Shown: piece by piece, positions 1 to 64,000 of the stretch
Position numbering within the stretch: the stretch's first letter is position 1
How the letters are laid out: each line of letters starts with the position of its first letter
Virus record (IMG/VR): IMGVR_UViG_3300002920_000014
Location: 1 to 64,000 of that record
DNA length: 64,000 bases
Origin: a virus
Reading direction: 5' to 3' (one strand)
Position numbers and translations under genes: made by a program
The notes under the pieces: generated by a model
What the model was told of the DNA's origin: nothing
Database searches by the model: none
What the model saw: only the letters and a program-made list of their open reading frames with translations

Positions 1-24
1 TTCAGTTTTGACTCGGTAGGGTGG

Positions 25-327
25 ATGAAGACAGCAGGTTTTGGCAAAGTCTTTTTACCGTTTGTGCGTGCTTACAACATTACTTACTATGACTCATCCG
101 CGACAACCTTAACTAAAAACCAATTTATTGAGATGAAAAAAGAAACACACCATGAATGCTACTTTTGCCACTCTTTCGAGGACTTGCAAAAGTATCGTTA
201 TTTTCGCATACTTCATAATCTTGCAGTGATTTTAGATATGTTAGAAATGAGTGTTCATGATCTTGATGTTTTCCATATTATTCGACAATATTCTCCTAGT
301 TATACACGTTTTTTAGAAGATAGATAA
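25..327 (+). CDS. hypothetical protein
   Basis: 100-aa ORF co-oriented with the + strand block. No recognisable motif. Confidence 0.4.
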   Translation: MKTAGFGKVFLPFVRAYNITYYDSSATTLTKNQFIEMKKETHHECYFCHSFEDLQKYRYFRILHNLAVILDMLEMSVHDLDVFHIIRQYSPSYTRFLEDR

Positions 328-375
328 CGGGAGTATCTCTGTTATTCTTTTAAACGTTGAGCCGGAAGACAACAC

Positions 376-801
376 ATGATGTTGAATGTACGTTTCGCTA
401 CCTGTGACGATTTAGACGAAATTAAAACTTTGTATGACTCTCAGCGACAAGCTTTGGGTTTCGTGTTGCGTCCTTCGTTGGTTGAATCCGTTCATAAGAA
501 TGAACTACTGGTCGCTTGGGATGAAAAGTTAGTGGGGGCTGTGCATTACCACCATCGACGAGACCATCAGACGACTCTGTACCACATTGCGGTGCAAGAA
601 AACCAGAGACGGCGCGGCATCGGTGCTGCTTTGGTGTCGGCTCTTATTCGGGAATGCCAAGCTCGGCAAGCCCGCTGCATCCTGCTCAAATGTCCTCAAG
701 AGTTGCTCTCCAATCAGTTTTATAAAGCTATGGGTTTTCAACTTCGAGGTCAAGACATAGGCAAGCACAGACCATTAAATATGTGGGTGCTGCCTTTGTA
801 A
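376..801 (+). CDS. GNAT-family N-acetyltransferase
   Basis: The acetyl-CoA binding motif Q/R-x-x-G-x-G/A is seen as QRRRGIGAAL, followed by a typical GNAT C-terminal beta-strand region. The ORF is visibly more GC-rich than its flanks. Confidence 0.75.
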   Translation: MMLNVRFATCDDLDEIKTLYDSQRQALGFVLRPSLVESVHKNELLVAWDEKLVGAVHYHHRRDHQTTLYHIAVQENQRRRGIGAALVSALIRECQARQARCILLKCPQELLSNQFYKAMGFQLRGQDIGKHRPLNMWVLPL

Positions 802-855
802 AGTTGATCGGTCATTTGTTTTTGTGTTAAAAGAAGTATAGATAATTTCTTTTAG

Positions 856-884
856 TTGAAATTAATGTCGCTGTATGGTATAAT
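856..884 (+). promoter_or_regulatory. sigma70-like promoter (TTGAAA-17 nt-TATAAT with TGG extended -10)
   Basis: The -35 TTGAAA is at 856-861 and the -10 TATAAT at 879-884, preceded by TGG. It lies ~35 nt upstream of the 920 CDS. Confidence 0.55.
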
Positions 885-919
885 TATAAGTAAATTTAAT
901 ACGGGAGGATCTTTTAACT

Positions 920-1612
920 ATGTCTTCTAAGCCCCAAGATTCATTAATTGATGTTCTACTTGATGTTCCTGAAGAAGTTAAACCACATATTAAATCTGTC
1001 GTCAAGGTAACTGGTGGCGCCGCTGTGACGGAACAGGGCAAGATGCGTGTTGTTTTTAATGCTAGAGTCATTCGTGAGCAACAAGTAAGAGCAAACATGC
1101 TCATCGCTTCTCGACAGATTCCTGTCGATATTGACGCTGAAGTTACGATTGCTCATCCCTTGGTTGTTATGCTCATGGCGTCTACGGAAGGGATGGCATC
1201 GCAAGATTTGACACGGTTTGCTATTTCTAGTGTTAAGTCTTACTACGAAAATGCTAAAGTTGAAGCTCTTTCTGATGCTTTTACTTTAGCAATGACCGAT
1301 TTTTGCTCTTTCGAGGGTCTTGATATTGAGACTCCTGAAGAGGAATCTGTTGACTCAGAAGACGCTTACGTGCCTGACTATATGCGTAAAGTTGTTCAGT
1401 TGCCCCCCATCACCAAAAACATTTCGAACCCCATTGAAAAACGTCTTATGATTATCAATAAGTTCCTGAATAAAGCTGGGTTTGAATTTGCTGTTCTATT
1501 TAGGTCCACTATCGAAGATGCTTGGACTAAAGCCATCCAAGAAGCCGGGGATAGGGGGCGTGCTGTTGAAGTAGCTCCAGATGGTTTTCGTACTCCAAGA
1601 GCTCGTAAGTAA
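920..1612 (+). CDS. hypothetical virion-module protein (acidic C-terminal half)
   Basis: 230-aa ORF preceded by GGGAGGA about 10 nt upstream of the ATG. It lies upstream of the tape-measure gene. Function not recognisable. Confidence 0.6.
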   Translation: MSSKPQDSLIDVLLDVPEEVKPHIKSVVKVTGGAAVTEQGKMRVVFNARVIREQQVRANMLIASRQIPVDIDAEVTIAHPLVVMLMASTEGMASQDLTRFAISSVKSYYENAKVEALSDAFTLAMTDFCSFEGLDIETPEEESVDSEDAYVPDYMRKVVQLPPITKNISNPIEKRLMIINKFLNKAGFEFAVLFRSTIEDAWTKAIQEAGDRGRAVEVAPDGFRTPRARK

Positions 1613-1616
1613 CTAC

Positions 1617-1994
1617 ATGTATTTGATGGCTCCGCTCGTCAAAGTGAAGAGAACCGTCATGATCGACGGTTCTCCAGCAATTGTAGATACATGGGTGAGA
1701 GTTACGGAGCGTTATGAAAATGTTTTGAAACTGTGTAATGGTGACTCTAATTTGGCAAAAAAGCACAAAAAAGAGTTGTTTGGATCGGACAAAGAAATGA
1801 TATTTCCAGATCTTTACAATCTTGCCTCCATTGCCAAAGAATTGGGAATACCTTATCATGAATTTAACAAAATACCTCTCCATGAACGAGCTATTATGAT
1901 TGTGCAATATTATATCAGTGGAATGTTGGAGACGTTGCGTAGGCACGATGACATCATAGAGAGGAACACAGAAAAACAATCTTCTAAGAAATAG
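1617..1994 (+). CDS. hypothetical protein (start uncertain: 1581, 1617 or 1626)
   Basis: ORF 1581..1994. The ATG at 1617 lies just after the upstream stop at 1612. Confidence 0.45.
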   Translation: MYLMAPLVKVKRTVMIDGSPAIVDTWVRVTERYENVLKLCNGDSNLAKKHKKELFGSDKEMIFPDLYNLASIAKELGIPYHEFNKIPLHERAIMIVQYYISGMLETLRRHDDIIERNTEKQSSKK

Positions 1995-2008
1995 TTGAAA
2001 GGACCAAC

Positions 2009-3073
2009 ATGTCAAAAACTAAAGTTGATAAGTACTTAGAAAGTATGATAGGACTTGACCCTGTTCGTGTTGGTTCTCTTCTTAATGCTAACGCTGAAGT
2101 TACTGCTGAAACAGTAATAAAACAATTAGATAAGTTCATTAAAGCTATAGCTGATACAAGCGGTGGTCGTTCTGCTGGCTCTCTTAAAGGGTATCATGGT
2201 GCTTTAGTTAAATCTAAAGCTAAGAGGTTTGTGCCTATAGTTCTTCCGTCGAGTGGTGTAAAAATATACGTTAATCAACCTTCTGTTTACGTAGAAGCCC
2301 CCGACCACCACAAGAAGATACGGCACGGTAAAGGGGTTCGTCAACACCTTCATGTTTTTGACTTACTTGATGAAGGCCGTAAAGCTTTGCCACGTAAGCA
2401 AGTAGGTGGTTATGCTTTGCACAATTTAACAGACACTGGAATAACCCCCAGAACTTATGCTGCCGGTAAGCAAAGACGTGAAGATGGTGTTATCAAGAAG
2501 CCAGTTAGGTACGAGCCTAGAACACAAAAAGTTATGTATGTTAAGGCAAGAGTTGCGTCTATAACTACTGGTGCTGGCACTTACACTATAACACGACCTG
2601 AACCTCGTGTAGACCCAAGACGTCAAGTTGCTGTTAGCAGAAAGAGGTTAAAAGAGGATGAAGTCACCAGTAAAGACCTTAAAGCTCAGGTGTCTGCTAA
2701 GAGAGAGTTTATACAACAGCGCATTGACGAATTAAGAGATAGAATGAAAACTGAATATGTAAATAGAACAGGCAGAAAGACTATTAGACCTCAAGACGCT
2801 GAATTGATGAAAAAAGAAATAGAAGCATTTAAGCTTTCTATGAGAGAAAAACTTATCGGCCCTATTCTACTTGAACAAGCTAGGAGAAATGCTGCTAGAC
2901 GGGCCGCTAATGCTAACAAGAAAGCCGGCGTTATGTACGTTCGTGGTGGCATAGAGGCTGTTATGCCTAGACGGTTGTATCAAAGAGCTTATAAACAAGC
3001 TAAAAAATCTACTGTTGGCAAGGGTGCTTACTTATTCGATGTTGTATTAGTTAAAAATGTTACTCTTAAATAG
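2009..3073 (+). CDS. hypothetical, strongly basic (K/R-rich) protein
   Basis: 354-aa ORF with GAAAGGA upstream of the ATG. It lies immediately upstream of the tape-measure gene. Confidence 0.6.
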   Translation: MSKTKVDKYLESMIGLDPVRVGSLLNANAEVTAETVIKQLDKFIKAIADTSGGRSAGSLKGYHGALVKSKAKRFVPIVLPSSGVKIYVNQPSVYVEAPDHHKKIRHGKGVRQHLHVFDLLDEGRKALPRKQVGGYALHNLTDTGITPRTYAAGKQRREDGVIKKPVRYEPRTQKVMYVKARVASITTGAGTYTITRPEPRVDPRRQVAVSRKRLKEDEVTSKDLKAQVSAKREFIQQRIDELRDRMKTEYVNRTGRKTIRPQDAELMKKEIEAFKLSMREKLIGPILLEQARRNAARRAANANKKAGVMYVRGGIEAVMPRRLYQRAYKQAKKSTVGKGAYLFDVVLVKNVTLK

Positions 3074-3093
3074 CTAATGTTGGGTGGGTAACT

Positions 3094-6000
3094 ATGGCTG
3101 CTGGTGTAAGTGGTTTTAATCTAGAAGTTCTTTCGGAACTGGTTAGTAAGCTAGACCAAGTTTATGTCAAACTTAGTCAGGTCGAGGAAAGACTTGCTAC
3201 AATAAGCTCTACTGATCTAACTTTAACCATATCTGGCAGAACAGCAGAGACGCTTAACACTTTAGTTCAAAATTTTGAAAAACTTCAAAACTTAGACTCT
3301 GAGTCCGTATCTAATATTGCTAAGAATCTTTCTAATGCTTTAGATCAGCTCAATAAGTCTGATATTAATGACAGGCTTTATAAGTTGCAGTTACCTGAAA
3401 CTTTCTTACAGTCTGCTAAAGGTCTCAATGCTTTCGCATCTGCTATAGCCAGACTTGGTAGAAGTGATGTTGACGTTGGTTTGTCTATAGCTAAGTTATC
3501 ATTCTCACTTAAATCATTAGTCGATATAGACGTATCTTCTATAAAATCAGACAATTTTAATGTGTTTTTTGAAGTCGGTAAGAGTTTAGCATCTTTTGCG
3601 CTTTCTTTTAACCGTCTTTCTAGGCTATCAGAGAGTGATTTTAGCAACATAACCACTAACGTTATGAATTTTATTAAAAACTTTTCTTCTTTTAAAATAC
3701 CACAAACTTTTGATAGACAAATATTAGACATATCTAAGTCTGTTTCTAATATAGCGTCTGTCTTTAAAATCACTAGTAGTTTACCACTTGATTATGATAT
3801 TACACCATTTTTTGTTATTCTCGATGATTTTATAGACTATTTAGCTCTTGCATCAGATGAAATATCAAAAATAGAAAAAGTTGATTTACTTTTTGTTATC
3901 TCTAGATTGTCCCGTAATATGATTGATTTTATAAAGTTAGCTGGTTCAAAGTCGGATAATCTAAACGTAAAAAATATGTTTTCTGTTTTTGATGATCTTA
4001 TACATTATTTCAGCACTATATCTGATAAAATAAAATCCGTGCAAGATCTTAATGATTTGTCCGTTTTATTCAAGTCTTTTTCACAGTTAGCAAATTTTTT
4101 TAGAGTTGCTAAATCAATAGCGGTAGACTTTGATATAAAGGGTGTAATTGCAATTTTTGAGTATTTTATTGGTTACATTATTAGGGTGTCTAATCGTGTA
4201 TCAAAATTAGAAGGCATAGATAGTTTATCTTCTATATTCAAATATTTTTCTCAACTAGGTGAATTCTCAAAGTCAACAAGAACAATTACTGGATCTTTTG
4301 ATTTCACCCCCATATTTACTGTTCTTGATCAATTTATACAGTTTTTAATTAAAACATCTGACAACGTTCCAAAATTAGATAGTATAAAAGATATTATATC
4401 ATCTTTAAGATTGTTTATTAAAGTTTCAGAATTAACAATTGCTTTAGAAAATAATTCTTCTATCACTAAAAATAATCTAACTCACATGTTTGATTCACTA
4501 AAAATTTTTATAGATATTATATCTGAAGAATTAAAAGTTAATACTAGAGTAGTAGATAATCTTACAACTTTACGCATTATCTTAGAATCTATACGTGATT
4601 TGTTCAGATTATCTAAAATAGTCAGCAACGATCCAGATTATTATAAAAAGTTAGCAGATTTGGTAAGTATAATACCTATATTAAATAATTTTACAAACCA
4701 ACTTAAGCAAATTCAAACTGTACCAAATGAATCTGTTGTTTTCTTTAAAAAGTTGTCTGAAGTTATTAGAAATATAAGCTATATTACTACAATAAAAGAA
4801 AATTTTAATGTTTCAATTATAGACAAAATTATTAATCAACTTATTACGACAATAGCTAATGTCTATACTAAGTTAAACAATGGACAACTTATTAAATTCG
4901 ATCAAATATTCCCTAGTATTCAATCCTTAATACTATCCATAAGAAGATTTATTAATACTATTATTTCTAATAAAGGACTATTAGAAGATTCAAGTAAAGT
5001 TGAAACCATATTTAAGAATATGAAAAAACTATTAGATGGGATACCCGATTTAATAGGATCAGTGGTCGGACCTATTAAATTTACTACAGATATAGGTGCT
5101 AGATCTGTAGCCAGGATATTAAAAGACGTAGGTCCTCTTTTAACTTTTATATTTAAGGACCTAGTAAATATAATAGACGAACAAACTATAAGTACTAACC
5201 TAAAAAACTTGCTTAAAAGAGGACTATTGTTACGATTGACAGCAGCGGCTTTTGGTATTTTTATGGACGCCATAATGATGCCTTTCAAAGCCATAGAAAA
5301 TGCAAAATTAGGGGGTATTGGCGACTTTACTAGCGGATTTGGTAGATTACTTGAAGGGGTATCTTCATTTTCTAGATTCATAAAAAGTTTGCTTGAAATA
5401 AACCTAAAGTTCGATAAAACCACTTTTATAGAGATAACGAAAATCGTTGGATTTATAGGTCTACAAGTCGGTCTTTTAATTTTAGCATTAGCTCCTGTGG
5501 CTTTTTTAAACCCTACAAAGCTATCTGCACTGGGTGATATAAGTAAATCGTTTAGGTACGTACTCGATTTCTTTTCGTTTGTCAACTCTCCCGATTTTGT
5601 TTCAAAAGCTGGTATAGCAGTAGCCCTTAGTGTTGGCACACTATTAAATAAATTCTTTAAAACAGTTGTAGCTGGTGGGTTCATAACATATTTGTTACTT
5701 ATTTTTGCTAGTATGGCCAAGTTAGGTGGTTCTGACTTAAAGTATGTACCTGATGTTATTAAATCTTTGAAATACGTAGGAGAATTTATAAGATCTTTAA
5801 ACGATAACATATTCAGTAACGCTAATTTAATAACCGATGGTCTTCTTAAATCATTAAACGAATATACCAAGATATTTAGAGCCATAAGTCAAGGTGGGTT
5901 TGTAATTTCCATTCTTATAGCGCTTGGGATTTTAACTCGTTTAGCGGGAGAAAACACAAAATTCTTACCCGATGTTATTAAATCGCTAAGCAGCATATCT

Positions 6001-9000
6001 GATTTTATTACACAGTTACAATCTAATGTGTTTAAAAATGCTAATTTAATAACAGACGGATTATTAGGCAGTTTAAACACTAGCACTAAAACTTTTAGAG
6101 CAATATCCCAAAGTGGTTTTATAACTTCTTTGTTCTTGTTCTTAGGGGTGATGAGTAAGTTAGCTGGTCAAAATATGGCTTACTTACCAGATACTATAAT
6201 ATCTCTAAAAGTAATATTTGATTTTGTAGACTCTATGCAACAGACTGTGTTCAGAAACGCCAATATTGTAACAGATGGTTTGTTGAGTAATCTAACACAA
6301 TCAACTCAAATATTTAGAGCCACAGTTCAATCTGGATTTATAGGTTCTATTTTGCTGTTCATAGGGTTTATGTCTAAAATAGGTGGCGTTAACTTACAAT
6401 TCGCACCTGAAGTCTTAAAGAATCTTTATGTTATATTCTCTTTTGTAGAAAAACTTCAAACTACTGTATTTAAATCGGTCAATTTGATTACTGATGGTCT
6501 ACTTCAAGATTTAACCAGATCTACTAAGACTTTTAACGCTTTATCACAAAGTGGGTTTATAAACTCTATATTGTTAGTTATAGGTGTAATGTCAAGACTA
6601 GGTGGTGAGGACTTACAATATGCGCCAGCTGTTCTGAACAGTTTATCCTCTGTTTTTAACTTTATTGAAGGTCTTCAGACTAACGTATTTAAATCTGCAA
6701 ACATTATCAAAGATGGACTCTTTGAGGACCTAACAAAAACTACTAAAATGTTTAACGCTTTATCACAAGGAGGATTTGTATCTTCTTTGTTACTTGTGAT
6801 AGGGGTTTTATCAAAACTTGGCGGTTCTGGTCTAAAAGACATACCGAGTGTTTTATCCTCACTACCTTATTTAGGATCTTTCATAGATTCTATAAACTCT
6901 ACCGTGTTTAGGTCGGCTAACTTAATAAGTGATGGTTTGTTAGCAGATCTTAATAAAAATACTAAAGTGTTCAGAGCGTTGACTCAAAGTGGGTTTTTAT
7001 CTTCAATTCTTTTGGCTCTTGCCGCGTTCTCAAAACTTGCCGGCGTTAACACTCAGTACGTAGGTCCGGTATTACAAGCCTTGCCAGCTATAGGCACACT
7101 TATAGAGTCTTTGAACCGTACAATATTTTCATCGGCCAATTTAATACAAGACTGGTTATTAAAAGATTTTAATGATCAGATTAAGATGTATAGATCATTG
7201 ACTCAAGGGGGTTTTGTTGCTGCATTACTTGGCTTAATAGGAGCTATGGCACGTCTTGGCGGTTCTGCTTTACAATATGTACCTGGTATACTATCGTCGT
7301 TACCAGTTTTAGCTGATTTCTTGTCACAATTAAGAAAAACTATATTTGCTAATGCCGATCTCGTAACTGAAAGTGGACCTTTAGAAGAAGTAAATAAGAC
7401 TGCTAAAAAATTCAGAGCGTTGACACAAGGTGGTTTTCTGTCGTCAATATTGCTGATGATAGGTGTGATGACTCGAATTGGTGGTTCTAATCTACAATAC
7501 GCAGATAAAGCAGCTGTTGCAATAAAAGCTGTTACGGACTTTCTGTCTGCTGTTTCTCGCAACGTAACTAGTAGCTTTCTGGACTACATACCTATTATAT
7601 CGGATATTAAGAGAGCTTCTGAGCTATTTAAAGCTATAGTTCAGTCAGGTCTTTTTTCTCTTGCAGCTGTAGTGTTTTTATTGGCGACGCGCTTGTCTAA
7701 CGTTTCTGCTATAACTTCTATGGTTAATTTTTTTGATTCTATGAGTAAGTTGTACGTATCTCTCAAATCGTCTGCTAAAAATGACTTATCAATGGAGAAC
7801 GTTAAAACTTACTTCGCTCAAGTAGACTTTATACTTAATTCTATACGTCGACTAAAACTTAGTAAAAATGTAGATAGTTCTTTTTTGAACTCTGTAATTG
7901 GTCTCATATCAGCATTAAGTAACATAAAAGTCGATTTACCTGATACTCTTACTAGAATTGCTCCTGCTTTTAAAGATTTTGTTAGTTCGTTTAACAGTCT
8001 CAACATAGACGATAGATCATCAAAGTCTATAGTTAGAATTATAGATTCGTTAAAAAACATACCTAGAAACATACCTAATATACCAAAAATAGATGTAAAT
8101 GCACCAAAGTCTACGAACACTGCATATAGAAACTCTATAACGGAACTTAATAGTCTTCTCTCTATCATAGATAGAGTTACTTCAGCTGTTAAGTCTATGT
8201 TCCAAGCTTTTGCTTCTTTAACTAATATAGTTGGTTTAGTAAATAACGTGTCTAGAAGTGTAGTTGAGCTAGGCAGAAACGTTAGAGAAGTCGGAGACAA
8301 CATCATGCAGGCTGGCCAAAATATGGGCCAAGTATTTACTGGATTTCTCCGTAATCAAACGTTCTCTACAGTATCTGAATTTGATAAAATAGGTACTCAA
8401 CTTCAAGTTTTTGGTGGTCTTACAAATGAAGCCAGACGTGAAGCAGAAGATTTTGCACTTCAAATAGGCAAAAATTACCCGTTATCTGCTAATGAAGCAC
8501 TACAAGCTACAACCGATCTTATAAAAGCTGGTCAAAGTTTAGCTTCTACTAAATTCATTCTACCTAGTGCTTCTGATTTAGCGGCTCTTAGTGGGTCTTC
8601 TTTACCCGACGCCACTAATTTGTTAATCTTAGCAGAAAGTACTTTTAGCTCTTTTAGAGATGGCGTAGAAGGATCTTTTGAAAACATAGATAAAGCAGCT
8701 GACATACTCTCTGCGGCAGCAGACGCTAGTACAGCTTCGGTTCAAAGTTTAGGTGAGGGTTTAGCTAACGTATCATCAACTGCTAATATTGCAGGTATTA
8801 CTCTTGAAGAAACAGCCGCCATACTTGCTATACTGGATGAAAGCGGAAAGAAAGGAGCGGAAGGTGGTACGGCGCTTGCATCTATGTTTAACAGTTTAAC
8901 AAAACCAAAAACACAAAAGGCGCTAAGTGATTTACAAAGAACTGTTAGAGGTTTTGGTAAAGAGTTCAAAGATTTAAATGTAAGTTTATACAATCCTGAT

Positions 9001-12000
9001 GGATCTAGAAGGAATATCAATGATTATTTTAATAGTTTAGGTATAGCCCTTAAAGCTATAGAAGAGAGGCAAGGTACAAAAGGTGTAGATGCTTACATAA
9101 ATAGACTAGCTGACACTTATGGTAAACAAGGTTTACAAATTATCCTAGCTGGTGGCACTGACGCTATTAAAAACATGATAGAAGCAATGAACGATGTTGC
9201 CCCTGCGTCAGAACGCGCAGCGTCTATGCTTGATAATTTTGCTGGGGATGTAGAGCAACTCAAAGGATCTGTAGAAACTTTATATGTTAAAGCACTAAAG
9301 CCTTCCCTCGAAGAATTTTTTAGACCTTTTGTTAAGATTGGCAGATTAGTAGTAGATACTCTGATAAGTATGGATACAAAAATTGTATCTTTCTTAGGAA
9401 GTATGTTATCTGTGTCTGTTACGGGTGTAGGTAGCTTAGCAGCTTTAACGCTATCTTTTGGCGGTTTGCTCAAGGTAGGTGGGGCTGTTATATCCTCTCT
9501 AGGTTATATGATAAATGTACTAAAATTTGCAACTTGGTTTATGGGTTTATTATCCGGTTCTGTTATAGGGCTTGTGACTGCATTTACTGCACTGACTGTA
9601 ATAGTTCCAGTAATAGCCGGTGTAACGGCCACCTTTAAGAGCTTATATACCATACTCAGTCAAGACTTAGGAGGTGCTGCATCAGGAATCAGAAATGTAT
9701 TCGGTGTGTTAGGAGAATTTTTCTCTTCAATAAGCGAACTAGGTAACTCCGTTATAAACCTTATCAAAGAAGCTTTTGGTGACGGTGCTGGTACGAACGG
9801 CCTCTTAGATGCTGCTGGAGCGAGCATAGCTAACTTCTTTAACAACATAGCATCGGGATTGAAAAACGGTGCAATTGGACGTGTTACACAAGCGTTCAAA
9901 GACATGGCTGGTATCATTACTGCTTTTACCTCAGTGATGACAGTGGAGTCTAGACGTGCCAAACAGATAGAATCACGTAACAGACGTATGACCGAAGACG
10001 GTATATTTTCCGAAGAAGATATAGAAGCTTCTGTTAAATCAACAGAAACTAACTTTGATAAAGCTTATAAATCTCTTATCGATAACGTTGTTAAAAACAA
10101 CAAGTTGTTTAAAAAAGTATTTGGTGAAAGCTTTTCTCCTGATCAGTTCATTCAACTTGCCGAGAGCTTAAGAAGCAATTTTAACACCATCGGCAATGTT
10201 ATCGCCGATTTTAGAAAGCGTATATCTGAAGGAGTTGTCGGAGGTAATTTAAGTTTACCTGAATTGTTAGGACTTGGCAATGATACTGCTGGTAAAATAG
10301 CAGGAGAACTGGCAACAATTTTTGGCACTCTGTTCAATATAGATTTGTCACAAGTAGCAGCTAATTTTACAAACGGTGGTTTTATTGCGGGTATACAAGA
10401 TCTGTTTAGATCACTAATATCAAAAGCAGGTGAAGTTTTACTTAATAACAAAGAATCTTTAAGAACAGCCTTTATAGGTGTCTTAGAGTTTGCTTTTAGC
10501 CCCGTTAAACTTGTTGGGTTAATTGGAGATATATTTGATATAAAAGCACTTCAAGACATAGCTTCTGGGTTTGAAGAAGTTATGAAAAACGTGTTTGGTG
10601 GAATATTTGACACTTTAGTAGCTTTGCTTTCAGGTAAAGATATTGAAACAGCCCTCAATGAAGGGTTTGGTAAAACTTTTAACTCTATAATAGAGTTGAT
10701 AAGAGGGGTCGGTAGATCTATATCCCTCTTGTTTAAGTACATTTCGGAATCAATAAGTTCTTTTATATCCTCAATAGGAATAAGTGGTGAAACAGTAACC
10801 TCTGTTGTAAATGACATAATAAAAGCTTTAGCTGACGTTATAAAGATAATAAATGACGAATTTTTTACCCCGCTCGCAGAAGAAGGATTATTCGCCGCTC
10901 TTGGTAACGTGTTGAAACTGGCTTTTGAAACTATAAAAACGGTAGTCGCAGATATTATTAGTTACTTATCGACTATTGATATAGCCAGTGTTGTATCAAC
11001 TTTCGTAGCGACGTTATCCTCCAATTTAGTCAGTGGCTTGTCCTCTGCACTTTCCACAGCTGTTTCTTCTGTAGGCGGCGATACTAATTCTCTTAAATCT
11101 CTTTTTGAAACTACTCTAAGCAGCTTATTCGATATAAGTAGTACAGGTTTAGAAGGAGCGTTCGCTACTTTACCAGCAGCTTTATCTGGAGCACTTGCGA
11201 CAGCGCTCACTGCAGGCATTGAGCTTCTTGGGAGTACTCTGAACCTTGATGTGTCTGCAGTAACACAACGTATTAACGATACGTTACAGAGCATTTTTGA
11301 CGGCATCAAAGATCTCGTTGGTTTTGGTGAAGAAAACGGCATCATAGATAACATAAGGAAATTTGTAGATACGATACAAAAGTTGTTCGATGTTATAACG
11401 GGAAACAACACAGATAACGCTTCTAAGACAGCGTATAATTTAAACATACTAACAGCGGCACTACAATCGATCGCTAATTTGCCTTTAGCGATTATAGATC
11501 AGGCTATACGCACCATAGACTCTTTCTTTGACTTTATTGGGTCACTTGAACCTCAAGACATAGCTTTGGTTGCAGCAGGTATAGTTACTTTTGCTGGTGC
11601 TTATACAGTATTGACTACCGCTGCATCTTTAGGTGGTATAGCAAATCTACTAGCTATGAAAGGTTTGTTTGGAACTTTAGGGACTATTGCTTGGTCAGTC
11701 ATAAGCGGCGGCATAAGTGCTGTAGCCGGCGCTATAACAACCCTTATGAACTCTGTTGTTGGTAAGATGATTGGTGTTGCATCAGTAGTCCTCGTCATAG
11801 CTACTTTTGTTCAAAATCTTGGTCAATTAAAAGACGTTATTGATAACCTTCTCAAAGGTGACTTATTCGGAGCATTGGGTGAAGCCATACAAGGATTGAT
11901 TGACTTCTTAGGAGACATAGGTATCAATCTTCTTAAACTTTTAGGCTTCGATGAAGGATTCATACGTGGTGTACAAACAACTCTTGACCAAGTTGGGGTA

Positions 12001-14004
12001 CTCATAAATCTGCTGTTCACTGGTCTTGGTGTACAAATCACTTCATTTTTTGAAAACGTCTTCAACAAAATAGGCTATTTCTTTTCTACACAGCTACCTT
12101 TAATTCTTGCTAAAGCTGGGGCTGAGGCAGTAAGTCTAGCAAACCCAGACCGTGCTATAGATGGTCAAATAGCGGGCATAGAAAAATATTTAGGAGGAAC
12201 GGATTTTAGCGCAGCGAAAGATTTAGCAAGTACTACAGATGGTAGTTTTATACGTCAATTTACTAACACAGGTAATGCACTTAACGACGCTATTTCAGAT
12301 TATGCTAGAAAAACACTTGTGTCTAACATAGATAACTTTGTAAGATTTTTGAATGAAGAGTCTTTATCCACAGAAGGTTTTAGCACGGATATAGGTGCTC
12401 TTAACCTCGAACAATACGTAGGAGCTCTGAACGCTAGTGGCGGTGTAGATGAAGCAATTGGCAGAGCTTTTGCTATGGGGTATACCGATCTTGCAAATCA
12501 GATCATCGCTGAAGCTGACGCTAAAGGTTACAAGTTTGATATAGCTCCAGTTATCAATAATGCAGCCAGAGAAATAGTCAATTCAGTTGGTCAACAAGGC
12601 ATGTCTATGACCCCTGAAATGGTGGACTCTGCTGTAGCTCAGTTAGAAACCATGCGTGCAGAGCTAGTTGAGAGAGGTTTCTCTACCGATGGGGTAGACT
12701 CCGAAATTGCTCGTGTTCAGGGCTATTTTAGTATGCTTGTAAGTGCTGCTGCGAAAAGTAGTGAGGGGGCGGCCGAAGAGGCTGGTAGAGCTATAGGAGA
12801 AACTGCTTCAAGGGGTATAACGAATGGTATGTCTAACGTTGAAATTAGTAGTCCTGTTAGTCCACCTACGTCTACTATAACGGAAGACAGTTCAAACATT
12901 CCTTCTAATCCGATAAGTGTACCTGTTGAAGTCAATCCAGTTGTAACTGAAGTTACTCCCATTGCTGAAGATTCTACTAATTTAATTAAAAATTCCTTAG
13001 AAAGTGACATCTCAGAATCTATAGTAGAACTTAGCGTTCCTGCTCAAGCTACATTGGATATTCTGGACGTGGACACGCTGACGCCGGAAGCCATTACGGT
13101 TTTAAGTGAAGTCTTTGCTAAACTAAGTTTAGAACTTAAGGGTGTACATGAAACAATAAACACATTAGTTAAACCAGCTATTAATGAGTTAAGCTTATCA
13201 ATAGAGACGTTAATAAACGTCAATATCTCAAACTTTACAACATCGGCCACCGGTATGGCTAACACATTGACAACAATTGTTCTTCCCTCAATTGAACAAA
13301 TAAAAGCTTCTTTTAACAACATGTCGTTACTAACCATTCCTGTTTTGAACAGTATGCTCATGGTTACATCTAGCATATTATCCATAAATTTCCCAATAAG
13401 TGCTTCGTCTACAGCAACAGCTGTGAAACTAATTGAAGAAGCTTTCTTCAGTCTTGGAAACACTGTAACTCGCGTGACGAGTCTGTTATTGAACGTAGCA
13501 GAAGCCGCTGCCTCTGCCTCACAAAATGCTGCTGATGCAACTGGTAGGATAGCTGAGGCTGCAGTTGGTTCAGCTAATGCAGTAACGAATTCTTTAGGAG
13601 GTGGTTCATCTAAACCTCAAGGAAGAGCCAGTGGTGGTACAGTTAAACAAGGTATGTATCGCATTAACGAACAAGGATCTGAAGTCTTAATTGAACGTGG
13701 TAAGATGTACTTATTGTCTTCCGGCTTAGGTAAGATTGAACCATTGTCAAAAGGTCTACTGCCTAATTTTGATCCTACAGCAAGAACTATGGGGAATAAC
13801 ATTTATTCAGAAATTAGAAAGCCACCGATGAATAGCAACGAGTATTCATACAACACCTATAACGAAGGAGATATTGTTGTTAATGTCACAGTAGATAGCT
13901 CAGCCTCAGCTAAAGAAATATCAAACCGAGTTGCAGAAGCTATTCGTAGACAAAGACCAGAGCAGATAAGTGCTAAAAAGAATTTTAGGAGTAATCAACA
14001 ATGA
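3094..14004 (+). CDS. giant tail tape measure protein (3636 aa)
   Basis: A TP901/PhageMin_Tail-like core is present (FGGLTNEARREAEDFALQIGKNYPLSANEALQATTDLIKAGQSL...). There are hydrophobic helix clusters. The C-terminus is typical of tape-measure proteins (ASGGTVKQGMYRINEQGSEVLIERG). Dit/Tal-like genes follow. Confidence 0.8.
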   Translation: MAAGVSGFNLEVLSELVSKLDQVYVKLSQVEERLATISSTDLTLTISGRTAETLNTLVQNFEKLQNLDSESVSNIAKNLSNALDQLNKSDINDRLYKLQLPETFLQSAKGLNAFASAIARLGRSDVDVGLSIAKLSFSLKSLVDIDVSSIKSDNFNVFFEVGKSLASFALSFNRLSRLSESDFSNITTNVMNFIKNFSSFKIPQTFDRQILDISKSVSNIASVFKITSSLPLDYDITPFFVILDDFIDYLALASDEISKIEKVDLLFVISRLSRNMIDFIKLAGSKSDNLNVKNMFSVFDDLIHYFSTISDKIKSVQDLNDLSVLFKSFSQLANFFRVAKSIAVDFDIKGVIAIFEYFIGYIIRVSNRVSKLEGIDSLSSIFKYFSQLGEFSKSTRTITGSFDFTPIFTVLDQFIQFLIKTSDNVPKLDSIKDIISSLRLFIKVSELTIALENNSSITKNNLTHMFDSLKIFIDIISEELKVNTRVVDNLTTLRIILESIRDLFRLSKIVSNDPDYYKKLADLVSIIPILNNFTNQLKQIQTVPNESVVFFKKLSEVIRNISYITTIKENFNVSIIDKIINQLITTIANVYTKLNNGQLIKFDQIFPSIQSLILSIRRFINTIISNKGLLEDSSKVETIFKNMKKLLDGIPDLIGSVVGPIKFTTDIGARSVARILKDVGPLLTFIFKDLVNIIDEQTISTNLKNLLKRGLLLRLTAAAFGIFMDAIMMPFKAIENAKLGGIGDFTSGFGRLLEGVSSFSRFIKSLLEINLKFDKTTFIEITKIVGFIGLQVGLLILALAPVAFLNPTKLSALGDISKSFRYVLDFFSFVNSPDFVSKAGIAVALSVGTLLNKFFKTVVAGGFITYLLLIFASMAKLGGSDLKYVPDVIKSLKYVGEFIRSLNDNIFSNANLITDGLLKSLNEYTKIFRAISQGGFVISILIALGILTRLAGENTKFLPDVIKSLSSISDFITQLQSNVFKNANLITDGLLGSLNTSTKTFRAISQSGFITSLFLFLGVMSKLAGQNMAYLPDTIISLKVIFDFVDSMQQTVFRNANIVTDGLLSNLTQSTQIFRATVQSGFIGSILLFIGFMSKIGGVNLQFAPEVLKNLYVIFSFVEKLQTTVFKSVNLITDGLLQDLTRSTKTFNALSQSGFINSILLVIGVMSRLGGEDLQYAPAVLNSLSSVFNFIEGLQTNVFKSANIIKDGLFEDLTKTTKMFNALSQGGFVSSLLLVIGVLSKLGGSGLKDIPSVLSSLPYLGSFIDSINSTVFRSANLISDGLLADLNKNTKVFRALTQSGFLSSILLALAAFSKLAGVNTQYVGPVLQALPAIGTLIESLNRTIFSSANLIQDWLLKDFNDQIKMYRSLTQGGFVAALLGLIGAMARLGGSALQYVPGILSSLPVLADFLSQLRKTIFANADLVTESGPLEEVNKTAKKFRALTQGGFLSSILLMIGVMTRIGGSNLQYADKAAVAIKAVTDFLSAVSRNVTSSFLDYIPIISDIKRASELFKAIVQSGLFSLAAVVFLLATRLSNVSAITSMVNFFDSMSKLYVSLKSSAKNDLSMENVKTYFAQVDFILNSIRRLKLSKNVDSSFLNSVIGLISALSNIKVDLPDTLTRIAPAFKDFVSSFNSLNIDDRSSKSIVRIIDSLKNIPRNIPNIPKIDVNAPKSTNTAYRNSITELNSLLSIIDRVTSAVKSMFQAFASLTNIVGLVNNVSRSVVELGRNVREVGDNIMQAGQNMGQVFTGFLRNQTFSTVSEFDKIGTQLQVFGGLTNEARREAEDFALQIGKNYPLSANEALQATTDLIKAGQSLASTKFILPSASDLAALSGSSLPDATNLLILAESTFSSFRDGVEGSFENIDKAADILSAAADASTASVQSLGEGLANVSSTANIAGITLEETAAILAILDESGKKGAEGGTALASMFNSLTKPKTQKALSDLQRTVRGFGKEFKDLNVSLYNPDGSRRNINDYFNSLGIALKAIEERQGTKGVDAYINRLADTYGKQGLQIILAGGTDAIKNMIEAMNDVAPASERAASMLDNFAGDVEQLKGSVETLYVKALKPSLEEFFRPFVKIGRLVVDTLISMDTKIVSFLGSMLSVSVTGVGSLAALTLSFGGLLKVGGAVISSLGYMINVLKFATWFMGLLSGSVIGLVTAFTALTVIVPVIAGVTATFKSLYTILSQDLGGAASGIRNVFGVLGEFFSSISELGNSVINLIKEAFGDGAGTNGLLDAAGASIANFFNNIASGLKNGAIGRVTQAFKDMAGIITAFTSVMTVESRRAKQIESRNRRMTEDGIFSEEDIEASVKSTETNFDKAYKSLIDNVVKNNKLFKKVFGESFSPDQFIQLAESLRSNFNTIGNVIADFRKRISEGVVGGNLSLPELLGLGNDTAGKIAGELATIFGTLFNIDLSQVAANFTNGGFIAGIQDLFRSLISKAGEVLLNNKESLRTAFIGVLEFAFSPVKLVGLIGDIFDIKALQDIASGFEEVMKNVFGGIFDTLVALLSGKDIETALNEGFGKTFNSIIELIRGVGRSISLLFKYISESISSFISSIGISGETVTSVVNDIIKALADVIKIINDEFFTPLAEEGLFAALGNVLKLAFETIKTVVADIISYLSTIDIASVVSTFVATLSSNLVSGLSSALSTAVSSVGGDTNSLKSLFETTLSSLFDISSTGLEGAFATLPAALSGALATALTAGIELLGSTLNLDVSAVTQRINDTLQSIFDGIKDLVGFGEENGIIDNIRKFVDTIQKLFDVITGNNTDNASKTAYNLNILTAALQSIANLPLAIIDQAIRTIDSFFDFIGSLEPQDIALVAAGIVTFAGAYTVLTTAASLGGIANLLAMKGLFGTLGTIAWSVISGGISAVAGAITTLMNSVVGKMIGVASVVLVIATFVQNLGQLKDVIDNLLKGDLFGALGEAIQGLIDFLGDIGINLLKLLGFDEGFIRGVQTTLDQVGVLINLLFTGLGVQITSFFENVFNKIGYFFSTQLPLILAKAGAEAVSLANPDRAIDGQIAGIEKYLGGTDFSAAKDLASTTDGSFIRQFTNTGNALNDAISDYARKTLVSNIDNFVRFLNEESLSTEGFSTDIGALNLEQYVGALNASGGVDEAIGRAFAMGYTDLANQIIAEADAKGYKFDIAPVINNAAREIVNSVGQQGMSMTPEMVDSAVAQLETMRAELVERGFSTDGVDSEIARVQGYFSMLVSAAAKSSEGAAEEAGRAIGETASRGITNGMSNVEISSPVSPPTSTITEDSSNIPSNPISVPVEVNPVVTEVTPIAEDSTNLIKNSLESDISESIVELSVPAQATLDILDVDTLTPEAITVLSEVFAKLSLELKGVHETINTLVKPAINELSLSIETLINVNISNFTTSATGMANTLTTIVLPSIEQIKASFNNMSLLTIPVLNSMLMVTSSILSINFPISASSTATAVKLIEEAFFSLGNTVTRVTSLLLNVAEAAASASQNAADATGRIAEAAVGSANAVTNSLGGGSSKPQGRASGGTVKQGMYRINEQGSEVLIERGKMYLLSSGLGKIEPLSKGLLPNFDPTARTMGNNIYSEIRKPPMNSNEYSYNTYNEGDIVVNVTVDSSASAKEISNRVAEAIRRQRPEQISAKKNFRSNQQ
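3560..5010 (+). repeat. degenerate ~56-aa repeat series inside the tape-measure N-terminal third (approximate bounds)
   Basis: A recurring pattern F-x-x-h-D-x-F-I-x-Y/F...S-D/N-x-h-x-K-h...L-x-x-h-F-K/R-x-h-S is seen about 8-10 times, for example FFVILDDFIDYLALASDEISKIE, FSVFDDLIHYFSTISDKIKSVQ and FTVLDQFIQFLIKTSDNVPKLD. Confidence 0.6.
5599..7570 (+). repeat. in-frame tandem array, 219-nt (73-aa) period, about 8-9 units, inside the tape-measure gene
   Basis: The anchor motif (N/S)-(A/V)-N-(L/I)-(I/V)-x-D-(G/W)-L starts at 5818, 6037, 6256, 6475, 6694, 6913, 7132 and 7351, exactly 219 nt apart. Each unit also has T-K-x-F-R-A-(I/L)-(S/T)-Q-(G/S)-G-F followed by a hydrophobic helix and L-(A/G)-G. 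Confidence 0.9.
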
Positions 14005-15071
14005 ACGTGTGGATATACCAAATAGGTAACATTCCAGTGTATGAGGTTCTCAGTAGTCGTTCTGATGGTGGTGTTGAAGTTGATATACCAAGAAAGTGGC
14101 ACGTTCCTACAGAAGACCTCAAAGATACTGGTGGCAGGATTAACTTAATGCCTTCGGGTAGAACTTCTCCTGAAGCTGTTGATATCAGCGTTAAGGGTGA
14201 TTTTTTTGAAACCTCAACAATGCCCGCCATGTCTTTTGTTAATCAAATTAATAGTTTAGGTGGTTTTAGAGATGTGCCAATTATAGGGTTTCGATTGGCA
14301 AGTCAACCCAACGGCTCTCAACCAATTCTTCATTGGCTTACAATGAATGTCACTATAGAAAGTGTTGATGTTGAGTTTAGTTACAAAGATACTGAGTGGA
14401 AATCAGATGTAGTTACTGTAGACATCAAGATGAAAGGTGAAGCTTATTGGAGAAGCCTTAACTCTTCTGTGTGGTCATACTCACTTTTCAATCACAGAGG
14501 TGACCAAAAATCTTTTTCTATAAGCCATCCCAAATACATTACAGATATAAATAAAAATTACAGTTTTGTTCAAAGAATTGACAACAACACAATTATTCAT
14601 AATCCATCTTTGTGGGGGGTATTTTATAAATCCGATCCTTTTGGGTCTTTTGGCTTTTCTTGGACAAGTTCACTTTCAAACTATGTATACTCACACCCTT
14701 ATTTTTGGTCTGGAGAACCCATCAGTTATTACGCTTTCAAGAACCTTGATCTTAATAACCAAGTGTCTATTGAGGTTGTTAAAAATGATGGGTCTTTGTC
14801 AACATCCACGCTCAACACAAACGATTTACATACAATTTTAGTGGCTAGAGGCTATTATGGTCTCAGACCATCTGATATTATTATAGCGGGAAAAACCAAT
14901 CCATTACCGGGCTTTGTAATTCGAGAAGGTAACGTCATACCAGTCGTAGCTCCTTGGATTAAACAAGACGTGTTTGTTGGGAGAGTTGGGATTGGTGAAA
15001 GCCTTATAAAAGTAACAGTAAATAACTCAGGAATACTTCAATCACAACTTCATATTTTCCAGAGTTACTAA
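14001..15071 (+). CDS. distal tail protein (Dit) candidate
   Basis: 356-aa ORF whose start overlaps the tape-measure stop (ATGA). Called from its position directly after the tape-measure gene. No motif-level support. Confidence 0.45.
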   Translation: MNVWIYQIGNIPVYEVLSSRSDGGVEVDIPRKWHVPTEDLKDTGGRINLMPSGRTSPEAVDISVKGDFFETSTMPAMSFVNQINSLGGFRDVPIIGFRLASQPNGSQPILHWLTMNVTIESVDVEFSYKDTEWKSDVVTVDIKMKGEAYWRSLNSSVWSYSLFNHRGDQKSFSISHPKYITDINKNYSFVQRIDNNTIIHNPSLWGVFYKSDPFGSFGFSWTSSLSNYVYSHPYFWSGEPISYYAFKNLDLNNQVSIEVVKNDGSLSTSTLNTNDLHTILVARGYYGLRPSDIIIAGKTNPLPGFVIREGNVIPVVAPWIKQDVFVGRVGIGESLIKVTVNNSGILQSQLHIFQSY

Positions 15072-15079
15072 GGTACACT

Positions 15080-17161
15080 ATGGCTACAGTCAAAGTCTTT
15101 GATAAAAGCGGTGAAACATTCATCGGTGAAACTCAAATAGCAGACTGCAAAATACAATACGGTATTTCAAAAGCTGCAGATTGGTCGTTCTCTATACCAC
15201 TAACTTCTCCAATAGTGACCAATCTAAGTGTGGGTCAGTTTATAGAGGTGTGGCATGACGGCAGTATGCTCGTTAAAGGTCGTATTCAAGAAGTTGAAGC
15301 CGATGTTACCGAGAACTTTAAAATTTCTTATAAAGGTCGTGATTACTTGGACTTACTGTACCAAATCAGTCCCCACCCATTTGCTTATTTTAAAAATCAG
15401 ACGTATCTAAAAATTCTTGCAGAACTTTTAAGATTTACTGATTGGAGGTTAGGGGTTATAGACCCAGTTCTTGACTTGCTTAAACAAAAAAGTACAGTAG
15501 ATCTTCGAGGGAAAAAAAGTTTAGCTGAGCAATTAAGTGAATTGTTCAAGATGATAGGTAATATTCAATACCGCCTTCAAAAACAAGGGAAAAAAGTTAT
15601 TGATTTGGGCACATTTACTAGTCCAAAAGCGATTTTCGGGACACAGGTAACCGAGGGACAAGCTACATTTCCGACATTAGTTATAAATGGAATAAAACTT
15701 AAAGAAGATGTAGACTACCAATTGGGATCGCTTAGCGCTGTTGGACCAGTCACTACAACCCCGTCTGGTAAACGAGCCATTACTATGGCCGACGGTCTTT
15801 TAGACACCCAAGTAATAGATGATACCACTGCTCTGGTAGAAGAAGTTAGATCTTCAGTTTTTTCCTTAAAAAACAGACGTGTTAAAGGCTCTGGTGGAAC
15901 TGTACTCATGAGGAGTTCAGCCTCTATTAACACACCATTCACACAATCAGTAGACACTATGGTGGTGTATAAAGTTTTACCCAGTGGTAAAGTAAAAAGT
16001 TTATTATTAGATACTAATGAAACTCACCCTTTTTTAACCTATTCACTTAAAAACGGTGCTGCTTACTTCGGCATAACTTTCTTTGGACCGATTAACAACT
16101 ATCCAACTAACCCTTACCCTTGGTACAGGTCTTTTCCCCTCCATAATGAAGTAATAATAATCGGTATGCCTGACAGTTACAACGGATCGGGCAGTATATT
16201 ATTCAATCTTGAACCATACAACGTAGTGTTACCCGAAACTTCAGCGTATGTATTAAGATTTACAATATTCAATATAGGGACAAATATTAATAACTACATG
16301 TTTGTTCGTTACGCACCAGACACTAACATACTGACTAAAAATTGGACTGAGCTGAGATCGACGGGGGGAGTAGTAAATACATTTACAGATCGTAGTCCAT
16401 CTTTTGAACTTGAAATAGCCTCCACAAACAACAGTATAAACTTAGTAAGCGAAAACCAAATATTTGAAGAATATAAGGTTGCTGAGGGGGACACAATGAC
16501 TGCTCAGCAAGTATCTGAGGCGGGCAAAGCATTGTTAGCCAGAGCTCGCAGTATTATGAATAACCGTCTCGTTGGTAGAAAGGTTTATGAATTAGAGGCT
16601 TCAGCTAGTAATCTATTTATTCGTCCCGGGGATTACGTAAAGTTTAGTTTGTCACAAACTATTGGAAGCACGGTTGTTAATTTAGATAATGAGTCTTTAA
16701 AAGTAGAAAGTATAGATTACGATTTTAATAACGGTATTGGTAAATTATCTGTTAAACTCACAACTAACCCAGAACTTGAATATACTGACCCCTTTATAGA
16801 AACCAAAGATAGAGCAAAACCTCAAACTATTGAGAACAGAGTAGACTTAGGGTTCAATTTTACAGCCCATCAAGAAGATTTTATTATATCAGAAACAACT
16901 ATTAGTCTTAACAACCTTCACCCAAACACCTTCACTTCAGACAACATACCTGGCACACTTATAGAATATACACCAACTAACAACTTATCTAGACTCCTAT
17001 GTACGCCAGTCGTGTCAAACGCAAACGAACCGGTATTTGTTGAAAGATTGAACAACACTAAGTTTGTTGCGTATACCCCTAATGGATGGAATTACCAAAC
17101 AAACTGTAACATCACAATGTTCGAGTATGTAAGAACTAACTCAGTGGCTGGAGGGAACTAA
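15080..17161 (+). CDS. tail-associated / baseplate hub (Tal-like) protein candidate
   Basis: 693-aa ORF in the second position after the tape-measure gene. The N-terminal region resembles siphovirus tail endopeptidase / Tal N-domains by eye. Confidence 0.45.
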   Translation: MATVKVFDKSGETFIGETQIADCKIQYGISKAADWSFSIPLTSPIVTNLSVGQFIEVWHDGSMLVKGRIQEVEADVTENFKISYKGRDYLDLLYQISPHPFAYFKNQTYLKILAELLRFTDWRLGVIDPVLDLLKQKSTVDLRGKKSLAEQLSELFKMIGNIQYRLQKQGKKVIDLGTFTSPKAIFGTQVTEGQATFPTLVINGIKLKEDVDYQLGSLSAVGPVTTTPSGKRAITMADGLLDTQVIDDTTALVEEVRSSVFSLKNRRVKGSGGTVLMRSSASINTPFTQSVDTMVVYKVLPSGKVKSLLLDTNETHPFLTYSLKNGAAYFGITFFGPINNYPTNPYPWYRSFPLHNEVIIIGMPDSYNGSGSILFNLEPYNVVLPETSAYVLRFTIFNIGTNINNYMFVRYAPDTNILTKNWTELRSTGGVVNTFTDRSPSFELEIASTNNSINLVSENQIFEEYKVAEGDTMTAQQVSEAGKALLARARSIMNNRLVGRKVYELEASASNLFIRPGDYVKFSLSQTIGSTVVNLDNESLKVESIDYDFNNGIGKLSVKLTTNPELEYTDPFIETKDRAKPQTIENRVDLGFNFTAHQEDFIISETTISLNNLHPNTFTSDNIPGTLIEYTPTNNLSRLLCTPVVSNANEPVFVERLNNTKFVAYTPNGWNYQTNCNITMFEYVRTNSVAGGN

Positions 17162-18084
17162 TGTCTGTACCTTCATTGATAGACCAAATAACCTGGACAA
17201 ACGATCCAGCTTTACAAAAGACAGTGTGGGCTAATAATGTATCTTTAATAACCCAAATATTCGACTTAATGATGTCCGGTGATACGTTGTTCCTTAATCA
17301 GGAGAACGAACCAAGCATTGAAGATTGGTATTCTTTACAAGAAAATCTTATAACCCCAAACCAAGATTTGGTATGGTTTAGTAATGGAGTGTACCAAAGC
17401 ACCTATCGAATCATAAACAACACTTTAATGATCTACGATGCAATAGGTGGCATAGGGAAATCTGTATTTCAAGGAGATCATGATGGTCTTACCGTTCTTG
17501 GATTTGGTTCAATATCAACCTCTACGACTGTGCCAGTAACTTGGCCGAGTGCTGGGCAGCTACTAGCAACTTTTGTTCCAAACTACGTGTCTGATAGAAC
17601 TTGCACTGCCGGATTAAATCTGTATAAACTTATCCCACACAGAATTGGAAGCTCATCATCTACCCCACCCTCTCCTACTTACACTAATTTGTTACTCGCC
17701 ACTACTAACGTACTCATCAAAACCGGTAACGGTATCAGCGATTTCATTGTTATAAAGAATGTAACACCCGGATCTCAATATAAATCATCTGTGATAAATA
17801 ACGGCAACAACCCAGACATTATGATGCACTCTATATGGGGTACTAAGTTAAACTTCAACTTAGTTAACGAGGGAATTGAAATCGTTATTCACGTCGAAAA
17901 CTTAAATTACAACCGTTCTAGCTTTAAAGAAATTGCCTTTGATTCCAAAAACTATAAAAGGGCTAACCAAGAGTCCATGTCGTCAACTGGTTATTGTTTG
18001 GCAAGTCCTTCAGGAAATCAATCTTCTTACTACAAACCAAAAAAAGCTTATTCTTATTTAGAGATATACGAGGTGTGGTCATGA
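17161..18084 (+). CDS. fibre / receptor-binding family paralog 1
   Basis: Shares the N-terminal module h-h-h-N-Q-x-x-x-P-x-x-x-D-W with the next four ORFs (LFLNQENEPSIEDWYSL). Translationally coupled. Confidence 0.5.
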   Translation: MSVPSLIDQITWTNDPALQKTVWANNVSLITQIFDLMMSGDTLFLNQENEPSIEDWYSLQENLITPNQDLVWFSNGVYQSTYRIINNTLMIYDAIGGIGKSVFQGDHDGLTVLGFGSISTSTTVPVTWPSAGQLLATFVPNYVSDRTCTAGLNLYKLIPHRIGSSSSTPPSPTYTNLLLATTNVLIKTGNGISDFIVIKNVTPGSQYKSSVINNGNNPDIMMHSIWGTKLNFNLVNEGIEIVIHVENLNYNRSSFKEIAFDSKNYKRANQESMSSTGYCLASPSGNQSSYYKPKKAYSYLEIYEVWS

Positions 18085-18824
18085 CATCAATTGTTTTACC
18101 AAACTGGTCAGATAATTTTTCAGACCAACAATTTTTCATAGACGTTTTAAAAACAAATCTAACTAATATCTACAACGAACACATACAAAAAAACAGACAA
18201 ACTATTATCTTAAATCAAGACACAAGACCAACTCAAGATCAATGGGAAACAGAATGGGTGTTAATAACTGGTCTTCCTCTACCTATTTTGCCTTCTGCAG
18301 AACTCATTTGGGTTAAAGGATCAGCTATCCACGATATTTTAAGGTTTATCAACGGGTCTCTCGTATCAATACGAACGATGACCCCCCAAAAAAGTGTATA
18401 TATGTTATCTTCCACGGGAGGCAACAACTCCCCCGTAACCAATTCTACTCAAAGTTTTCTCACGCCCGTAGCCACATTAGGGACAAACATCAACATTAAA
18501 GTTCCAACAACGATTGAACTCGCTTTTTCAACCGCTTTAGTTGTCAACACAGCGCCCTCCCCAACAACCAATCTCTTTGGCGCTGACTTTTTCGCTAACG
18601 GACAAAAACTAAGTACGACCTATTACGCTCAAAGCACTACGTCTCCTTGGATGTTTCTCGGAAATACAACAACATTCATCAACATATGGATGATAATACC
18701 AAACCTTAATCCGGGTTCATACACTTTCCAAGTTGGTGTTGGTAACAGCGGAACGCCCTCTGTCGCAGGTAACTTCACTCTAGGGCCTGGATGGACGGGC
18801 AGTGTTAAAGGTTACAGACTATGA
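18081..18824 (+). CDS. fibre / receptor-binding family paralog 2
   Basis: The ATG at 18081 overlaps the upstream stop (ATGA). N-module IILNQDTRPTQDQWETEW...LPLPILPSAELIWV. Confidence 0.5.
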   Translation: MTSIVLPNWSDNFSDQQFFIDVLKTNLTNIYNEHIQKNRQTIILNQDTRPTQDQWETEWVLITGLPLPILPSAELIWVKGSAIHDILRFINGSLVSIRTMTPQKSVYMLSSTGGNNSPVTNSTQSFLTPVATLGTNINIKVPTTIELAFSTALVVNTAPSPTTNLFGADFFANGQKLSTTYYAQSTTSPWMFLGNTTTFINIWMIIPNLNPGSYTFQVGVGNSGTPSVAGNFTLGPGWTGSVKGYRL

Positions 18825-19909
18825 GAGTCAACATAGAAGATATTAAAGAATTTCAATCATTAGATACACGCTTACGTATCGCTGAAGCCAAACTCAAAGG
18901 TGTTGTTATCCATTCGTACACAAAACCTACTCGCAAAGATTTTGAAAAAGTTTATATAAGTCAGTATAAACTTCCTGTACCTATCCCCCCCGGTGTGAAG
19001 TGTGTATGGTATAGTTTGTCTACTTTTCAAGTAAGAACATATACGACCGCTTATGATCTAAGTGATACAGAATTTTCTGGTAATTTGTACAACATGCAAG
19101 CATCCGACACCAACTCTAGTTTCAAATTATTAGGCGTTAAAGGTCAAGTGCTTAATACATTTGACATCCACAGTAAAAACGGAAGTCTTTATCGGTCGGG
19201 TAGTAATTACAACGGGTTCTTCATGCCTCTAGGCTCTGATTGGACGGCTAAAAACCTTGTTAATCTTTATGTAAAAGGTGGGGCTGGATGGGGGGTAAGC
19301 TCATCAAGTTCTTCAAACGCCCCAAGCATACCTATTGTAGATTCTTCAACGAGTACTAATAACAGCGCGATAAATTTAACGTCTTCACCCCCAATTACAG
19401 GAAACTCTGTATACAGAAACAACCGAGATTTGGCAACTTCAGGAACCTTTTACACAAGGGAACAAAACATTCCAAGTACCAACTTTAATATAATAAACTT
19501 GATACCTGGTTTTGTAATTTACCCCTTAGCTTTAGATATGACATCTGTAGGTATGAACAACGTGGAAGTATCCAACGGCACGCTAACGGGTTGTCTGTTG
19601 ACTATCTACAACGTAGCAGAATTCTTCACATCTCAGCCGGCAATCGTAAGTGGTGACAGTTGGTATATGGCTTCACCATCTAATAATTTTACTTCTACCG
19701 GCAGAACTACTAAATTTAGCTTTTCTTTTTCTACCCCGTATAATGCTGACTATTACTATGATTTATACTTCCTTAAGCAAAGTTATGGAGATAACGTTAT
19801 TGGATCAGACTCGAACACCTACTCCAGACAACAATTCAAAGATCAAGGATTACACGTGTATGGGCTTTATGCCACTGACAGTTATGATTACATTGGAGAA
19901 AGCTCTTGA
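18821..19909 (+). CDS. fibre / receptor-binding family paralog 3
   Basis: N-module VVIHSYTKPTRKDFEKVY...LPVPIPPGVKCVWY. The C-terminus is Ser/Asn/Thr-rich. Confidence 0.5.
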   Translation: MRVNIEDIKEFQSLDTRLRIAEAKLKGVVIHSYTKPTRKDFEKVYISQYKLPVPIPPGVKCVWYSLSTFQVRTYTTAYDLSDTEFSGNLYNMQASDTNSSFKLLGVKGQVLNTFDIHSKNGSLYRSGSNYNGFFMPLGSDWTAKNLVNLYVKGGAGWGVSSSSSSNAPSIPIVDSSTSTNNSAINLTSSPPITGNSVYRNNRDLATSGTFYTREQNIPSTNFNIINLIPGFVIYPLALDMTSVGMNNVEVSNGTLTGCLLTIYNVAEFFTSQPAIVSGDSWYMASPSNNFTSTGRTTKFSFSFSTPYNADYYYDLYFLKQSYGDNVIGSDSNTYSRQQFKDQGLHVYGLYATDSYDYIGESS

Positions 19910-21351
19910 CGATGCAAACCATAGAAAACTTAACACTATCGTTAATTGACAAATTAGATAAGCTCGAAGATATCAACAAGACGATAATCATCAATTCAAA
20001 TAAAAGACCTATTCAATCAGACTTTGAATCAGCATGGGTCAGTGATGGTAATATTTTACCTATACCAGCGGGCATTACTTTCATATGGAAAAACAACAAT
20101 CAAATTCAACAAACTTTCCACACTTATCAAGACGTTATTGTACCCTTTGAAGTGTGGAGTTATATGTTCAGTAGTAGTACTACCTTAATTGGTTTCTACG
20201 ATGCTAATCATATTATATTTAATCAAGGTGCAAACATATTTAAGATAAACGCTTATGACAGAACATCTAAGAACATATACAAATGGAACTCGACTTGGTT
20301 TAATGGGTACACTGTAGTGGGATACTCAAAACTAAAACAAGCATTCATAGCTTATGATGGCAGTGATAACATATTCCTAATAAGCGAAATCGACGGGATA
20401 GCTCAACAAATTATCGGCATTACGAGATTAAACTCTTTGTTAAAATTGTATCAAGAATCAGAAATAATTCAACACGGTAACACTAATTACTTTGATTTGG
20501 CTACAATGAGTACTACTACACTATCGAATTTAAAAACTAAACAAGCAATTGTGTCTCAGCTTTTTAATACAGACTTAATTATTAGATCACTATCTAGATA
20601 CAAAAGCAGTAAACCCCTCAATGGGTTTATATATGAAAATACATACTTCCCATACACAACTAGAGTTTATGGCCCTAATGGAGTTGTGTGTATTGATCAT
20701 GAAACAAAATGTTTACTATTCCCAAACGGATGCTCTGGTTACGTTTACCCATTGCACATCGACAACCCACCGATAACTGACCTTTATGTCGTCGGTCCTT
20801 CGATGATTAGCCAATCCACTTTCGCAAACCTATCTACAAACTCAGTTACAATAACTGATTTGCCACCTAGCACGCATCAAGTAGCTGAGTACCACATAAA
20901 CTTAGTGACGACCGTTGCTGCCACCTTAACTTTCAATTTACCATCCTCCATTACACAACTTAGCGCTTCCTGGCAAAGACAAACTAACGGTAACCCTTCT
21001 ACACGAGTCGTTGGTTTTTCCAATTCAGGCGCTCTCAGTATACCACTTAACACAACCCCAGGAACACGCTTCAACATACTAGTAAAGATACACAGCACAA
21101 CGATAGAAATCATCTTAGTTCATCTTAACGGAGGTATAAGAACTTCTGAACACCTTAACATAAATATCAGAGGGAATATAGATGGTCAACAAGTTATACT
21201 ATCAGTAGCCAATAACTTTGAAGGTATTCCTTGGGCAAAAAACGTGAACTTATTCACTATAACTTCTACTCAAACTTTAACTAATACTTCTTGCTTCATC
21301 ACTGGCTTCTACCACAGAACAGAAACCGGTTCTGTAAACTACATGGATTAA
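19906..21351 (+). CDS. fibre / receptor-binding family paralog 4
   Basis: N-module IIINSNKRPIQSDFESAW...ILPIPAGITFIWK. 481 aa. Confidence 0.5.
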   Translation: MTMQTIENLTLSLIDKLDKLEDINKTIIINSNKRPIQSDFESAWVSDGNILPIPAGITFIWKNNNQIQQTFHTYQDVIVPFEVWSYMFSSSTTLIGFYDANHIIFNQGANIFKINAYDRTSKNIYKWNSTWFNGYTVVGYSKLKQAFIAYDGSDNIFLISEIDGIAQQIIGITRLNSLLKLYQESEIIQHGNTNYFDLATMSTTTLSNLKTKQAIVSQLFNTDLIIRSLSRYKSSKPLNGFIYENTYFPYTTRVYGPNGVVCIDHETKCLLFPNGCSGYVYPLHIDNPPITDLYVVGPSMISQSTFANLSTNSVTITDLPPSTHQVAEYHINLVTTVAATLTFNLPSSITQLSASWQRQTNGNPSTRVVGFSNSGALSIPLNTTPGTRFNILVKIHSTTIEIILVHLNGGIRTSEHLNINIRGNIDGQQVILSVANNFEGIPWAKNVNLFTITSTQTLTNTSCFITGFYHRTETGSVNYMD

Positions 21352-21356
21352 ACATC

Positions 21357-22037
21357 ATGAGCTCATTTACAGAGATTGAAAAAAGATTAACTTTGCTGGA
21401 AGCTCAGCTTCCTAAATACGTCTTCTCTTTAGAACAACCAAACAACCCAGAAGACTATAAATCAGCTGTATGGTTCGACACCCAAGAAAACAAAATTCGT
21501 GGTTTGTATATAAACGGTGACTCTTACAACAAACCCCTTATAAGAAACCACCTCATTTACGCCAATACGGAACTTATAAACAATTTAACAGCTTCTTGGA
21601 CAATACCGTCTAATTTTAACATCATCAAAATAATGATGTCCTTACGATCATTAGCGGGTGGGGACATCGCTAACATACAACTCACTTCAAACAACGTTGG
21701 GTGGTCGGCTGGTTACACAACAGAGTATCTTACAATGGGTACACCTACACCTCAGGTTTTCGGTGGATTAAATTTCACAGTACCGGCTGCATCCAGAGCA
21801 ACTGGCATAACTATGCTTGAGATCATGCTCTACAACCTCCAGAACTGCGCTTCAAACAACGGTATGTTCACTATCGACAGCGTCTCCAATTATTTACCCA
21901 ACAAAAACCCAATAAATGGCGCCATAGAAAGACAAAAAGGCGCGGGAAGCTTTACAACGACTTCTGGCGTCGTAACTGATCTACGCCTTTCTTCAAACAA
22001 TGTGATAGGACGAGCCCTGATCTATCACATTGCCTAA
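21357..22037 (+). CDS. fibre / receptor-binding family paralog 5
   Basis: The ATG at 21357 comes after the upstream stop at 21351. N-module YVFSLEQPNNPEDYKSAVW, preceded by a short coiled segment as in paralogs 3 and 4. Confidence 0.45.
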   Translation: MSSFTEIEKRLTLLEAQLPKYVFSLEQPNNPEDYKSAVWFDTQENKIRGLYINGDSYNKPLIRNHLIYANTELINNLTASWTIPSNFNIIKIMMSLRSLAGGDIANIQLTSNNVGWSAGYTTEYLTMGTPTPQVFGGLNFTVPAASRATGITMLEIMLYNLQNCASNNGMFTIDSVSNYLPNKNPINGAIERQKGAGSFTTTSGVVTDLRLSSNNVIGRALIYHIA

Positions 22038-22666
22038 TTCAGTGAAACTACGGGTGTGACACCTCCTTCCACCCGTATTTCTTCTATGTCCTCCCAGACA
22101 AGTGGGTTGTTCAAACAAATGAACAACCCTTTTTTAACTTTAAATGTACCCTCTTCACCGTCAGAAACTTTATATTGAGATCTAATATGCCCAACAAGCT
22201 CTTTACTAGGAGGTGGTAAAGGGTATCCATATTCCCTATAAAAAACCCAATCGGGAGTATACTTGCACACAACTTTTCTTTTGCTCCAATACGCCTCTGT
22301 TATAATACAAGTCTCTGAACCCACCGTAAAAGAAGCGCCAACAAAAGTCTGAGGAAGACTGGGGTCTAAAGGATCATAATGAGAAAACAAAGAATGTGTA
22401 TACACATTACCTGGTTTGTCTTTTTCAAAGCATAAACTATTAATCTCTAGTTCATCTGTGAACAAAGAAGCGTAAGCTATAATAGCAATTTCAAACCCCT
22501 TAATTTTAACATTAGTAACCAACATTTTAAGTTTGTCTTTAAGCATAACGTACAACATAATGAAGTTAACCATATTTTGCAGTCGTTTGTTCTCTTCTCG
22601 TAGACGACGATTAGATACTTCAAGGAGAGCTATATACGCCAACTGCGCGCGCGTCAACGACTCCAT
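22034..22666 (-). CDS. hypothetical protein
   Basis: 210-aa ORF, convergent with the fibre genes and overlapping them by 4 nt. N-terminal coiled or leucine-rich segment. Confidence 0.5.
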   Translation of the reverse strand: MESLTRAQLAYIALLEVSNRRLREENKRLQNMVNFIMLYVMLKDKLKMLVTNVKIKGFEIAIIAYASLFTDELEINSLCFEKDKPGNVYTHSLFSHYDPLDPSLPQTFVGASFTVGSETCIITEAYWSKRKVVCKYTPDWVFYREYGYPLPPPSKELVGHIRSQYKVSDGEEGTFKVKKGLFICLNNPLVWEDIEEIRVEGGVTPVVSLN

Positions 22667-22961
22667 AATACTAATCCCATTACTCTATTCGCCAAATAAG
22701 TTAATAATTTATTACTCATTGTTTGTTCCGTAACACTAGTCGCCAAAATAAACAATCTCCCAAGACAGTAAAACGCCATCTCTAACTACCATAGGGGGTT
22801 TTGACAAACTAAACAAATACAAAGGAAACCCCATGACCATTATGTCCGAGATCCTCTCATAGACAACTGAAAAGTCAAACGGTATAATATTATAACCAGC
22901 TACTATGCTTTTACGTAAGACCTCTAACTATCAATTGTCATGTCGTCATACACCCCCTCTG

Positions 22962-23879
22962 TTAAGTAATAAGCTGTAAGTCCCCTTTTGAAATTATTGC
23001 AAAAGAATTCGTCCACTTAGGCAGGCCTGTTTGTGCGTGCATATAATACTGTGTCTTTTTAGGGTCTCTCATAGTGCCAATAGAAATCAATTTGTGCGAT
23101 CCATCAGCTGAGTAATTAAAACTAGTGATATGCGTATGTGCGCACACAAAATGGCACTTTTGTAGAGTACTGGTAGGAGACAAGGGGTCAAAGTAAGGAC
23201 CTTGTTCTGCATTGTAAAACTGATGAAGCATCGTAATCGGCGTCTTGGAATAACTATCTGGATGAACAATCTTTACCAAACCCTTATTCGTTGTTTTTAC
23301 ATAACAGAAATCATGAGGAACATAAGTAAGGTCTGGAACAAGATGACCCACATTAAGCCCACCCCCAAGTGCCAAATTGAACCTGTCATCGTGGTTACTG
23401 CCGATAAGATACTGATTTTCAAATTGTGAACCAAACCAAGCTACAACTTCCCGTACATACTCAAGCGTCTCAGCTAAAGGCATAGCTTTAGTTACATTAG
23501 ATGTTTCATGGCGCGTCAACTTAGCGTAATCAAAAGCGAACAAATCACCCGCCCATACAACAGTTTTAATATTTTTTTCTTTAGCGATGGTGTATGCTTT
23601 TTGAAGCCAATTCATATCTGTGTCGGGGAATTCGGTGTCAGAAATAATCAAACAGTTATCAGTTTCTAGCACAAGAAAGTTATTGTGGGTGTTAGGATTT
23701 CTGTCCATGACGGCAACGCCAAAACGCTGACGTAATTCCCTTAAACGCCTCTTCAAATTCTCTTCTGTAAGATTGTTACTCATGCGAAACATGGCAAGTT
23801 CTTCTTGAGTCATACTGAGTAAACGCTTCGCTTCTTCTTCTGTAACATTAGACCATGAGTAAGCCATAATCACCCCCAT
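22962..23879 (-). CDS. calcineurin-like metallophosphoesterase
   Basis: Motifs WAGDLF (GD), GSNHDDR (GNHD/E) and CAHTH (GHTH) occur in canonical order. The start may be 23867 instead (GGGGGTGA upstream). Confidence 0.7.
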   Translation of the reverse strand: MGVIMAYSWSNVTEEEAKRLLSMTQEELAMFRMSNNLTEENLKRRLRELRQRFGVAVMDRNPNTHNNFLVLETDNCLIISDTEFPDTDMNWLQKAYTIAKEKNIKTVVWAGDLFAFDYAKLTRHETSNVTKAMPLAETLEYVREVVAWFGSQFENQYLIGSNHDDRFNLALGGGLNVGHLVPDLTYVPHDFCYVKTTNKGLVKIVHPDSYSKTPITMLHQFYNAEQGPYFDPLSPTSTLQKCHFVCAHTHITSFNYSADGSHKLISIGTMRDPKKTQYYMHAQTGLPKWTNSFAIISKGDLQLIT

Positions 23880-23880
23880 A

Positions 23881-23915
23881 AATGAAAGACTTTACATAGT
23901 GTAAAGTCTTTCATT
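23881..23915 (-). terminator. perfect 16-bp hairpin (AATGAAAGACTTTACA / TGTAAAGTCTTTCATT, 3-nt loop)
   Basis: Lies between the 23985 gene end and the 23879 gene start. On the - strand the stem ends in a T-rich run (TCTTTCATTTAT). Confidence 0.45.
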
Positions 23916-23984
23916 AAACATGTCAAGGGTTTTTAAAAGTTAATGCTTATATAATTTAAATAGTTCGATTCAAATCAGACAGTT

Positions 23985-24224
23985 TTATTTAGTTAGCCCC
24001 TTGATAACGACACCTGCAACAAAATAGGTAATGAATAAACCAATAGCAATGTTAACGGAACTAACAAACGTTGGCTCTAATAGTAACTCCTTAAGAACAA
24101 GATAAACACCAAGAGCCTGTAAACCCACAATGAACATAAAACCAAACAAAACTTTTAACAACGGACCTAAAAACCCCAAATCACCCATTTGTCGTCTCCT
24201 TAAATATGACAACCAATTCCACAA
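23985..24224 (-). CDS. small two-TM membrane protein (holin-like topology, unproven)
   Basis: 79 aa with two hydrophobic helices (LGFLGPLLKVLFGFMFIVGLQALGVYLVL and VNIAIGLFITYFVAGVVI). Confidence 0.45.
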   Translation of the reverse strand: MWNWLSYLRRRQMGDLGFLGPLLKVLFGFMFIVGLQALGVYLVLKELLLEPTFVSSVNIAIGLFITYFVAGVVIKGLTK

Positions 24225-24227
24225 TAG

Positions 24228-24485
24228 TCATTGTTTATTCCCCGTATAAGCATAAAAGTTAGGTGCAATTTTAATGTAATCTGCACCAAGAGGCCTACTG
24301 ACAAAAACCTGCTTAGCAACTGGTGACTTCAAATTACGTTCTTTAAGCCAATCATGAAAATCATCATCCAACTCTTGCACCATATTGAATTTCATAGCAT
24401 TCATCGCCATGTAAATAGCAACTTGCGGGTTGTTGGTCGTCATAAAAGCTTCATACAAAATTTCGTATACTTCGTCCCTAGTCAT
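24228..24485 (-). CDS. hypothetical protein
   Basis: 85-aa ORF, tightly packed in the - strand operon. Confidence 0.45.
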   Translation of the reverse strand: MTRDEVYEILYEAFMTTNNPQVAIYMAMNAMKFNMVQELDDDFHDWLKERNLKSPVAKQVFVSRPLGADYIKIAPNFYAYTGNKQ

Positions 24486-24506
24486 TATATCATCTCCAAA
24501 TAAATA

Positions 24507-24746
24507 TCAATCCTGATCTTTCATCATTTTATATAAATACGCATCAATACTAGAAGAAGTTACCCAAGAACCACCAAAGATCAACTTCAAATTAACACTC
24601 CCATCTTTATGAACCGTCTCAAACCAAACACCGTTCATAATAGGCCCGTGTGCATGATCTCGAAAAGAACCAAAAACAAGATACACTCTAATGTCTTCCG
24701 TTGAAAGTTGGTCAGGCACTTTGTAAAGAACCTCATGTACGATCAT
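24507..24746 (-). CDS. hypothetical protein
   Basis: Internal ATG at 24746 is preceded by GAGGAAAACG. The longer 24782 start would overlap the upstream gene more deeply. Confidence 0.45.
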   Translation of the reverse strand: MIVHEVLYKVPDQLSTEDIRVYLVFGSFRDHAHGPIMNGVWFETVHKDGSVNLKLIFGGSWVTSSSIDAYLYKMMKDQD

Positions 24747-25347
24747 CGTTTTCCTCGCCAAATAAATTTTCAAAACCATCAATTTTTTCCTTGGCGTTAA
24801 TAATCAAAGACTTTCTATGCCTATCATGGTATATCTGAACATCCGTAAGTTGTTGCCCGCTTCTCCTGTCATCCAAACACCAAACATACACTTGAGCACC
24901 AGCAAGAGCTTTTGATGGGACAACAACAACGTCGGCGTGAGGGGATACGTACTGACGATCATCCAACACCACAGGCACTATGCCTTTATTAAAACGACCA
25001 TACCCAAAAGACTTAGAACTCTGAAGAGCCTCCTGCAGCGTCGTTAACGCATTGTCCGTATCCGAAACAGGAATAGAATTTTTACCCCTTGAGTAACGAT
25101 ATATAACAGCATAAATCCCCATCTTGTAACCAGAATTTAAGGTGTCGTAACCTTTACCCTTATACACACCCCACTGTGACAAAAGTTTAGGGCGATTGTT
25201 GTTATAAAATTTTTCAACATCCACAGAAGACAAAACAAGAGTCTTTTGTGTTTCAGAATCAAATACAAAACTTTTATTGTTTTTAAGAGATGGAACTTCT
25301 CCGATAAAAGAAAACAGGAGAGGGTGATTTGCTGTAGGTTTAATCAT
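24733..25347 (-). CDS. RusA-like Holliday junction resolvase candidate
   Basis: PSLKN near the N-terminus and D-T-D-N-x-x-x-x-L-x-E-A-L resemble the RusA P-x-S-x-N and D-x-D-N-x-x-K-x-x-x-D-x-L motifs. The protein is longer than canonical RusA. Confidence 0.4.
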   Translation of the reverse strand: MIKPTANHPLLFSFIGEVPSLKNNKSFVFDSETQKTLVLSSVDVEKFYNNNRPKLLSQWGVYKGKGYDTLNSGYKMGIYAVIYRYSRGKNSIPVSDTDNALTTLQEALQSSKSFGYGRFNKGIVPVVLDDRQYVSPHADVVVVPSKALAGAQVYVWCLDDRRSGQQLTDVQIYHDRHRKSLIINAKEKIDGFENLFGEENDDRT

Positions 25348-25362
25348 TATAAACCTTAATAG

Positions 25363-25656
25363 CTAATTTGGTCTTTTAGTTTTATTCTTAATAGAGGGGT
25401 AATCATGAGGGTTGACACCGGTAACAAGTTGTGGAACCTCATAATACTCTGCAAGTTGCTTTGGAGAACTGTTAGGGTTTGATCGTATATAATAAACTCT
25501 ACCATAGCGAACAACCTCTGATTCAGGGTAAAACAAGTCAACGTAGGCATCAATAGTATCTACCAAAGACTGAAAACTTGTGTGACGCTTATTGTATTTA
25601 AAGTAAGTGTCAGGATTTTCAGCCCCGAAAAGTGTCAAATAATATACGTAGTTCAA
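25363..25656 (-). CDS. hypothetical protein
   Basis: 97-aa ORF directly downstream of the polymerase gene. Confidence 0.45.
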   Translation of the reverse strand: MNYVYYLTLFGAENPDTYFKYNKRHTSFQSLVDTIDAYVDLFYPESEVVRYGRVYYIRSNPNSSPKQLAEYYEVPQLVTGVNPHDYPSIKNKTKRPN

Positions 25657-25748
25657 TCTCCTACCCCCACATCTTCACACGACAAATAATCAATATGTCC
25701 ACTATTCCACAAATAACTGGTATTACACACTGATGTTTAACCACCATT

Positions 25749-28553
25749 TCAGTCATGACTTAAAAGCTCCTCGGCATACTGAATTGATTTTACCAAACGG
25801 GGATAGATTGTCAATAGTTTCTGATGAAGTTCAGATAACACCCATTCGTACTTAGGTCTATTGACGTTTTTAATAGCAATCATATATTCGTCAAACGTAG
25901 GAGTCAAGTACTCCTGAGTTGTACCGTTGACCGACGTGAACGGCACAACCATTTCATGGTACTGATTAACTACATCACCAAGTATATACGCATACTTAGC
26001 ATGTATAGGTAGATCAACTTCTTGTGAAACCACTTCTTCAGGTTTATCACGATCGGCTTTACACCAAGTTATCCACTCATCCAAACTGTGAAACACACGC
26101 TCATCCCACTTCCACACAGGAGCTTCTTCTTCGCCTTCTGCGTATGGGAAAAACCCATACTTATTAGCGTAACGACTAGTATCTTGAGGGTAAGGTCTGT
26201 TATGACGATAACCCCACTTCTTAGCATTACTACGAGGGCAATACTCAGCTGAGAAACTAATATAAGGGATTGTCCGCTTCGTCAGTGAATCAGGAGCAAC
26301 CGACCCCATAATGCCACAAATAATCGGCACTACAAGATCAACCTCATCGTCATAAACAGCAACGATGATACTATCGTGAATGTTAAGCGCGATATAACTT
26401 TTGAAGCCTCGCTCAATAAAAGCTTGGCTGATCTTCAGCATAGCGTTATGGATGAGGATAGACACACCACCTTGCTGCAAGTAATTCCATTGGGGGTGTG
26501 TCACAATTTCTGGCTTAGAAATCATTTTGCCATTAACAATCTGAGGCGTCTTATACTGCTGTCTGTCTAGAACATGATACACGGGAACACTGACACGAGA
26601 CTCATCCCACAAAGGAACATAAGCTACATAACCAGCTTCATACCTCTTGCTACAATTAGTAGCGTACCTCTTCTTAGCTTCTTCAATCGAAGGAAAAGCT
26701 TTCTTACGCGCGTCAATAATGTCCTGAGCTTCTTGTAAAGAACAGCCAATCTCGGCTGCAATCTTGGCTGCACCTGCGCCATAAGGTATGGCAAAAGTGG
26801 GCGCTTTGCCGAGTTTACGTATCGCTTTAAGACCTTTCTTGTCCCCAGCTTCCCTCAAAGCTTTGACTCGATCAGGCCAGTAAACTTCAGCCATTGCCAT
26901 ATGAAAATCTGAACCCATAACAGCTTTAGCAAAAGCATCATCTTTGCCGATAGCTGCACCCATGAAACTTTCAGCATTACTGTAGTCGAACTCCACCAGA
27001 GTTGCCCCCTCTGGAGCGACAAATACACCAGCAAAATCACCCAAAGGAATGTTCTGCAAATTGGGCAAAGAGGACGAATCACGTCCTGTGCGAGTGAAGG
27101 GTCCAATTAAAGAGTGAATACGACCATTGTACACATGCTGACGTATCTCTTTATAGCGCAAATATAGAGCTTTAGCATCTAAGTACTTGCGGTATTCGGC
27201 AATAATACTATACCCTTCAGGATCACACTCACACACCCTTGGGTAAGGATTTTCAACCCCCAGATAATAATCCACCGCGTCTTTGCTAAACGAACGATGA
27301 CCTTTCTCCGTGAGAAGATAAGCATGAGAGGACAACTCTTCTTCGTTAGGCATAGGGATTTTTGCAACCCTTTCAATGAGCAGACGTTGAAATTTATCTG
27401 CATTAAGAAGGTCGTTCAAATCTCCCCCCTTAAAGGATGTAATAGTCGCCATAAATGCCGATCCTAAATCAAGATCGCAACGTATGGTGTCGAAAGCTGA
27501 CAAATTTGTATAACTCTTCAGGATCGGCATAATAACTGAAGTTAGATCATCTCGCTTGTATGTATGCCCAGGAAGAAACTCAACCCCTAAACTTCCATAC
27601 TCAGGCAACCACCAAGCCGGTACTTTAATATTCTTATTCGACCCAGCCGACGAAACCATGTTACTTACTTGAGTTAACCAAGTGTAACGCAAAAACTTGA
27701 GAATATCCTCGTAGTCTGCCAACAAACACAACACAGCAGTACGTTTGAACACCTCCAACGCAGAAGCACTCTGTTTAGTATGCGAATCAGCGAGCTTAAA
27801 ATCCAAATACTCTACGTCAACATGAACCCCTCGTATAGACTGATTGACACACTCCGTAAGTAAACGTCTCCAAAAAGAGAATAGAGTCGGAATGCTAGAC
27901 CATTTAGGTACTACGACAGGCTCAGGTTTGGTCAAAAGTTTGCCCCCCTTAACTGGCGTCAAATGATAAGGCACTTCGGTATCCTTAAACTGGACGCTGT
28001 TAACAAACTCAACTTGAGCCTCGTACAAAGCATACGTAACATACACGTCTTTCTGTACGTACCACAGCCAATTTTCCTGATCAGCGTCACCATCACCAGA
28101 ACGAACTTTCTTCATCCCTCTGTAGCGGTTCAAGTCAGATTGATCGAGAATAAACTCAGCGTAATAATCCAGAGAGCGTTTGTCGTCCGGGTCACCCCAC
28201 AAAAGGCGGATGGACAGAGCGTATGTATCGTGGACTATCGTGGTATGGTGAAGCTGGAAGCCAAAGTGAACACCAATATGGCGCATGTCGAAAATGACGT
28301 TATGCCCAACAATAAGTAAGTTTTCTCTAATGAGAAGATCACGAACAAAACTTATTTGCTCCTCGCTGTAATCAACAGACAACGTGAGATACTCGTCCAG
28401 AAAAGGGCTATAAAAGCATATGAGCGTAATCGGAGAAGCAACCATCAAACCATAGTTTTTATAGTCAATGTGTCCAACTGTCGTCTCTATGTCCAAGACA
28501 ACAGTCTGCACAGAAGAAGTAATCCATTTAACTCGTAATTGTTCGTAATCCAT
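25749..28553 (-). CDS. family A DNA polymerase with 3'-5' exonuclease domain
   Basis: Exo I is LDIETT, Exo II is HNVIFDMRH and Exo III is YVQKD. Pol motif A is DYSNAESF, motif B is RKLGKAPTFAIPYG and motif C is NIHDS. Confidence 0.9.
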   Translation of the reverse strand: MDYEQLRVKWITSSVQTVVLDIETTVGHIDYKNYGLMVASPITLICFYSPFLDEYLTLSVDYSEEQISFVRDLLIRENLLIVGHNVIFDMRHIGVHFGFQLHHTTIVHDTYALSIRLLWGDPDDKRSLDYYAEFILDQSDLNRYRGMKKVRSGDGDADQENWLWYVQKDVYVTYALYEAQVEFVNSVQFKDTEVPYHLTPVKGGKLLTKPEPVVVPKWSSIPTLFSFWRRLLTECVNQSIRGVHVDVEYLDFKLADSHTKQSASALEVFKRTAVLCLLADYEDILKFLRYTWLTQVSNMVSSAGSNKNIKVPAWWLPEYGSLGVEFLPGHTYKRDDLTSVIMPILKSYTNLSAFDTIRCDLDLGSAFMATITSFKGGDLNDLLNADKFQRLLIERVAKIPMPNEEELSSHAYLLTEKGHRSFSKDAVDYYLGVENPYPRVCECDPEGYSIIAEYRKYLDAKALYLRYKEIRQHVYNGRIHSLIGPFTRTGRDSSSLPNLQNIPLGDFAGVFVAPEGATLVEFDYSNAESFMGAAIGKDDAFAKAVMGSDFHMAMAEVYWPDRVKALREAGDKKGLKAIRKLGKAPTFAIPYGAGAAKIAAEIGCSLQEAQDIIDARKKAFPSIEEAKKRYATNCSKRYEAGYVAYVPLWDESRVSVPVYHVLDRQQYKTPQIVNGKMISKPEIVTHPQWNYLQQGGVSILIHNAMLKISQAFIERGFKSYIALNIHDSIIVAVYDDEVDLVVPIICGIMGSVAPDSLTKRTIPYISFSAEYCPRSNAKKWGYRHNRPYPQDTSRYANKYGFFPYAEGEEEAPVWKWDERVFHSLDEWITWCKADRDKPEEVVSQEVDLPIHAKYAYILGDVVNQYHEMVVPFTSVNGTTQEYLTPTFDEYMIAIKNVNRPKYEWVLSELHQKLLTIYPRLVKSIQYAEELLSHD

Positions 28554-28794
28554 GTGTCATCTCCTAAAACCTCGATTTACTTGTTTATCGTAACAAGAAG
28601 TAGTCGTTTGTCAATAGACAGTCAAAACGTCGATAAAGCCTCAAAAATAAAGATAAAGTACCCACGTACCACTCAACAGAATTAAACGATTCTAGAGGCC
28701 TTCTAGGCCGTTTAAAAGGCATTCCTAAAATAGTCCACGGGAAACACAATCTTTATTCAGGGGAAAAGGTGGGGTGGATTATTAAAATAAAATT

Positions 28795-28846
28795 AGTTGC
28801 ACCTACATCACCTATAATAATTATTATAGGTGATGTAGGTGCAACT
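28795..28846. repeat. perfect 52-bp palindrome (AGTTGCACCTACATCACCTATAATAA / TTATTATAGGTGATGTAGGTGCAACT)
   Basis: Verified base by base. It begins 2 nt past the helicase stop. Its arm is near-identical to the palindrome at 53442-53484. Confidence 0.9.
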
Positions 28847-28848
28847 AA

Positions 28849-31023
28849 TCATAAGCTCATCTTTAAACCCTCCATCTTCTGTATAACGTGGGTGGCAAAC
28901 ACTTGGTGTGTGATGAGCGCAGCGGCTTGTTTTTTGGACAGTTTGTACGAAACATTTATTCCAAGACTCTGTAAATACGCTAATTGTTTGTCAGTAGCGT
29001 CTTCTTTTTTGTGCTTCCAAGAGGCTGACTTCGACGCAAAAGCTTTAGTTATCTCTTGTTCTTCAGCCGCCTGAACTATTTCCAAACTATCACTTTCTAG
29101 TGCGTTAATGTCGCTATTAACAGCCACAATGGTACTACTGATACTGCCACCCTGCTTAGTAACGAGCCATAAACTGAATTGGCTAAACAATTCTGCCGCT
29201 TTGCGCAAACGCTTTGTCGTATCTGTTCCTGCTCCATCTTCTGTCTCCATGAGTTTGGCTATGCGATCATCAATTTCAGAGGCAACGGTATAGTTGGGTG
29301 GGTATATAACTAACGCTTTCTCTTGTCCGATACTCATTGACATCACAAGCGATTGATCTATGTGCCAATCGTTGCCTGATTTGTTAACGATTTTACCCAG
29401 ATCGTAGATAGTATCCCCACCATATACTTTAAAACCTGTAGTTAGGTTTCGTATATCTCCTTCGGAAATATCTTCTTCGTTGGTCATAGCGTCATACAAC
29501 GCCTTGATGATTTTCTTTTGGAGTTTTGTTATGTTGGGTATATCTTTTGCTAAATCTTCCAGACTATTGATCGTGTTATAGACATAGGTTTTGTCTTTTA
29601 TAAACGATTGAAGATTTCCCCACTCAATCATCTGATCTTTTTTACCTTGCATAATCGCTTGGATGAGGTAATTCAGAGCTTCTACCAAATCTACATCCAC
29701 ATCGACTTGCTTTGTAAAAGGATCAACTTTGTAACCCATAATAGAACCAATACTGCTGATTACCAACTGTTGACCAGTGAAGTCAATTAGTTGCATATCC
29801 TCTTTTCCAGGGAAAAGACGTATGGCTCGACCAATAATCTGGGTGAACGTCAACTCGTTTACTTTACGCGCTAGGAGAATGGCTGAGCATCTGGGCAAAT
29901 CAATACCTTCAATTAACACATTGAAATTGGTTAATACCTTAATTTCACCTTCTTGGAACGCTTGAAAAAGTTTGCCCCGATCTTTGTTACTTACAAAGTT
30001 ACCGTGTTGATCTATGCACCCTTCTCCGTCTATGTGCGCGCAAGGTATACCATTTTCGTTAAACTTGGCGGCAAGCATTTTACTAGCAGTAATAGGGCCA
30101 ATGTCACCAATTCTTCCAACATAGGCGATAGCACTACGGTCGGATGCGTTGTCTAAGTAAGCTTTTACGATAACATCTGCCCAATTTTCTAGTTTAGTGA
30201 CGAATTGATTGTCTGTTTCGTTATCTCCGTCAACTGTAAATCCTTTTGCTGAAACTACAATTGGGTCAGCAAACGGTACGACATACCCGTGTTCTATGGC
30301 ATACTGGATTGTCCGGTTAGCAAACACCCTTTCAAAAATTGTGTTTAACCCTCTGCCGTCTGTGCGGATAGGGGTCGCTGTGTTGCCGATGATTTTCAGT
30401 TTTTTGCGACCCATAGCTGCATATAACTGCTTAATACGCTCAATCAGTACCAAAGATCCATCAGCTACCGCATGGTGCGCTTCATCGTGAATCCATAAAT
30501 CTATTGGGCCACCATTAGCTAATATTTCATCAAAACGGGGACTTATTAAAAACCTACGAGGGGAGTTGGGTCTTTTGACGACGTTACCATACTTATCAAC
30601 AGTAAAATCAGCTTTATCTATTGGATGAGATTCAGGATCCCCTCTGCCGATAGAGTCACTTTTATCTACGAGAGTTTGAATGGAAGCAGATATGATTCTC
30701 GCATTAACATGGTTAATCGACCCCATGACAATTCCAAAACCCGGGTATGATTTGTGATTGACTGTGATATACTTGTCAAACTCTGGTAAGAATTTTCTTA
30801 ATTCTCTGTCTGACTGGTAAACGAGTCCTTGATTTACCCCACCGACGAACAATGATCGATAACCTTTTAAAGGATTAGCAAAGCGCCGAATACTTTCGGC
30901 GCTTATAATGGTTTTTCCTCCTCCTGTAAAAATTCTGTATATACCGCTACTTACACCCTGTTCAAAAGCGTTTTGGGCCGCATTTACTGCATCTTCCTGA
31001 TACGGTCTTAACGATATCGCCAC
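28849..31023 (-). CDS. SF2 DEAD/DEAH-box helicase
   Basis: LRPYQ N-terminus. Motif I is TGGGKT, motif II is HDEAHH, motif III is TATP and motif VI is QIIGRAIR. GTG start with GGAGG 6 nt upstream. Confidence 0.85.
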   Translation of the reverse strand: MAISLRPYQEDAVNAAQNAFEQGVSSGIYRIFTGGGKTIISAESIRRFANPLKGYRSLFVGGVNQGLVYQSDRELRKFLPEFDKYITVNHKSYPGFGIVMGSINHVNARIISASIQTLVDKSDSIGRGDPESHPIDKADFTVDKYGNVVKRPNSPRRFLISPRFDEILANGGPIDLWIHDEAHHAVADGSLVLIERIKQLYAAMGRKKLKIIGNTATPIRTDGRGLNTIFERVFANRTIQYAIEHGYVVPFADPIVVSAKGFTVDGDNETDNQFVTKLENWADVIVKAYLDNASDRSAIAYVGRIGDIGPITASKMLAAKFNENGIPCAHIDGEGCIDQHGNFVSNKDRGKLFQAFQEGEIKVLTNFNVLIEGIDLPRCSAILLARKVNELTFTQIIGRAIRLFPGKEDMQLIDFTGQQLVISSIGSIMGYKVDPFTKQVDVDVDLVEALNYLIQAIMQGKKDQMIEWGNLQSFIKDKTYVYNTINSLEDLAKDIPNITKLQKKIIKALYDAMTNEEDISEGDIRNLTTGFKVYGGDTIYDLGKIVNKSGNDWHIDQSLVMSMSIGQEKALVIYPPNYTVASEIDDRIAKLMETEDGAGTDTTKRLRKAAELFSQFSLWLVTKQGGSISSTIVAVNSDINALESDSLEIVQAAEEQEITKAFASKSASWKHKKEDATDKQLAYLQSLGINVSYKLSKKQAAALITHQVFATHVIQKMEGLKMSL

Positions 31024-31354
31024 TATGTACCTCCGGTGTTTTTATGTACAGTTGGTTTATCTCAAAAGCAATCTCTTCAATTAAATGTTTCCATGTTACT
31101 GTGGGTGGGTTGCGTTTAATACTTTTTAGTGCAACACCATTAAAATTAACCCTGATTGGACCATAGTGCTTAACAAATGGTTTGTGACCTTTAAGCATGA
31201 ATTCAAGATAAAGTGAAGAATCAGTTTGATCTTCATACACATACGCCACAGAGCTTAAGCACTCAATTTTATCTATCTTGTAATAAACCAAAAGATAGTC
31301 TAATACGTCTTGACCCGCATTTACATTTCCTTTCCAATACAGACGAGAAGGCAT
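30962..31354 (-). CDS. hypothetical protein
   Basis: 130-aa ORF with GGAGGAG upstream. Its 3' end overlaps the helicase start by 62 nt. Confidence 0.45.
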   Translation of the reverse strand: MPSRLYWKGNVNAGQDVLDYLLVYYKIDKIECLSSVAYVYEDQTDSSLYLEFMLKGHKPFVKHYGPIRVNFNGVALKSIKRNPPTVTWKHLIEEIAFEINQLYIKTPEVHSGDIVKTVSGRCSKCGPKRF

Positions 31355-31357
31355 TAT

Positions 31358-31774
31358 TTAGACTCCTCCTCTGAAGAAATTCAATTCATTTCTACTATCA
31401 ATTTGTGGTTTTATAAACTTACAATCCATCTTAACAAATTCAAAAGCGTGCCTGAATGGTGGGTTACCGGTAACTAGATCATAATCAGGTTTGACTACAG
31501 AGTACAGAAAATCGGCGACGTATACGGTGTCGATTACTGTATCTTGTTTGGGTAAATCTGGGTCTATCTCATAACCCACTATGTGAGCTTCTGGTAAGAT
31601 TGATTTAACCGATGCACCTAAAGATCCTGTACCCCTCCCCATATCCAAGAGGTTTTTTGGTGGTTTAGTCGTACCCAACACCACCCCCACTTTGAGGACT
31701 CCTTGAGAAGTTGGGTAAAAGTCTGTCTTATGTTTTGGTTTCATATCGGCAGAATTTGTAAAAACAACAGGCAT
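31358..31774 (-). CDS. SAM-dependent methyltransferase core, N6-adenine type (NPPF)
   Basis: FYPT near the N-terminus. Motif I is LLDMGRGTGSLG and motif IV is GNPPF. At 138 aa it has no obvious target-recognition domain. Confidence 0.6.
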   Translation of the reverse strand: MPVVFTNSADMKPKHKTDFYPTSQGVLKVGVVLGTTKPPKNLLDMGRGTGSLGASVKSILPEAHIVGYEIDPDLPKQDTVIDTVYVADFLYSVVKPDYDLVTGNPPFRHAFEFVKMDCKFIKPQIDSRNELNFFRGGV

Positions 31775-31779
31775 TATGT

Positions 31780-32394
31780 CTACCCCACCTCTCTTAATAC
31801 TTTTCTCACAACACTCTCTTCTGAAAGGCGATCTGTGTTAACTCTCAAAGTCTTTTTTGCTAATCCTTCTTCAACAACGAATCTGAGCCAACTATTATAA
31901 CTCTGTGTATAGTAATCATAATCTGCTTTGTTTACTTTCGTCTCACCAAACGCTTCAAGTCTGTTATTGGTGGTATTAAAAGATGTTTCACAAAGAACGA
32001 GCAAATCAACCGGGAACAACGCCCGTTTAATGAAAGTGATGACTGGTACATACATTGCACGATTATAAACCAACGTAGATAACCACCACTCATCCAAAAT
32101 GACATAACTCATATTCAAGTTACTTGAAGAACGCTCATAAAACGAGCCGTGTATAAATTCTTTAACTTTCTCAGAAACCCATAGGTGCTGAATGAATTGA
32201 AGAAGTGCGCGTTCGTCTTCTGTCTCTGTGGCATCGTATAACGACTTCCATTTATTGTACAGTTCTTTGTTTGTACCCATAACGGGGTTGCACAAAACAA
32301 TAGAATTGGGCAGTTCTAATTTGAGATTATGAGCCAACGTACTCTTACCTGATTTATTGAATCCTTCAATCAAGATAATCTTCGTATTCTTCAT
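31780..32394 (-). CDS. P-loop (d)NMP kinase-like protein
   Basis: Walker A is IEGFNKSGKST directly after the ATG at 32394. Size and position fit phage dNMP or thymidylate kinases. Confidence 0.55.
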   Translation of the reverse strand: MKNTKIILIEGFNKSGKSTLAHNLKLELPNSIVLCNPVMGTNKELYNKWKSLYDATETEDERALLQFIQHLWVSEKVKEFIHGSFYERSSSNLNMSYVILDEWWLSTLVYNRAMYVPVITFIKRALFPVDLLVLCETSFNTTNNRLEAFGETKVNKADYDYYTQSYNSWLRFVVEEGLAKKTLRVNTDRLSEESVVRKVLREVG

Positions 32395-32395
32395 T

Positions 32396-32629
32396 TTAAT
32401 CCCCAATTTTGGACCATGAACCATCAGCTGACCTCTCAAATACCGCCACGAGTTCTGTAAATCTCGTCTCTAATAACTGAACTACTATGTCTCTCGGGAA
32501 CAGATGAGAAGCTAATTTTTCCTCCACCTGTTGTACAGACAAAAACCCTAGGTAGTGATCTGAGAAATTGCTCGGTTTTACTGATTTTGAGTACCATATC
32601 ACATGAAACTTGTGTGGTGGGACGATCAT
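32396..32629 (-). CDS. hypothetical protein
   Basis: 77-aa ORF whose stop abuts the kinase ATG (TAAAATG). Confidence 0.4.
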   Translation of the reverse strand: MIVPPHKFHVIWYSKSVKPSNFSDHYLGFLSVQQVEEKLASHLFPRDIVVQLLETRFTELVAVFERSADGSWSKIGD

Positions 32630-32680
32630 GATTTGTCACTTTCTTTAACTCCACCTTGTATGACAGTTTTAGCTAACTGT

Positions 32681-33292
32681 TTACACATCGTTACTCTCCG
32701 AAGCAATTTTCTTGAGAAATGCCAGTGTCATTTTGCAATCATACAGTGCATCATGAGCCAAGTCAATATTGACTTTAGCGAGTTGCTTCAAAGAAGATAA
32801 CTTAGGGTACTTAAAAACATTACTCAAAGTGTCGAAATTGCCAGCATAAAAAGAAGCGATGAGCATGGCATCATATATCACTCTTGGCTGAGGGTATGCT
32901 AAACCGTACTGTTCACAAGTGCTCGCTAACAACCTAGTGTCAAAAATTGAATTATAAGTAACCCAACTTCTACCCGCTAAGCTTATGTAAAGTAAAGTAT
33001 AAATATCTCGAAACGTTGGTTTACCCACAACATCATCTTCTGTAATACCGTGAGCTTTTGTGGCTCCAGAACTTATCTCCCTCTCTGGGTCAAGAATTGT
33101 TGACACTAATGGTTTGCCTATATTATCGATGATAGATACTTGAACAATACCAGAATCGGCTGTATCAAGACCAGTAGATTCAAAATCTAGGACCACCAAA
33201 TCTTGATTGGACAAGACATCACGAGCCATCTGCCTCGCAGTGTTTTTATAAGCAAAGTACCAATTAATCATCAAATTCCTCAAATTCCTCAT
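32681..33292 (-). CDS. DEDDh 3'-5' exonuclease (DnaQ/epsilon-like)
   Basis: Exo I is LDFESTG, Exo II is YNSIFD and Exo III is HDALYD. Confidence 0.8.
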   Translation of the reverse strand: MRNLRNLMINWYFAYKNTARQMARDVLSNQDLVVLDFESTGLDTADSGIVQVSIIDNIGKPLVSTILDPEREISSGATKAHGITEDDVVGKPTFRDIYTLLYISLAGRSWVTYNSIFDTRLLASTCEQYGLAYPQPRVIYDAMLIASFYAGNFDTLSNVFKYPKLSSLKQLAKVNIDLAHDALYDCKMTLAFLKKIASESNDV

Positions 33293-33473
33293 CCAAAAGT
33301 TCGTCGATCATATCAAACAGTATATCGCGCATTTCTGTATAAATCTTAATTTGTTGGGGGGTTAATTTAGACTGAGAAGCTAAACGCTTACTTAGTTCGT
33401 GAATAGCGTCCATAATACTACTAAAAGTCGGATAACGAATTGCTTTGTCATACAAACTAGTTAAGTCACCCAT
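33264..33473 (-). CDS. hypothetical acidic protein
   Basis: 69-aa ORF with an acidic C-terminus (DELLDEEFEEFDD). Confidence 0.4.
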   Translation of the reverse strand: MGDLTSLYDKAIRYPTFSSIMDAIHELSKRLASQSKLTPQQIKIYTEMRDILFDMIDELLDEEFEEFDD

Positions 33474-34233
33474 TAGATTTAACTTTTCTAGGAACTAAAA
33501 TTCCATACTTGTTCTGGCAAGCAGCAAGGTCTGGCATCAAAGTCTGAACGATGCTCAAAATAGTCAAAGCATATTGACGAATTTCAAACTGGGCGGCTAA
33601 ATCAACACGCAAGTCTAAAAAACGCAAGACGTTGAGTAAGTTAGCTTTATAAGTAAAAGTAGTATACATGGCGTACGCCGGGAGCACCAAACGCGCCATC
33701 TCATTTGCCACACCAGCCTCGTGCATATCCCGATACAACTTAACAGACTCAGCGATCAAAGTTTCAAAACGGCCTGAAAAATCTCCGATAACAGCTGTTT
33801 CACTACGACCTTGTTTGTTTTTTTCACTCTGTCGATACCAAACTTTCGGCACGTAAAACTCAGGTTCTTCAATATACGAATACCGTCCACTATAAGCGTT
33901 GTAAGATGCAGTACGATGACGAATCCACTGACTAAACACTACCATAGGCGCTTTAACTTGAAAGATAAACTCAACTGTTTCAAAAGGGCTAGTATGCCCC
34001 GATTTGAACAAATACTCAAAAAGTTTCATATCAGTATAATTGTAATTTAAAGCAGGATATGTACGACTTGTTGACACTCTCGCTGCGGCTACAATCTGCT
34101 CTTCTGGTCGAATACTAGTATGACCTATATTTGGCATCATATCCAGGAGAATAACGAACCCCTCCTCTAAAACAGGTATCGGTTGTAGCAACACACTTTT
34201 AAAAGTCCGTGCAAAATCTTGAAAATTCGTCAT
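33466..34233 (-). CDS. thyX: flavin-dependent thymidylate synthase ThyX
   Basis: The ThyX signature RHR-x-x-S-x(n)-S-x-RY is seen as WIRHRTASYNAYSGRYS. Confidence 0.85.
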   Translation of the reverse strand: MTNFQDFARTFKSVLLQPIPVLEEGFVILLDMMPNIGHTSIRPEEQIVAAARVSTSRTYPALNYNYTDMKLFEYLFKSGHTSPFETVEFIFQVKAPMVVFSQWIRHRTASYNAYSGRYSYIEEPEFYVPKVWYRQSEKNKQGRSETAVIGDFSGRFETLIAESVKLYRDMHEAGVANEMARLVLPAYAMYTTFTYKANLLNVLRFLDLRVDLAAQFEIRQYALTILSIVQTLMPDLAACQNKYGILVPRKVKSNG

Positions 34234-34293
34234 CTTATCCTCAATTTTATGCTAATTACTTATTACCGTGATCAATAAAGACGTAGTTTTTGA

Positions 34294-35481
34294 TCATGTT
34301 AATACCTCCATTACACGTTCTCCTAACCAACGAGCTACATTAGGCGTTACAGCATTCCCAATCTGCTTAAACTGATCTTTTTTAGTGCCTAAGATAATAT
34401 ACTCATTAGGAAAAGACATGCCGAGTTTAAGCTCGTGAGGTTGCAGAAACCGCATAGTGGATTGTTCAATGAGATCATCCATTGTATCCCCCTCTGGTAC
34501 GATTAAAGTGTGATTACTAGCCGTCGTAATAGTAGGAATACCATCATCCAAAGACGATATAGAGTCAGTACGGCCATAGTAAGTCGCCAAAAAAGGAGGA
34601 ACAATTAGTTTGACAACGTTCGTCTCAAAATCAGTATGCACAGGTTGACCAAAACGCTTGAATCCATTGCGTATCCGTTGAAGAGTTTTATTACTTAAAG
34701 GAGTTTTGCGGCTACCAATACGTTCTCCTTTAATCGACCAATCAATTACTTTCGATCCTGGAACGTGGGATGGCTTAACCTCAACGCCACATTGAGGACA
34801 ACGCCAAACATACTGACCGTTTCGACTACCGTATCTACCCCAAGGTCTATCAGAACGCTTCCACGATTGAACCGCTCCAATTTGCCCGTGATCAGGACAA
34901 TCAGCAGCAGGGCGATAATCTAGATCAGGAGGTTTAATACCACGCTTCCAAAACACGGCGTAATAACGATCACGTGATTGAGGAACGCCGTGAAACTTGC
35001 TATTGGTGTAAACGACGCGACCCTCATAACCGAGATTGAGCATCCCCCTCCACCAATCTTCATAAAACTGCCACACTTTAACTTCTACAACATTCTCCAC
35101 AAGTACTACATCATAACGGTGGTAGTCAGTGAACCTCACTACTTCATGCATAGTAGCCCTGGACTTTTCTTCAGCGGAGTATGTTCCTGTTTCGCAACAC
35201 GTTTCATATAGGTTGATATATTCTCGTTTACGTCCTTTCGCCACGGTATGATTGGTACATTCAGGGCTAAACCACGCAACTTGAGTACGAGGTAAATAAT
35301 TTGGGTGTACTTGCTGAATGTCGACTAAGTAATGATCTGTAGTAGGGTGATTAATACTGTGAGTCTCCAGAGCTGTCTTCCAATAGTCTATTGCTACCTT
35401 GATTTCAAACCCCACGGAAGACAAACCAACTGATGCTCCTCCCGCCCCACAAAAAAAGTCTGATACTGTTATTGATGTCAT
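34294..35481 (-). CDS. DNA (cytosine-5)-methyltransferase
   Basis: Motif I is DFFCGAGG, the catalytic region is SPEC, motif VI is ENV, motif VIII is QSRDR and motif X is GNAV. Confidence 0.85.
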   Translation of the reverse strand: MTSITVSDFFCGAGGASVGLSSVGFEIKVAIDYWKTALETHSINHPTTDHYLVDIQQVHPNYLPRTQVAWFSPECTNHTVAKGRKREYINLYETCCETGTYSAEEKSRATMHEVVRFTDYHRYDVVLVENVVEVKVWQFYEDWWRGMLNLGYEGRVVYTNSKFHGVPQSRDRYYAVFWKRGIKPPDLDYRPAADCPDHGQIGAVQSWKRSDRPWGRYGSRNGQYVWRCPQCGVEVKPSHVPGSKVIDWSIKGERIGSRKTPLSNKTLQRIRNGFKRFGQPVHTDFETNVVKLIVPPFLATYYGRTDSISSLDDGIPTITTASNHTLIVPEGDTMDDLIEQSTMRFLQPHELKLGMSFPNEYIILGTKKDQFKQIGNAVTPNVARWLGERVMEVLT

Positions 35482-35590
35482 TTAAAACACCCTTTACTGA
35501 GCCTATACACAAAAACTGCAAATTTAAACCATAACCCTATAACTTTCTTACGATTAACTATTGATGACATGAGCAGTAACTAGAATTATA

Positions 35591-35625
35591 AACAAAAAGA
35601 CTCTTTTAACAAGAGTCTTTTTGTT
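35591..35625 (-). terminator. intrinsic terminator-like hairpin (AACAAAAAGACTCTT / AAGAGTCTTTTTGTT)
   Basis: 15-bp stem with a 5-nt loop and T-rich 3' side on both strands. Lies between the gene ends at 35644 and 35481. Confidence 0.6.
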
Positions 35626-35643
35626 GGTTAGCTAAAATTCAAT

Positions 35644-35931
35644 TTAATCTTGAGTAGGGGGGACAGAAGGAGGAGGGGTTTGCTGAAGTTCTTTGGTAGA
35701 TGATAGAATCTTCAAAGCAACTTCGTAAGCAATGTCATCCACTTTTGTTCCAGTAGAATCAACTTGGGATTTGAAATTATTTAAGTAACGTTCTATAGTT
35801 TCAACCGGGATTGAATTGATTAGCCCTCTAATCAAAGTGTTGTGCGTGTACAAGAACGTCAACACGATGACTACAACGCCAGTGAAGACCAAAGCAATCA
35901 AAGTTCCGTTAGCGGCGATAAACTCTTCCAT
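35644..35931 (-). CDS. small membrane-anchored protein
   Basis: 95 aa with an N-terminal hydrophobic helix (GTLIALVFTGVVVIVLTFLY). Confidence 0.45.
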   Translation of the reverse strand: MEEFIAANGTLIALVFTGVVVIVLTFLYTHNTLIRGLINSIPVETIERYLNNFKSQVDSTGTKVDDIAYEVALKILSSTKELQQTPPPSVPPTQD

Positions 35932-38900
35932 TATACACCTACATCTTTCTCTAACAACTTCATATAACGGGTAATCGTACTGTTACTGGTAATGCCTAAT
36001 TCTTTAGCGATTAATTTGTACGACGGTTTAATCTTTCTGGGCCTCTTAGTGGACGCTAACCTATCCTCCATATATTTTAGCACAAATTCCTTAAATTTTA
36101 AATAACTATCCCCCGCAACCACGTTAACATAAGATTTTTTATTAAATATGTCAGTTATGAATCGTAAAGCGGGTCTAGATGATAAAACCACAATCAGTTT
36201 ACCATTTGTAGTAGTCATTGAAGTGTGGGGTCTGATTCTTTCTGCACATTGTTGTTGTTCACCGACTTCGAACCTATCCACCATTTCTGCTAACAACGGG
36301 TCTTTATATGAAGGGTGTGTATGTCCAAAATTAGTACCATGAAAATTAGAAACGACATCTGTTCTGACATCATACATACTGCCTAGATTTCTATCAACCT
36401 CTAACAAATAAGCCCACATATTCGTCATGTACCATACTTCAGGATAGGGTATTCTGAAAGCCCCAATCATAAGGACAGCTTCGTAGTCTTTATATAAATT
36501 AGTACCACGAAGACCGTTGTAATGCCCGAAACTTATTTTCGGTTCATCCGAAGTTGAAGCTTCTAAACCCACATATCGTATTCTAGCTGATGCTACACTT
36601 TCAATGACTTCTTTGAATTCTTTATGGGCGACGACTAAAAGTGATTTATGAGTCGTAAGAATTTTGCTAATGACAGCTATTATGTAATCAAGCTCATACG
36701 GAGTATCAATACCCGTAGCTGTTCTGAGTATGTGATCTTCAGGAAGTTCTTCTATTTGTTCTCTAAAACGCTTCACAAGCCTGTTCCGTGTAGACGCTGT
36801 ATAATCGTCCCCCACAACCTGAATTGTACGTGTCCTAGGATCATATACAGTCGGAGCGTAAACGTCTACAGGACGCCGAAACATAGCTTGATATATCCAC
36901 GGTAGACCGGTGGCATCAGCTATAACAATGGGCGTCTTCCTCTGCACTTTAATCTGTGACACAGGGTAGAACTCAAGACGCCCCCCGTTAATAAACACCC
37001 TAGTAGGCATATCTTTGTTACCTATTCTTTGTAAACGCTCAGACTCTTCAGCAATAACTTTTATGAAGTCACCGATAAAACGCTTTTTAATAGGAGAGTC
37101 TTGACCAAGATAAGTGGGGTGATAACGAGAAGCAACGTCTTCTAAACAATAACGTCTGATGTAATCGTGGAGGATAACGGTCTCATTAAACTTAGCAGAC
37201 AATTTATCTTGCAAAATCTCAATAACCCTACCACCACGAATCATATAATTTTCATTAGGCTCACCATGAATAAACATAGACTCACCCTCATTACTGACCA
37301 TGACCTCTTTAAGCGCTGTTATAAAGTCTTGCAAACGAAGCACTGAATCACGGTCTTCTAAATCAACTTCCCACATAGGAGAATGGGGAGCTATATCTTT
37401 TAAACTAAAAGAACGCCTGTTTTGTTCGTAAATGTGGCCTGGGTCTTCATCCACCACAATGAGTTTTGTATGTTCTTGAGGATAAGTGCTTTGTAGATGC
37501 TGATGTCTGTAAAACACAATGGATGACTTGTGCTTATCTTTTTCTTGCTTAAGATAACCCGATGTAATACAAGAATCCTTAAATGGGCAAGCAATGTGAC
37601 AATATTGCCCGACATCGTGATTGGCCGATCCTAACTCTTCGACTAGTTTATAATTTTGACAATTAGTTTCATTACGACCTTCATAATTAAACCATAATTC
37701 AGGGTGTTTACTAAGAGAAAGGATGTCTGCAAAACCGTCTCGAAACTGTCCAAACAAAGCTAAAGTGGCAAACGAGAAATTGTCTAACTTAGATTGGAGT
37801 TTTTTAACCGTCTTCTCCATCTCAGCTTTCTCTTCATCTGTGCCAGAAAAAGCTTCAAGTTCTGTTTTAGCCTCTTCTAAGCTTTGTTCAAGTTTTAACT
37901 TGTCAATTAATTTAACTTCTCGCTCTTTGATAGCAACATCCTCCATGTATGCTACAAGTGCATGACTCTTGCCAGATCCAGGAGGGGCTTTGAGAAGCAA
38001 GATGTTACCTTTGTTGGGGTAATCATTTACATACTGCTCAATCTGAGACCTTAACGAAAACGAACCATGTCTAAGTTGGCCCAAGCTTAAAGCAGCTTTT
38101 TTATCCTGTTCAGCTACGTTCTCCATGCCTTCAACAAGCTTAGAATTAAATATGTATTGAGAAGGCAAATCTTCATAAAACTCTAAGGACGTATCTAACC
38201 ACCGTCTAAACTCATCCCCTGAATAGCATTTTTGTAATACCTCAGTGACATCCTTAACGGACTCAGGTATTAAGTCTTTTGTTATATCCCAATTCAAAAC
38301 ACGAACTATAGCCCCTTGCATACGAAACATACTGGCCACTTTATCAGAGAAAGTGCGACCCGGAACGTCCCTGTCACCACATACGATAATGTCTTTAAAC
38401 CCCAAAGACATAATAAACTCTGTCTTTTTCTGTGACCAATGATTCGTACCAAAAGATACGACAAAATTCTTAAACCCCGCCTGCCAAACCGTAATTCCGT
38501 CTTTTTCACCCTCAGTAATGATAATAGTATCGTTGTCTGGATCATCTCTTACAAGCCATACATAAGGCTTCACAGAACCAGAAGAGTGGCGTTTCGTAGA
38601 TTTTCCATTGGCGTCCACCCCCCTCGTTCCGATATACCAAAGATCGGTTATTGTACCATGATCGACACTGGTGAGTTTCATAGGGATGATGTGGACATCA
38701 GGATCGTCGCTGTATAACGTCCCTTTACCTAAACGAAAACGCTTGATCGTCTTTTCCGTCCAGCCAAAACCTAGCCAAAAACGATAATCAACATTTCTAT
38801 GAGACAGGTTCACTTGACCATCTGTCCACAAACGACCAAGAGGAGTTACAGTTTCAGCGAACTTTAACTCGTGTTCTACAAAAGAATCACTGAGCCTACC

Positions 38901-39182
38901 ACATAATTTCTCAGCGAGATCTCGCATAGAGTAATACCCATTTCTGTTTCTCCCTCGCTGAGCGTTCGCACAATGCCGGCAATAAGCACCGTTCCGGCTA
39001 CTAAATATGGTCAAACGGTCATCACCATAAAAAGGCAAACCATCTCCATTGTATCTCACCCCTCGACCATCTTCCTCACAGAAAGGGCATGGGGCTTTCA
39101 ACTCTGACGAAACTGTTTTTACGCTGTTCATTGGAAACTTAGCGAGTATATCGTCTAGAGATTCAAATACAATGTCTGTCAT
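35931..39182 (-). CDS. Zn-finger/Toprim primase fused to P-loop helicase-like ATPase
   Basis: The zinc ribbon is CPFC...CRHC. Toprim is TEGEKDG plus CGDRDVPG. Walker A is APPGSGKS and Walker B is VVDED. Confidence 0.8.
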   Translation of the reverse strand: MTDIVFESLDDILAKFPMNSVKTVSSELKAPCPFCEEDGRGVRYNGDGLPFYGDDRLTIFSSRNGAYCRHCANAQRGRNRNGYYSMRDLAEKLCGRLSDSFVEHELKFAETVTPLGRLWTDGQVNLSHRNVDYRFWLGFGWTEKTIKRFRLGKGTLYSDDPDVHIIPMKLTSVDHGTITDLWYIGTRGVDANGKSTKRHSSGSVKPYVWLVRDDPDNDTIIITEGEKDGITVWQAGFKNFVVSFGTNHWSQKKTEFIMSLGFKDIIVCGDRDVPGRTFSDKVASMFRMQGAIVRVLNWDITKDLIPESVKDVTEVLQKCYSGDEFRRWLDTSLEFYEDLPSQYIFNSKLVEGMENVAEQDKKAALSLGQLRHGSFSLRSQIEQYVNDYPNKGNILLLKAPPGSGKSHALVAYMEDVAIKEREVKLIDKLKLEQSLEEAKTELEAFSGTDEEKAEMEKTVKKLQSKLDNFSFATLALFGQFRDGFADILSLSKHPELWFNYEGRNETNCQNYKLVEELGSANHDVGQYCHIACPFKDSCITSGYLKQEKDKHKSSIVFYRHQHLQSTYPQEHTKLIVVDEDPGHIYEQNRRSFSLKDIAPHSPMWEVDLEDRDSVLRLQDFITALKEVMVSNEGESMFIHGEPNENYMIRGGRVIEILQDKLSAKFNETVILHDYIRRYCLEDVASRYHPTYLGQDSPIKKRFIGDFIKVIAEESERLQRIGNKDMPTRVFINGGRLEFYPVSQIKVQRKTPIVIADATGLPWIYQAMFRRPVDVYAPTVYDPRTRTIQVVGDDYTASTRNRLVKRFREQIEELPEDHILRTATGIDTPYELDYIIAVISKILTTHKSLLVVAHKEFKEVIESVASARIRYVGLEASTSDEPKISFGHYNGLRGTNLYKDYEAVLMIGAFRIPYPEVWYMTNMWAYLLEVDRNLGSMYDVRTDVVSNFHGTNFGHTHPSYKDPLLAEMVDRFEVGEQQQCAERIRPHTSMTTTNGKLIVVLSSRPALRFITDIFNKKSYVNVVAGDSYLKFKEFVLKYMEDRLASTKRPRKIKPSYKLIAKELGITSNSTITRYMKLLEKDVGV

Positions 39183-39203
39183 ACTACGACCTTATCGGTG
39201 GAT

Positions 39204-39235
39204 AAAAGCGGCTATTATGAAAGATAGCCGCTTTT
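39204..39235 (-). terminator. intrinsic terminator (AAAAGCGGCTAT / ATAGCCGCTTTT)
   Basis: GC-containing stem followed by TTTTAT on the - strand, 30 nt after the stop of the 39266 gene. Confidence 0.65.
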
Positions 39236-39265
39236 ACGTTCAATTTTTAACGATGGTATAACTAA

Positions 39266-40519
39266 TTACTCATCCAAAGGAATGTTGTTTGAGGGTAGTT
39301 GAGGATTGGGGGCAAAAGAAGCAAGTTCAGTAACCTTGACTTGAACGGCTTCAGCTGAACCAGCACCCATGAGTCGAGCACGCATGCCATCAACAACGTA
39401 ACCCATCATCGCCTCTGAGAATTGACGAATGATTCCTTCTTCCGTCACAGGTTCATCCTCTTGCAATTCAAAAGCGGGTTTGACAACACGGGTGGTGGAA
39501 CGTTTGCCTAATGCATCCTTAGGACCGAACTCCACAGATTCAGTGTATGCGCTGATAGCCATAGGGACAATAGGAACAAAACGCTGAACAATATCAGGAC
39601 GACCCTCTGGGAACATGGGGTTAACAAAGATCGTGACCTCGTAAAAACCATCACCAAGGTCTGTCTTGTTGAAATCGTTATGTGCAGCGTACATAACATC
39701 TTTATGAAGCTTGACATTAACAGCAAAAGATTGCATGAGGGGGTGAGTAACACCTTTAGCGCCATCCTTAAGAGCCGTCTTATTGGGGAACATAGCGCGC
39801 TGCAAGTTGTAACGACCACCACTACTCATACGAGCAAGAAAACCAGTCTCAAAAACATGTTCTTCTGGGGTGAAAACGTCTTTACCATTTTTTCTAGTCT
39901 TGACAAAGGTGTAGAAAGTTTGAGGAAGGACGAAAAGAACAACACCCCAATTGTCAACGCACGGAACAGCTATTCTAGAACCCTCATAATACTGAGCCAA
40001 CGGACAATTTAAGCAAATCTTGGTAATGTCCGTAACAGGTTTGCCATTCTTATCCGCACCGATCACAACCTTATCACCAGTAGCCGGATTAATAACCTCT
40101 TTACCAATGTAAGATTGGTACGGGTAGAGACCATTGGCCGAGCCACAAGCATCAAGGGTCTTGGTTTGAGTTTGGCCGGTTACAGGATCATAAGTGGGCA
40201 TACGACGTGCACCCACCACTTTGTTACTTCCTGGTACAGACATTTGTAGGGCGTCAACAATGACCACACGCAACTCTTTGGTATAATACTTAACTGCTGT
40301 GTCCCCACTCTTTACATACACGGATATCGCGGCCCCAGCGTAGTCCGGAGGAACAATATCCTCACCATTAGGGGCAACGAGATTAATGTAGGTGCTGATA
40401 GGGTTACTAAAATCAACAGTGTTAACGTAAGCAACATCCTGGTGGCTGGCGGTACTGCTGAAAAGTTCGTCAAATCCGTTCATTGGGTCCTCCATTGGGT
40501 TCAAATTTGTATACAACAT
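39266..40519 (-). CDS. hypothetical protein of the replication module
   Basis: 417-aa ORF upstream of the primase gene. Function not recognisable. Confidence 0.6.
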   Translation of the reverse strand: MLYTNLNPMEDPMNGFDELFSSTASHQDVAYVNTVDFSNPISTYINLVAPNGEDIVPPDYAGAAISVYVKSGDTAVKYYTKELRVVIVDALQMSVPGSNKVVGARRMPTYDPVTGQTQTKTLDACGSANGLYPYQSYIGKEVINPATGDKVVIGADKNGKPVTDITKICLNCPLAQYYEGSRIAVPCVDNWGVVLFVLPQTFYTFVKTRKNGKDVFTPEEHVFETGFLARMSSGGRYNLQRAMFPNKTALKDGAKGVTHPLMQSFAVNVKLHKDVMYAAHNDFNKTDLGDGFYEVTIFVNPMFPEGRPDIVQRFVPIVPMAISAYTESVEFGPKDALGKRSTTRVVKPAFELQEDEPVTEEGIIRQFSEAMMGYVVDGMRARLMGAGSAEAVQVKVTELASFAPNPQLPSNNIPLDE

Positions 40520-40577
40520 TTATAATACTATGCCAAACACCCAACGTCAATAGTAAAGAACAACTATTAAAGTATTC

Positions 40578-41048
40578 TTATGTTGACAGTAGGCGTTCGG
40601 CTTCTAACTTTGCTTCGTTATAAATTAATATAGCACGATATTCGACTGCTTGTTCTAAGTTAGAAAGTGTTCTAAACCAAGAAGGTGGTGCACCGTTGTT
40701 CGTTTTAGCCCATTCATTCGCTCCTTTCAATATGTGCTTAAGCAACCTAGAGGTCGCTCTTAAATCAGCTATATTGGCGCCTTCCGTAGCGTCAATAATT
40801 CTATAAGGGTCTACAGTTGGCGCTGGTAATAAAAACACTTTTCTAAAACTTTCATATTTGTTAACATCAAAACGATCGTTATAATGTTTAAGTATAGTAA
40901 ACATTACGTCATTCCAAAACCACCACCAATCAGAATCAGAAGAACATCTAGCACCTAATGCTAAAGCTCTTTCTGTCCAATGTGGTTTGTGATAAGGAAC
41001 AATACCGACAGACACCACCTCCAACGCTAATTGCTCTTTAATCATCAT
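40578..41048 (-). CDS. hypothetical protein
   Basis: 156-aa ORF. Confidence 0.5.
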   Translation of the reverse strand: MMIKEQLALEVVSVGIVPYHKPHWTERALALGARCSSDSDWWWFWNDVMFTILKHYNDRFDVNKYESFRKVFLLPAPTVDPYRIIDATEGANIADLRATSRLLKHILKGANEWAKTNNGAPPSWFRTLSNLEQAVEYRAILIYNEAKLEAERLLST

Positions 41049-41481
41049 TTAACTCTTCCAAATCAACATCGAGAACCTTTGCTACGGCTATTTCGAGGAT
41101 AGCACACGCCGTGCAAATGCGTAATTCCCTGAAGTCGTAGTTTATAGGTTTCTTGTATTTAAGGGTAGAGTAATTTATAATTTTAGAATTAAGAGCCGGC
41201 GTATACACCGTACTCCTTACCACAAGATCTATCTCAGCGTCAGACAAAGTGTCTACAAAATCTTTCAACGCTTTTACAAGAACTGATTTAGGTATATTCA
41301 ACGACAAAGGTCTTTTTTCTTCGACAGGGTCATTAACTTCAACTGCATTGAAATAAGGGGTTAATTTATCACACCACTCTAAAACTTTGGATTGAAATTC
41401 CGATACACTAATCGGCAACGTAAAAGGAGTTGGTGAAAAAACGTATCTACCCTGTAAGTCTTTAGAAAGCGTATATAACAT
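41038..41481 (-). CDS. hypothetical protein
   Basis: ATG at 41481 with GGAGAG 6 nt upstream. The longer ORF start at 41523 would sit inside the promoter-like element. Confidence 0.5.
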   Translation of the reverse strand: MLYTLSKDLQGRYVFSPTPFTLPISVSEFQSKVLEWCDKLTPYFNAVEVNDPVEEKRPLSLNIPKSVLVKALKDFVDTLSDAEIDLVVRSTVYTPALNSKIINYSTLKYKKPINYDFRELRICTACAILEIAVAKVLDVDLEELNDD

Positions 41482-41514
41482 TATGAACTCTCCGTCTATT
41501 AAATTAACAAAACT

Positions 41515-41543
41515 ATAATACACGGAGAGTCCACGATAGTCAA
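41515..41543 (-). promoter_or_regulatory. sigma70-like promoter (TTGACT-17 nt-TATTAT)
   Basis: On the - strand the -35 is at 41543-41538 and the -10 at 41520-41515. Confidence 0.5.
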
Positions 41544-41547
41544 TACA

Positions 41548-41955
41548 TTAAGCCGAAAAACCGTACCAACTGTCTATGATCTCATTGACCCAGTCAATGA
41601 GTAAATTTCGATTTCCAGTGTCTCTAGCAGTGACGACCAAATATCTCAGCGTTTCGTACAACACGACACTAGCATTACCCCTATAAAAATGTCTAAATAA
41701 GTCGTCAATAGCGATTTTACTAGCCAACTCTTTGTCTGTTAATTCGTTAAAAACGGCAATAACCATAACACCCCACATAGGATGAGAAGGCACTACAGCT
41801 TCATAATTACCCCACACATACTCAAAGTACTGGCTAAACGCTGTATCTCCCAAGTTAAGCAAGGTGTGAAATAGCGTTACAACGTTGTCTCTGCTTGGAT
41901 TAGTCTTCAGGATCAAAGTTTGTCCGATTGCAGTCGAAACACGTTCGTCGTACAT
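41548..41955 (-). CDS. hypothetical protein
   Basis: 135-aa ORF. Confidence 0.5.
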   Translation of the reverse strand: MYDERVSTAIGQTLILKTNPSRDNVVTLFHTLLNLGDTAFSQYFEYVWGNYEAVVPSHPMWGVMVIAVFNELTDKELASKIAIDDLFRHFYRGNASVVLYETLRYLVVTARDTGNRNLLIDWVNEIIDSWYGFSA

Positions 41956-42081
41956 TAGTGGCCCTCCGTTGCAAATTCACCAGTAGATCCATAACCCCGA
42001 TCCCCACGAAGTGTGGGAGGTCGATTTGGATCATCAAAAACTAAATCAATCTGAGCGAACCCTCTATGCCGATTTGCCGAT

Positions 42082-42705
42082 TCAGCACGAAAGCTCTTGC
42101 AGAAAATCTTCGAGAAGGCTGATGTCAAGTTCTGGCACGTAATCTGAATCATTACGCTTCTTACGCTCATCCAAATAACGCATAACGCGCACATAACGCT
42201 TAAGATTATTACAATCAGAAAGATACTTCTCAGGTATCCAACTAAGAATCGTGTTCACTTGCCTGAGAGTATCAAACCACCGACGAGTCTTGGTGAGGTT
42301 GTTTGTACAACGAACAGCAAAACTGTAGCCAAACTCGCTCACGGTTAATGGAGTTATAGGTTGTCTACGGTGAGATGTAATTATGTCTACATGAATAAGC
42401 TCAAGGACGGGAGAATTAGCGGCATCGAACACGTAATTTGGCCACCCATAAACAAAATAATCTTCTCCTCTCTTAACAAAAATAACAGGAGACTCTGTCA
42501 AACCGATTGAGTAGCCGTTGTTACGCTCAAGCGAACTATTCGATACAACACGAACTTGGTCGAGGTCTAACCAGTTCATCACAAGACAGGCCAGCAGATA
42601 ATCGATCTCTTCTATAGAACCGCTATCTTGATGGGTGCGTCTGTAATTGCGCAACACACGCAACACTGGATAGTTGTCAGAATTGATCACAATATCAGAA
42701 GTCAT
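42082..42705 (-). CDS. hypothetical protein
   Basis: 207-aa ORF. Confidence 0.5.
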   Translation of the reverse strand: MTSDIVINSDNYPVLRVLRNYRRTHQDSGSIEEIDYLLACLVMNWLDLDQVRVVSNSSLERNNGYSIGLTESPVIFVKRGEDYFVYGWPNYVFDAANSPVLELIHVDIITSHRRQPITPLTVSEFGYSFAVRCTNNLTKTRRWFDTLRQVNTILSWIPEKYLSDCNNLKRYVRVMRYLDERKKRNDSDYVPELDISLLEDFLQELSC

Positions 42706-42935
42706 TTCAAACCCTCCCTCATAGCATCAAGATCACTTTTAATGCGATTGTAAGCATAACGGGCTGCCGCCTCATCCAAACCAAAACTCCGTTGTCCAGC
42801 GAACGAAGTAAGATTATTCCAATAGTAAACCACCCACTCTCTGGCAAGACGACGGTAAGAAATTTGTACCGTACCTTGACCTTCGATTTTAGTCATCTCT
42901 CGGAAATCATCTGTAGGTGCACTATTTGCGCCCAT
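42702..42935 (-). CDS. hypothetical protein
   Basis: ATG at 42935 preceded by GGAGGTGGTTT. Confidence 0.45.
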   Translation of the reverse strand: MGANSAPTDDFREMTKIEGQGTVQISYRRLAREWVVYYWNNLTSFAGQRSFGLDEAAARYAYNRIKSDLDAMREGLK

Positions 42936-43203
42936 AAACCACCTCCAAAAGTTTATAAGCCATACGTTCCCAATCATTATTTGGTTTAGTTCTCATACCA
43001 GATACACCATAAGGTATGAAAAACACATCCTCTACGCCATCAAAATCAGGATAATCACCTTCGTTAACAACAATAATAGCAGAAAAGCCGTCAAACACTT
43101 TGGGACACCATTGAGCATCAGGAATATATAATCTTAAAGATTCAAATTGATCTAACGTAACTGGTCCGGCCGTCATCCAAACATACTTACGACTACGTTT
43201 CAT
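42922..43203 (-). CDS. hypothetical protein
   Basis: 93-aa ORF with AGGAGGAGAACAAG directly upstream of the ATG. Confidence 0.5.
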   Translation of the reverse strand: MKRSRKYVWMTAGPVTLDQFESLRLYIPDAQWCPKVFDGFSAIIVVNEGDYPDFDGVEDVFFIPYGVSGMRTKPNNDWERMAYKLLEVVYGRK

Positions 43204-43276
43204 CTTGTTCTCCTCCTGTTTTATACTTATATACGTTTCAAAACATGTGTATGATTTGACTATCTACTAATACAAA

Positions 43277-43384
43277 TTAAATGCGGGAGTTTCCAGACGT
43301 TAACTTCAACTCCACACCTGTGCGCATCAGACTAAAACGTCCTAACACCCCGTATGTTTGTCCCAAAAGCAACTGAAAGAACAT
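43277..43384 (-). CDS. possible 35-aa micro-ORF
   Basis: ATG at 43384 lies 6 nt after AGGAGGG and 1 nt after the upstream stop. No other support. Confidence 0.25.
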   Translation of the reverse strand: MFFQLLLGQTYGVLGRFSLMRTGVELKLTSGNSRI

Positions 43385-43385
43385 A

Positions 43386-43796
43386 TTAACCCTCCTGACT
43401 AAGAATATTTTGTACATCTGCCGCATGTTCTGCTTCAGCAGATTGTAAATACTCCAGGAGAACTCCAGGTATGTTTGTGCCAATCCACAAAGCTGGATTG
43501 GGAGCAGGCCACAACGTAACTGGGTATTTAGGATCAATATGTTTAGATACAAAAGAATGCCACGACTTTGCAAACTTGACATTCTTAGACACAGCCCCAC
43601 TATTCTGCATCTGTGTCGCAACGTACACCAACAACTCATCTAAATCTAATATATCATTCTCCAACAAAAAGGAAGGTTTTTCAACCTTCACATTTTCTCG
43701 GACTGTCTCAATTACCTGTTTTTCAACAACTGGCGGACGCTTCAACTCCCGTACAATGAACAACAGTAGCATGAGTAAAATAATTAGGATTTCCAT
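43386..43796 (-). CDS. N-terminally membrane-anchored hypothetical protein (backbone paralog of 52786..53121)
   Basis: Hydrophobic N-terminus. Aligns by eye with the island ORF: LLENDILDLDELLVYV with ILEDGVVDLHELLVEV, KFAKSWHSFV with KLMKAWENFV, and PALWIGTNIPGVLLEYL with PVLWVGDKIPPPILDRL. Confidence 0.55.
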   Translation of the reverse strand: MEILIILLMLLLFIVRELKRPPVVEKQVIETVRENVKVEKPSFLLENDILDLDELLVYVATQMQNSGAVSKNVKFAKSWHSFVSKHIDPKYPVTLWPAPNPALWIGTNIPGVLLEYLQSAEAEHAADVQNILSQEG

Positions 43797-43828
43797 TTGA
43801 TTCCTCCATTGATCCTATAATACAAAGA

Positions 43829-43855
43829 AAATACCCACTGCGCAAGTGGGTATTT
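43829..43855 (-). terminator. intrinsic terminator (AAATACCCACT / AGTGGGTATTT)
   Basis: 11-bp stem with a 5-nt loop, followed by TTTTCTTTGT on the - strand after the 43890 gene. Confidence 0.65.
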
Positions 43856-43889
43856 AGGCATACTGCTCTACTTTAACCAAATGTTCATG

Positions 43890-44342
43890 TCAGCTATAGA
43901 TGAATTCGGGATGAGGAACTAACTTCTTCCCGAAAAACATAGGATACCCCACTAAGTGATTACCATCCGAGCTCTTACGAACGTAGGTAGTGATTGATGT
44001 ACGACGAGTTCCGTCATTCGACTCTCCATGTACCTCATAGTGGCCATCTGGACTAAGTTGAAGGCGACGATAAGGGACATTGAGGACAACTTGAATGTCT
44101 TTACTGTTGAGATTGACACGGCTAGGATCAAAAGCTTTCTTAGCCAAGACAGCGTGAAGCCTCTTGAAAATATCCCAAGCCTCATCTACTTGAGTGGCCA
44201 ACTCAACACTAACAGTTCCTTTGCTGATTTGCTCCTCTTCCATCAAGTCCCTTAAATTAAGGTATCTAAAACCTTGATTGATGTAAGTTCTCCACTCATT
44301 CTCTTCAATACGTTTCACACCCAACAAAATACACCCCCTCAT
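43890..44342 (-). CDS. hypothetical protein (start uncertain)
   Basis: 150-aa ORF. There is no SD before the ATG at 44342. A TTG at 44327 follows GAGGGGG. Confidence 0.45.
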   Translation of the reverse strand: MRGCILLGVKRIEENEWRTYINQGFRYLNLRDLMEEEQISKGTVSVELATQVDEAWDIFKRLHAVLAKKAFDPSRVNLNSKDIQVVLNVPYRRLQLSPDGHYEVHGESNDGTRRTSITTYVRKSSDGNHLVGYPMFFGKKLVPHPEFIYS

Positions 44343-44355
44343 AATATTATAATAA

Positions 44356-44395
44356 ATGTACCTATAATGTTAATCCAGTATAGGTACATTGTCAA
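44356..44395 (-). promoter_or_regulatory. promoter-like element (TTGACA-17 nt-TAACAT) overlapped by an 11-bp inverted repeat
   Basis: The -35 is at 44395-44390 and the -10 at 44372-44367. The inverted repeat ATGTACCTATA (44356-44366) / TATAGGTACAT (44379-44389) brackets the -10. Confidence 0.45.
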
Positions 44396-44403
44396 GTGTC
44401 AAT

Positions 44404-45237
44404 CTAATCCAAACAATAAACAGGGAACAAATTGTACAGAGCTACGGAATCATCGCCGTCCGAAAGACCGTACGTAATAGTTTGCAACGGTATGAACAAG
44501 TTGGAGGGAATGAATGGCATACTTGCAACGCGCTGAATTTCACACCCCGTCTCATCCGATTGACAGACGAGCCAGTCGTAAAATTCAATAGCAATCTTAT
44601 TCAGATCGAAGGTAAAGATTTTATAACCTTCACTTAGTCGATCCGGGTTGACTACGTTATGGCTAAGAACGTTAAGACTCTTACCTTTTTCAACATCACT
44701 AAAATGTTGACCGATGAAATAAGGGATCATAGACAAATAAGATTGATCATGGTTATAAACAATGTAGAAAAATGGCCTAAAAGCAGCCACCACCTCACAA
44801 CTATCAACAACGTCACCCTCTTCCACAACCGAATTAGAAGAATTTAATGCATCATCAAATTCATCGACTAAATCATGATCATACACACCCTGATCAGGAT
44901 CAAAATTGAGAACTTCCCCATACTTCAACACATATGGATGCCGATCCCACAAAAACCGTTTAAGATAACGATTAACGTTTAGTGGTGTAAGACGAGGAGA
45001 CTTTTTATAATTGTGGTACAAATTGCGCACCACACCAAAATATTCAGCTATAGGATTATCAAGCCAAGCCAAAAACCCGTCTTCGTTAACTGAACTATAA
45101 TAATTCAGAAATGGCCTCAACGCCTCTTTGTCCCTAATTTTGATGAGTTTAACCAAATCTTCTAAGTTTCGGTAAAGAGACGGATACCTAACCCAAGCTA
45201 CATACAAGGGAAGATCGTGAAGATAAACTTTAGTCAT
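44404..45237 (-). CDS. hypothetical protein
   Basis: 277-aa ORF. Confidence 0.55.
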   Translation of the reverse strand: MTKVYLHDLPLYVAWVRYPSLYRNLEDLVKLIKIRDKEALRPFLNYYSSVNEDGFLAWLDNPIAEYFGVVRNLYHNYKKSPRLTPLNVNRYLKRFLWDRHPYVLKYGEVLNFDPDQGVYDHDLVDEFDDALNSSNSVVEEGDVVDSCEVVAAFRPFFYIVYNHDQSYLSMIPYFIGQHFSDVEKGKSLNVLSHNVVNPDRLSEGYKIFTFDLNKIAIEFYDWLVCQSDETGCEIQRVASMPFIPSNLFIPLQTITYGLSDGDDSVALYNLFPVYCLD

Positions 45238-45549
45238 AACTAGTATCCTTTCAATTTGGAGTCAAACGCCGTAGGTATCATAAATTTATTGAGACGATCG
45301 CCCGTCAACGGAATTAAACCAGTGTAATACAGGGGTGCTACACGTACAAGATCATCACGAATAACCTCATAAGTTACACACATAGCGCTTTGAAAATATG
45401 AGATGTGATGTCTTGCTTAGCAGATAATAGGTAGGTTTGATGACGACCCCAACAGCCTCTAAGTACATGACTGAGGGGTCATCAATTAAAAGTAAGAATA
45501 TTAATTAGGATAAGTTATCTGAGACAGACTCAAACAACTTACAGTGTCT

Positions 45550-45945
45550 TTAAGATAGTCGATTCTTATCACCCTCCCCACTCCTACTTTGACGAAGCTT
45601 ATCGTAAGCCGCGCAAATGGTTTCTTGAGAAATTACAACATATCCATCAGGGTATAAAGCAGGCAAGTAATCACGAAGATTCTCGTGATAAGCCCGATCC
45701 CAAACATACTTGCCATAGTCCCGAAAGAACTCTTGAATGGTTACGTCGTAATAACCACCATCAAAATACAAATGGAAACTGTCATCCTCCCCCCGCTCAA
45801 CAGTGACGGAGGGTACATTGTTGCATACCATAAAAGTAGACAATTCACTTAGAAACGTATAAAGTGCCTCAAAGTGAAACAACTCAAACTGTTTCATAAT
45901 AAAAGTATACATACTTTGAACCTCTTTAACCGTCAACGGATTCAT
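45550..45945 (-). CDS. hypothetical protein
   Basis: ATG at 45945 preceded by GGAGGAAACAACG. Confidence 0.5.
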   Translation of the reverse strand: MNPLTVKEVQSMYTFIMKQFELFHFEALYTFLSELSTFMVCNNVPSVTVERGEDDSFHLYFDGGYYDVTIQEFFRDYGKYVWDRAYHENLRDYLPALYPDGYVVISQETICAAYDKLRQSRSGEGDKNRLS

Positions 45946-46297
45946 CGTTGTTTCCTCCACGAAGCCAATCAAGTAAATCAGTAAAGTTATCTAGTGTATA
46001 GTCAGGAAGCGCATACGTACTGATTGGGATAAGATTAGTATCGAAACCTTCATAGCTCCAATACAGATAACACTTAAAATCAGGCTCAACACCCAATTCT
46101 TCACACAAACTGTTAAAAATATGAATAGACTTGAGGGCGTCATTAACAATTGAAATTTCAGACGGCCCAATTGTCTCCAGGTACACATCTTGATAAATAT
46201 CGTGCAAAAGCTCATCAACACAGTCTAACGTTAAGATAAGCTCAGTAGTAGCATTAATGATACGGACTGCTAAGTCACTAACCATTGAAAGTGTCAT
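45926..46297 (-). CDS. hypothetical acidic protein
   Basis: 123-aa ORF, translationally coupled to its neighbours. Confidence 0.5.
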   Translation of the reverse strand: MTLSMVSDLAVRIINATTELILTLDCVDELLHDIYQDVYLETIGPSEISIVNDALKSIHIFNSLCEELGVEPDFKCYLYWSYEGFDTNLIPISTYALPDYTLDNFTDLLDWLRGGNNDESVDG

Positions 46298-46745
46298 CCA
46301 TCACCCCTTTCTCGATTTTATCAACGAGACGAGCAAGGAACAGATCGAACCAATCGCCGAAATAACATTCTTGGTACATATCAACATCACCCACTAAACT
46401 AACAACTTCCTCCTGAAAGTCACGCTCATCAGGGTCATCACTATAAAAACCATCAGGAACATCTTGAGGACGAATGCGGCCAGAGATAGGCTCAACATGG
46501 AACTCATGACCAAAAATACTATAATACTCACAATCAACGGTGAACCATAAACTCCCAATCTCATACGACCACTGTGCATAGAAAGTAACCTCCTGTTCAT
46601 GACCAGAATCAGTCATGACAGAAAGAAAATGCACGTATTTTACAACCCACTTGCCCGAATAGACGTTAACGATCAAGCTATCCCGAATGGAGTTAGCATC
46701 ATACGTATAACTCTCAACAAGAGTATTTTGATTATTACTAATCAT
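46278..46745 (-). CDS. hypothetical acidic protein
   Basis: 155-aa ORF. Confidence 0.5.
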   Translation of the reverse strand: MISNNQNTLVESYTYDANSIRDSLIVNVYSGKWVVKYVHFLSVMTDSGHEQEVTFYAQWSYEIGSLWFTVDCEYYSIFGHEFHVEPISGRIRPQDVPDGFYSDDPDERDFQEEVVSLVGDVDMYQECYFGDWFDLFLARLVDKIEKGVMDDTFNG

Positions 46746-47172
46746 TGTTGACCTCCTTATGCTTTGGCGCGTGATAAAGTGCAGTAATCATGGAAAGATA
46801 TTTCCATGGTTTAGGCCAATCACTAAGAGCAACAGTGACTAAACTCTGATAGTCCGAAAAATTAAAAATTGGGAAACCAGAACAAGTTGCCCATAAATGG
46901 TCTGTATTATAGTAGACCTCAACATAGTCCTTAAAATAGTAAATGTCATGGTATGAAAACATACCATTTACCCACTTCAGATAACTAAATGGTGCGTGGT
47001 AGATGGTGAGGTTCTTCCATACACCAGAAGGCACGTAAGAACGGTCGCCCCCTCTAAGAACAAAATCTATAAAAACTTGTGGATTATTCTTCCACAAATC
47101 ATCCGACGTGGCAAAACGTCCAGACATAAATGCCTGCTGATAACCATAAACCAGATCATTGAATCTATTCAT
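46738..47172 (-). CDS. hypothetical protein
   Basis: ATG at 47172 overlaps the upstream stop region (AAAAATGAATAG). Confidence 0.5.
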   Translation of the reverse strand: MNRFNDLVYGYQQAFMSGRFATSDDLWKNNPQVFIDFVLRGGDRSYVPSGVWKNLTIYHAPFSYLKWVNGMFSYHDIYYFKDYVEVYYNTDHLWATCSGFPIFNFSDYQSLVTVALSDWPKPWKYLSMITALYHAPKHKEVNND

Positions 47173-48019
47173 TTTTAGCCCCCAAAGGAAAAAGTTGACC
47201 GTCGACCACGATAAAGTTTTTATCAAAAGCCTCGAGCATATCCTCGTACCACTGAAAGCTACCAGTGTACGACGCACCATACAAGATAGGAAACCAAGCC
47301 AAAGCAGTACTCAAAGACACTTCAAGATCCTCCGCCAAATCGAAATACGAGTAGTTTTTTGCCCACCCGTTACGACGGATAATCTCCTCAAAAGCGCTAT
47401 AATCGTACCCGCTGTTAGGAAGTGCGTCCCAATACGACAAACCAAGTGCCTCAATCACGCGACCATCCACCTCATCGTAGAACAGAGACACGAATTCGAT
47501 CAACTCCACCATGTCGTGCAGAGCATACCCGATAGTGCAATACACACTAAGGTTTTCGTAAACTTCTCTCAGAGAAGCAACGAAGCTCGGAGAAAGGAGA
47601 TAAATATATAGATCAGTGGTGTCGGTGTTAGCTGGAATCTTCACCGCGTCTCCGGTCGCCAACAAATACTCCAAAAGCAAATCCCCCAAACGAAGACGAG
47701 CATCGTCGTACGCTTCAGTGAGAGGGTATCTGCCATCAAACTGCAAATTTTCTGTGTAGATATTCCTAAACTCAAAAAGGAAAAGAGAATGATCATCACC
47801 GTCAACACGATCAATCTGCATTTGACGATCAACCCACACTTTAAGGGCATCAAACACCATAAAATCGCTAATATTGTACTCATCGAAGTCAGTAAGAGAA
47901 GTCGTGAACAAACAACTATCATAAAAGTACCACCCTCGGTACTTAACTTCGTCCTCATGCCGCAATAAAGAGGACATACCGGGGGTGTACTTAGGAATGG
48001 GGTTAGTGTACCAGAACAT
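47165..48019 (-). CDS. hypothetical acidic protein
   Basis: 284-aa ORF. Confidence 0.55.
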   Translation of the reverse strand: MFWYTNPIPKYTPGMSSLLRHEDEVKYRGWYFYDSCLFTTSLTDFDEYNISDFMVFDALKVWVDRQMQIDRVDGDDHSLFLFEFRNIYTENLQFDGRYPLTEAYDDARLRLGDLLLEYLLATGDAVKIPANTDTTDLYIYLLSPSFVASLREVYENLSVYCTIGYALHDMVELIEFVSLFYDEVDGRVIEALGLSYWDALPNSGYDYSAFEEIIRRNGWAKNYSYFDLAEDLEVSLSTALAWFPILYGASYTGSFQWYEDMLEAFDKNFIVVDGQLFPLGAKNE

Positions 48020-48070
48020 TTTCCACCTTTCGTATACTTAAGCTAATTTTAATCTGATACAAAAGTATCT

Positions 48071-48143
48071 GTGCGCCCTACAGGATTCGAACCTGTAACC
48101 TAGTGGTTATGAGCCACCTGCTCTGACCGTTGAGCTAAAGGCG
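48071..48143 (-). tRNA. tRNA with CAU anticodon (elongator Met, or Ile2 if lysidine-modified)
   Basis: A hand-folded cloverleaf was obtained. The acceptor is GCGCCTT/AGGGCGC, the D arm GCTC/GAGC, the anticodon loop CTCATAA and the T arm ACAGG-TTCGAAT-CCTGT. Discriminator A. Confidence 0.85.
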
Positions 48144-48184
48144 CGTTGAAATCATTGTAACAAAAAGCTGTGTGTCAAACAACC

Positions 48185-48637
48185 CTAAATACTTGAAAGT
48201 AAATACTTGAAAGTCTCCAAGAAAGCATGGAGAACTTCAAAAGTCTGACAAACAAGGTTTTTATTCTGAACACACCGAACCAACACCTCCGCATCTTCAT
48301 CCCCAGTCAACGTCAGCCCAAATAAAAATACAACTTCAAAAAACTTAGGGTATTGAGCTTTAGCTAACTCTCTGTGAACGGCGCTAACCAAAACGCCGCC
48401 CGTATTTTCCACAAGAACATACATTACATCATCCCCCCAAGAAAGATTCAAAGGCAGAATCAAGTCGTCGTCTTGGTATGCAAGACGAATAGATTTGGCA
48501 TGCGGCCAGTTAAAAACAGCGCATGCCAAAATTAAATACATACTAATGTCCTCAGATGCGTCTGGGACAATATCAGAAATAACACTAGCGCACGAAAACA
48601 GTGCGCGTAAAGCTGGAACATCAATATACCCCACCAT
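48185..48637 (-). CDS. hypothetical protein
   Basis: Starts at the ATG at 48637. The longer ORF to 48721 runs into the tRNA gene. Confidence 0.5.
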   Translation of the reverse strand: MVGYIDVPALRALFSCASVISDIVPDASEDISMYLILACAVFNWPHAKSIRLAYQDDDLILPLNLSWGDDVMYVLVENTGGVLVSAVHRELAKAQYPKFFEVVFLFGLTLTGDEDAEVLVRCVQNKNLVCQTFEVLHAFLETFKYLLSSI

Positions 48638-48662
48638 AATAACCCCGTGTATATTTAGTAAA

Positions 48663-48735
48663 TGCCCCTCGTGGGATTCGAACCCACACTGTGCCGATTT
48701 TAAGTCGGTTGCCTCTGCCATTGGGCTAGAGGGGC
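48663..48735 (-). tRNA. tRNA with UAA anticodon but a short (5-nt) variable loop; Leu(UAA)-like, atypical
   Basis: In the hand fold the acceptor is GCCCCTC/GAGGGGC and the anticodon loop is CTTAAAA. The T arm is GTGGG-TTCGAAT-CCCAC, with A73. The D stem has only 3 bp and there is an A27-C43 mismatch. Confidence 0.7.
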
Positions 48736-48739
48736 TAAA

Positions 48740-48812
48740 TGCCCTGGACAGGGATCGAACCTGCGACCTATCGCTTAGAAGGCGACTGCTCTATCCGCTG
48801 AGCTACCAGGGC
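48740..48812 (-). tRNA. tRNA-Arg (UCU)
   Basis: In the hand fold the acceptor is GCCCTGG/CCAGGGC and the D arm is GCTC/GAGC. The anticodon loop is CTTCTAA and the T arm is GCAGG-TTCGATC-CCTGT. Confidence 0.85.
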
Positions 48813-48877
48813 ATTTTTATGTTACCACTCTCCAATATCGAGGTCAATACTTAACCCCGATAAAAACGTATTACCAA

Positions 48878-49216
48878 TCACCCGACCACGTTTAAGAACC
48901 GATCATCGTTAAATACATGGTACTTCATCCCGAACTTGTTGGCAAGATCAGATAATGTTTGCTGTCTAATAACGTCACGCTCAGCGTGATGAATGTGACA
49001 ACCACCATCCACATCTACCAAATGAACGCCGCCTTTTGAATCGACGACGAGGAAGTCTACATAGAGGCCGCAGACATAAATATTTCTAAAGTACCGGTAA
49101 CCAATCTGGTCAAGGGAACGCATAAATGACACTTCTAGGTACTTACAAGGTTTAGTCTTAAGAATGCGAGTTTCCCCGCAAACTTCGCACGTTTGATACA
49201 TATTTTTTTGATACAT
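48878..49216 (-). CDS. DUF559/Vsr-like (PD-(D/E)xK-type) endonuclease-fold candidate with N-terminal CxxC
   Basis: ATG at 49216 follows TAAGGAGGAAAAT. The pattern YVDFLVV...LVDVDGGCH resembles DUF559 / very-short-patch-repair-like nuclease cores. Confidence 0.4.
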   Translation of the reverse strand: MYQKNMYQTCEVCGETRILKTKPCKYLEVSFMRSLDQIGYRYFRNIYVCGLYVDFLVVDSKGGVHLVDVDGGCHIHHAERDVIRQQTLSDLANKFGMKYHVFNDDRFLNVVG

Positions 49217-49284
49217 ATTTTCCTCCTTAGAATACACCAGAAATAAATTTAAGTATTCAAGAAGGGTAAGTTCATTCTCTTAAG

Positions 49285-49686
49285 CTAAGAAGCGTTGATG
49301 TTCTTTATGTATTCGCGAAGGAGACTCACCAGCGAGGGCGTAATCAGGAGAACATCAACCTCGTAAGGCCAGGGGAACTCAACCGTGTTAGATGGGTGGG
49401 GGATAGGGGTAGTATCAATCCCGTACCAATCAGAGTACAAATTAAAACGCTTACGATCCTCATCCTCTTCAAAGCACTCCTGAACAAGGTCAAAAAACTC
49501 TCGAAGAGAGAAGAGAAGGTTGTTTATATCCGTGATAACATTGCGATAAGTAAACCCCTTACTCTTGATAACAACGGAACGAGAGAAAGAATGGAAGGAA
49601 AGGTCAATATCTTTATCGACAAGATGAATCGAGCGCTCAGCGTGCTGAGCGAGATTGACTAGACGGATTATTTTTGGTGCAACCAT
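49285..49686 (-). CDS. hypothetical protein
   Basis: 133-aa ORF with TAGGAGGGTATT upstream. It is the last AT-rich gene before the GC-rich island. Confidence 0.5.
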   Translation of the reverse strand: MVAPKIIRLVNLAQHAERSIHLVDKDIDLSFHSFSRSVVIKSKGFTYRNVITDINNLLFSLREFFDLVQECFEEDEDRKRFNLYSDWYGIDTTPIPHPSNTVEFPWPYEVDVLLITPSLVSLLREYIKNINAS

Positions 49687-49769
49687 AATACCCTCCTATA
49701 CTATCCACTAATATGCCAGATTGCCTACACACAAAACAACCTGGCATTTTTTACTAAAAGACGAACTTG

Positions 49770-50207
49770 CTATCTGGCTTGAACGCGAAGACGACGAATG
49801 CCAACAATATGGCCTTGTTCGTCACGTACTTGGGCATCAGGCGAAGTATCTGGGGCGAAAAGATCGGCCCGATGCCCTACGTCAGGAGCATCGATAACCA
49901 TTCCGGATACAATGAACAGCATCCCTTCACAGGGACTTGGTAGGCCTTGCACCGGCCCAAACTCTGTAGCCGAAACAGCCACGTCAAAACAACCCATCGA
50001 AGTGGTGTTTGGTAAAGATACCAACTTTACGGATCGTCTGGCCACGACACTCGTTTTGGCCAGACGATAGTGCTTACCATCCGTTCCAAAAATGTCAAAA
50101 TCGTGGGGTGTGCAGTTAAAAAACGGGCACAAAGGCGTACCCTGCAAATGCGCAGGGATTAGATAAATTGGCCCTTGAGGGCTGTCCAAAATTTCAAAAT
50201 TCTCCAT
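49770..50207 (-). CDS. hypothetical protein (GC-rich island)
   Basis: 145-aa ORF with GGAGATAGATT upstream of the ATG. Confidence 0.55.
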   Translation of the reverse strand: MENFEILDSPQGPIYLIPAHLQGTPLCPFFNCTPHDFDIFGTDGKHYRLAKTSVVARRSVKLVSLPNTTSMGCFDVAVSATEFGPVQGLPSPCEGMLFIVSGMVIDAPDVGHRADLFAPDTSPDAQVRDEQGHIVGIRRLRVQAR

Positions 50208-50456
50208 AATCTATCTCCGCGCCACTTTGGGCTGTCGCTACACCCTGCCACCAATTAAGCCGGTGACCAGCCAGTGGAGCTGTGGGGATTTGCACCCCAA
50301 TCCAGCCCGCCTGCCTTGTCAAGGCCGCCCCCTATCCTGTGCGCCTTCACGGGGGTCTTACGCGGCTCAGCGGGCTGTCGACACTATACCAGCCCCGTAT
50401 TTTGCGCGTGTAGGATGCGCGCCCCCCTTGAATCGACTTAGCGCCTTAATGCCAGT

Positions 50457-51284
50457 TCAGGTATAGACCGGATCATCGCCGGTTTTATTACCGTCTTGGA
50501 CAAATATTAGGTCATGAAGATCGACTTTTACCGTATCGTTACGGTAAAGGACGACCTTTTCCCAAACACCCCGGGTGGGCCTATCATCATGGTAAAACAA
50601 CCCGGGATTTTCATCTTGGTCATAGACGTAACCCTCTATAAGGGCCACGTCAGAGAAACCCAATTTCTCTCCGCCAGCTAGGAGGGTCATACCCTCCCAG
50701 CGGGCGTCTGGATCTTTAATTTTACGACCATCGGAGGTCGTGATTACTGGGTCTTTTCCCAACTCGGGATGAGAGACTCCATTGGCCCAATTACAGGCCA
50801 ACGGGCACTCGCCCATATGGAAAAATTTACCCCCCACAACCACATGGGGAGTGGACGAAAGAATCGAGCGCCTTTCGGCCTCAAGGGCCTGTAATTGGCC
50901 CAAATAGTATATGTAAGCCTTATGGGCCTCCTCGATGGCCGATAGGGCCTCTTCTACCGACGAAAAAATCGTCGGCTCTGGAGTTTCTCTATGCAACCAA
51001 GAGTTGCTGGCATCTACCCCAGTAGGGTTAGCACGCCAGCCCCTCTCCCCCTTCGAGAGGGCCGAGGGGTGGATTTCGACTATGGCCCCCACCTCTAGCA
51101 TGGAGGCCCTACGACCCGGCACAAAAACTGTTTGCGAATTTTTCTGATGGCGTGCCATGCTTAATAGCGCGCCATTCTCAAACAGCTTAACGACTTTGGC
51201 CGCTACAGTTATCGGACCAAAGTCACTAACCGTTCTATACGACGGTAAGTCGGGCAGTTTTACCCGACTGGGTATTTTATCCAC
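50457..51284 (-). CDS. hypothetical protein (GC-rich island; start uncertain)
   Basis: The ORF extends to 51380. A GTG at 51284 is preceded by AAGGGGGG and overlaps the upstream stop (GTGGATAA), suggesting translational coupling. Confidence 0.5.
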   Translation of the reverse strand: MDKIPSRVKLPDLPSYRTVSDFGPITVAAKVVKLFENGALLSMARHQKNSQTVFVPGRRASMLEVGAIVEIHPSALSKGERGWRANPTGVDASNSWLHRETPEPTIFSSVEEALSAIEEAHKAYIYYLGQLQALEAERRSILSSTPHVVVGGKFFHMGECPLACNWANGVSHPELGKDPVITTSDGRKIKDPDARWEGMTLLAGGEKLGFSDVALIEGYVYDQDENPGLFYHDDRPTRGVWEKVVLYRNDTVKVDLHDLIFVQDGNKTGDDPVYT

Positions 51285-51540
51285 GTTTACCCCCCTTAAC
51301 TTTTTTGGCCGCCCGACGAGCGGCCAGTTGAAACGAGTGCGTTGGCTGGGTATGGGGAATAGAAATGTTCTTACGCCCATGAGCCAACGTTAGCTCAATG
51401 GGATTGCCCGGAACAACAGTAAGAACTTTCTCCCCATTTTCCCAAGTGAAATACGGCAACTTACCGGACTTAAGGATTTCAGCAGCGTGACGCTGCTGAG
51501 ACTCAAGTTTTATCCTATCTTTCTTATTCTTTTTGGCCAT
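51277..51540 (-). CDS. small basic protein (GC-rich island)
   Basis: ATG at 51540 follows GAGGAAAAAATC. The longer ORF to 51597 would read through tRNA-like module 1. Confidence 0.5.
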   Translation of the reverse strand: MAKKNKKDRIKLESQQRHAAEILKSGKLPYFTWENGEKVLTVVPGNPIELTLAHGRKNISIPHTQPTHSFQLAARRAAKKVKGGKRG

Positions 51541-51570
51541 GATTTTTTCCTCGTCTTTGCATATATCAAA

Positions 51571-51647
51571 AACACCAGGTGGGATTCGAACCCACAAAAC
51601 CGTTTATGTCAGAGTTGTCTGATGAGACAAGTCTAACATCTGGTGTT
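51571..51647 (-). ncRNA. tRNA-like module 1 (acceptor-like stem + long hairpin + canonical T arm, no D arm)
   Basis: The - strand reads AACACCAG | ATGTTAGACTTGTCTCATCAGACAACTCTGACAT | AAACGGTTTT | GTGGG-TTCGAAT-CCCAC | CTGGTGTT, then TTTTT. Confidence 0.6.
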
Positions 51648-51650
51648 AAT

Positions 51651-51679
51651 AGTTTAACGTCATTTCGGACGGAAGTCAA
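51651..51679 (-). promoter_or_regulatory. sigma70-like promoter (TTGACT-17 nt-TAAACT) abutting tRNA-like module 1
   Basis: The -35 is at 51679-51674 and the -10 at 51656-51651. It is embedded in a 68-nt block identical to 52708-52775. Confidence 0.5.
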
Positions 51680-51737
51680 CAGGCAGTTTAACGTCATGCC
51701 CAGGACGATTTTCACTACGAAAGAACAAAACCCCTAA

Positions 51738-52013
51738 TCACAACCAGGGGTTCTGCTCTTTAATTTCCCGCTGGGTGGCTGCGTCACCCAGCCAAAAATA
51801 ATAATCGAGGTAGAGGAGCATAAGTTGGCGATTAAGCACCAGATAGGTGTCATAATCATCCTCGGTAGCCTCTAGATAGGCTTCTAAGACACGAGGACGC
51901 AAAGCCTCAATTTCACGGCGCAAAATGCGCGCGTATCCACGACGACGGGCAACCCCAATTCGCTCAGCCATTTCATGAGCACGCTTACGAGCGGCACGAC
52001 GGTCTTCGCACAT
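51738..52013 (-). CDS. small Arg-rich protein (GC-rich island)
   Basis: ATG at 52013 follows TAAGGAGAAAAATC. Confidence 0.5.
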   Translation of the reverse strand: MCEDRRAARKRAHEMAERIGVARRRGYARILRREIEALRPRVLEAYLEATEDDYDTYLVLNRQLMLLYLDYYFWLGDAATQREIKEQNPWL

Positions 52014-52045
52014 GATTTTTCTCCTTACTGTTCTTGTATACAAAA

Positions 52046-52116
52046 AACACCAGGTGGGATTCGAACCCACAAAACCAATTATGACAGACTTTGTAAAAAA
52101 TCTGTCATCTGGTGTT
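52046..52116 (-). ncRNA. tRNA-like module 2
   Basis: The - strand reads AACACCAG | ATGACAGATTTTTTACAAAGTCTGTCAT | AATTGGTTTT | GTGGG-TTCGAAT-CCCAC | CTGGTGTT, then TTTTT. Confidence 0.6.
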
Positions 52117-52139
52117 ATAAAGAATGGATTGATATTTAA

Positions 52140-52601
52140 TCAATCCACCCACTCCAGCCCACCGACAAAGTCGGTGGAGTGAACGAAACCGCTTGACGAC
52201 GGGTGGCAACAGCCACCCCATCCTCGAGACCTTATGAATTCCGAAGCCGCCTTATAGTACTCTTCACGGCGCTCTTTCCCCTGATGCCCAGGGAAATTAA
52301 GTTTCATCCAACCAAAGTACTCTCTTTGAAACTCTAACTCCTGAGGAGTTAGCGTTTCCTCGACGGAGGATTCTTCTTCTTCTTCGTGTTCAAACGAAGA
52401 AAGACGACAGGCAGTGCGCAAAAGCGCCTCAGGATCAAAAAGTTCGTCATCATCCCCGTCTATGACGATGACGGGAACATCGTCGTCATCGTCGTCATCG
52501 TCGTTAGAATCGAAACGACGGGCCTTGCTAAGAGCAACGATATTGTTCAGGGCCTGCTCGGCCCAAGTCTCATCAACGGGATTGAAGGTTTCGATAGTCA
52601 T
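52140..52601 (-). CDS. highly acidic protein with poly-Asp and poly-Glu tracts (GC-rich island)
   Basis: ATG at 52601 follows TAGGAGAAACATC. Contains DSNDDDDDDDDVPVIVIDGDDDELFDPE and HEEEEESSVEE. Confidence 0.55.
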   Translation of the reverse strand: MTIETFNPVDETWAEQALNNIVALSKARRFDSNDDDDDDDDVPVIVIDGDDDELFDPEALLRTACRLSSFEHEEEEESSVEETLTPQELEFQREYFGWMKLNFPGHQGKERREEYYKAASEFIRSRGWGGCCHPSSSGFVHSTDFVGGLEWVD

Positions 52602-52640
52602 GATGTTTCTCCTATTCTTGTATTACATTCGCGTACAAAA

Positions 52641-52715
52641 AACACCAGGTGGGATTCGAACCCACAAGACCAATTATGACGTACTACCCACATAGACAGT
52701 ACGACATCTGGTGTT
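52641..52715 (-). ncRNA. tRNA-like module 3
   Basis: The - strand reads AACACCAG | ATGTCGTACTGTCTATGTGGGTAGTACGTCAT | AATTGGTCTT | GTGGG-TTCGAAT-CCCAC | CTGGTGTT, then TTTTTT. Confidence 0.6.
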
Positions 52716-52718
52716 AAT

Positions 52719-52747
52719 AGTTTAACGTCATTTCGGACGGAAGTCAA
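52719..52747 (-). promoter_or_regulatory. sigma70-like promoter (TTGACT-17 nt-TAAACT) abutting tRNA-like module 3
   Basis: The sequence is identical to the 51651-51679 element. Confidence 0.5.
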
Positions 52748-52785
52748 CAGGCAGTTTAACGTCATGCCCAGGACGTGAGGCTGAA

Positions 52786-53121
52786 TTAGTTTCTCGGAGA
52801 AAGTCTATCCAAAATGGGCGGGGGGATCTTGTCCCCTACCCATAAAACCGGTGTTTGTCCCCTCAGACCCACTACGGGGTACTCTTCTGGGGAGACAAAC
52901 GCCCCAACGAAATTTTCCCAAGCTTTCATAAGCTTGGGGTCGTCTGAGACGCCCCCATATTCGTGGAGGAGGGTTATCACCTCCACGAGGAGCTCGTGGA
53001 GGTCCACAACGCCATCTTCAAGAATGTAAGACGGCGCCACAACCCTCTCAACTACTTTTTCAACCTCAATCACTTTCTCAATCACTTTTGGCGCAAAAAA
53101 GCGCCGAAAAAACTTGAACAT
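52786..53121 (-). CDS. hypothetical protein; GC-rich paralog of backbone gene 43386..43796
   Basis: TAAGGAGGACAC upstream of the ATG. Collinear similarity to 43386..43796 over most of its length (see that entry). Confidence 0.6.
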   Translation of the reverse strand: MFKFFRRFFAPKVIEKVIEVEKVVERVVAPSYILEDGVVDLHELLVEVITLLHEYGGVSDDPKLMKAWENFVGAFVSPEEYPVVGLRGQTPVLWVGDKIPPPILDRLSPRN

Positions 53122-53376
53122 GTGTCCTCCTTATAGGCGATTAGAGCGATTTTTACAGCCCCTAGGTAGAGGTACAAGCCTGGGGGCTGTAAAAACGCTT
53201 TATAGGCCCTTGTGGGCCTTGTATGAGGCACTAGAAAAAACACCTAATGCCCCCCACAAGAGTCACAAGGGGTGACGGCCCGTACGGATAAGGCTGGCTA
53301 GGCCCCTGGGTAGCCCGTACACTCCCAGGAAAAGGTCATCCTCGTAATAAAATATACTAATATTTTGGTATTAATT

Positions 53377-53548
53377 ATGTTGATTAAAAAATCAACTATG
53401 CTAGTATTATGTCAGTACGGTGTCAGTACTGACAGGGAAACGCACCTATATCACCTATTATATTATATTAGGTGATATAGGTGCATTTTGCACCCTTCCC
53501 CTGAAAAAACTAGCATAGTGTTGACATAGTTGATTTTTTAATCAACAT
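53377..53548. repeat. 172-bp nested inverted-repeat structure in an AT-rich patch
   Basis: The outer arms are 53377-53404 and 53510-53548; the right arm carries an 11-nt insertion. The central palindrome is GCACCTATATCACCTA-11 nt-TAGGTGATATAGGTGC at 53442-53484. There are inner palindromes GTTGATTAAAAAATCAAC, GTCAGTACTGAC and GTTGATTTTTTAATCAAC. Confidence 0.85.
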
Positions 53549-53647
53549 GTCAGCACTACCCCATTTTAACACGGGGTAAAAAATTTTTTAACTTGTGTTA
53601 AAATTTAATTTTAAACTAGCAAAAAAATTATTTTAACTCATTTTAAA

Positions 53648-53793
53648 CCCCAGCCCCAGCCCCTCATTAGGGCTGGGGCTGGGGGCTGGAGGCTGGGGTA
53701 TGGGGGCTGTATTCGCCCCCATACCCCACAGCCCTTGTGGTGATTACGGGGGCTGGAGGCTGGGGTATGGGGCTGTATTCGCCCCCATACCCC
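53648..53793. repeat. GC-rich hairpin repeat cluster
   Basis: One 15-bp hairpin is CCCCAGCCCCAGCCC / GGGCTGGGGCTGGGG at 53648-53684. There are also two copies of GGGGGCTGGAGGCTGGGGTATGGGG(G)CTGTATTCGCCCCCATACCCC, each forming a 12-13-bp hairpin (53695-53727 and 53762-53793). Confidence 0.85.
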
Positions 53794-53806
53794 AGTTCTT
53801 GAGCCT

Positions 53807-54085
53807 CTAAACCCCGGGGGGGAGAATCGGCTTGGGCCGATTTTCCCACTTCAGCATCATTGCCCTAACTTCCTCGGGCAGACGCGGGTCATCGGGCGTT
53901 ACGACTTCTATCCCGTTTGGGCCACTATATACCCAAATTTTTTCACGCCATAGCCATCTTACCGTGTAGGCTTTTTCCAAAATCAACCCCCCGTCCCGAC
54001 GGAGGGGCCCCCAACACACTGCATGAGGCAGTGTGTCCAGGGTATAAAAAAACCCAATGCGTTCGCGCTTGTTTGACTTTTTCAT
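53807..54085 (-). CDS. hypothetical protein (GC-rich island)
   Basis: 92-aa ORF with GAGGATACG upstream of the ATG. Confidence 0.5.
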   Translation of the reverse strand: MKKSNKRERIGFFYTLDTLPHAVCWGPLRRDGGLILEKAYTVRWLWREKIWVYSGPNGIEVVTPDDPRLPEEVRAMMLKWENRPKPILPPGV

Positions 54086-54119
54086 CGTATCCTCGTTTCT
54101 TTTGATAGTTAAGTGTGTT

Positions 54120-54160
54120 GGAGGCTGGAGGCTGGGCGGGGGCTGTATCAGCCCCCGCCC
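54120..54160. repeat. third member of the GGAGGCTGG-hairpin family
   Basis: GGAGGCTGGAGGCTG is followed by the 12-bp hairpin GGGCGGGGGCTG-TAT-CAGCCCCCGCCC, located between two - strand genes. Confidence 0.8.
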
Positions 54161-54183
54161 AGATGACTTCGACTAGCTTTCGG

Positions 54184-54657
54184 CTAGTCGAAGTCGTATT
54201 CGTATTCCGAGTCGTCAAGGTCCAAGTCAAGGTAGGTGACTTTTGAAAGAGCCTTCTTTATGAACGCTCTTACCTCACCGTATACCGGTCCGCACTGGTT
54301 GAACCAGTGCCAACTGGAATAAGTAGTCAACTTGGACGCAAAGAACTTAAGCGCCGCCCCCACTTGGGGCGGTAGAGGACTTGGGTTACAACCGTACCAG
54401 GCTAGACGGCCTTCAAAGACGCGAATGCGTCCGACGTATGCTGATGAGCGTTTACCCGTACTGTCTACATTGGCCATACGGACGGCGTATATGTTTTCCG
54501 TGTTCTTAACAAACGCCAGCGTCATAAAGCTGGCGTTTGTTATGTTGCCATCTTCACGCTCGACTTCTACAAGTAAGCTAAACCGCCCCGTCGCTTTTTC
54601 TTCTTTTTTGGCGGCTTGGCGGGCGTTTAGGGCGTTTATGTATTGCTTGGCGTTCAT
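54184..54657 (-). CDS. hypothetical protein with acidic C-terminus (GC-rich island)
   Basis: ATG at 54657 is preceded by TAAGGAGGCTATC. The longer ORF start at 54705 lacks an SD. Confidence 0.55.
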   Translation of the reverse strand: MNAKQYINALNARQAAKKEEKATGRFSLLVEVEREDGNITNASFMTLAFVKNTENIYAVRMANVDSTGKRSSAYVGRIRVFEGRLAWYGCNPSPLPPQVGAALKFFASKLTTYSSWHWFNQCGPVYGEVRAFIKKALSKVTYLDLDLDDSEYEYDFD

Positions 54658-54705
54658 GATAGCCTCCTTATGGTTAACGGTTAGCAGTGCCTCAATCTGA
54701 GACAC

Positions 54706-55517
54706 TAGTAAGGGCCGTAACGTATGGCACGTTACGGCCCTTACTATTGGCTCGATTGATACGGGCTACTGTGACGGGCGTCACAGTAGCCCTAATCTTG
54801 TTGATTGCCCCCCTCGGGGTCAACGGGCGGGAGTCCTCATACCCTATGCCAGCTTACCCTCGTACATTGTACTACTCTCAGACTGGCCCGCGCCTCGCCC
54901 CAGCTAGTTGACTTACGATACCTTAAGTCCCTGTTACTGAAACTTACGCGGCTACTCTCTTACTACTCCTGCCGGTTGTCTTTTGCCCGTCTATAGCCAC
55001 TTGAATGACTTACCGTCACCCGTATGGGCTATTCGTGGCTATGGCCCGCGGGCGGGGTAACCCCCGCCCACAAGTAGCGCTAACCGTCTGCGCCTCAGCT
55101 ACGCCCGCGGCCAGCCCAAAACTGGAACTTGTTCCAGTGCTGGTAACGTCTCGGCCCTCACAGCTCGCCTTACGCTGTTCCGAGTTTCGAGGCGTCCCGT
55201 ATACCGCGTCTAGGTATCTAGACTTACGGGTCATCCCGCCCACTCGGGCGACAGCTTCCAGTGACGCTCTTAGGGGCGTCACCGTTAAGGGCGGCCGTTC
55301 CCAGTTCACCGCTGGGCCTCGGGGGCTTTCACCCCGAGCTAGGCTCGCCGTCCTCTAATCATGCGCTTGGGGGGTAACCCGCCCCAAGGGCTTTTCGAGG
55401 GACTTACTCGCGCGGGCGCATTCCGCGCATTAGGCAGCGCTCAATTGTTAAGGAGCGTTTGGGGGCGTTCCGTCTACCCCCTCGGGGGGGCTGGCCCGTC
55501 TGCCAGCCCGTCTTGAC
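54706..55517 (-). ncRNA. candidate large structured RNA or ~0.8 kb structured 5' leader (bounds approximate)
   Basis: There is no convincing ORF on the transcribed strand. At least 12 GC-rich hairpins are present, including a perfect 16-bp stem at 54707-54745 and a 13-bp stem at 54763-54792. GGGGTAACCC-type loops recur. A sigma70-like promoter lies immediately upstream. Confidence 0.45.
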
Positions 55518-55523
55518 ACTGAC

Positions 55524-55552
55524 ATACTACCTCGCCCCGTTAGCGGAGTCAA
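55524..55552 (-). promoter_or_regulatory. sigma70-like promoter (TTGACT-17 nt-TAGTAT)
   Basis: The -35 is at 55552-55547 and the -10 at 55529-55524. An AT-rich, UP-like stretch lies upstream on the - strand. It points into the structured region. Confidence 0.55.
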
Positions 55553-55605
55553 CTGTTTAGCCGTTTTCTTTAATCTGTTTCTCATGTTTTTCATTTTGGG
55601 GCGTC

Positions 55606-55800
55606 GCCAGCTGCTCCAGCAACGGCAGTCTCCAGCTGCTCCAGCAACGGCAGTCTCCAGCTGCTCCAGCAACGGCAGTCTCCAGCTGTTCCAACAACGG
55701 GCGTCGCCCGCTGTTCCAACAACGGGGGCGACTGCTCCAGCAACGGGGGCGACTGCTCCAGCAACGGCAGTCTCCAGCTGCTCCAGCAACGGGGGGCGAC
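55606..55800. repeat. eight tandem iteron-like repeats (21-25-nt period)
   Basis: The core GCTG(C/T)TCCA(G/A)CAACGG starts at 55610, 55635, 55660, 55685, 55710, ~55731, ~55752 and 55777. Confidence 0.9.
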
Positions 55801-55992
55801 TGCTTTTACCAGTCTTTAGGGGTGTATTCTTGTTCTGTTTTTTGTTGTGTGTACTGTCTGTTACTTTTTAAGTGTCAAGGCTATGTGTATATTACTAACA
55901 TATAGCTTTGTTACAATTATTATGGAATATTCCGAAATGTTTGAATCACGTTGTGACAAACGTATCGAGATTTTTTATGAATTTTTTAATTA

Positions 55993-56022
55993 TTGACTTT
56001 TGATACTAGTATGTGGTATAAT
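55993..56022 (+). promoter_or_regulatory. strong sigma70-like promoter (TTGACT-18 nt-TATAAT, TGG extended -10)
   Basis: The -35 is at 55993-55998 and the -10 at 56017-56022. It shares ATGTGGTATAATTAATTA with the promoter at 61822-61851. Confidence 0.65.
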
Positions 56023-56048
56023 TAATTAAATTTATATGGGGGGTTGTT

Positions 56049-56453
56049 ATGGGAAGACCAGCACTATCTTTGACGGACTATTTAAATCTTGCTAAAGACT
56101 GCAATCTTGAGTTTATTGGCCCTATGCCTGCTGATTCATCTGATAGTTCTCCTGCTTGGCGTTGTTTAATTACTGGTATTATTCAACATAAAAGTTATAA
56201 TGCAGTCAAAGCCACTTATCCTTATGGAAACCGATACCAAAAAGACTTTGAGAAGCAACTTGATAAATATCACTCTTTGGCTAAAAAACTTGGAATTACT
56301 TTTATTCATGAACCTGGTAAATTCCCTTATAATGTCAAAGTAGTTTGCTCCTGGTTAGGTCGTAATGGTAACATAGTACGTTGCTCTTATCACGATTTGG
56401 CGTACCAAACTATCCCTCGTCGACTTCTTGAGGAGCTTGGGATTGAAGACTGA
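56049..56453 (+). CDS. hypothetical protein
   Basis: 134-aa ORF with GGGGGG upstream. It is the first gene of the + strand block. Confidence 0.55.
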   Translation: MGRPALSLTDYLNLAKDCNLEFIGPMPADSSDSSPAWRCLITGIIQHKSYNAVKATYPYGNRYQKDFEKQLDKYHSLAKKLGITFIHEPGKFPYNVKVVCSWLGRNGNIVRCSYHDLAYQTIPRRLLEELGIED

Positions 56454-56850
56454 TTACACTGTTAGGCATATTAAGGGTTATACGTTTGAAGGCCCTTTAA
56501 TTGTATATAATGATGATCGGTTTGGTGGTTATTTTACTAAAACTACTGAAACTTGTATACTTTTTACTGAAAAATACCCAATTTACTTTATTTTTACTGA
56601 TCAAAACGGTAAAAAACACCAAAAAAGAGTAGCTTTTGGTCGTATATTTCAAGTAAAAGGGGGGTTTAGGTGTAATTTTACGTTTGATATTGAAGAAACT
56701 GATGAAGGTTTAAGGGCTAGTTTAAGTCTTTTAATTCGTAATAATTCTTTTGAGTTAAGCCCTATGACATCTCGTAACTTGATTGAAACTGCAAAAAGTG
56801 GTAGAATAATTAGATACCCTGTGATGGCTGTGTTGCTGTTTCGAGTTTAA
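56428..56850 (+). CDS. hypothetical protein
   Basis: 140-aa ORF that overlaps the upstream gene by 26 nt. The start is not certain. Confidence 0.45.
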   Translation: MRSLGLKTDYTVRHIKGYTFEGPLIVYNDDRFGGYFTKTTETCILFTEKYPIYFIFTDQNGKKHQKRVAFGRIFQVKGGFRCNFTFDIEETDEGLRASLSLLIRNNSFELSPMTSRNLIETAKSGRIIRYPVMAVLLFRV

Positions 56851-56859
56851 GGGGTGTAA

Positions 56860-57459
56860 ATGTCTACGACTAAAGCTGCTCGTTTGGCAAAAGTCAATTT
56901 AAAAAATGAAATACTTCGCTGTGCTACTATCGACGGGTTGTCTGTGCCGGCTATAGCGGATAGTTTGGGTATTTCGGAGACAGTTGTGAAGTCCGCTCTT
57001 GACGAGGCTCAACGACAAGCTGATTTACTTCATACTGATTTGGTTACCCGATATAAGATTCTTAATCTGAGTAGGTTAAATTCCTTGTATGAGGCTGTTG
57101 AACCTTACGCTCTTGGGGAGGTTGAGGTGTTGGGGGGTGCCCCAAGTCCACAGCACGCTAAGTTGGCTCTTGACATCATCAAGCAAGTAGATGCTATGTT
57201 GCCTAAATTAATCACCAAAGAAGACTCAGATGTTAAGAAGATGACGATTACTATCTCCAGAGATGACGATATCTATAAAGCGGCTAGTATGCACTTAGAC
57301 CCAGGTCTTCTTGTTCAGGTTCTTAAAGACAATTACGAAGTTGATTCTGCTTACATGCCTGAAATTAATACTCCCACTGTTGTAACTGATCCCTCTGTGT
57401 TCGGGGAAAGTTTTGAGCGATTACATAGTGCCATAGAGGATGATCTTAATGTCACTTAA
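56860..57459 (+). CDS. terminase small subunit candidate (HTH)
   Basis: N-terminal helix-turn-helix (GLSVPAIADSLGISETVVKSAL). It lies directly upstream of TerL and overlaps it. Confidence 0.55.
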   Translation: MSTTKAARLAKVNLKNEILRCATIDGLSVPAIADSLGISETVVKSALDEAQRQADLLHTDLVTRYKILNLSRLNSLYEAVEPYALGEVEVLGGAPSPQHAKLALDIIKQVDAMLPKLITKEDSDVKKMTITISRDDDIYKAASMHLDPGLLVQVLKDNYEVDSAYMPEINTPTVVTDPSVFGESFERLHSAIEDDLNVT

Positions 57460-58912
57460 AGCTGATGATGTTGAGAGTAAATTAATTGAGTTGGCTCGAT
57501 CATCCCCTTATTATTTTATTTGGTATGTATCAGGTCATCAACCTGCTACCCACCATGTTAAGTGGCTTAAGCTTTTGTTCTCTGAGGAACACACTCGCAT
57601 AAACATTGTTGCTCCTCGTGAGAGTGCCAAGACAACGATTCTTGTCTATTCTCTTCTTTGGTTGATGTCGATAAACCCCCTTTGGACTAATGCTATTGTT
57701 TCAGTTTCAAAAAGTCAAGCTCGTGAACGTTTAACTTTAATTCGCACTATTATTGAGACAAATCAGCGGTACAGGAATGTGTTTCCCCACATATTCATCG
57801 ACGAAAATCGTTCTTCAACTCAGGATACTTTTTCTCTTTGGGATAGCTCTTATCCAAGTTACGCTGCTTGGATGACAGAAGTTACTCAAAAGGGTTCATT
57901 AAAAGATCCCACACTGTTCGTTACCGGGGCTCTTGGTAAAGGTTTCATTGGTCGTCGTATTAGTGGATGGCTAGTTATGGATGACATTGTGGATGAGAGT
58001 TTGTCTAACCCCGCTGGTCAAGATAAGATGATGAGTTATATTATGACTACTCTCGAGCCTTGTATTAAAGCCAGTGGTAAAATCATTAACATCGGAACTC
58101 GTTGGATTATTAATGACGTATACGAGCGTTTGATGAACAACCCAAAGTGGACGAGTTCTGTAACAAGGGGCATAACTTACAACGAAGACGGTCAACCTGT
58201 GTCTTATTGGCCTGAGTTTTGGAGTCTTGAACGTTTGGAGGATAAACGGCGTATCATTAATGATGACCGTATTTTTGGCGTTATGTACTTGTGTGATGTT
58301 CATGCTAACGCTCTTGAACTTTTTAATTCTAAGACGGCTTCTAAAGACATACCTCATCCTTTGCCACCTTTTATTGGCGTATATGTGAGTACTGATTGGG
58401 CGACTTCTACTAAAGAACGCGCAGATTATACTGTGTTTGCTGCGTTAGGTGTTGATGCTCTTCACAATATTTATCTTTTGGATATGGAGCGCCGAAAAGA
58501 ACCTATTGATACCCTCATGGAATCTTTCTATGCTTTTGTTGATAGAACTTCGGCTCTGTACGGAAGATTGGATGCTGTTATTACCGAGAATGTAGCTTTC
58601 CAAAGTGTTATTTATGGCTTAGTTGCATCCGCCCGTCCTGACATACCTATAGTCGGTATTGTTCCTAAGGGAGATAAGACCCAGAGAGCGCGTGTTCTTG
58701 CTAATTATGCACTTAATGATAAGTTTTATGTTAATCAACGTATTGATCCTTATGTTCTCAAGGCGCTCAATGACGAGCTTGTCAATTTTGGTATCCATCC
58801 TCATGATGACACCGTGGATGCTTTGTCGCTTTTGTTTCAACACACAAAACTTATTTCAGTTGAGGCTAAAGTCGTTAAAGTTTTTCCTGGTAAACGACTA
58901 ACTCGTATTTGA
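57440..58912 (+). CDS. terminase large subunit
   Basis: The Walker A-like motif is VAPRESAKTT and Walker B is WLVMDDIVDE. The C-terminal RNase H-like nuclease acidic residues are seen in VSTDWATS and HPHDDTVDAL. Confidence 0.85.
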   Translation: MILMSLKADDVESKLIELARSSPYYFIWYVSGHQPATHHVKWLKLLFSEEHTRINIVAPRESAKTTILVYSLLWLMSINPLWTNAIVSVSKSQARERLTLIRTIIETNQRYRNVFPHIFIDENRSSTQDTFSLWDSSYPSYAAWMTEVTQKGSLKDPTLFVTGALGKGFIGRRISGWLVMDDIVDESLSNPAGQDKMMSYIMTTLEPCIKASGKIINIGTRWIINDVYERLMNNPKWTSSVTRGITYNEDGQPVSYWPEFWSLERLEDKRRIINDDRIFGVMYLCDVHANALELFNSKTASKDIPHPLPPFIGVYVSTDWATSTKERADYTVFAALGVDALHNIYLLDMERRKEPIDTLMESFYAFVDRTSALYGRLDAVITENVAFQSVIYGLVASARPDIPIVGIVPKGDKTQRARVLANYALNDKFYVNQRIDPYVLKALNDELVNFGIHPHDDTVDALSLLFQHTKLISVEAKVVKVFPGKRLTRI

Positions 58913-58937
58913 CAAAAGGGTTTCATACTGGTATGAT
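58909..58937 (+). promoter_or_regulatory. sigma70-like promoter (TTGACA-17 nt-TATGAT, TGG extended -10)
   Basis: The -35 overlaps the TerL stop codon. The -10 is at 58932-58937. Confidence 0.55.
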
Positions 58938-58957
58938 AGTATTGAAAGGATGGGACT

Positions 58958-59104
58958 GTGAATAACGTCCTGATACTTTTAATTGTGATATTTTTAGGTT
59001 TGTTTGTATCGTTTTGTTTGCATGTTTATGCTATGATGGTTTGGTATAAGAAACTTTTTCGAATAGTGTTAATGATTTTAAAGAGGGAAATGGATGATGA
59101 GTAA
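58958..59104 (+). CDS. possible 48-aa single-TM micro-protein (GTG start)
   Basis: AAGGATGGG is upstream of the GTG. There is a hydrophobic stretch (VLILLIVIFLGLFVSFCLHVYAMMVW). Confidence 0.3.
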   Translation: MNNVLILLIVIFLGLFVSFCLHVYAMMVWYKKLFRIVLMILKREMDDE

Positions 59105-60026
59105 CGAGTTAACGATTTTTCCTCCGCTTAAGTCTGATCAAATACGTGCTTGTGAGACCGTAGCTGAACAACGTGTAAGAGAGAAGTTGGGTCCAAAACC
59201 TACACTTGAAGCTTACACTAGTATGGTTTCTGAAAAAGCAAGTAGTCGTGCGATTCTTTCTACTTTGGTTACACCTATTGACTATTTTATGATTCCTTTG
59301 TTGATTGCTTTGTTCATGGTTAGTATGTCTCACATGATTACTTTTTCAGGTTCTATAGCAGATACTAGTTACCATGAGCAGGCTGATGGTTTTGCTGGTA
59401 TCTGGTTTTCACCGTTTGTTTGGGCTATCATAACTCAGTTTGGTTTTTTCTTCATGAGTGAAATTGGTATTATTTTTTTCTACAATCGTTACCGTCAAGT
59501 TGATGTTGATAGGTCTCGTTTTCGTAGTCCTAACTTTTGGATGTCTATTCTTTTTGCTGTGTTGACTTTCGTGGCTAATATTGTCTCGTTGCTTAATAAC
59601 GCAGAGGGGGTACTTAGTGTCGGTCTTGCGGTATTTGTTGGTGCTTTGGTTCCAGCTGCTACTCTTCTTATGGGGGATCGTTGGGCAGAGATTACCTTTG
59701 AGTTAGTTGAGTCTAAGAAGCGTTATGCTCAAGAGTTTAATGATGCTGTAGCTAAGTACCGTGCTGATCTTGATCGTTGGTCTCGAATTAATGAAGATCC
59801 TACTTTGTACTCTGTTGGAAATGGTAAAGATTCTTATCGTATTTATCTTGGCAAAGCCATTGTGGAATACTACAAACGTTATATTGTTACAACTCCGTCT
59901 TTTAAAAGTAGGCACGGTGAAGTTTCTTGGAATCCTAATCTTGAAGTTTCTCTTGCTGCTAGAGAGATAGCAAATTTATCGGTGTTTTCAGATTTAGATC
60001 AGGTGGTGGAAAATTTTTTATCTTGA
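59094..60026 (+). CDS. multi-pass membrane protein, function unknown
   Basis: 310 aa with about 5 hydrophobic helices. Confidence 0.55.
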   Translation: MMSNELTIFPPLKSDQIRACETVAEQRVREKLGPKPTLEAYTSMVSEKASSRAILSTLVTPIDYFMIPLLIALFMVSMSHMITFSGSIADTSYHEQADGFAGIWFSPFVWAIITQFGFFFMSEIGIIFFYNRYRQVDVDRSRFRSPNFWMSILFAVLTFVANIVSLLNNAEGVLSVGLAVFVGALVPAATLLMGDRWAEITFELVESKKRYAQEFNDAVAKYRADLDRWSRINEDPTLYSVGNGKDSYRIYLGKAIVEYYKRYIVTTPSFKSRHGEVSWNPNLEVSLAAREIANLSVFSDLDQVVENFLS

Positions 60027-60355
60027 GTAGGGTAAGATCTGATCGTTTGTTGGGCCTTATCCAAAAGTTGTTGAAAAACGAAACTGAACCTGAAACTGAA
60101 CCTGAAACTGAAACTGAACCTGAAACTGAACCTGAAACTGAACCTGAAACTGAAACTGAAACTGAACCTGAAACTGAAACTGAAACTGTAATTGAAACCG
60201 AACCTGAAACTGAACCTAAATTCAGAGGTAAAAAAGGTATAATATTACAGTACTTAACTGATCACTCAGAGTTATCAGGTAGTCAAGTAGCAAAACATTT
60301 CAATGTAACACCACAGTATGTTAATCGATTGAGGAAACTGTTGTTTGTTATATAA
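60023..60355 (+). CDS. ETEP-repeat protein with C-terminal HTH
   Basis: (E-T-E-P / E-T) repeats are followed by ILQYLTDHSELSGSQVAKHFNVTPQYVNRLRK. Confidence 0.55.
   Translation: MSRVRSDRLLGLIQKLLKNETEPETEPETETEPETEPETEPETETETEPETETETVIETEPETEPKFRGKKGIILQYLTDHSELSGSQVAKHFNVTPQYVNRLRKLLFVI
60080..60217 (+). repeat. coding hexanucleotide tandem repeat (GAAACT / GAACCT units)
   Basis: Read directly from the sequence. It encodes the Glu-Thr-Glu-Pro tract. Confidence 0.9.
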
Positions 60356-60435
60356 ACAATAGTATGGATTTAATTTATATTTATCTTTGGCAAGTGATTT
60401 TATTTATACAGATATTAATTTCGACTATTTTATTG

Positions 60436-60464
60436 TTGACATACTATTTTATGTGTTGTATGCT
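60436..60464 (+). promoter_or_regulatory. sigma70-like promoter (TTGACA-17 nt-TATGCT)
   Basis: The -35 is at 60436-60441 and the -10 at 60459-60464. It lies in the 350-nt AT-rich spacer before the Dam-like gene. Confidence 0.45.
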
Positions 60465-60708
60465 TAAGTGTGTGCGGCAGGAATAACGTTAATAACCTCT
60501 TTCAACTTACTGACATTATTTATCCTGCCGCAAATTACTTTATTATAAAAGTTGAAGAAAATAAAATATGGTTTTTTGAATACGGTGTTAATTTAGTGTC
60601 ATTTTGGTCGATTATTTTACTTACTGATGATTTTCAATTACTTATTTGATATCCAAAATTTAATTGGTATAGGGTATTTTTTATGTAAATTATTTTTAAG
60701 GGGTCAAA

Positions 60709-61662
60709 ATGATTAAACCACCATATACATACTTTGGCGGTAAACGACTTGTGGCTAAAGAAGTGTGGAGAAGATTTGGTGATACTTATGGTTTTATAGA
60801 CCCTTTTATGGGGTCTAATTCTATTCTTTTGTCTCGTCCTTTGGATCACAAGAGGGGTCATGAAATAGTTAATGATTCTGCAGGTATGATTACAAATTTT
60901 TGGAGGGCGGTTAAGTATGATCCATATCTTGTGTTTAAGTGGGCAAATTGGCCGGTTTTAGAAAGTCACATTCATGCTTGTCACTTGTATCTTCTTCAGC
61001 ATAAATTTAATCTTACTTCTAGGTTAGAAGCAGATCTTGAGTATTATGATGCTAAGATTGCTGGTATTTGGTTGTATGGGACTACTTTTTGGATGGGTCG
61101 GGGCTGGGTAACCGGTAAGGGTGGACCTTATAGAGTAGTTGGTAATAGACTTGTTAGAGATGGTGGTGGTAATAATTTTCCAAGTATAGTAAGACAAAAA
61201 CCTTCTACTAGTACGCATACTGTTAAGCTTAAAAGTTCTGATACGTTTTTTGAATACATTAAATTGCTTTCTGAGAGAATGAAAAACGTTATCGTTCTAT
61301 CTGGAGATTGGACTAGAGTGCTTGCTTCTTCTACTATACCGGCTTTGGATTCTAGACCTAAGTTATCTTCTATATTTCTTGATCCTCCATATATGGTTTA
61401 TAACCGACAAAAAGATTTGTATGATAAAGATGATAATAATGAGTTAGCAATTAGTGTTTATAGGTGGGCTTTAGAAAACGGCGATAATCCATACCTTCGT
61501 ATAGCACTGTGTGGTTATCAAGGACATTATGATATGCCGTCTTCTTGGACGCCTTATTACTGGAAAACTGGTGGTGGTTACAGTTCTGTTGGTAAATCAC
61601 AGCAGTCAAAAATTAATAGTACGAAAGAAGTTGTGTGGTTTAACCGTTCGTGTTTGTTGTGA
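60709..61662 (+). CDS. Dam-like N6-adenine DNA methyltransferase (D12 class)
   Basis: The N-terminal SAM-binding motif is YFGGKR and the catalytic motif DPPY is seen as FLDPPYMVY. Confidence 0.8.
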   Translation: MIKPPYTYFGGKRLVAKEVWRRFGDTYGFIDPFMGSNSILLSRPLDHKRGHEIVNDSAGMITNFWRAVKYDPYLVFKWANWPVLESHIHACHLYLLQHKFNLTSRLEADLEYYDAKIAGIWLYGTTFWMGRGWVTGKGGPYRVVGNRLVRDGGGNNFPSIVRQKPSTSTHTVKLKSSDTFFEYIKLLSERMKNVIVLSGDWTRVLASSTIPALDSRPKLSSIFLDPPYMVYNRQKDLYDKDDNNELAISVYRWALENGDNPYLRIALCGYQGHYDMPSSWTPYYWKTGGGYSSVGKSQQSKINSTKEVVWFNRSCLL

Positions 61663-61821
61663 TAAATTATGATTAATTTTGTAGCTACGTTTTTTAACTA
61701 TTTAAATAAAATAAATTAGTTTATTTTTTATTATTTATTGTTGTTTATTGTAGTTATTAATTTTATAGTTAAAGTTTGTAATTAGTATTGTTTGGTTTTA
61801 AGTTATAGTAATTTATCTGAC

Positions 61822-61851
61822 TTGACTCACATCGTATTAATGTGGTATAAT
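61822..61851 (+). promoter_or_regulatory. strong sigma70-like promoter (TTGACT-18 nt-TATAAT, TGG extended -10)
   Basis: The -35 is at 61822-61827 and the -10 at 61846-61851. Its architecture matches the promoter at 55993-56022. Confidence 0.65.
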
Positions 61852-61884
61852 TAATTATACCGTGTTTATACGATGAGATAAATT

Positions 61885-62643
61885 ATGGATCTTTTATCAG
61901 AAGTGCTTAACTATCTTTTGAAAAATGCCGGTAATATTACTATAGACGTTATTGCTATAATGTTAATGTTTATTATCGTTCTTCTTATGAGGACTTTTAG
62001 GCAGTCTGAAAAAGAAAACGCTATAAATGATATTCGCTATATGGATGAGCGAAAATCTTATGTTAGTATGATTAAAGATCAAATGACTTACCAAGATGCT
62101 AATATTAAGGCTTTGCAAGAAGTTGCTACTTCTATGAAACTTATGAACTCACAGATTGCTGTTATACCTAAAGAAACTTCTGATATGATTTCTGTTATGG
62201 TAAAAGAGGAAACATCTAATATTATTTCTTACATTCAAAGCGTATTTGATAAAGGTTTACCAATTAGATTAGGTGTGTTAATAGTTCGACCTAGTGGTAA
62301 CGTATCTTTCATAAATACTGAAGCTGTTCAGTTATTAGGTGTTTTAAAAGAAAATGTACAAAACGTCAATGTTTTTGATATTATGCAGGGTGCTGTTGAT
62401 ACAAACCGTAAAGTATTTAAAAGAGAAGATCTTCCTGTATCAAAAGCTATATTTTCTAAAGAGACTGTGTTTAATAAAATTGTTGGGTATCTTCACCCAA
62501 TTAAGAAAACACTTGTATGGCTTGCGCTTAATATAGTACCAAATGTTCAAGAAGATGGCAACGTGGCGTCAGCGGTTTGTATTTTCTTTGATGTTGGAGA
62601 TTTTATCCCTGTTTCTGAAACTATGCCCCTAACTCAGGAATGA
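61885..62643 (+). CDS. N-terminal TM helix plus PAS-like domain protein
   Basis: The TM helix is ITIDVIAIMLMFIIVLLM. The segment GVLIVRPSGNVSFINTEAVQLLGV...VFDIMQG resembles a PAS N-terminal cap and core, by eye only. Confidence 0.45.
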   Translation: MDLLSEVLNYLLKNAGNITIDVIAIMLMFIIVLLMRTFRQSEKENAINDIRYMDERKSYVSMIKDQMTYQDANIKALQEVATSMKLMNSQIAVIPKETSDMISVMVKEETSNIISYIQSVFDKGLPIRLGVLIVRPSGNVSFINTEAVQLLGVLKENVQNVNVFDIMQGAVDTNRKVFKREDLPVSKAIFSKETVFNKIVGYLHPIKKTLVWLALNIVPNVQEDGNVASAVCIFFDVGDFIPVSETMPLTQE

Positions 62644-64000
62644 CGATGACTGACGACATTCGTATTAAGCAAGCGAATAACGCTCAACGTATTGCAAACG
62701 AGAATATTACAAAGTCTCTCTTTGGTTCTGATTTTTCTATTGTTACTCCTAAGACAATGCTTAGTGTTGGCGGTAAATTGAGAGACAAGTTGTTTGAATA
62801 CCCAATTATACCTGGTGCTATGTGGGTGTATCAACAGCTTGTGTCTTCTCGTGAATGGGTGATTAGCGGCCATCCGAGAACACTACCAAGAGCGGTTGAG
62901 TTTATACAAAAAGCTCAGGCGATTAACACTAATACTGGGTTTGTTGAGTATGGGTTTGAAAATGTTTTAAAAAGAATGGCACTTGACTTTATAGCTGTTG
63001 GTAGAATTACGTTGGCGGTATCTGGATCTAAGTCTAATTATCATTTAGAGTATTTAGATCCAGTCAGGCTTAGTTTTGATAGAAGTTATAATAAAAACTC
63101 TGGAATTAAAGGGGTGTATAGCAACCCCGTAAAGCCCAATGACACTGTGTGGCGTTATGTGGAAGGCGTTACTTTTAAAGCTAAAGATGTTGTTGTCAGT
63201 CATTCTATGCCTATTGGAGATAGTCAATTTATTGCTCCGTTTACTTACCTTTTGCCGGTAGCTAATCTGGCTTGGCTAATTCAACAACACGACACAGCGG
63301 CTCTTGATGGTAGGAAGATAAGAGACATTTTGCTCGTGGGTAACGCTTCTATTGAAAACGCAATTAGAGATGCTATTAATACACAGATTGCGTTGTGGAG
63401 TGGGGCTAATCCAGAAGAAGTTGGCATACCTGTTATACAGGTGAATAACCTCAGTGGCGGTCCTATTTCAAATAATGTATCGAGGTTAGGTATCAGCGAA
63501 ATACCAGAAGCTTTTAACAGAACGGATTTTATATTTTACTACGTCAATCAAATTGCTTCTGTATTTGGTCTTGCTCTGCGTCATTTTTGGAACGATGAGC
63601 GTACGACTAACAAAGCGTTGGAAGTGGTTCAAGAACAGAGACAGCAGCAGAAAGGCCCAGCTTATTTTGTAAGAAGTATGCAAAGACTTATAAATTCTTC
63701 AGGGTTTCTTGATACGTTCACACACGTTGGTAAAGTTCCTAAGTTTGGTTTTATAGAAGAGGTGGATACTAACAGTCTTCTTGAACGTGCAGAGGTTATG
63801 AAATCAAATAGTGAGGCTTTAGAGAAACTCGTATCTGTTTTTGGAGCTTATATAGATCCAGAAGATTACTTTGCTTGGATGCAATCTGTAGGGGTGTTTC
63901 CTTATGAGCTTAAGCTGTCGAAGACTAAGCGTTCTGTAGACGCTGTTAATCCAGATTCCTTTAATACAATTGGTCAAGACGGCGTTAGAGTTGGGTCTTC
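62640..64000 (+). CDS. portal protein candidate (partial; runs off the window end)
   Basis: I translated this frame by hand from the ATG at 62640 (ATGA overlap with the upstream stop) to 64000 and found no stop codon. It is not in the ORF track, presumably because it is open-ended. The portal call is based only on position downstream of the terminase genes and on size. Confidence 0.45.
   Translation, partial: MTMTDDIRIKQANNAQRIANENITKSLFGSDFSIVTPKTMLSVGGKLRDKLFEYPIIPGAMWVYQQLVSSREWVISGHPRTLPRAVEFIQKAQAINTNTGFVEYGFENVLKRMALDFIAVGRITLAVSGSKSNYHLEYLDPVRLSFDRSYNKNSGIKGVYSNPVKPNDTVWRYVEGVTFKAKDVVVSHSMPIGDSQFIAPFTYLLPVANLAWLIQQHDTAALDGRKIRDILLVGNASIENAIRDAINTQIALWSGANPEEVGIPVIQVNNLSGGPISNNVSRLGISEIPEAFNRTDFIFYYVNQIASVFGLALRHFWNDERTTNKALEVVQEQRQQQKGPAYFVRSMQRLINSSGFLDTFTHVGKVPKFGFIEEVDTNSLLERAEVMKSNSEALEKLVSVFGAYIDPEDYFAWMQSVGVFPYELKLSKTKRSVDAVNPDSFNTIGQDGVRVGS

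Follow-up and report, generated by a model that had tools for sequence, protein, structure and literature searches.

Three tRNA-like modules at the heads of small genes in an uncultured tailed phage: possible t-element-like punctuation of early mRNAs

Plant mitochondrial t-elements carry the motif GGTTCRANYCC in a noncanonical tRNA-like fold with an acceptor-like stem (PMC1920247); for these elements, cutting by RNase P and RNase Z and receipt of CCA have been proposed and partly shown (Hanic-Joyce 1990; Forner 2007, PMC1920247). MALAT1 and MEN-beta end in 3' tRNA-like modules, mascRNA and menRNA, which are processed by RNase P and RNase Z (PMC11693755). PeSLs of T4-type phages are repeated cassettes of ~100 bp that join a sigma-70-like early promoter to a stable stem-loop (PMC2839356, PMC4122927); they preferentially flank ORFans in variable early regions, and in one subclass the stem-loop lies just after the −10 box (PMC2839356). 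Phage RNase P substrates other than tRNAs include phi80 M3 RNA and the C4 antisense RNA of P1/P7, and mRNAs are cut too (PMC11143913). Here we describe three tRNA-like elements, m3, m2, and m1, of ~70 to 77 nt each, all encoded on the − strand of a 64,000-nt window, the whole stretch of phage DNA that was analysed. The preliminary description of this locus knew of no described system with such a layout. That holds for the architecture, which as a set of early-mRNA leaders is not described in phages in this form; it does not hold for the principle, given t-elements, mascRNA, and PeSL cassettes, and functional analogues are known elsewhere.

The three elements lie where they were first placed and share one plan: an 8-bp acceptor-like stem, a hairpin running from ATG to CAT, a 10-nt linker (AAnnGGUyUU), a T arm, and the 3' stem strand. 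Every module leads through a U run to a Shine-Dalgarno (SD) site and its small ORF. Module m3 (52641-52715) consists of the 5' stem strand AACACCAG (52715-52708), a 32-nt hairpin (52707-52676), the linker AATTGGTCTT (52675-52666), the T arm GTGGGTTCGAATCCCAC (52665-52649), and the 3' stem strand CTGGTGTT (52648-52641); it folds at -29.2 kcal/mol (z -4.1) and scores 101 bits against a covariance model of the three copies. Its U-rich trailer, TTTTG (52636-52640), forms a run of six T together with two T of the stem. Module m2 (52046-52116; 94.7 bits) has the same scaffold, with a 5' stem strand at 52116-52109, a 28-nt hairpin at 52108-52081, the linker AATTGGTTTT at 52080-52071, the T arm at 52070-52054, and the 3' stem strand at 52053-52046, and is followed by TTTTG. 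Module m1 (51571-51647; -31.1 kcal/mol, z -4.3; 94.7 bits) comprises a 5' stem strand (51647-51640), a 34-nt hairpin (51639-51606), the linker AAACGGTTTT (51605-51596), the T arm (51595-51579), and the 3' stem strand (51578-51571), followed by TTTG. The run of five or six T originally reported after each module is thus reached only by counting two T of the stem; beyond the 8-bp stem there are 3 or 4.

Read in tRNA register, a 7-bp acceptor stem is continuous with a 5-bp T stem that abuts the 3' acceptor strand in all three modules, the 7-nt T loop (TTCGAAT) matches the consensus TTCRANY, and the acceptor pair at 3:70 is A:U. The window contains four identical copies of the 17-nt T arm, where 0.01 would be expected by chance: one in each module and, as had been noticed, one in the tRNA-Leu(UAA) gene (48671-48687). 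The motif that defines t-elements is present in 3 of 3 modules, as GGTTCGAATCC, within a noncanonical tRNA-like fold, and a descriptor scan picks up the modules along with all real tRNAs. Because the T arm falls in a different reading frame in each copy, the element is not protein-coding. None of the modules has a D arm or a usable anticodon stem with a 7-nt loop.

No model of tRNA, tmRNA, or another family in Rfam or ARAGORN accepted the modules. As the preliminary description expected, ARAGORN in default mode made no call on m1 to m3, and ARAGORN and Rfam (gathering threshold) called only three real tRNAs, at 48071-48813. The view that the modules cannot decode was likewise borne out: the relaxed and mitochondrial modes of ARAGORN returned Met(cat), mt-Asp(gtc), and Glu(ctc), calls that are mutually inconsistent and have poor stems, and the modules did not reach the gathering threshold of RF00005 (29 bits) or match any family of the tRNA clan at gathering. 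Within that clan, Rfam at E ≤ 10 gave only tRNA-Sec for m2 (21.3 bits) plus T-arm fragments of tmRNA, and the same scan reported no mascRNA/menRNA family. Like the modules, the tRNA-like domain of tmRNA keeps an acceptor stem and T arm and has a helix in place of the anticodon arm, but the modules lack the G3:U70 alanine identity pair, a tag reading frame, and pseudoknots, and their single-stranded linker lies 3' of the helix rather than 5'. The tmRNA mode of ARAGORN was negative even at an 80% threshold, and RF00023 (tmRNA) aligns to the T arm alone (17 nt, 11-14 bits).

The best Rfam match was to RF04354, at full length on the opposite strand (30.9, 25.1, and 20.2 bits). ARAGORN calls a tRNA(CAU) in the reverse complement of the RF04354 consensus, with which m2 and m3 share TCATAATTGG; by this sharing, the CAT at the end of the hairpin is an anticodon relic. 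The relic CAT is followed by A37 and A38 and then by the 3' strand of an anticodon stem, so that the 3' half of the module reads like that of a tRNA with a CAU anticodon; the same column order is present in the phage's own tRNAs.

MFE folding gives exactly the same three-way junction for every module (z -3.9 to -5.6), and 0 of 200 shuffles fold as well. The − strand folds better than the + strand, by 0.9-6.1 kcal/mol, because of G·U pairs. Pairing within the hairpin had been described as preserved between copies. This is upheld by six pairs with two-sided changes, every one of them inside the hairpin, although the pairing is imperfect, with a U·U mispair in m3, a C·C mispair in m1, and several G·U pairs besides. 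Among the three copies, 97% of cells are paired; shuffles give 90 ± 2.6%, and sliding the partner strand lowers the figure to 36-50%. Between m1 and m3, 19 of 28 hairpin columns differ, whereas of the 110 positions outside the hairpin only 3 do (Fisher p = 8e-14). Neither acceptor stem nor T arm varies at all among the three copies, so these parts provide no evidence of structural selection; the selection on structure proposed earlier therefore stands for the hairpin alone, and conservation of the other parts may just reflect recent duplication. A hairpin that varies but keeps its pairing, on an identical scaffold, hints at a payload or specificity function. Judging from sequence, the conserved GG of the linker could dock on the T loop. 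When m3 is folded with its downstream leader, the MFE structure prefers to pair ACCAG with the linker UUGGU instead.

A sigma-70-type promoter, TTGACT-17-TAAACT, precedes m3 (52719-52747, − strand) within a 72-nt repeat (52704-52775), and a second copy precedes m1 (51651-51679, − strand) within the other repeat (51636-51707). The two 72-nt repeats are 100% identical; altogether, the cassettes share identical stretches of 72 + 33 nt. The promoter box that had been drawn into every repeating unit is confirmed at m1 and m3 but not at m2, which has at best a weak TTGATT-18-TATAAC overlapping its own 5' end. In the phage's real tRNAs, G1 is the 7th nt after the −10 box, and from this rule we infer the transcription start sites. 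The predicted start of m3 is ~52712; at both m1 and m3 it falls on base 3 of ACACCAG, the acceptor stem in its canonical 7-bp form, and at m2 the weak TATAAC box would place it beyond the 5' stem strand.

Module m3 heads a 153-aa acidic ORFan (52140-52601, − strand; SD AGGAG; 0.34 bits/codon in frame 0) with no PHROG match and no significant Pfam match. Intercistronic m2, 24 nt past the stop of this ORF, heads a 91-aa arginine-rich ORFan (51738-52013, − strand; SD AAGGAG); its product is predicted to form a generic helical hairpin (pLDDT 86), for which a search found no structural relatives. Module m1 heads an 87-aa lysine-rich ORFan (51277-51540, − strand; SD GAGGA), whose structure prediction yielded no usable model (pLDDT 48). 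The SD sites and start codons first assigned to these genes (52601, 52013, and 51540) are correct, and only in frame 0 does codon usage in the three ORFs resemble that of the long genes of this phage. Module and SD are 18-27 nt apart in every copy, and the leader sequences are related. At the end of the 91-aa ORF lies an intrinsic terminator (51719-51752, − strand), an AACCCCT/AGGGGTT stem followed by TTGTTCTTTC, which is also supported by terminator-type alignments (rnk leader and ohsC models) and closes the unit promoter-m3-gene-m2-gene. At the modules themselves, the only feature that an intrinsic-terminator scan picks out is the T arm, together with a U run some distance away. Since m2 lacks a strong promoter and sits between the two genes of a terminated unit, it must be read through and would thus act within an mRNA.

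This layout is not peculiar to the modules: the order promoter-tRNA-SD-ORF is shared by the phage's real tRNA-Arg/Leu and tRNA-Met genes. In the first (48663-48847, − strand), TTGACC-17-TAACAT is followed after 6 nt by G1 of tRNA-Arg(UCU), then by tRNA-Leu(UAA) and an ORF; in the second (48071-48178, − strand), TTGACA-16-AATGAT is followed after 6 nt by G1 of tRNA-Met(CAU), an SD, and a 284-aa ORF. Both place the tRNA at +1 and continue through a U-rich trailer (TTTA) to the SD and ORF; after tRNA-Arg's trailer the next tRNA begins 4 nt on. CCA is encoded in none of these tRNAs. It follows from this layout that the host must already process tRNA-mRNA co-transcripts, and the enzymes needed must, on this sequence evidence, include RNase P, a 3' endonuclease, and the CCA-adding enzyme.

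Among the described systems, the modules resemble t-elements, which also combine the T-arm motif with an acceptor-like stem and occupy mRNA leaders or trailers beside real tRNAs used in the same way. However, t-elements belong to an organelle rather than to phages, have no repeated promoter, and are degenerate cloverleaves, whereas the modules carry one long variable hairpin; there is no sequence homology, and cleavage of the modules is putative. Like the modules, mascRNA and menRNA are tRNA-shaped, have no decoding anticodon loop, and are embedded in a longer transcript, and their processing sets the end of the flanking RNA while freeing a small tRNA-like RNA, as we propose for the modules; they differ in being vertebrate and nuclear, in lying at the 3' end of an lncRNA, and in keeping an equivalent of the D arm. 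PeSLs share the repeated, ORFan-linked pairing of a promoter with a stable structure, which is true of m1 and m3 (m2 having its weak box), but they are simple G/C-rich terminators of T4-group myoviruses, whereas the modules are tRNA-derived three-way junctions of an unrelated tailed phage, and any activity of the modules as effective terminators or in recombination of the PeSL kind (mini-circles, gene replacement between related phages) is putative. M3 and C4 are phage small-RNA precursors that mimic the acceptor/T-arm part for host RNase P, and a comparable maturation is proposed for the modules; each is a lone regulatory RNA, and for C4 the antisense targets are known, whereas the modules come in three copies with different hairpins and no detectable targets, each heading a gene.

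Searches for relatives of the modules were negative in every collection. The covariance model suggested by the preliminary description was built from the three copies and run, with filters off, but found no further copy in the window; nor did a descriptor scan or the covariance model find any among the loci fetched up to each scan, including those of TerL relatives at 42-48% identity. A DNA search of phage GenBank gave no homologue. In IMG/VR, a 25-mer and two degenerate patterns matched only ordinary tRNA-Met genes, and in JGI metagenomes the matches were tRNA-Leu(UAA) genes in the tRNA arrays of other phages. The 21-mer spanning the T arm and 3' acceptor strand had 0 exact matches in 185,579 species genomes; a looser 21-mer ending in CTGG had at least 120, all ordinary tRNAs with other acceptor strands (68 of 103 called by ARAGORN are tRNA-Leu), and none continues with TGT. 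The 307-aa protein encoded nearby has no relative among 5.8 billion proteins, and a search with the four small flanking proteins joined into one query, swamped by low-complexity words, returned no matches. The TerL of this previously unseen tailed phage is no more than 29% identical to those of cultured phages. One relative at 88% TerL identity is present in SRR15359041.

The preliminary description had offered RNase P/RNase Z punctuation, a 5' cap, or a decoy as hypothetical roles. We propose, with a probability of roughly 0.4, that the modules descend from tRNAs and act in cis on early mRNAs, being treated by the host enzymes RNase P and RNase Z in the same way as plant mitochondrial t-elements. 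The proposal builds on what the sequence shows: the anatomy of the modules, their descent from a tRNA, the strand-specific and compensated hairpin, the setting within an operon, and the matching layout of the real tRNA genes. All three modules would go back to one of the phage's own gene cassettes, a promoter plus a tRNA(CAU), whose D arm and 5' side of the anticodon arm have been swapped for a plain hairpin, and the present role would be that of a cis-acting RNA at the head of early ORFan mRNAs. Transcribed from the − strand, each module would fold into a tRNA-shaped three-way junction with a 7+5-bp acceptor/T-arm stack, which the host's tRNA-maturation enzymes would take for a tRNA precursor. 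We infer both cleavages and their effect on expression as follows: RNase P would cut at the 5' edge in transcripts arriving from upstream, a step obligatory for intercistronic m2, and RNase Z (or RNase E) would cut in the U-rich trailer, past the discriminator position. Neighboring cistrons would thereby be uncoupled, and each small early gene would receive a defined 5' end; without the 3' cut, the mRNA would instead retain a very stable, structured 5' end. Processing would also free a stable tRNA-shaped RNA. Against this proposal, the predicted starts of m1 and m3 lie 2-3 nt inside the stem, which would leave RNase P nothing to remove; transcripts from these promoters may then be closed by just 5 bp at the junction. 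Moreover, a pure processing signal leaves the concentration of divergence in the hairpin unexplained, and no collection searched yielded a homologue that would point to upkeep of the modules over evolutionary time.

That same divergence, confined to the hairpin, suggests that a single scaffold has been selected to carry hairpins that differ, and it would suit a second reading, in which the excised small RNA is itself the product: the tRNA scaffold would provide for processing, CCA addition, and stability, and the hairpin, of 12-15 bp and different in each copy, would be a payload; the RNA would act in trans early in infection, as a decoy or sponge for host factors that recognize the acceptor end or elbow (tRNA-targeting toxins, defence nucleases) or as a specific ligand of host or phage proteins. 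The scaffold retains everything that RNase P, RNase Z, and the CCA-adding enzyme need; m1 and m3 resemble small-RNA genes in having strong early promoters of their own, with starts at the module, and in being followed by a U run; and phage tRNAs are known counter-defence tools. Yet modules without an anticodon loop could not decoy anticodon nucleases, no hairpin has a complementary target of ≥12 nt in the window, m2 has no strong promoter of its own, and there are no homologues to show upkeep of the hairpin, while the spacing before the SD and the related leaders in every copy point to a role in cis. We regard this reading as unlikely, and a natural "tRNA scaffold" system, a set of tRNA-shaped RNAs made from early promoters and matured like tRNAs, whose hairpins replace the anticodon/D domain and which act in trans as decoys against tRNA-directed host immunity or as specific regulators, as slightly more doubtful. 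The modules are also unlikely to be PeSL-like promoter/terminator cassettes of merely tRNA ancestry, in which module and U run would terminate or attenuate incoming transcription and the overlapping promoter would restart it, yielding an RNA whose closing stem is partly or wholly missing and which therefore escapes termination, and the repeats would serve as recombination linkers that shuffle ORFans. A sigma-70 promoter beside a stable structure, the perfectly identical repeats flanking early-region ORFans, the 5-6 U after the stem, and predicted starts inside the 5' stem strand (m1 and m3) or beyond it (m2) all fit such cassettes, and recombination between the repeats would yield identical flanks of this kind. 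However, the closing stem, with 4 G-C among its 8 pairs and at the base of a branched fold, is unlike the phage's canonical terminator, which lies 70 nt upstream of the m1 promoter and would make m1 redundant as a terminator; efficient termination at m2 would leave the 91-aa gene on a poor promoter; the real tRNAs have similar U-rich trailers, with tRNA-Arg's shortly before another tRNA, so such a trailer need not terminate; and the kept pairing of the variable hairpin is left unexplained.

More improbable is that the modules are nonfunctional relics. In that case a cassette of promoter and tRNA would have undergone recent duplication, accompanied by gene insertions, and loss or replacement of internal segments would have degraded the tRNA body. 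Phage tRNA arrays do contain relics that have lost an arm, such as a tRNA-Asn-like gene lacking its anticodon arm, and the identity of acceptor stem, T arm, and promoter between copies, together with the lack of known homologues, is as expected soon after duplication; neutral decay, however, would scatter differences evenly rather than gather them in the hairpin, would hardly leave three almost perfectly paired hairpins with six two-sided changes, and, in three independent cases, would not converge on the same architecture, junction bases, and linker. Least credible, and very improbable in our judgment, is a role at the DNA level, whether as attP-type remnants of the 3' end of a host tRNA, an outcome that, by the preliminary description, would refute its view, as attC-type integron sites, or as protein-binding palindromes. 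Integration sites often hold the 3' part of a tRNA, from anticodon loop to 3' end, which the 3' half of the module resembles, and hairpins are palindromes, but the 21-mer is absent from the species genomes, its looser form leads only to ordinary tRNAs, both acceptor strands are present, there is no integrase domain among the ORFs scanned, the G·U pairs favor folding of the transcribed strand only, and inspection shows neither of the attC core sites, RYYYAAC and GTTRRRY.

Several other candidates were rejected. Early promoters of the N4 hairpin type (5-7 bp, 3-nt loop) were dropped because the phage's 3636-aa ORF encodes a tape measure protein, not a giant virion RNA polymerase; the module hairpins have 8-15 bp and 4-nt loops. 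For an antisense or seed role of the hairpins, only chance 10-11-mers match elsewhere in the window. For an intron-containing or split tRNA(CAU), taking the hairpin out from between positions 33 and 34 would give ACCAG-AUCAUAA-UUGGU, a good anticodon stem-loop in m2 and m3, but there is no D arm or second 5' acceptor strand, and in m1 the pairing is broken; other ACACCAG sites in the sequence occur at chance frequency. The mini-ORFs that open at the hairpin ATG (7, 9, and 11 codons, two ending at the TAA of CATAA) are not leader peptides: they have no SD, the ATG is buried in a stem, and the coincidence of frame is not significant. An alternative fold that would sequester the SD in the manner of a riboswitch showed no structure consistent across the three leaders.

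The weight of these findings is limited by their source, one uncultured phage genome, and by the absence of homologues. Should the proposed processing occur, phages would have their first example of degenerate tRNAs retained to punctuate mRNAs or to stabilize their 5' ends, a principle already known from organelles and vertebrate lncRNAs; if the modules instead serve as scaffolds, they would represent a new class of phage noncoding RNA. Such a compact unit of promoter, self-processing leader, and SD would resemble engineered tRNA-based insulators and scaffolds. Were our proposal true, the modules would show how a promoter-tRNA cassette can become a portable unit that expresses new early genes.

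The minus strand of the window carries three tRNA-like modules, m3 (52715-52641), m2 (52116-52046), and m1 (51647-51571), in which a hairpin replaces the D arm and anticodon loop; our reading of 51300-52900 found all three to have the architecture first described. From 5' to 3', m3 consists of the acceptor-like stem AACACCAG, the ATG...CAT hairpin ATGTCGTACTGTCTATGTGGGTAGTACGTCAT, the linker AATTGGTCTT, the T arm GTGGG-TTCGAAT-CCCAC, and the 3' stem CTGGTGTT. The same scaffold holds hairpin ATGACAGATTTTTTACAAAGTCTGTCAT and linker AATTGGTTTT in m2, and hairpin ATGTTAGACTTGTCTCATCAGACAACTCTGACAT and linker AAACGGTTTT in m1. The hairpins do stay paired, as claimed, although m1 and m3 each contain a single mismatch and several of the pairs are G·U. 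Directly 3' of each module is TTT(T)G; the run of five or six T's in the preliminary description had included two T's of the stem. As that description also stated, each module heads a small ORF: 18-27 nt past the trailer lies a Shine-Dalgarno (SD) sequence (AGGAG, AAGGAG, and GAGGA for m3, m2, and m1), whose ATG opens ORFs of 153, 91, and 87 aa, respectively. The minimum-free-energy folds of m1 to m3 are three-way junctions (−29 to −31 kcal/mol; z, −3.9 to −5.6), and none of 200 shuffles matched their energy.

Four copies of the 17-nt T arm lie in the window, where 0.01 would be expected; the fourth, as noted previously, belongs to tRNA-Leu(UAA). With filters off, a covariance model of m1 to m3 scored the modules themselves at 95-101 bits and the next match, tRNA-Leu, at only 25 bits; thus, there are exactly three copies in 64 kb. 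As anticipated, default ARAGORN and Rfam at the gathering threshold called no module in the window, only tRNA-Met, tRNA-Leu, and tRNA-Arg at 48071-48813. The modules were held to be incapable of decoding, and we concur: relaxed ARAGORN modes yielded three different, poorly paired cloverleaves, and RF00005 was not reached. We also rejected a tmRNA (no G3:U70 pair or tag ORF; RF00023 matches the T arm alone), a split or intron-containing tRNA (a D arm and a second 5' strand are both lacking, and ACACCAG is found elsewhere only as often as chance predicts), and an antisense RNA acting within the window, where no complementary target was found. No other Rfam family matched the modules.

Support for selection on structure, proposed from the pairing of the hairpins, comes from the hairpins only: two-sided changes occur at six pairs, all six in the hairpin, while the acceptor stem and T arm do not vary across the copies and so are uninformative. 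With the three copies aligned, pairing extends to 97.4% of cells, versus 90.2 ± 2.6% for shuffles and 36-50% with a slid partner. The minus strand folds 0.9-6.1 kcal/mol better than the plus strand because of G·U pairs, which fits a predicted sense-strand RNA rather than a DNA palindrome. Between m1 and m3, 19 of 28 variable hairpin columns differ, versus 3 of the 110 other positions counted, 60 nt of upstream sequence among them (Fisher p = 8e-14); past the module, the leaders are again divergent. Divergence so confined to the hairpin cannot result from neutral decay of duplicated copies. Either the flanks were homogenized or constrained with the hairpin free, or the hairpins were selected to differ; under both alternatives, each would have been retained as a hairpin. 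Each copy places the T arm in a different reading frame, so its conservation is not protein-coding.

A 72-nt stretch, 100% identical between copies, precedes m1 and m3 and holds TTGACT-17-TAAACT plus an internal direct repeat of ATGACGTTAAACT. This 13-mer occurs twice per cassette (51680-51707 and 52748-52775), upstream of the −35 box and covering the −10 box; it could be a direct repeat bound by a regulator or a tandem −10 box pair. A canonical intrinsic terminator on the minus strand (51752-51719; AACCCCT/AGGGGTT stem and U-rich tail, seen in the sequence and in Rfam-scan alignments) separates the 91-aa ORF from the m1 promoter. The promoter repeats and terminator position therefore predict two transcription units: promoter-m3-153-aa gene-m2-91-aa gene-terminator, and promoter-m1-87-aa gene-307-aa gene and onward. 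The only promoter candidate for m2, TTGATT-18-TATAAC, overlaps the module's own 5' end, and none is comparable to those of m1 and m3. Since m2 is intercistronic, the 91-aa gene can be expressed only if RNA polymerase transcribes through the module, and m2 is predicted to act only inside an mRNA.

The phage's own tRNA genes are laid out alike. Within 48071-48847 (minus strand), TTGACC-17-TAACAT is followed after 6 nt by G1 of tRNA-Arg, then tRNA-Leu and an ORF; in the second unit, TTGACA-16-AATGAT is followed after 6 nt by G1 of tRNA-Met, an SD, and a 284-aa ORF. In both, the seventh nucleotide after the −10 box of a σ70-type promoter is the tRNA G1, predicting leaderless transcripts. All three tRNA genes lack an encoded CCA; a TTTA trailer follows two of them. 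Thus, the layout is not peculiar to the modules, and promoter-tRNA(-like)-U-rich trailer-gene is how this stretch of the genome is generally organized. The repeating unit proposed earlier, with a promoter-like box in each, holds for m1 and m3 but not for m2, which lacks the repeated promoter. The same 6-nt spacing predicts that transcripts of m1 and m3 begin 2-3 nt into the stem, with the A of ACCAG, so the 5' end of a promoter-derived module RNA is uncertain.

The best permissive Rfam match, RF04354 ("Plastid-ycf2 5'UTR"), covers the modules at full length on the opposite strand with 30.9, 25.1, and 20.2 bits, far below the family threshold. ARAGORN calls the reverse complement of its consensus a tRNA with anticodon CAU, and this sequence shares TCATAATTGG with m2 and m3. 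Set against the phage tRNAs, the modules keep the column order N33, CAT, AA, 5-nt 3' anticodon-stem strand, shortened variable region, T arm, and acceptor strand. Most simply, the closing CAT would be an anticodon relic, and the opening ATG the partner that now appears to sequester it. The combination of this T arm and CTGG is characteristic of tRNA-Leu genes (68 of 103 genome matches that ARAGORN calls tRNAs). The modules thus derive from tRNA genes. An att-site remnant would be a copied host tRNA end, but the modules are not: the 21-mer GGTTCGAATCCCACCTGGTGT has no match in 185,579 species genomes, both acceptor strands are kept, and no integrase was seen among the ORFs scanned, which removes the att-site refutation put forward at the outset. 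The seven metagenomic matches to the 21-mer are for the most part type II tRNA-Leu(UAA) genes that belong to the tRNA arrays of other phages. One other phage's array (L005, reverse strand, 4587-4646 in scan numbering) contains a tRNA-Asn-like gene without the whole anticodon arm (TACTTAGTTGCCGTAGTGGGTGATGAATAATCCAACGTAGGTTCGAATCCTACCTAAGTAGCA), an independent case of an arm-deleted tRNA derivative. Three Flavobacteriia genomes (L040, L055, and L111) carry tRNA genes with the module T arm and a long anticodon-region insertion; uncalled by ARAGORN, these probably contain introns.

The window is most of one uncultured tailed-phage genome, encoding a large terminase, DNA polymerase, primase, helicase, methyltransferase, ThyX, DEDD exonuclease, and an exceptionally long (3636-aa) tape measure protein (3094-14004), which implies a very long tail; because this giant ORF is a tape measure gene, we rejected N4-type promoters. 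No GenBank phage matched the window at the DNA level, and terminase identity is ≤29% to any cultured phage and 42-48% to a handful of metagenomic contigs. The ORFs surrounding the modules, in the leftward early region, have no family assignment; the adjoining 307-aa ORF has no relative among 5.8 billion proteins, and a 240-nt G+C-rich noncoding spacer (50215-50455, minus strand) separates it from the next gene. The three small ORFs are probably real genes since their codon usage resembles that of long phage genes in frame 0 but in no other frame.

Other elements lie nearby. In the AT-rich intergenic region 53300-53660 (36% G+C), which may be a control region, GTTAAAAT/TTAAAA-17-TAAAAT boxes resembling promoters recur alongside inverted repeats (GTTGATTAAAAAATCAAC; CTATGCTAG/CTAGCATAG). 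At 53667-53794 and 54099-54156, GGGGCTGTATTCGCCCC hairpins recur between CCCAGCCTCCAGCC-type repeats, in three copies. A TTGACT-17-TAGTAT promoter (55552-55524) leads directly into ∼830 nt of apparently noncoding minus strand (54690-55525; 58-63% G+C), beyond which lies a 159-aa ORF; these ∼830 nt contain many long perfect hairpins and fold at −400 kcal/mol versus −326 ± 9 for shuffles (z, −8.3); no Rfam family matches this candidate large structured RNA. Seven tandem 25-nt repeats at 55586-55807 (CTGCTCCAGCAACGGCAGTCTCCAG), which look like iterons or a replication origin, separate the early promoter (minus strand) from the divergent packaging/structural promoter (plus strand; TTGACT-18-TATAAT at 55993).

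RNase P, RNase Z, and the CCA-adding enzyme require a 12-bp acceptor/T stack with its T loop, and both are intact in the modules. The linker GG would be available for docking on that T loop, and the three host enzymes would handle a module like a tRNA precursor; on the predicted units, the host must already process the phage's CCA-less tRNAs out of tRNA-mRNA cotranscripts. In the best-supported reading, to which we give a probability of about 0.4, the modules are cis elements that derive from tRNAs, belong to early mRNAs, and are acted on by host tRNA maturation enzymes. Phage non-tRNA RNAs and mRNAs are known RNase P substrates (PMC11143913), and plant mitochondria make mRNA ends via degenerate tRNAs, the t-elements, recognized by GGTTCRANYCC, a motif the modules share (PMC1920247).

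The cis-element reading leaves the sharp divergence of the hairpins unexplained, which keeps two others alive, each of them rather unlikely: that the functional product is a released tRNA-shaped RNA with a hairpin payload, or, with similarly modest odds, that the cassettes are promoter/terminator units like the promoter-early stem-loop (PeSL) cassettes of T4-type phages, serving also as recombination linkers for ORFan genes (PMC2839356). Relics would fit the data poorly and are improbable; DNA-level sites, which also fit poorly, are the least credible. No module homologue was found in IMG/VR, JGI metagenomes, GTDB genomes, or retrieved TerL relatives, and all inferences about the modules come from three copies in one genome. 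We found neither a published description nor a database family for this architecture in a phage, so the claimed novelty extends to the architecture but not to the principle, which has precedents in tRNA-like punctuation, tRNA-shaped RNAs that are excised, and the promoter/stem-loop cassettes that recur around phage ORFans. The readings are not all mutually exclusive: a processed module would yield a small RNA as well as a defined mRNA end.

Follow-up and report, generated by a model that had tools for sequence, protein, structure and literature searches.

An AT-rich patch with a nested palindrome interrupts a GC-rich island in the genome of an uncultured phage, and an earlier note on this DNA had given it the look of a replication origin or of a packaging or resolution site. 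Here we asked which role the letters of the patch, its paralogues and its relatives best support. For almost no uncultured phage are the replication origins and the regulatory circuits known. The window, that is the whole stretch of 64,000 nucleotides that was analyzed, covers most of the phage genome (64 kb of a 73.7-kb JGI contig, about 9.7 kb of which lie beyond the window).

The phage is uncultured, lytic, long-tailed and not T4-like, and its lineage has no cultured or annotated relative. A megablast search with 49.5-57.5 kb against deposited phages returned zero matches, and the large terminase (TerL) is at most about 25% identical to those of known phages. Among the ORFs scanned, none was recognized as an integrase, repressor or partition protein, and the proteins scanned included no recognizable DNA-binding regulator. 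A rightward late arm carries the terminase and tape-measure genes (Table 1). The leftward arm, which was called early/middle, runs from about 55.5 kb down to 22 kb. It holds small ORFan genes, three tRNAs and the genes for a Toprim primase, a C5 methylase, ThyX, an SF2 helicase and a family-A DNA polymerase (PolA). The island extends from 49.8 to 55.85 kb, has a GC content of 0.51 against 0.40 across the window, and is a hypervariable ORFan region. One island protein was tested and had no homologue among 5.8 billion proteins. Structured RNA lies between the island genes, for example GC-rich hairpins behind stop codons, three tRNA-like elements and a tmRNA-like domain, and an ORF-free leader of 855 nt folds with z = -8.7.

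Composition and symmetry of the patch

The patch lies in a non-coding spacer bounded by two leftward genes (53807-54085 and 52786-53121), both of which carry SD-like sequences, as read from the sequence. The flanking products measure 92 and 111 aa. Pfam and PHROG searches with the genes flanking the patch gave no match, and no ORF of at least 40 aa overlaps 53276-53666. The GC content of the patch falls in the lowest 2.5% or so of the window's 300-bp windows. A 60-bp window at 53577 has a GC content of 10%, the lowest 0.05% in the window, and is the island's most easily melted stretch. Rfam offered no family that accounts for the patch; the matches were sub-threshold chance ones to miRNA and UTR models. 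The AT-rich non-coding patch of about 300 nt that had been described inside the GC-rich island is real (29% GC and free of ORFs, in an island of 51%), and every element that had been listed for it was present, displaced by a few bases at most.

Table 1. Positions of the features discussed, numbered from the first letter of the window
Feature	Position	Strand	Remark
Non-coding spacer, 685 bp	53122-53806	.	From the ORF list; holds the AT-rich patch and the GC-rich hairpins
AT-rich patch, GC 0.29 over 311 bp	53340-53650	.	Inside the GC-rich island
Left outer arm, 24 nt, ATGTTGATTAAAAAATCAACTATG	53377-53400	+	Perfect inverted repeat of 53525-53548
Right outer arm, 24 nt	53525-53548	-	Mirror 18-bp palindrome inside
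CTAGCATAGT box	53395-53404	-	Inverted partner at 53510-53519
TGTCAGTAC boxes, two direct copies 11 bp apart	53409-53434	+	
Weak promoter-like match CTGTCA-18-CATAAT with TG, 9/12	53406-53435	-	3 nt past the central dyad
Central dyad: GCACCTATATCACCTA, 11-nt A/T centre, then TAGGTGATATAGGTGC	53438-53488	.	Core 53442-53484
Four tandem AT-rich units of about 22 bp, consensus ATTTTAAC-N6-TAAAAAA	53560-53648	+	
Three GC-rich hairpins	53648-53684, 53694-53728, 53760-53795	.	Directly past the stop codon of 53807-54085
Paralogous dyad, perfect 58-bp palindrome, arm core GCACCTACATCACCTA	28792-28849	-	
Short-form dyad AATGTACCTATA-N12-TATAGGTACATT	44355-44390	-	In a 61-bp intergenic gap
Start of the rightward late arm: strong promoter TTGACT-18-TATAAT	55993-56022	+	
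Putative small terminase (terS)	56860-57459		Rightward arm
Large terminase (TerL)	57440-58912		Rightward arm
Tape-measure protein, 3,636 aa	3094-14004		Rightward arm
SF2 helicase	28849-31023		Leftward arm
Family-A DNA polymerase (PolA)	25749-28553		Leftward arm

The patch contains a concentric unit of 172 bp (53377-53548). Its outer arms lie 124 nt apart, and their perfect match is limited to 24 nt. Longer arms, 53377-53404 and 53510-53548, had been proposed; the 24-nt part stands, and the full length is reached only when an 11-nt insertion in the right half (TCAACACTATG) is allowed for, which displaces the inverted partner of the CTAGCATAGT box. The 24-nt arm has 2 exact sites in the window, with 0.47 expected at up to 2 mismatches. 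Each arm encloses an 18-bp palindrome of the form GTTGATT-N4-AATCAAC, the left one being GTTGATTAAAAAATCAAC (GTTGATT-AAAA-AATCAAC, 53379-53396) and the right one its mirror, GTTGATTTTTTAATCAAC (53529-53546). The two are 150 bp apart and equidistant from the central dyad. Further in, the second TGTCAGTAC box forms a 12-bp palindrome, GTCAGTACTGAC, at 53422-53433, so that all of the smaller enclosed palindromes of the earlier note were recovered. A further copy of the TGTCAGTAC type, ATGTCAGCAC, was seen at 53547-53556.

In the middle of the unit, the previously described palindrome with 16-bp arms and an 11-nt all-A/T centre was found as such. The 16-nt arms of its core are perfect and can be extended to 25-nt arms that are 92% complementary. 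Symmetry of the whole structure about position 53463 or so had also been claimed, and the center of the outer arms (53462.5) differs from that of the central dyad (53463) by no more than half a base pair. Folding of 53370-53555 (186 nt) as single-strand DNA gave -49.5 kcal/mol, compared with -14.2 +/- 2.8 for shuffled sequences (z = -12.45), and 0 of 200 shuffles were as good. The minus-strand RNA fold of the patch gave z = -9.7.

To the right of the concentric unit lies the array of tandem A/T units. TTTTAA(C/A) is present there in five copies on one strand, with spacings of 22, 23, 22 and 10 bp, and the A- and T-tracts are phased at 11-11.25 bp. Nowhere else in the 64-kb window do at least three such boxes fall within 90 bp. 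At least five copies of TTTTAAC or GTTAAAA had been counted before. The recurrence holds; the exact copies number four (53564, 53586, 53597 inverted and 53631), and five are obtained only by including TTTTAAA. The array is followed by the three GC-rich hairpins, all of them (53648-53795) devoid of a U-tract.

Related dyads in the window and in other phages

Inverted pairs of ACCTAYA or GYACCTA were found at exactly three loci in the window, with 0.03-0.06 expected by chance. The loci, at 28.8 kb, 44.37 kb and 53.46 kb, are all intergenic and in the leftward arm, and one of them is in the island. Their alignment revealed a conserved outer stem, AA-n-G-Y-ACCTAYA...TRTAGGT-R-C-n-TT, around a variable interior. 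Half-sites are spaced by 26 nt at 28.8 kb, by 25 nt at 53.46 kb and by 12 nt at 44.37 kb. The patch arm GCACCTAYATCACCTA recurs in the 28.8-kb dyad, both arms of which have C where the patch has T. This paralogue starts right at the stop codon of the helicase gene and precedes a conserved PolA promoter of the TATTGACA type by about 190 bp. The terminator scan called it on the sense strand, as a hairpin with a U-tract. The 44.37-kb dyad overlaps the promoter-like matches TTAACA-16-TATAAT (11/12) and TTGACA-17-TAACAT (10/12). An A/T-only centre of 11-16 nt is common to nine of the nine long-form dyads from the window and the relatives, which suits DNA melting better than a simple operator function; the short-form dyad at 44.37 kb has an A/T-only centre of 5 nt. 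Shared flanks of the 28.8-kb and 53.46-kb dyads were considered and rejected as too weak, the alignment score rising only from 58 to 63. The central dyad had 0 exact-motif matches in the viral, metagenome and genome collections scanned.

A single close relative was found, on two Logan contigs from SRR15359041 (L011); its helicase is 84% and its TerL 88% identical to those of the phage. The contigs end at ThyX on one side and within the GC-rich repeats of the island on the other, short of a counterpart of the patch, and the conservation data come from the dyad between helicase and PolA. By inspection, the island of this relative has its own, different tandem repeats and looks unrelated except for the promoter. 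The helicase-PolA dyad of L011 is in the same place with an identical core, GCACCTACAT. Its inner half and outer flank are altered on both arms in a compensatory manner, and the stem is kept.

A non-coding gap before PolA was present in every relative examined, and each gap holds a lineage-specific TA-centred dyad. The gap measures 296 bp in the window, 297 bp in L011, 315 bp in L017 and L018, 332 bp in L019 and 249 bp in L103. The dyad of L017 folds as a hairpin. L019 and L103 have common outer boxes, TGTTACCAA and TTGGTAACA, which flank a (TA)n run with equal spacing. In L103 the complementarity of the inner arms is lost, with the boxes and the TA spacer of L019 retained, which suggests selection on the boxes and the spacer, not on the long stem. 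In L019, a TATTGACA promoter follows the dyad at a distance of about 45 bp. Thus a single odd palindrome has become a testable family of cis-elements, which is defined by the half-site GYACCTAYA, has three members in the window and keeps its position ahead of the polymerase gene in the relatives examined.

More distant relatives (TerL 42%) were compared on the terminase side. In L015, an 89-bp dyad stands ahead of the rightward arm, and the module recurs in inverted form 4.3 kb away; by inspection, the two modules are inverted copies over more than 130 bp. Both are accompanied by 12/12 promoters that fire outward, with dyad A 30 bp upstream of one and dyad B about 210 bp upstream of the other. 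L014 has a 48-bp dyad and a third half-site upstream of a 10/12 promoter with TG. In these relatives, dyads of this kind lie 30-210 bp upstream of outward-facing sigma70-type promoters. As far as can be read from sequence, long TA-centred dyads appear to mark the heads of transcription units across the phage family. GYACCTA itself was also considered as a conserved dyad motif in distant relatives. A single dyad of this kind was found among them, in L014, together with a twofold excess of half-sites there, and the case was not compelling. An IMG/VR search with the helicase alignment yielded generic SF2 helicases without the C-terminal domain. The sole match spanning the C-terminal region (L027) was discarded, being an unrelated GC-rich phage with no gap after the helicase.

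Possible roles of the patch

We tentatively favor the view that the patch is a protein-recognized DNA control region at an operon junction of the leftward arm. This view is favored by the number of intergenic leftward-arm dyads relative to chance and by their transcriptional contexts, that is the helicase stop codon and terminator at 28.8 kb, the promoter overlap at 44.37 kb and the promoter-like site in the patch. It is also favored by the theme of a dyad with an outward promoter, which recurs in the relatives with lineage-specific sequences, and by the hypervariable ORFan setting, the kind described for the promoter/stem-loop cassettes known as PeSLs (PMC4122927). We infer that one phage-encoded, sequence-specific DNA-binding protein recognizes all three dyads. 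The central dyad would end or insulate transcription arriving from the upstream genes, and would adjoin, on the upstream side, a weak promoter for the downstream genes. A start near 53399 is predicted for this promoter, and the left 18-bp palindrome would then cover about +3 to +20. The two identical 18-bp palindromes would be operators, and a DNA loop could join them. Curved or easily opened upstream DNA would be supplied by the four phased 22-bp A/T units, and the patch might double as a transcription-activated origin. Protein binding, promoter activity, termination and looping at the patch are predictions in each case.

Such a control region would account for most of the evidence. Several observations go against it. 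The best promoter of the patch scores 9/12, none is of the phage's own TATTGAC type, and some 275 nt separate the promoter-like site from the downstream start codon. In the intrinsic-terminator scan, the patch dyad was called on neither strand; it is without a U-tract and has the sense-strand tail CCCTGTC. Moreover, a junction element needs neither the concentric 172-bp symmetry nor the 22-bp phased array.

A transcription-unit boundary and an origin are compatible, since some phage origins are promoters beside unwinding elements. T7 and T4 have origins of this type. That the patch is a replication origin, perhaps one of two or three and perhaps transcription-activated, is the main rival, which we rate as rather unlikely. 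The inverted boxes would be initiator boxes flanking a TA-rich melting centre, the phased array would be the unwinding element, and the helicase-polymerase dyad would be a second or the primary origin. The array speaks for this, being helically phased and AT-rich to the extent given above (10% GC over 60 bp), and with it an AT-rich, easily unwound segment, a hallmark of origins, is present. Several distinct reiterated motifs occur within 300 bp, of which the phased repeats TTTTAA(C/A) (22, 23 and 22 bp) and TGTCAGTAC (11 bp) are short and mostly A/T. The dyad paralogue sits in a gap of about 250-330 bp before PolA, and this gap with its TA-centred dyad occurs in all relatives examined; the boxes and spacer shared by L019 and L103 are conserved without stem complementarity. 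The order of box, AT spacer and box matches HSV OriS, to which an SF2 helicase binds (PMC12543377).

Counting against an origin, an initiator protein was not recognized, and none of the dyad sites has a DnaA box. The phage helicase is RadD-like and has no recognizable origin-binding domain. The best matches of its full model were RadD, SauUSI and UvrB. The C-terminal 295 aa, residues 430-724, gave a confident model (pLDDT 83) and no PDB match (best E = 0.29). The idea of a UL9-like helicase was dropped, as the HSV origin-binding protein (OBP) was outside the top 50 matches and the similarity was that of the generic SF2 core. GC skew keeps its sign at 28.8 and 53.4 kb within a co-oriented gene block and has its minimum at the divergent promoters near 55.9 kb; it is uninformative here, because the profile follows gene orientation. 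The third dyad sits on top of a promoter in a gap of 61 bp, and the patch itself is in the hypervariable ORFan island, far from the replication genes. The promoter overlap of the third dyad and the outward promoters beside the dyads of relatives agree with a transcription-unit boundary or operator no less than with an origin. The origin-like look described in the earlier note was fairly put and is partly supported: the phased AT array and the dyad in the conserved gap remain, and an initiator, DnaA boxes, skew and an origin-binding domain do not support it.

By analogy with the herpesvirus, phages of this type may use OriS-like origins made of two inverted boxes around a (TA)n spacer and served by candidate initiators, an idea that we consider doubtful. 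One copy may then be fixed in the helicase-polymerase gap, and the patch may be an elaborate second copy with its own unwinding array. The C-terminal domain of the SF2 helicase may be the initiator, or else a 150-aa ORFan, encoded at 43890-44342, downstream of the 44.37-kb dyad.

We also considered an element that acts at the level of RNA, where a leftward transcript would form a row of stable hairpins for processing, 3'-end protection or termination. The stability of the minus-strand RNA fold fits this, as do the richness of the island in structured RNA between genes and the 28.8-kb dyad, a hairpin with a U-tract right after a stop codon. The compensatory changes of L011 preserve the stem, and sense-strand mismatches read G.U in the patch, L017 and L019, with C-A plus G.U in L011. 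In contrast, the complementarity of the inner stem is lost in L103 with boxes and TA spacer kept, and at the base of the stem it is the sequence that is conserved, not pairing alone. U-tracts are absent from the dyads of the patch, L017, L019 and L103, and the mirrored outer repeat of 24/24 nt, its copies 124 nt apart, has no obvious role in RNA. Fixed outer boxes, a free interior and the loss of pairing in L103 speak for boxes that are recognized as DNA and less for a pure RNA stem, and we regard an RNA-level element as improbable.

Palindromes with TA centers and bent A-tract DNA occur at packaging and resolution sites, and the putative small terminase shows a weak HTH match. Nevertheless, it is very unlikely that the patch is a pac or cos site or the site of a resolvase or telomere-resolving enzyme, as the earlier note had suggested. 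Some 3.2 kb separate the patch from the putative terS, which belongs to the other transcription arm, and unrelated genes and the divergent promoter region lie in between; there are three related dyads, not a single site, and the ORFs scanned in the 64-kb window showed no recombinase, integrase or protelomerase domain.

Finally, a MITE-like or foldback mobile element, or a functionless, decaying palindromic duplication, would explain a 172-bp unit that is AT-rich, non-coding and bordered by perfect 24-nt terminal inverted repeats, and this too is highly improbable: no target-site duplication was read from the sequence, a 22-nt terminal repeat had three isolated matches in genome and metagenome collections, none of the three with a partner repeat, a dyad or similar flanks, the paired repeat pattern was not in IMG/VR, no second copy was in the window, and the other long-form family member of the central dyad is conserved in position in the relatives. 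The mobile-element reading was excluded on the ground that public data contain no further copy.

Likeness to known systems

In kind, the patch is ordinary, an intergenic control site of a phage; in form, it is unusual, owing to the concentric nesting and the phased array. Composite promoter/stem-loop cassettes (PeSLs) have been described in T4-type phages (Arbiol 2010, PMC2839356; Comeau 2014, PMC4122927). The likeness consists in a conserved stem-loop just upstream of a sigma70-like promoter, in the position at gene junctions, in an AT-rich lead-in and in the hypervariable ORFan region. This layout fits the 44.37-kb dyad and the dyad-promoter modules of L015 and L014. However, PeSLs come by the dozen, whereas three copies were found here in 64 kb, one of them in the island. 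The arms are much longer here (16-29 nt), with a TA-only centre, and the patch adds the concentric outer repeat, the two 18-bp palindromes and the phased array. The promoter of the patch is weak and far from the next start codon, and the phage is not T4-like. If the dyads are junction or operator elements, the idea of the composite promoter/stem-loop cassette extends beyond T4-type phages.

HSV OriS and OriL (PMC12543377) likewise have inverted boxes that flank an AT-only spacer, and more than one copy per genome. In the phage, the SF2 helicase gene adjoins the helicase-PolA dyad. The OriL of HSV lies next to the DNA polymerase gene. In contrast to HSV, the phage helicase has no similarity in fold or sequence to UL9/OBP beyond the SF2 core, and the resemblance is one of architecture, drawn from sequence. 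If the dyads are origins, they would be the bacterial-virus counterpart of the box/AT-spacer/box origins of herpesviruses.

Origins that combine iterons with a DNA unwinding element are those of lambda (ori), SPP1 (oriL/oriR) and P4 (ori/crr); SPP1 and P4 have a second, distant copy of the binding site. The patch resembles them in its short reiterated motifs with helical phasing beside an AT-rich segment. Unlike theirs, the phased repeats of the patch are pure A/T with no specific G/C-containing core, and the patch is neither at a recognizable initiator gene nor provided with DnaA boxes.

Bidirectional intrinsic terminators share the arrangement of A-tract, stem and T-tract, with symmetry between the strands, and the 28.8-kb copy passes the terminator scan. 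In contrast to such terminators, the patch and the copies of distant relatives have no U-tract, and the stems of the dyads are 25-29 bp long, about 50% GC and conserved in sequence.

RNA-like elements of the GC-rich island

The island (49800-55850) that surrounds the AT-rich palindrome patch has a GC content of 0.51 versus 0.40 for the window. Throughout, it consists of small leftward ORFan genes with GC hairpins or tRNA-like elements between them. One island protein (54184-54705) was searched, and no homologue was found among 5.8 billion proteins. The features described here are collected in the table.

Features in the window and in the distant relative L015
Feature	Position	Strand	Remark
Tape-measure protein	3094-14004		3,636 aa
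SF2 helicase C-terminal region	28852-29736	minus	residues 430-724
tmRNA-like element (tRNA-like domain)	50272-50396	minus	Rfam tmRNA 37 bits, sub-gathering
Three paralogous tRNA-like elements	51559-51654, 52034-52124, 52629-52722	minus	~80 nt each
GC-rich (~0.6) stretch	54706-55560	minus	855 nt; RNA fold z = -8.7
GC-rich tandem repeat	55603-55804		25-nt unit GTCGCCAGCTGCTCCAGCAACGGCA, ~8 copies
Two rightward promoters	55993-56022, 61822-61851	rightward	extended -10, near-identical, ATGTGGTATAATTAATTA
Module, two inverted copies	L015 3824-3960 and 8030-8179		each >130 bp

In all three tRNA-like elements the acceptor stem is 7 bp long (ACACCAG/CTGGTGT), and the T-arm (GTGGG-TTCGAAT-CCCAC) is perfect and identical with the one in the tRNA-Leu of this phage. 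Each element has a run of 5-6 T at its trailing end. The D and anticodon arms are replaced by a variable 8-10-bp hairpin that covaries among the copies. Small ORFs lie on either side of each element, a placement resembling punctuation. Neither ARAGORN nor the Rfam tRNA model called these elements, and a covariance model detected no further copies in the relatives' loci examined.

The tmRNA-like element resembles the tRNA-like domain of tmRNA: it shows GGGGCUG on the 5' side, GCUCCA on the 3' side, a T-arm, and a G3.U70 wobble in its acceptor stem. Its length is only ~125 nt, and no obvious tag reading frame was found within it. At 37 bits, its Rfam tmRNA score lies below the gathering score of 47, and a search with the short segment by itself did not reproduce the match.

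The 855-nt stretch starts at a leftward promoter, TTGACT-17-TAGTAT (55552-55524). Its minus-strand fold, for which z was calculated against shuffles, contains many perfect hairpins. No convincing ORF was detected in the stretch, and Rfam returned no match to it. The stretch may encode an early RNA of large size and extensive structure.

Promoters and repeats at the island edge

The 25-nt tandem repeat separates the divergent early and late promoters. At the homologous place in L012, a contig of the sole close relative, a different tandem repeat is found (CCTGGGTGG, L012 1-30), and the contig breaks exactly there. Apart from the rightward promoter, the sequence that this relative has at the edge of the island does not look alignable. 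The first of the two rightward promoters in the table is conserved in the relative (L012 ~510-540).

Helicase, tape measure and inverted modules

The C-terminal ~295 residues of the helicase are conserved among helicase homologues. Their structure was predicted with confidence (pLDDT 83), and a PDB search with this model gave no significant match (best E = 0.29). The region may be a new domain. The tape-measure protein is of such a length that an exceptionally long tail is to be expected.

Each module in L015 contains a dyad (a long palindrome with a TA-rich centre), a second palindrome, a promoter and a leader. Together, the two copies bracket a 4.3-kb segment with mixed gene orientation. The layout is similar to that of operator/promoter sets paired left and right, or of the two termini of an invertible DNA segment.

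Follow-up and report, generated by a model that had tools for sequence, protein, structure and literature searches.

The leaders of ribosomal RNA (rrn) operons of Gamma- and Betaproteobacteria carry boxB, boxA and boxC in that order, beyond which lies the 5' strand of the stem around 16S rRNA that is cut by RNase III. In lambdoid phages, the leftward early transcript runs from pL through the boxA and boxB elements of nutL and an RNase III-sensitive leader to the first early gene, and the N-leader of lambda is about 220 nt long. NusB/E recruited by boxA keep Rho from acting on rRNA, which is untranslated, and on the early genes of lambdoid phages (PMC12360218), and boxA elements placed ahead of long non-coding RNAs and CRISPR arrays raise distal expression (PMC7862264). 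In E. coli, the rrn boxA and its spacer read ugcucuuuaacaauuua (PMC2724277, Table 1). GOLLD and ROOL RNAs are located in phages or prophages, often beside a tRNA island (PMC12286853), and a preliminary description of the region considered here had headlined a likeness to these ornate RNAs, with an unusually long regulatory leader as a fallback.

We analyzed a 64,000-nt stretch of viral DNA (the window), and found that the region at 54706–55552 is a real non-coding, hairpin-rich stretch of about 0.8 kb, which heads a leftward early operon. Our preferred interpretation, held with slightly better than even confidence, is that it is an unusually long, structured 5' leader that is antiterminated through Nus factors and boxA, is possibly processed, and belongs to a swapped-in early module of an uncultured tailed phage. 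It was thus the fallback that held up, on the basis of an exact rrn-type boxA, the lack of a terminator before the first gene, and the position at the head of the operon. A scan recovered the sigma-70-type promoter proposed earlier (TTGACT-17 nt-TAGTAT, 55552–55524, minus strand), from which transcription is predicted to start near 55517. About 860 nt without a credible ORF lead from this promoter to a strong Shine-Dalgarno (SD) sequence and the ATG at 54657, and the scan detected no intrinsic-terminator-like site on the minus strand between the promoter and this first ORF. The SD (UAAGGAGG, 54670–54663) agrees with the start previously assigned, and is largely unpaired in the predicted fold. 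With its SD, the first gene of the operon occupies 54184–54670 on the minus strand and encodes an orphan of 157 aa with clear codon periodicity (S/N 4.4). Protein-family searches gave no family match for it, a protein search gave no homologue, and no arginine-rich, N-like N terminus was apparent by eye. An AlphaFold (AF2) model of this protein was set aside (pLDDT 47.5).

A protein-coding gene overlooked within the stretch is effectively refuted, and we give this reading almost no probability. Two ORFs of some length are present, one of 97 aa (55016–55309, minus strand) and one of 117 aa (55005–55358, plus strand), but at 62% GC chance yields ORFs of such length. The periodicity check proposed for a missed gene, run here on the internal ORFs rather than on homologues, gave a 3-periodicity S/N of only 0.8 for both, with GC flat across codon phases, compared to 3–7.6 in five of the six neighboring island ORFs tested (ORF92, at 1.2, was the exception). 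Neither translation had a Pfam match above noise, and searches of protein sets of 5.8 billion and 1.84 billion entries gave no homologue for them. No SD-led small ORF was found in the stretch, and its sole SD-like site is weak and buried in a hairpin stem, all of which agrees with the earlier claim that the minus strand lacks a credible ORF.

The preliminary description had overlooked a boxA element, and the long-range stem that directly follows it. About 60 nt past the predicted start, the minus strand carries an exact rrn-type boxA with its spacer (CGCUCCUUAACAAUUGA; 17-mer CGCTCCTTAACAATTGA, 55457–55441), with no ORF over the next 790 nt or so. The core, GCUCCUUAACAA at 55456–55445, agrees with the consensus GCUCUUUAACAA, for which the transcribed strand was considered and one pyrimidine change tolerated, and it is the sole exact match in the window (128 kb over both strands). 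The 16-mer pattern of this element matches rrn leaders of Gamma- and Betaproteobacteria, with the 16S start lying 127–258 nt 3' of the 16-mer in 25 of 121 matches, and the identical 17-mer CGCTCCTTAACAATTGA is found upstream of 16S in one locus (L049). This boxA variant hints at a Gamma- or Betaproteobacterium as the host. Among IMG/VR contigs, the same boxA occurs in many prophage nut-like leaders. It also immediately precedes phage tRNA arrays in L182 (18 of the 19 tRNA genes in the locus), L184 (34 genes) and L221 (16 genes). The element lies close to the promoter in an untranslated unit, and has been kept while its flanks diverged in a single relative (L011); sequence identity and context together suggest a boxA function. 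In the predicted ensemble, boxA is fully open about half of the time. Its 5' four bases (55456–55453) pair locally with a probability near 0.5, and positions 55452–55445 are unpaired in the minimum free energy (MFE) structure, with a best pair probability of at most 0.23. A role for boxA as an anti-SD that hides the ribosome-binding site was rejected, since despite seven complementary bases the ensemble pairing probability is at most 0.06.

All helices in the leader RNA are thermodynamic predictions, as there is no homologue and hence no covariation. The first hairpin (55488–55509; 8 bp, loop AGACGG, pair probability 0.94) lies where an rrn leader has its boxB, and by that analogy of position may have a boxB-like role. 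Three nucleotides past boxA begins the 5' strand of a predicted long-range stem (55404–55444), whose best partner anywhere in the transcript is the segment at 55074–55118. The helices of 7, 5, 10 and 3 bp (about 25 bp, interrupted) have pair probabilities of 0.81–0.99, and the duplex energy of −50.4 kcal/mol, against −32.2 ± 4.5 kcal/mol for shuffled sequences, was reached by none of 1000 shuffles. The stem encloses a domain of about 290 nt (55116–55405) with at least eight local hairpins, among whose loops are GUUA, UGAAAGC, CCCUAAGA, GAGU, AUAC and CAAG. A 13-bp hairpin with a GUUA loop follows (55045–55074, probability 0.98), and the three G-U pairs in its extended part would form on the minus strand alone. 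The 3' half of the body (54848–55039) is predicted to form three sub-domains with purine-rich unpaired stretches, and contains four copies of GUAAGU and a helix with four G-U pairs (54943–54936/54904–54897). Next come a perfect 13-bp hairpin (54763–54792) and, 50 nt ahead of the start codon, a near-perfect hairpin of 18–19 bp (54706–54746), both on the minus strand and both without a U tract. The larger of these is possibly a double-strand-specific processing site or a 5' stabilizer. All of the hairpins listed earlier exist, including those at 55121–55138, 55208–55223, 55318–55338, 55366–55388 and near 55050 (found at 55050–55069, with 8 bp, or 13 when extended with G-U pairs); the length of 16 bp given for the hairpin at 54706–54746 had to be corrected to 18–19 bp. 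We found no internal duplication or tandem-domain architecture in the leader.

The order of these elements resembles that of an rrn leader, in that the boxA and spacer are identical to those of a real one, a hairpin lies upstream, and a predicted long-range stem right after boxA closes a structured, untranslated, G-rich RNA. It differs in that the enclosed RNA is 290 nt long and has no similarity to rRNA, there is no clear boxC (GUGUGGG), and a protein-coding operon lies downstream. Like lambdoid nutL, the locus is the first unit of a leftward early operon, with boxA near the 5' end and, ahead of the first gene, a structured leader that contains long double-stranded hairpins. However, it is about four times as long as the lambda leader, and its boxA has the full rrn form, not lambda's CGCUCUUA. 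No lambdoid boxB/N pair was recognized either, as there is no GNRA-like pentaloop hairpin 8–10 nt past boxA and the first gene does not resemble N; an alternative GCGC-GGAAU-GCGC hairpin after boxA would use bases of the long-range stem. A boxA no more than about 100 nt from the start of a long untranslated transcript is also documented for CRISPR arrays (PMC7862264), and the phage tRNA arrays of L182, L184 and L221 are likewise boxA-led, but the RNA that follows boxA here is neither a repeat-spacer array nor a set of tRNAs. With GOLLD and ROOL the leader shares a location in a phage (indicated by TerL), a length of 0.6–0.8 kb, many hairpins, an unknown function, and tRNA genes in the same operon; it differs from them in having no family match and in not adjoining a tRNA island. 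The three tRNA genes (48071–48813, same strand), which had been described as part of the neighborhood, are about 6 kb downstream, separated from the leader by seven ORFs and other non-coding blocks.

The GOLLD/ROOL-like reading fared poorly in other respects as well. Rfam searches, in gathering mode over the whole window and in E-value mode with permissive filters over 3.2 kb and 0.95 kb, gave no real match. The models of GOLLD (RF01998), with its conserved 3' domain, and ROOL (RF03087), with its conserved core of several pseudoknots, were not matched at the gathering threshold or at E≤10, and there was no Rfam match to HEARO, OLE, raiA, group I/II introns, riboswitches, RNase P, tmRNA or 6S; the sole matches at E=10 were trivial microRNA- or snoRNA-type hairpins, far below gathering scores. 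The collection of homologues, another check proposed at the outset, yielded none in any collection searched. BLAST of the region found no match in phage GenBank records, PLSDB plasmids or complete E. coli genomes, exact-pattern scans of IMG/VR with three leader segments found none, and translated searches of protein databases with the pseudo-ORFs were likewise negative. A scan of a JGI metagenome collection, which does not include the source contig, returned a single contig (L167), rejected as a chance match in a bacterial ribosome-binding region with no other similarity. Comparison of the leader with 221 fetched loci by nhmmer and blastn gave only boxA matches. With no homologue in DNA or translated searches, the leader has no conservation or covariation evidence.

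Relatives of the phage were recognized through TerL, the closest (L011) being 88% identical and many others at most 48%, and none has a homologous leader. The L011 genome aligns at 75.6% nucleotide identity to the right of 55926 and not at all to the left, where the only sequence shared with this one relative is CAAA(C)GCTCYTTAACAATYGA, that is, boxA. Its leader of about 300 nt is otherwise unrelated and lacks the 0.7 kb body, with only about 105 nt from boxA to the first ATG. At a TerL identity of 46%, L013/L014 and L017 also lack any ORF over about 750 nt before the first leftward gene, a region that in L013 has a folding z of −7.2, and the gap at the equivalent place is short in L019 and L022 (about 200–360 nt). 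A 13-mer, GTAGCGCGTAAGT, that seemed common to our phage and L013 was discarded, as it is enriched in neither. In L168, the identical 17-mer boxA is followed by a perfect inverted repeat of 17 nt, of which 13 bp pair in the MFE structure, enclosing about 215 nt up to the SD; there too, independently, a boxA is followed by a predicted long-range stem.

The hairpin richness noted earlier is well above chance, but it is not peculiar to the stretch. We counted 17 perfect hairpins with stems of at least 6 bp (10 distinct), where 1.5 ± 1.4 were expected from 300 dinucleotide shuffles, none of which matched this number. The MFE of −393 kcal/mol was likewise clearly better than the −326 ± 6.5 kcal/mol of shuffled sequences (z −10.5), as the preliminary description had proposed to check. 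The surrounding GC-rich early module (about 50–56 kb), ORFs included, is nevertheless as structured or more so: ORF307 has a z of −11.1 and 14 hairpins against 1.6 expected, and hairpins with stems of at least 7 bp number 4–9 per kb in kilobases 50–55, compared to about 1 per kb elsewhere. In 150-nt windows, the mean z of the leader is about −2, not above that of the neighboring ORFs. Perfect Watson-Crick hairpins have the same form on either strand, and their equal excess inside those ORFs shows that a module-wide force makes them, possibly at the DNA level. The 0.7 kb body occurs in this phage alone, and is best read as part of a swapped-in, GC-rich, hairpin-saturated early module, whose 307-aa protein has no relative in IMG/VR, and whose operon is about 44% non-coding, with further hairpin blocks and tRNA-like modules before the tRNA genes. 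The strand sense of the body supports the leader reading. Whole-region z values for the two strands (−10.5 and −11.5) were uninformative, the asymmetry appearing only when the two perfect 3' hairpins were removed; the remaining body then has the better folding score as RNA of the minus strand (z −6.8; plus strand −3.7), and G-U pairs contribute more on the minus strand (−34 vs −24 kcal/mol).

Other explanations can be set against this evidence. The stretch could encode a new stand-alone, large structured non-coding RNA in an rrn-operon-like cassette, either the domain of about 330 nt or the whole 0.8 kb, cut free at the long stem, the 3' hairpin or both, and with a role of its own in infection, for example sequestering a host factor. 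The layout of boxA and then a significant long-range stem, as for 16S rRNA in an rrn operon, the folding advantage of the minus strand with its G-U-rich helices, and a G-rich, purine-rich and U-poor composition resembling that of stable RNAs are consistent with this idea, as are the facts that phages do put boxA before stable-RNA genes and that there are large phage RNAs to which no function has been assigned (PMC12286853). GUAAGU(C) and AGACGG, each present five times, are also over-represented on the transcribed strand, but this enrichment is borderline once corrected for the number of k-mers tested. The absence of any homologue in phages, plasmids, E. coli genomes, IMG/VR, JGI metagenomes or translated searches, the absence of the body from L011, the lack of a terminator or defined 3' end ahead of the ORF, and local structure no greater than that of neighboring ORFs make such an RNA unlikely. 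We consider somewhat more doubtful still its most specific version, a miniature-rRNA-operon-like phage RNA with promoter, boxA, a stem-enclosed core of about 300 nt and a tail of about 350 nt, which would be released to act in trans and belong to a 6-kb early module whose RNA, in ORFs as well, is selected for extreme structure.

The stretch could instead belong to a DNA-level element in the divergent control region, such as a replication origin or a packaging or partition site, modeled on ColE1 RNA II or lambda ori activation, with the hairpin field as the flank of a transcription-activated or R-loop-primed origin. Its core would be eight copies of a 25-nt tandem repeat (55603–55792), just upstream of the promoter, and the adjoining AT-rich DNA (55800–56050, 25–31% GC). 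A cumulative GC-skew minimum and the switch in transcription direction both fall at about 55.5–56 kb, terS and terL lie 1.3 kb downstream, and the corresponding place in L017 contains short repeats and tandem repeats of its own. The perfect palindromes are strand-symmetric and also occur inside ORFs, and the transcript has several G4-6 runs; like RNA II, it is an untranslated, structured, G-rich RNA of several hundred nucleotides that starts beside an iteron/AT-rich region. Yet the repeats and AT-rich DNA are outside the 0.8 kb stretch and the modeled transcript, boxA is an RNA signal and the single conserved piece, the body folds better as RNA of the minus strand, no replication initiator gene was recognized nearby, and an origin leaves hairpins over 6 kb unexplained. 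Moreover, there is no sign of an origin downstream of the leader, RNA II has no boxA, and the leader has no antisense promoter pair of the RNA I type. We regard this element as improbable, and judge equally improbable that the body is functionless filler or a decayed, for example MITE-like, mobile insertion in a short boxA leader of the L011 type. Here the long-range stem would represent terminal inverted repeats, and the hairpins a mutational or selective bias of the whole module. The short L011 leader, the imperfect inverted repeats of about 40 nt that flank the 290-nt domain, the module-wide hairpin excess and the orphan sequence fit this view, but neither the window nor any collection contains a second copy, no target-site duplication was seen, L168 independently has the boxA-plus-stem design, and relatives at 46% TerL identity keep ORF-free leaders of about 750 nt.

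If the region is indeed a boxA-led 5' leader, host NusB and NusE (S10) would bind the nascent boxA and, with NusA and NusG, make the polymerase resistant to termination, as modeled on rrn operons, lambdoid nut sites and CRISPR arrays. The modified polymerase could then cross 0.8 kb of untranslated RNA and the rest of the partly non-coding operon without Rho-dependent termination. The leader RNA is G-rich and highly structured, and thus would be a poor substrate for Rho in any case, so that antitermination over the leader itself is less needed; boxA may serve the downstream operon instead. Tethering of boxA to the polymerase would favor pairing of the two strands of the long-range stem, in line with a proposal made for 16S rRNA, and the stem and the 18–19-bp 3' hairpin are plausible RNase III-type sites for separating leader from mRNA. 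The promoter, start site, read-through and processing are predictions from the sequence. Such a leader would mean that this phage and others in IMG/VR, needing no N-like protein, borrow host rRNA antitermination to make long early transcripts that are not translated, and would add phage tRNA arrays and long structured leaders to the known boxA targets (rRNA, lambdoid early operons, CRISPR arrays and suhB). The layout of boxA and then a stem, here and in L168, could provide a simple system for studying the Nus complex as an RNA-folding chaperone beyond ribosome biogenesis. The hairpins inside and between genes of the module may reflect an undescribed selection on early phage RNA or single-stranded DNA. 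The −35 hexamer of the leader promoter recurs at three promoter-like sites, at 52747 and 51679 on the minus strand and at 55993 on the plus strand.

The minus-strand stretch at 54706-55552 is a real, non-coding, structured and promoter-proximal transcript segment, the transcript itself being predicted. The explanation that fits best is a leader of unusual length under boxA/Nus antitermination, belonging to a swapped-in early module and laid out like the leader of an rRNA operon. A long regulatory leader had been the fallback of the preliminary description, and the combination of a boxA with a promoter-proximal segment free of ORFs and terminators makes it the preferred reading. Both the leftward promoter (55552-55524, minus strand), recovered in a promoter scan, and the SD and ATG at 54670/54657 were present as claimed, as were all of the listed hairpins; the largest stem exists, but measures 18-19 bp rather than the 16 bp reported. 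The 820-nt transcript folded better than its dinucleotide shuffles (MFE -393 versus -326 +/- 6.5 kcal/mol, z -10.5), and a count of perfect hairpins whose stem is 6 bp or longer gave 17 calls (10 distinct), compared to 1.5 +/- 1.4 in shuffles, with none of 300 shuffles having as many. The claim that the stretch holds no credible ORF was also borne out: its 97-aa and 117-aa ORFs are as long as chance alone would give at 62% GC and lack the 3-periodicity and codon-phase GC pattern of most ORFs in the surrounding island. Pfam gave no match to them, and two very large protein libraries contained no homologue. A search of the leader for small SD-led ORFs found none.

The closest relative, L011, is a 4.6-kb Logan contig with a large terminase (TerL) 88% identical to that of the window and a leftward leader of only ~300 nt. 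The sole piece common to the two leaders is CAAA(C)GCTCYTTAACAATYGA, in which GCTCYTTAACAATYGA, not noticed in the preliminary description, is an rrn-type boxA with its spacer; the E. coli rrn boxA-spacer is ugcucuuuaacaauuua (PMC2724277, Table 1). The boxA has a single exact match in the window, counting both strands, lies ~60 nt past the inferred start, and is fully open in about half of the predicted ensemble. Among 185,579 reference genomes, GCTCYTTAACAATYGA occurs mainly in rrn leaders of Halomonadaceae, Pseudomonas, Burkholderiales and other Gamma- and Betaproteobacteria, with a 16S start 127-258 nt 3' of it in 25 of 121 matches, many more being cut at contig ends; the identical 17-mer is found in the rrn locus of one uncultured gammaproteobacterium. 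These matches suggest, short of proof, that the phage host is proteobacterial. BoxA recruits NusB/NusE and nucleates complexes by which untranslated rRNA and lambdoid early operons escape Rho (PMC12360218). Further long non-coding RNAs, CRISPR arrays among them, also have a boxA ahead of them (PMC7862264). The 17-mer pattern was found in 54 IMG/VR contigs, many of the sites being non-coding, promoter-proximal, nut-like leaders, and in three contigs it lies directly 5' of tRNA arrays: L182 at 243-259 (18 of the 19 tRNA genes of the locus), L184 at 5881-5897 (34) and L221 at 3987-4003 (16). Phages therefore use boxA to head untranslated transcription units, and the array positions suggest that phage tRNA operons may undergo Nus-dependent antitermination.

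In rrn operons, the stem around 16S rRNA has its 5' strand downstream of boxA. The leader shares this layout: beginning 3 nt after boxA, 55441-55406 pairs with 55115-55076 in a predicted interrupted stem of ~25 bp (minus strand, pair probabilities 0.81-0.99), closing a domain of 290 nt of short GC hairpins. The duplex energy of -50.4 kcal/mol was reached in none of 1000 shuffles (mean -32.2 +/- 4.5), the partner is the best transcript-wide, and the stem is still an outlier against best-of-scan controls (z -3.9). Positioned 3' of the closed domain on the minus strand are a predicted 13-bp GUUA hairpin, three smaller predicted domains, one with four G-U pairs, and hairpins of 13 bp and 18-19 bp, both without a U tract and both recovered by hairpin scan and fold. 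The scan found no terminator-like site on the minus strand of the leader, and the SD of the first gene is mostly unpaired in the predicted ensemble. An unrelated IMG/VR phage (L168, 240-530, minus strand) carries the identical CGCTCCTTAACAATTGA 17-mer 20 nt after a TTGACA-17-TAGGAT promoter. Directly 3' of the 17-mer starts a perfect inverted repeat of 17 nt, with 13 bp paired in the MFE (z -6.0), which encloses ~215 nt and ends at the first-gene SD; in the MFE, CUCCUU of boxA also pairs with the SD AAGGAG. The boxA-then-stem design is weaker in two further contigs (L210 and L180) and absent in 14 other phage boxA leaders.

The leader belongs to no known large-RNA family. A likeness to GOLLD and ROOL, which sit beside tRNAs, had been raised in the preliminary description, but Rfam 15 gave no match, even at E<=10, to GOLLD, ROOL, HEARO, OLE, raiA, introns, riboswitches, RNase P, tmRNA or 6S. 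What defines GOLLD and ROOL is conserved structure with covariation, and their usual place is next to tRNA islands (PMC12286853); the tRNAs here are 6 kb away. No homologue of the leader was found by BLAST in three collections, by four exact-pattern scans, by translated searches or by nhmmer against 1.86 Mb of fetched loci; its first gene (ORF157, 54184-54670 with its SD) is also an orphan. Whole-region z-scores were similar on both strands because perfect palindromes dominate. Without the two large 3' hairpins, the remaining ~0.7 kb body had a z of -6.8 as minus-strand RNA versus -3.7 on the other strand, and G-U pairs contributed -34 versus -24 kcal/mol; the minus-strand RNA comprises 34% G, 27% C, 23% A and 16% U. 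These properties, and the presence of boxA as a signal read in RNA, modestly favor action at the RNA level, and the body may be a processed non-coding RNA with its own function.

Alternatively, the body may be only part of a module-wide hairpin phenomenon. Hairpins abound across the entire GC-rich island (~50.0 to 55.9 kb, 50-66% GC throughout, in a tailed-phage genome of ~38% GC) and are not specific to the leader. In 150-nt windows the body averaged a z of about -2, a signal at or below the strength of the island ORFs; the non-coding block at 53.1-53.8 kb folds far more strongly (-6 to -13). Among 726-nt segments, z was -11.1 in a 307-aa ORF (ORF307) and -7.8 at 53807-54532, versus -2 to +0.5 outside the island. 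In the successive kilobases 50-55, perfect hairpins with stems of at least 7 bp numbered 4, 5, 9, 9, 8 and 5, versus a density of ~1 per kb in the rest of the window; the island has 40 of the 99 in all. In a separate comparison with expectation, ORF307 had 14 hairpins versus 1.6. The leader is thus the front end, devoid of ORFs, of a mosaic early module that is saturated with hairpins. The island hairpins are GC-rich and occur within ORFs too, and ORF307 (50457-51380) contains inverted repeats of 16-19 nt. By ORF map, ~44% of 48.0-55.5 kb is non-coding. The 670-nt block at 53130-53800, where local folding is stronger than anywhere else in the locus (z as low as -13), contains AT-rich palindromes of 25-40 nt (53377-53548) and several promoter-like sites, and the hairpin GGGGUAUGGGGGC-GAAUACA-GCCCCAUACCCC occurs in it twice; a related hairpin, GGGCGGGGGC..GCCCCCGCCC, follows ORF157 at 54134-54160.

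Similarity to L011 is 75.6% at the nucleotide level from 55926 rightwards, with no alignment leftwards. This sharp mosaic breakpoint (55926 in the window, 442 in L011) separates 4.1 kb of similar late genes from unrelated sequence; close relatives have thus swapped the early module as a whole. More distant relatives (L013/L014 and L017, 46% TerL identity) have ORF-free leaders of ~750 nt at the equivalent place, unrelated in sequence to that of the window, and L019 and L022 have short gaps instead. These leaders lie on minus strands at 2970-3720 in L013 (fold z -7.2) and 7986-8796 in L017. The L013 leader repeats GUAGCGCGUARGU twice, UACCGCUU three times and GUAAGU three times, and ~30 nt past its promoter lies UGUUAUCAAUCGAA, which may be boxA-like; the L017 leader has AUUAGC..CUUAC four times plus tandem repeats.

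Transcription diverges at ~55.6-56.0 kb, where the scan placed a rightward promoter (TTGACT-18-TATAAT, 55993-56022, plus strand) towards the late genes. To its right lie an HTH-bearing gene, probably the small terminase (56860-57459), and TerL (57440-58912, plus strand). TerL is at most 29% identical to cultured phages by tblastn, none of which is close. Between the divergent promoters, a 25-nt tandem repeat, GTTGCTGGAGCAGCTGGAGACTGCC, occurs eight times at 55603-55792, adjoining a stretch of 25-31% GC (55800-56050), a layout that resembles either an operator array or iterons with an unwinding element; the repeats are absent from L011. A tRNA-like module occurs three times on the minus strand (51579-51707, 52054-52120 and 52649-52775), always within a small gene's 5' UTR. 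It combines a stem resembling an acceptor (ACACCAG/CUGGUGU) with a long hairpin and a canonical T arm (GUGGGUUCGAAUCCCAC), after which comes a U run. The modules were not called as tRNA by ARAGORN or Rfam, giving only sub-threshold matches to tRNA-Sec, the tmRNA T arm and, on the other strand, Plastid-ycf2. Two of them are preceded by a 72-nt exact repeat with a TTGACT-17-TAAACT promoter (51636-51707 and 52704-52775). The mechanical ORF list also includes a 178-aa ORF at 48185-48721 (minus strand) that overlaps tRNA-Leu and abuts tRNA-Arg, and part of it is therefore probably spurious.

Follow-up and report, generated by a model that had tools for sequence, protein, structure and literature searches.

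We examined a tandem array of eight conserved cores in the gap between the leftward and rightward genes of an uncultivated, long-tailed phage. The array was real, unique in the genome and non-coding. It was possibly a DNA protein-binding array, either operator or iteron-like, belonging to the leftward early control region. This was our preferred, tentative reading. The window, meaning the whole stretch of DNA that was analysed, was the first 64 kb of the single 73,752-bp contig. The array and its parts were located as follows.

55603..55799, unstranded: tandem array of eight CTGYTCCARCAACGG cores (pattern search and Tandem Repeats Finder).
55686..55725, unstranded: variant units 4 and 5, CTGTTCCAACAACGG, carrying the paired change C4>T with G9>A.
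55800..55825, unstranded: decayed ninth unit, CTGCTTTTAC followed by CAGTCTTTAG (read from the sequence).

The pattern CTGYTCCARCAACGG was searched on the + strand. Matches with 0 mismatches started at 55611, 55636, 55661, 55686, 55711, 55732, 55753 and 55778, and the eight 15-nt cores spanned 55611-55792. Dinucleotide shuffles gave 0.27 matches on average, and none of 100 reached eight. This confirmed the eight tandem cores described in an earlier note on this DNA. Tandem Repeats Finder reported a period of 25 over 55603-55792, with 7.9 copies and a score of 219. The distances from core start to core start were exactly 25, 25, 25, 25, 21, 21 and 25 nt, as that note had listed with one value approximate. 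Two distances occurred because the spacers were either 10 nt or 6 nt long (10, 10, 10, 10, 6, 6 and 10 nt in order). The earlier note had described a 16-nt core. Fifteen of these positions were borne out, but the leading G was not constant and was replaced by A in units 6 and 7. It had also described two alternating spacer types. This did not survive a unit-by-unit comparison, which gave three forms arranged in blocks. CAGTCTCCAG was present four times, GCGTCGCCCG once (with GCGTCGCCAG at the left edge), and GGGCGA twice (with GGGGCGA at the right edge). The copy number of eight was taken from one metagenomic assembly.

The cores differed at 0-2 of 15 positions, and the spacer forms differed in length and at no fewer than 4 of 10 positions. 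The core was better conserved than the spacers, and therefore the constraint sits on the core. The core contained a small dyad, TGC-TCCA-GCA. In units 4 and 5 it read TGT-TCCA-ACA, so that the dyad TGY-TCCA-RCA was kept. Identical units adjoined each other (1-3, 4-5 and 6-7), and the array faded into AT-rich DNA via the decayed ninth unit. No further copy of CTGYTCCARCAACGG was found in the 64-kb window at up to 2 mismatches. No further or inverted copy was found in the whole genome of about 73.7 kb, even at 3 mismatches. An inverted pair of CTTGACAC flanked the array (55512 and 55872). It was present in exactly two genome copies, about the number expected by chance, and one copy coincided with the -10/start region of the promoter-like site directly left of the array. 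For these two reasons the pair was given no meaning.

All six frames were open across the array because the repeat unit contained no stop codon. The ORFs across it had no Shine-Dalgarno sequence and no Pfam match, and the 25-nt period shifted the frame at each unit. A coding reading was therefore rejected, and the earlier description of the overlapping ORFs as translated repeats was upheld. Other classes of element were also considered. No known RNA family was matched in Rfam over the array or the hairpin-rich leader to its left (E up to 1). An array of sigma-54 promoters (TGGCACG-N4-TTGCW) gave no match inside 55603-55800 at up to 3 mismatches; the nearest reading by eye, TGGAGAC-N5-TTGCT, was one base too long. 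In CRISPR-type arrays, repeats of at least about 23 nt alternate with unique spacers whose length is similar. Here, the core was 15 nt and the 6-10 nt spacers were themselves repeated. Transposon ends or inverted terminal copies were rejected because the genome held no second or inverted copy of the motif.

The ends of the contig overlapped by 114 bp, giving a circular assembly of about 73.6 kb, and the overlap lay at a position unrelated to the array. The leftward genes began at about 55.5 kb and the rightward genes at about 56.0 kb. The minimum of the cumulative GC skew was at 55-56 kb, coinciding with the array and with the point of divergence. A GC-rich island filled with ORFans extended over about 50.0-55.85 kb (47-56% GC vs about 39%), and the array was its right-hand edge. 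The phage carried its own PolA-type polymerase, helicase, exonuclease and DnaG/Toprim primase on the - strand at 25-39 kb. The features around the array were as follows.

54184..54657, - strand: first gene in the leftward unit to have a strong ribosome-binding site (start 54657), encoding an ORFan protein of 157 aa.
54660..55520, - strand: hairpin field, a GC-rich, ORF-free leader of 860 nt belonging to the leftward unit (fold z-scores).
55524..55552, - strand: P_L2, a promoter-like site directly left of the array, TTGACT-17-TAGTAT with an A-rich upstream tract (consensus scan).
55826..56030, unstranded: AT-rich tract with divergent promoters (base composition).
55889..55916, - strand: P_L1, a putative promoter-like site right of the array, TTGTAA-16-TAATAT (alignment with the nearest relative, L011).
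55993..56022, + strand: late promoter, TTGACT-18-TATAAT with an extended -10 TG, 11/12 (consensus scan; nearly identical in L011).
56049..56453, + strand: first late gene, 134 aa, conserved beside TerS/TerL in all relatives examined.
56860..57459, + strand: TerS candidate (weak N-terminal match to a sigma-70 region 4-like helix-turn-helix, synteny and L011 alignment).
57440..58912, + strand: TerL (phrog_38, E 1.5e-59).

Within the AT-rich tract, 55820-56020 had a GC content of 29%, placing it within the lowest 2.7% of the 200-bp windows of the genome. The hairpin field gave fold z-scores of -8.2 on the - strand and -7.8 on the + strand. It contained many perfect palindromes and five copies of GTAAGT on the - strand. 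No Rfam family match and no credible ORF were found in 54660-55520. Searches of 5.8 billion clustered proteins and of 1.84 billion representatives found no relative of the 157-aa protein, and HMMER returned the protein itself only. Its AlphaFold2 model had a pLDDT of 48 and was unusable. Two further observations were made in the island. A mini tmRNA-like element was found at its left edge (50272-50396, - strand), matching the Rfam tmRNA model with 37.2 bits (gathering score 47) and E 1.8e-13. The match was confined to the tRNA-like domain, namely the acceptor stem GGGGCUG/CAGCUCC with a G3.U pair and the T arm. In this element, 48 nt replaced the part of about 294 nt that holds the tag-coding sequence and pseudoknots, and ARAGORN made no call. 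In addition, the island gene at 52786-53121 was a paralogue, 40% identical, of the backbone gene at 43386-43796.

The array overlapped neither promoter core. The distances given in the earlier note agreed with our measurements. The array lay 51-59 nt from the -35 of the - strand promoter-like site at 55552 (about 55 nt in that note), and its end was 201 nt from the -35 of the + strand promoter at 55993 (about 200 nt). The TerS candidate started at 56860, 1.07 kb away, and TerL at 57440, in line with the proposed 1.1 kb. That note had mentioned neither the conserved leftward promoter-like site right of the array nor the hairpin potential of the - strand. P_L1 matched the consensus at 8 of 12 positions, below the threshold of the consensus scanner. 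In L011, both hexamers were kept and the spacer was not (TTGTAA-17-TAATAT). A genuine promoter would be expected to show this pattern. Transcription of the array on the - strand is probable, since the conserved P_L1 lies to its right and is directed towards it. The stretch from P_L1 to the array contained no terminator-like site. The transcript of the array would form the head of a leader running through the 860-nt hairpin field to the gene at 54657.

Close relatives were searched for with a late-promoter 23-mer, TerL and the first late protein, and only L011 was close. The TerL of this 4.6-kb Logan contig was 88% identical, and all other TerL relatives were at most 48% identical. DNA identity between L011 and the window was 75% from 55926 rightwards, with weaker similarity back to about 55851. 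Left of this homology, L011 also had a GC-rich, hairpin-rich leader, but it was unrelated in sequence. No core was found in the 4.6 kb of L011 at up to 3 mismatches, including the 565 nt upstream of its late operon. The homology ended right of the array and the array was absent from the L011 sequence. The array therefore belonged with the variable, early part of the control region rather than with the late part, which is conserved. In L011, the first leftward gene (1-44) had a strong ribosome-binding site at its start, together with a coding repeat of 9 nt, (GCC ACC CAG)n, read as MKATQATQATQ, and the contig ended inside this gene. No similar array was found in the viral contigs, metagenome contigs, phage records and plasmids searched. 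The single match in prokaryote genomes arose by chance within the coding sequence of a Glaciecola pilin, where it encoded PATATAAPATAT.

More distant relatives were compared at the same landmark. L015, a JGI contig of 82.5 kb (3300028195), had a TerL 42% identical and carried about ten TTTCACG(TTTTTT) boxes at 4450-4690, spaced 21, 30, 31 and 36 bp, in a divergent gap of 1 kb. Repeat arrays at the divergent-gap landmark therefore recur in the group. No repeat array was found in the 1.08-kb divergent gap of L019. In L016 (TerL 33% identical), an actin-like ALP_N protein of the ParM/AlfA type adjoined the divergent region (5871-7004), and no ALP_N homologue was found in the genome of the window. 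L013 carried large perfect palindromes with 32-bp arms about 300 nt upstream of the late operon (8088-8180 and 3824-3870). The Logan contig L014, from the same phage, broke exactly inside one of them. The ends of five relatives' contigs lay 1.9-3.2 kb upstream of TerL and were considered as genome ends. This was rejected since the one break examined was inside a 32-bp-arm palindrome, and a palindrome is a typical place for an assembly break.

The comparison with relatives bore on two of the alternatives. The array might be a packaging signal, with repeats on which TerS docks, placed at a pac/cos site or bordering a terminal repeat. Lambda cosB, SPP1 pac and the T7 junction repeats are examples of repeat arrays in or close to cut sites, and this array was 1.07 kb upstream of the TerS candidate, where the late side begins. 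However, the helix-turn-helix region of TerS (residues 13-60) was almost identical in L011. A docking site should then persist in L011, and its absence from the 4.6 kb, including the equivalent upstream region, was the main argument against the terminase reading. It was not proof because only 4.6 kb of L011 sequence was available. In addition, the conserved block that includes the packaging module did not extend to the array, terS was two genes and a promoter away, and neither terS nor terL contained the motif. The array is thus probably not a packaging signal. Terminase recognition was the least supported of the three roles offered in the earlier note and was judged highly improbable; origin iterons and a regulator array were both rated as more probable. 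Alternatively, the array could be a neutral minisatellite, in which a short GC-rich unit without function had multiplied by replication slippage or unequal recombination. Identical units were adjacent, as from recent local duplication, the right edge held a decayed unit, everything left of 55926 was unconserved even in the nearest relative, and no collection searched contained the array. However, one core was common to three spacer forms and was better conserved than they were, and both substitutions in the variant units fell on pairing partners. An analogous array was also present at the same landmark in L015, and phage genomes tolerate little inert DNA. A minisatellite was considered unlikely.

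The conserved P_L1 and the hairpin potential of the - strand led us to add an alternative at the RNA level. Leftward transcription from P_L1 would place the array at the start of a structured early leader of about 1.2 kb. Its eight hairpins, presenting 12 GGA motifs over about 200 nt, would serve as sites for multiple copies of an RNA-binding protein, or would have a part in protecting or processing the early transcript. On the - strand, each unit formed a 5-bp hairpin, GUUGC-UGGA-GCAGC, with a UGGA loop. All eight units paired at 5 of 5 positions, and the variation consisted of one two-sided change (C-G to U-A) and one change from G-C to G-U. Paired positions in the helix were 100% on the - strand vs 74% on the + strand, because a C.A mismatch replaced the G.U pair on the latter. 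The hairpin energy per unit was modest, at -5.4 kcal/mol on the - strand vs -3.7 on the + strand. The 12 GGA motifs were all on the - strand, with none on the + strand. The conserved promoter and the G.U pairing each pointed, independently, to the - strand. The leftward aim of P_L1, its hexamers kept in L011, and the lack of a terminator-like site before the array were consistent with this alternative. So was the remaining leader, which was hairpin-dense in this phage and in L011, and the irregular 25- or 21-nt spacing would be immaterial to independent hairpins. However, the covariation statistics were weak, since 27 of 500 shuffles did as well. The paired C4>T/G9>A change was probably a single event that was then duplicated into adjacent units, so that it counted as one evolutionary event. 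Folding of the whole array gave a z-score of only -3.0. Two of the eight unit hairpins had high probability, and the others were mostly outcompeted. P_L1 also matched the consensus at only 8 of 12 positions, Rfam gave no match, including the CsrB and Rsm families, and such arrays have no known function in phage leaders. An RNA hairpin array was judged somewhat unlikely. Improbable, in our assessment, was a phage-made decoy RNA, in which the GGA hairpins of the early leftward transcript would soak up a putative host protein of the CsrA/RsmA type, or another that reads GGA or SD sequences. Sequestration would then reprogramme host translation. No phage-encoded sponge of the Csr type was found in a narrow literature search. 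The probability left beyond the DNA-binding, RNA hairpin, minisatellite and packaging readings went to something else.

Several observations favoured the DNA protein-binding array: the number of copies, a constraint that fell on the core more than on the spacer, a motif unique in the genome, the AT-rich tract and promoters nearby, and precedents. The non-coding nature of the array, its place at the GC-skew minimum and the TTTCACG array of L015 also spoke for it. The eight adjacent units would be cis-acting sites for one sequence-specific DNA-binding protein in a fast-evolving leftward early control region. The binder would probably be encoded by the phage, and may be an ORFan protein of the island. 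Full occupancy would give a nucleoprotein block between P_L1 and P_L2, beside the tract of 29% GC. This block could tune or block leftward early transcription. Alternatively, the array could be an iteron-like platform that helps to open the neighbouring AT-rich DNA for replication. Taken separately, a regulator's array was thought unlikely, and an origin slightly more so. The variation among the units counted against DNA binding, as it fitted an RNA hairpin of the - strand better than a DNA dyad. Also against it were the lack of overlap with either promoter core, the absence of the array from L011 and the array-free gap of L019.

The origin version of the DNA-binding reading was compared with the features of iterons. 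Origins of this kind have several direct repeats of about 17-22 bp (PMC4980987), and here eight 15-bp cores in 21- or 25-bp units were found. An adjacent AT-rich unwinding element was also present (55820-56020, 29% GC). Arrays of seven to nine copies beside such an element are the textbook iteron layout (PMC4980987). However, whole-turn phasing was absent, since 25 bp is about 2.4 turns and differences of 4 bp rotate neighbouring sites by about 137 degrees. Cooperative binding to iterons is lost when sites shift by half a turn (PMC4980987). DnaA boxes were absent within several kb of the array, the nearest at up to 1 mismatch being at 57666 or 51277, and no IHF consensus was found in 55300-56100. 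DnaA and IHF sites are optional in some iteron systems. No Rep-, ParB-, repressor- or initiator-like protein was recognised in the island with Pfam and PHROG, and the island proteins were ORFans. Replisomes with their own PolA, DnaG-type primase and helicase usually use transcription-activated origins, not iterons. The classical iteron version was weakened by the mixed 25/21 spacing, the lack of DnaA and IHF sites, the lack of a recognisable initiator and the T7-type replisome. The origin iterons proposed in the earlier note were a possible role, but uniform spacing and DnaA boxes were missing and no initiator-like gene was recognised nearby.

The array is a clean example of a familiar general type of repeat array, and its lineage has almost no relatives. 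Most early genes of this phage lineage are ORFans and it otherwise defies annotation, but the array marks its control hub. If the array serves as an origin or operator, it would give a handle for finding the cognate DNA-binding protein among these ORFans. If it acts through RNA hairpins, an early phage leader would contain a repeated protein-binding module of an unusual type. Either way, the attractive but poorly supported idea of a packaging signal was weakened, and the element was assigned to the variable early side of the control region, not to its conserved late side.

Several known systems resembled the array in part. The TerS-binding repeats of lambda (cosB R sites) and of SPP1/SF6 (pacL/pacR) are likewise repeated short sites upstream of terS. 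In contrast, the closest relative had a near-identical TerS DNA-binding domain but no array in its 4.6 kb, and the array here was parted from terS by a promoter and two genes. On the - strand the array had about one GGA per 17 nt, a density similar to that of CsrB, a sponge RNA of the CsrB/RsmZ type (PMC7652899). Of the 12 GGA motifs, 8 would be in the loops of the predicted short hairpins, with stems of at most 5 bp. However, the loop here was UGGA/CUGGAG and lacked the conserved A of ANGGAN. The motif CUGGAG also departed from the consensus ANGGAN / CAGGA(U/A/C)G (PMC7652899). Unlike these sponges, the array was within a long leader and was not a stand-alone terminated sRNA, and no Csr or Rsm family was matched in Rfam. 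The TTTCACG array of L015, from the same TerL group, also consisted of direct repeats in a non-coding gap between leftward and rightward blocks. It was AT-rich and unrelated in sequence, and lay about 4.3 kb from the first late gene vs about 0.3 kb here.

The iterons of theta origins (R6K gamma ori with seven 22-bp repeats, RK2 oriV, and P1 oriR/incA) are direct repeats with a conserved core and an AT-rich neighbour, as was the array here. Phage lambda ori is a further example of an iteron array. The copy number of such arrays is in the range of 4-9, which was similar to the eight found here. Each unit here had a small internal dyad, and the array sat at the strand-skew switch. However, iterons are spaced uniformly at about two helical turns, whereas the spacing here was a mixture of 25 and 21 bp. 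The array also differed in its setting, in which no Rep gene, DnaA boxes or IHF site were found, in a phage carrying a T7-type replisome.
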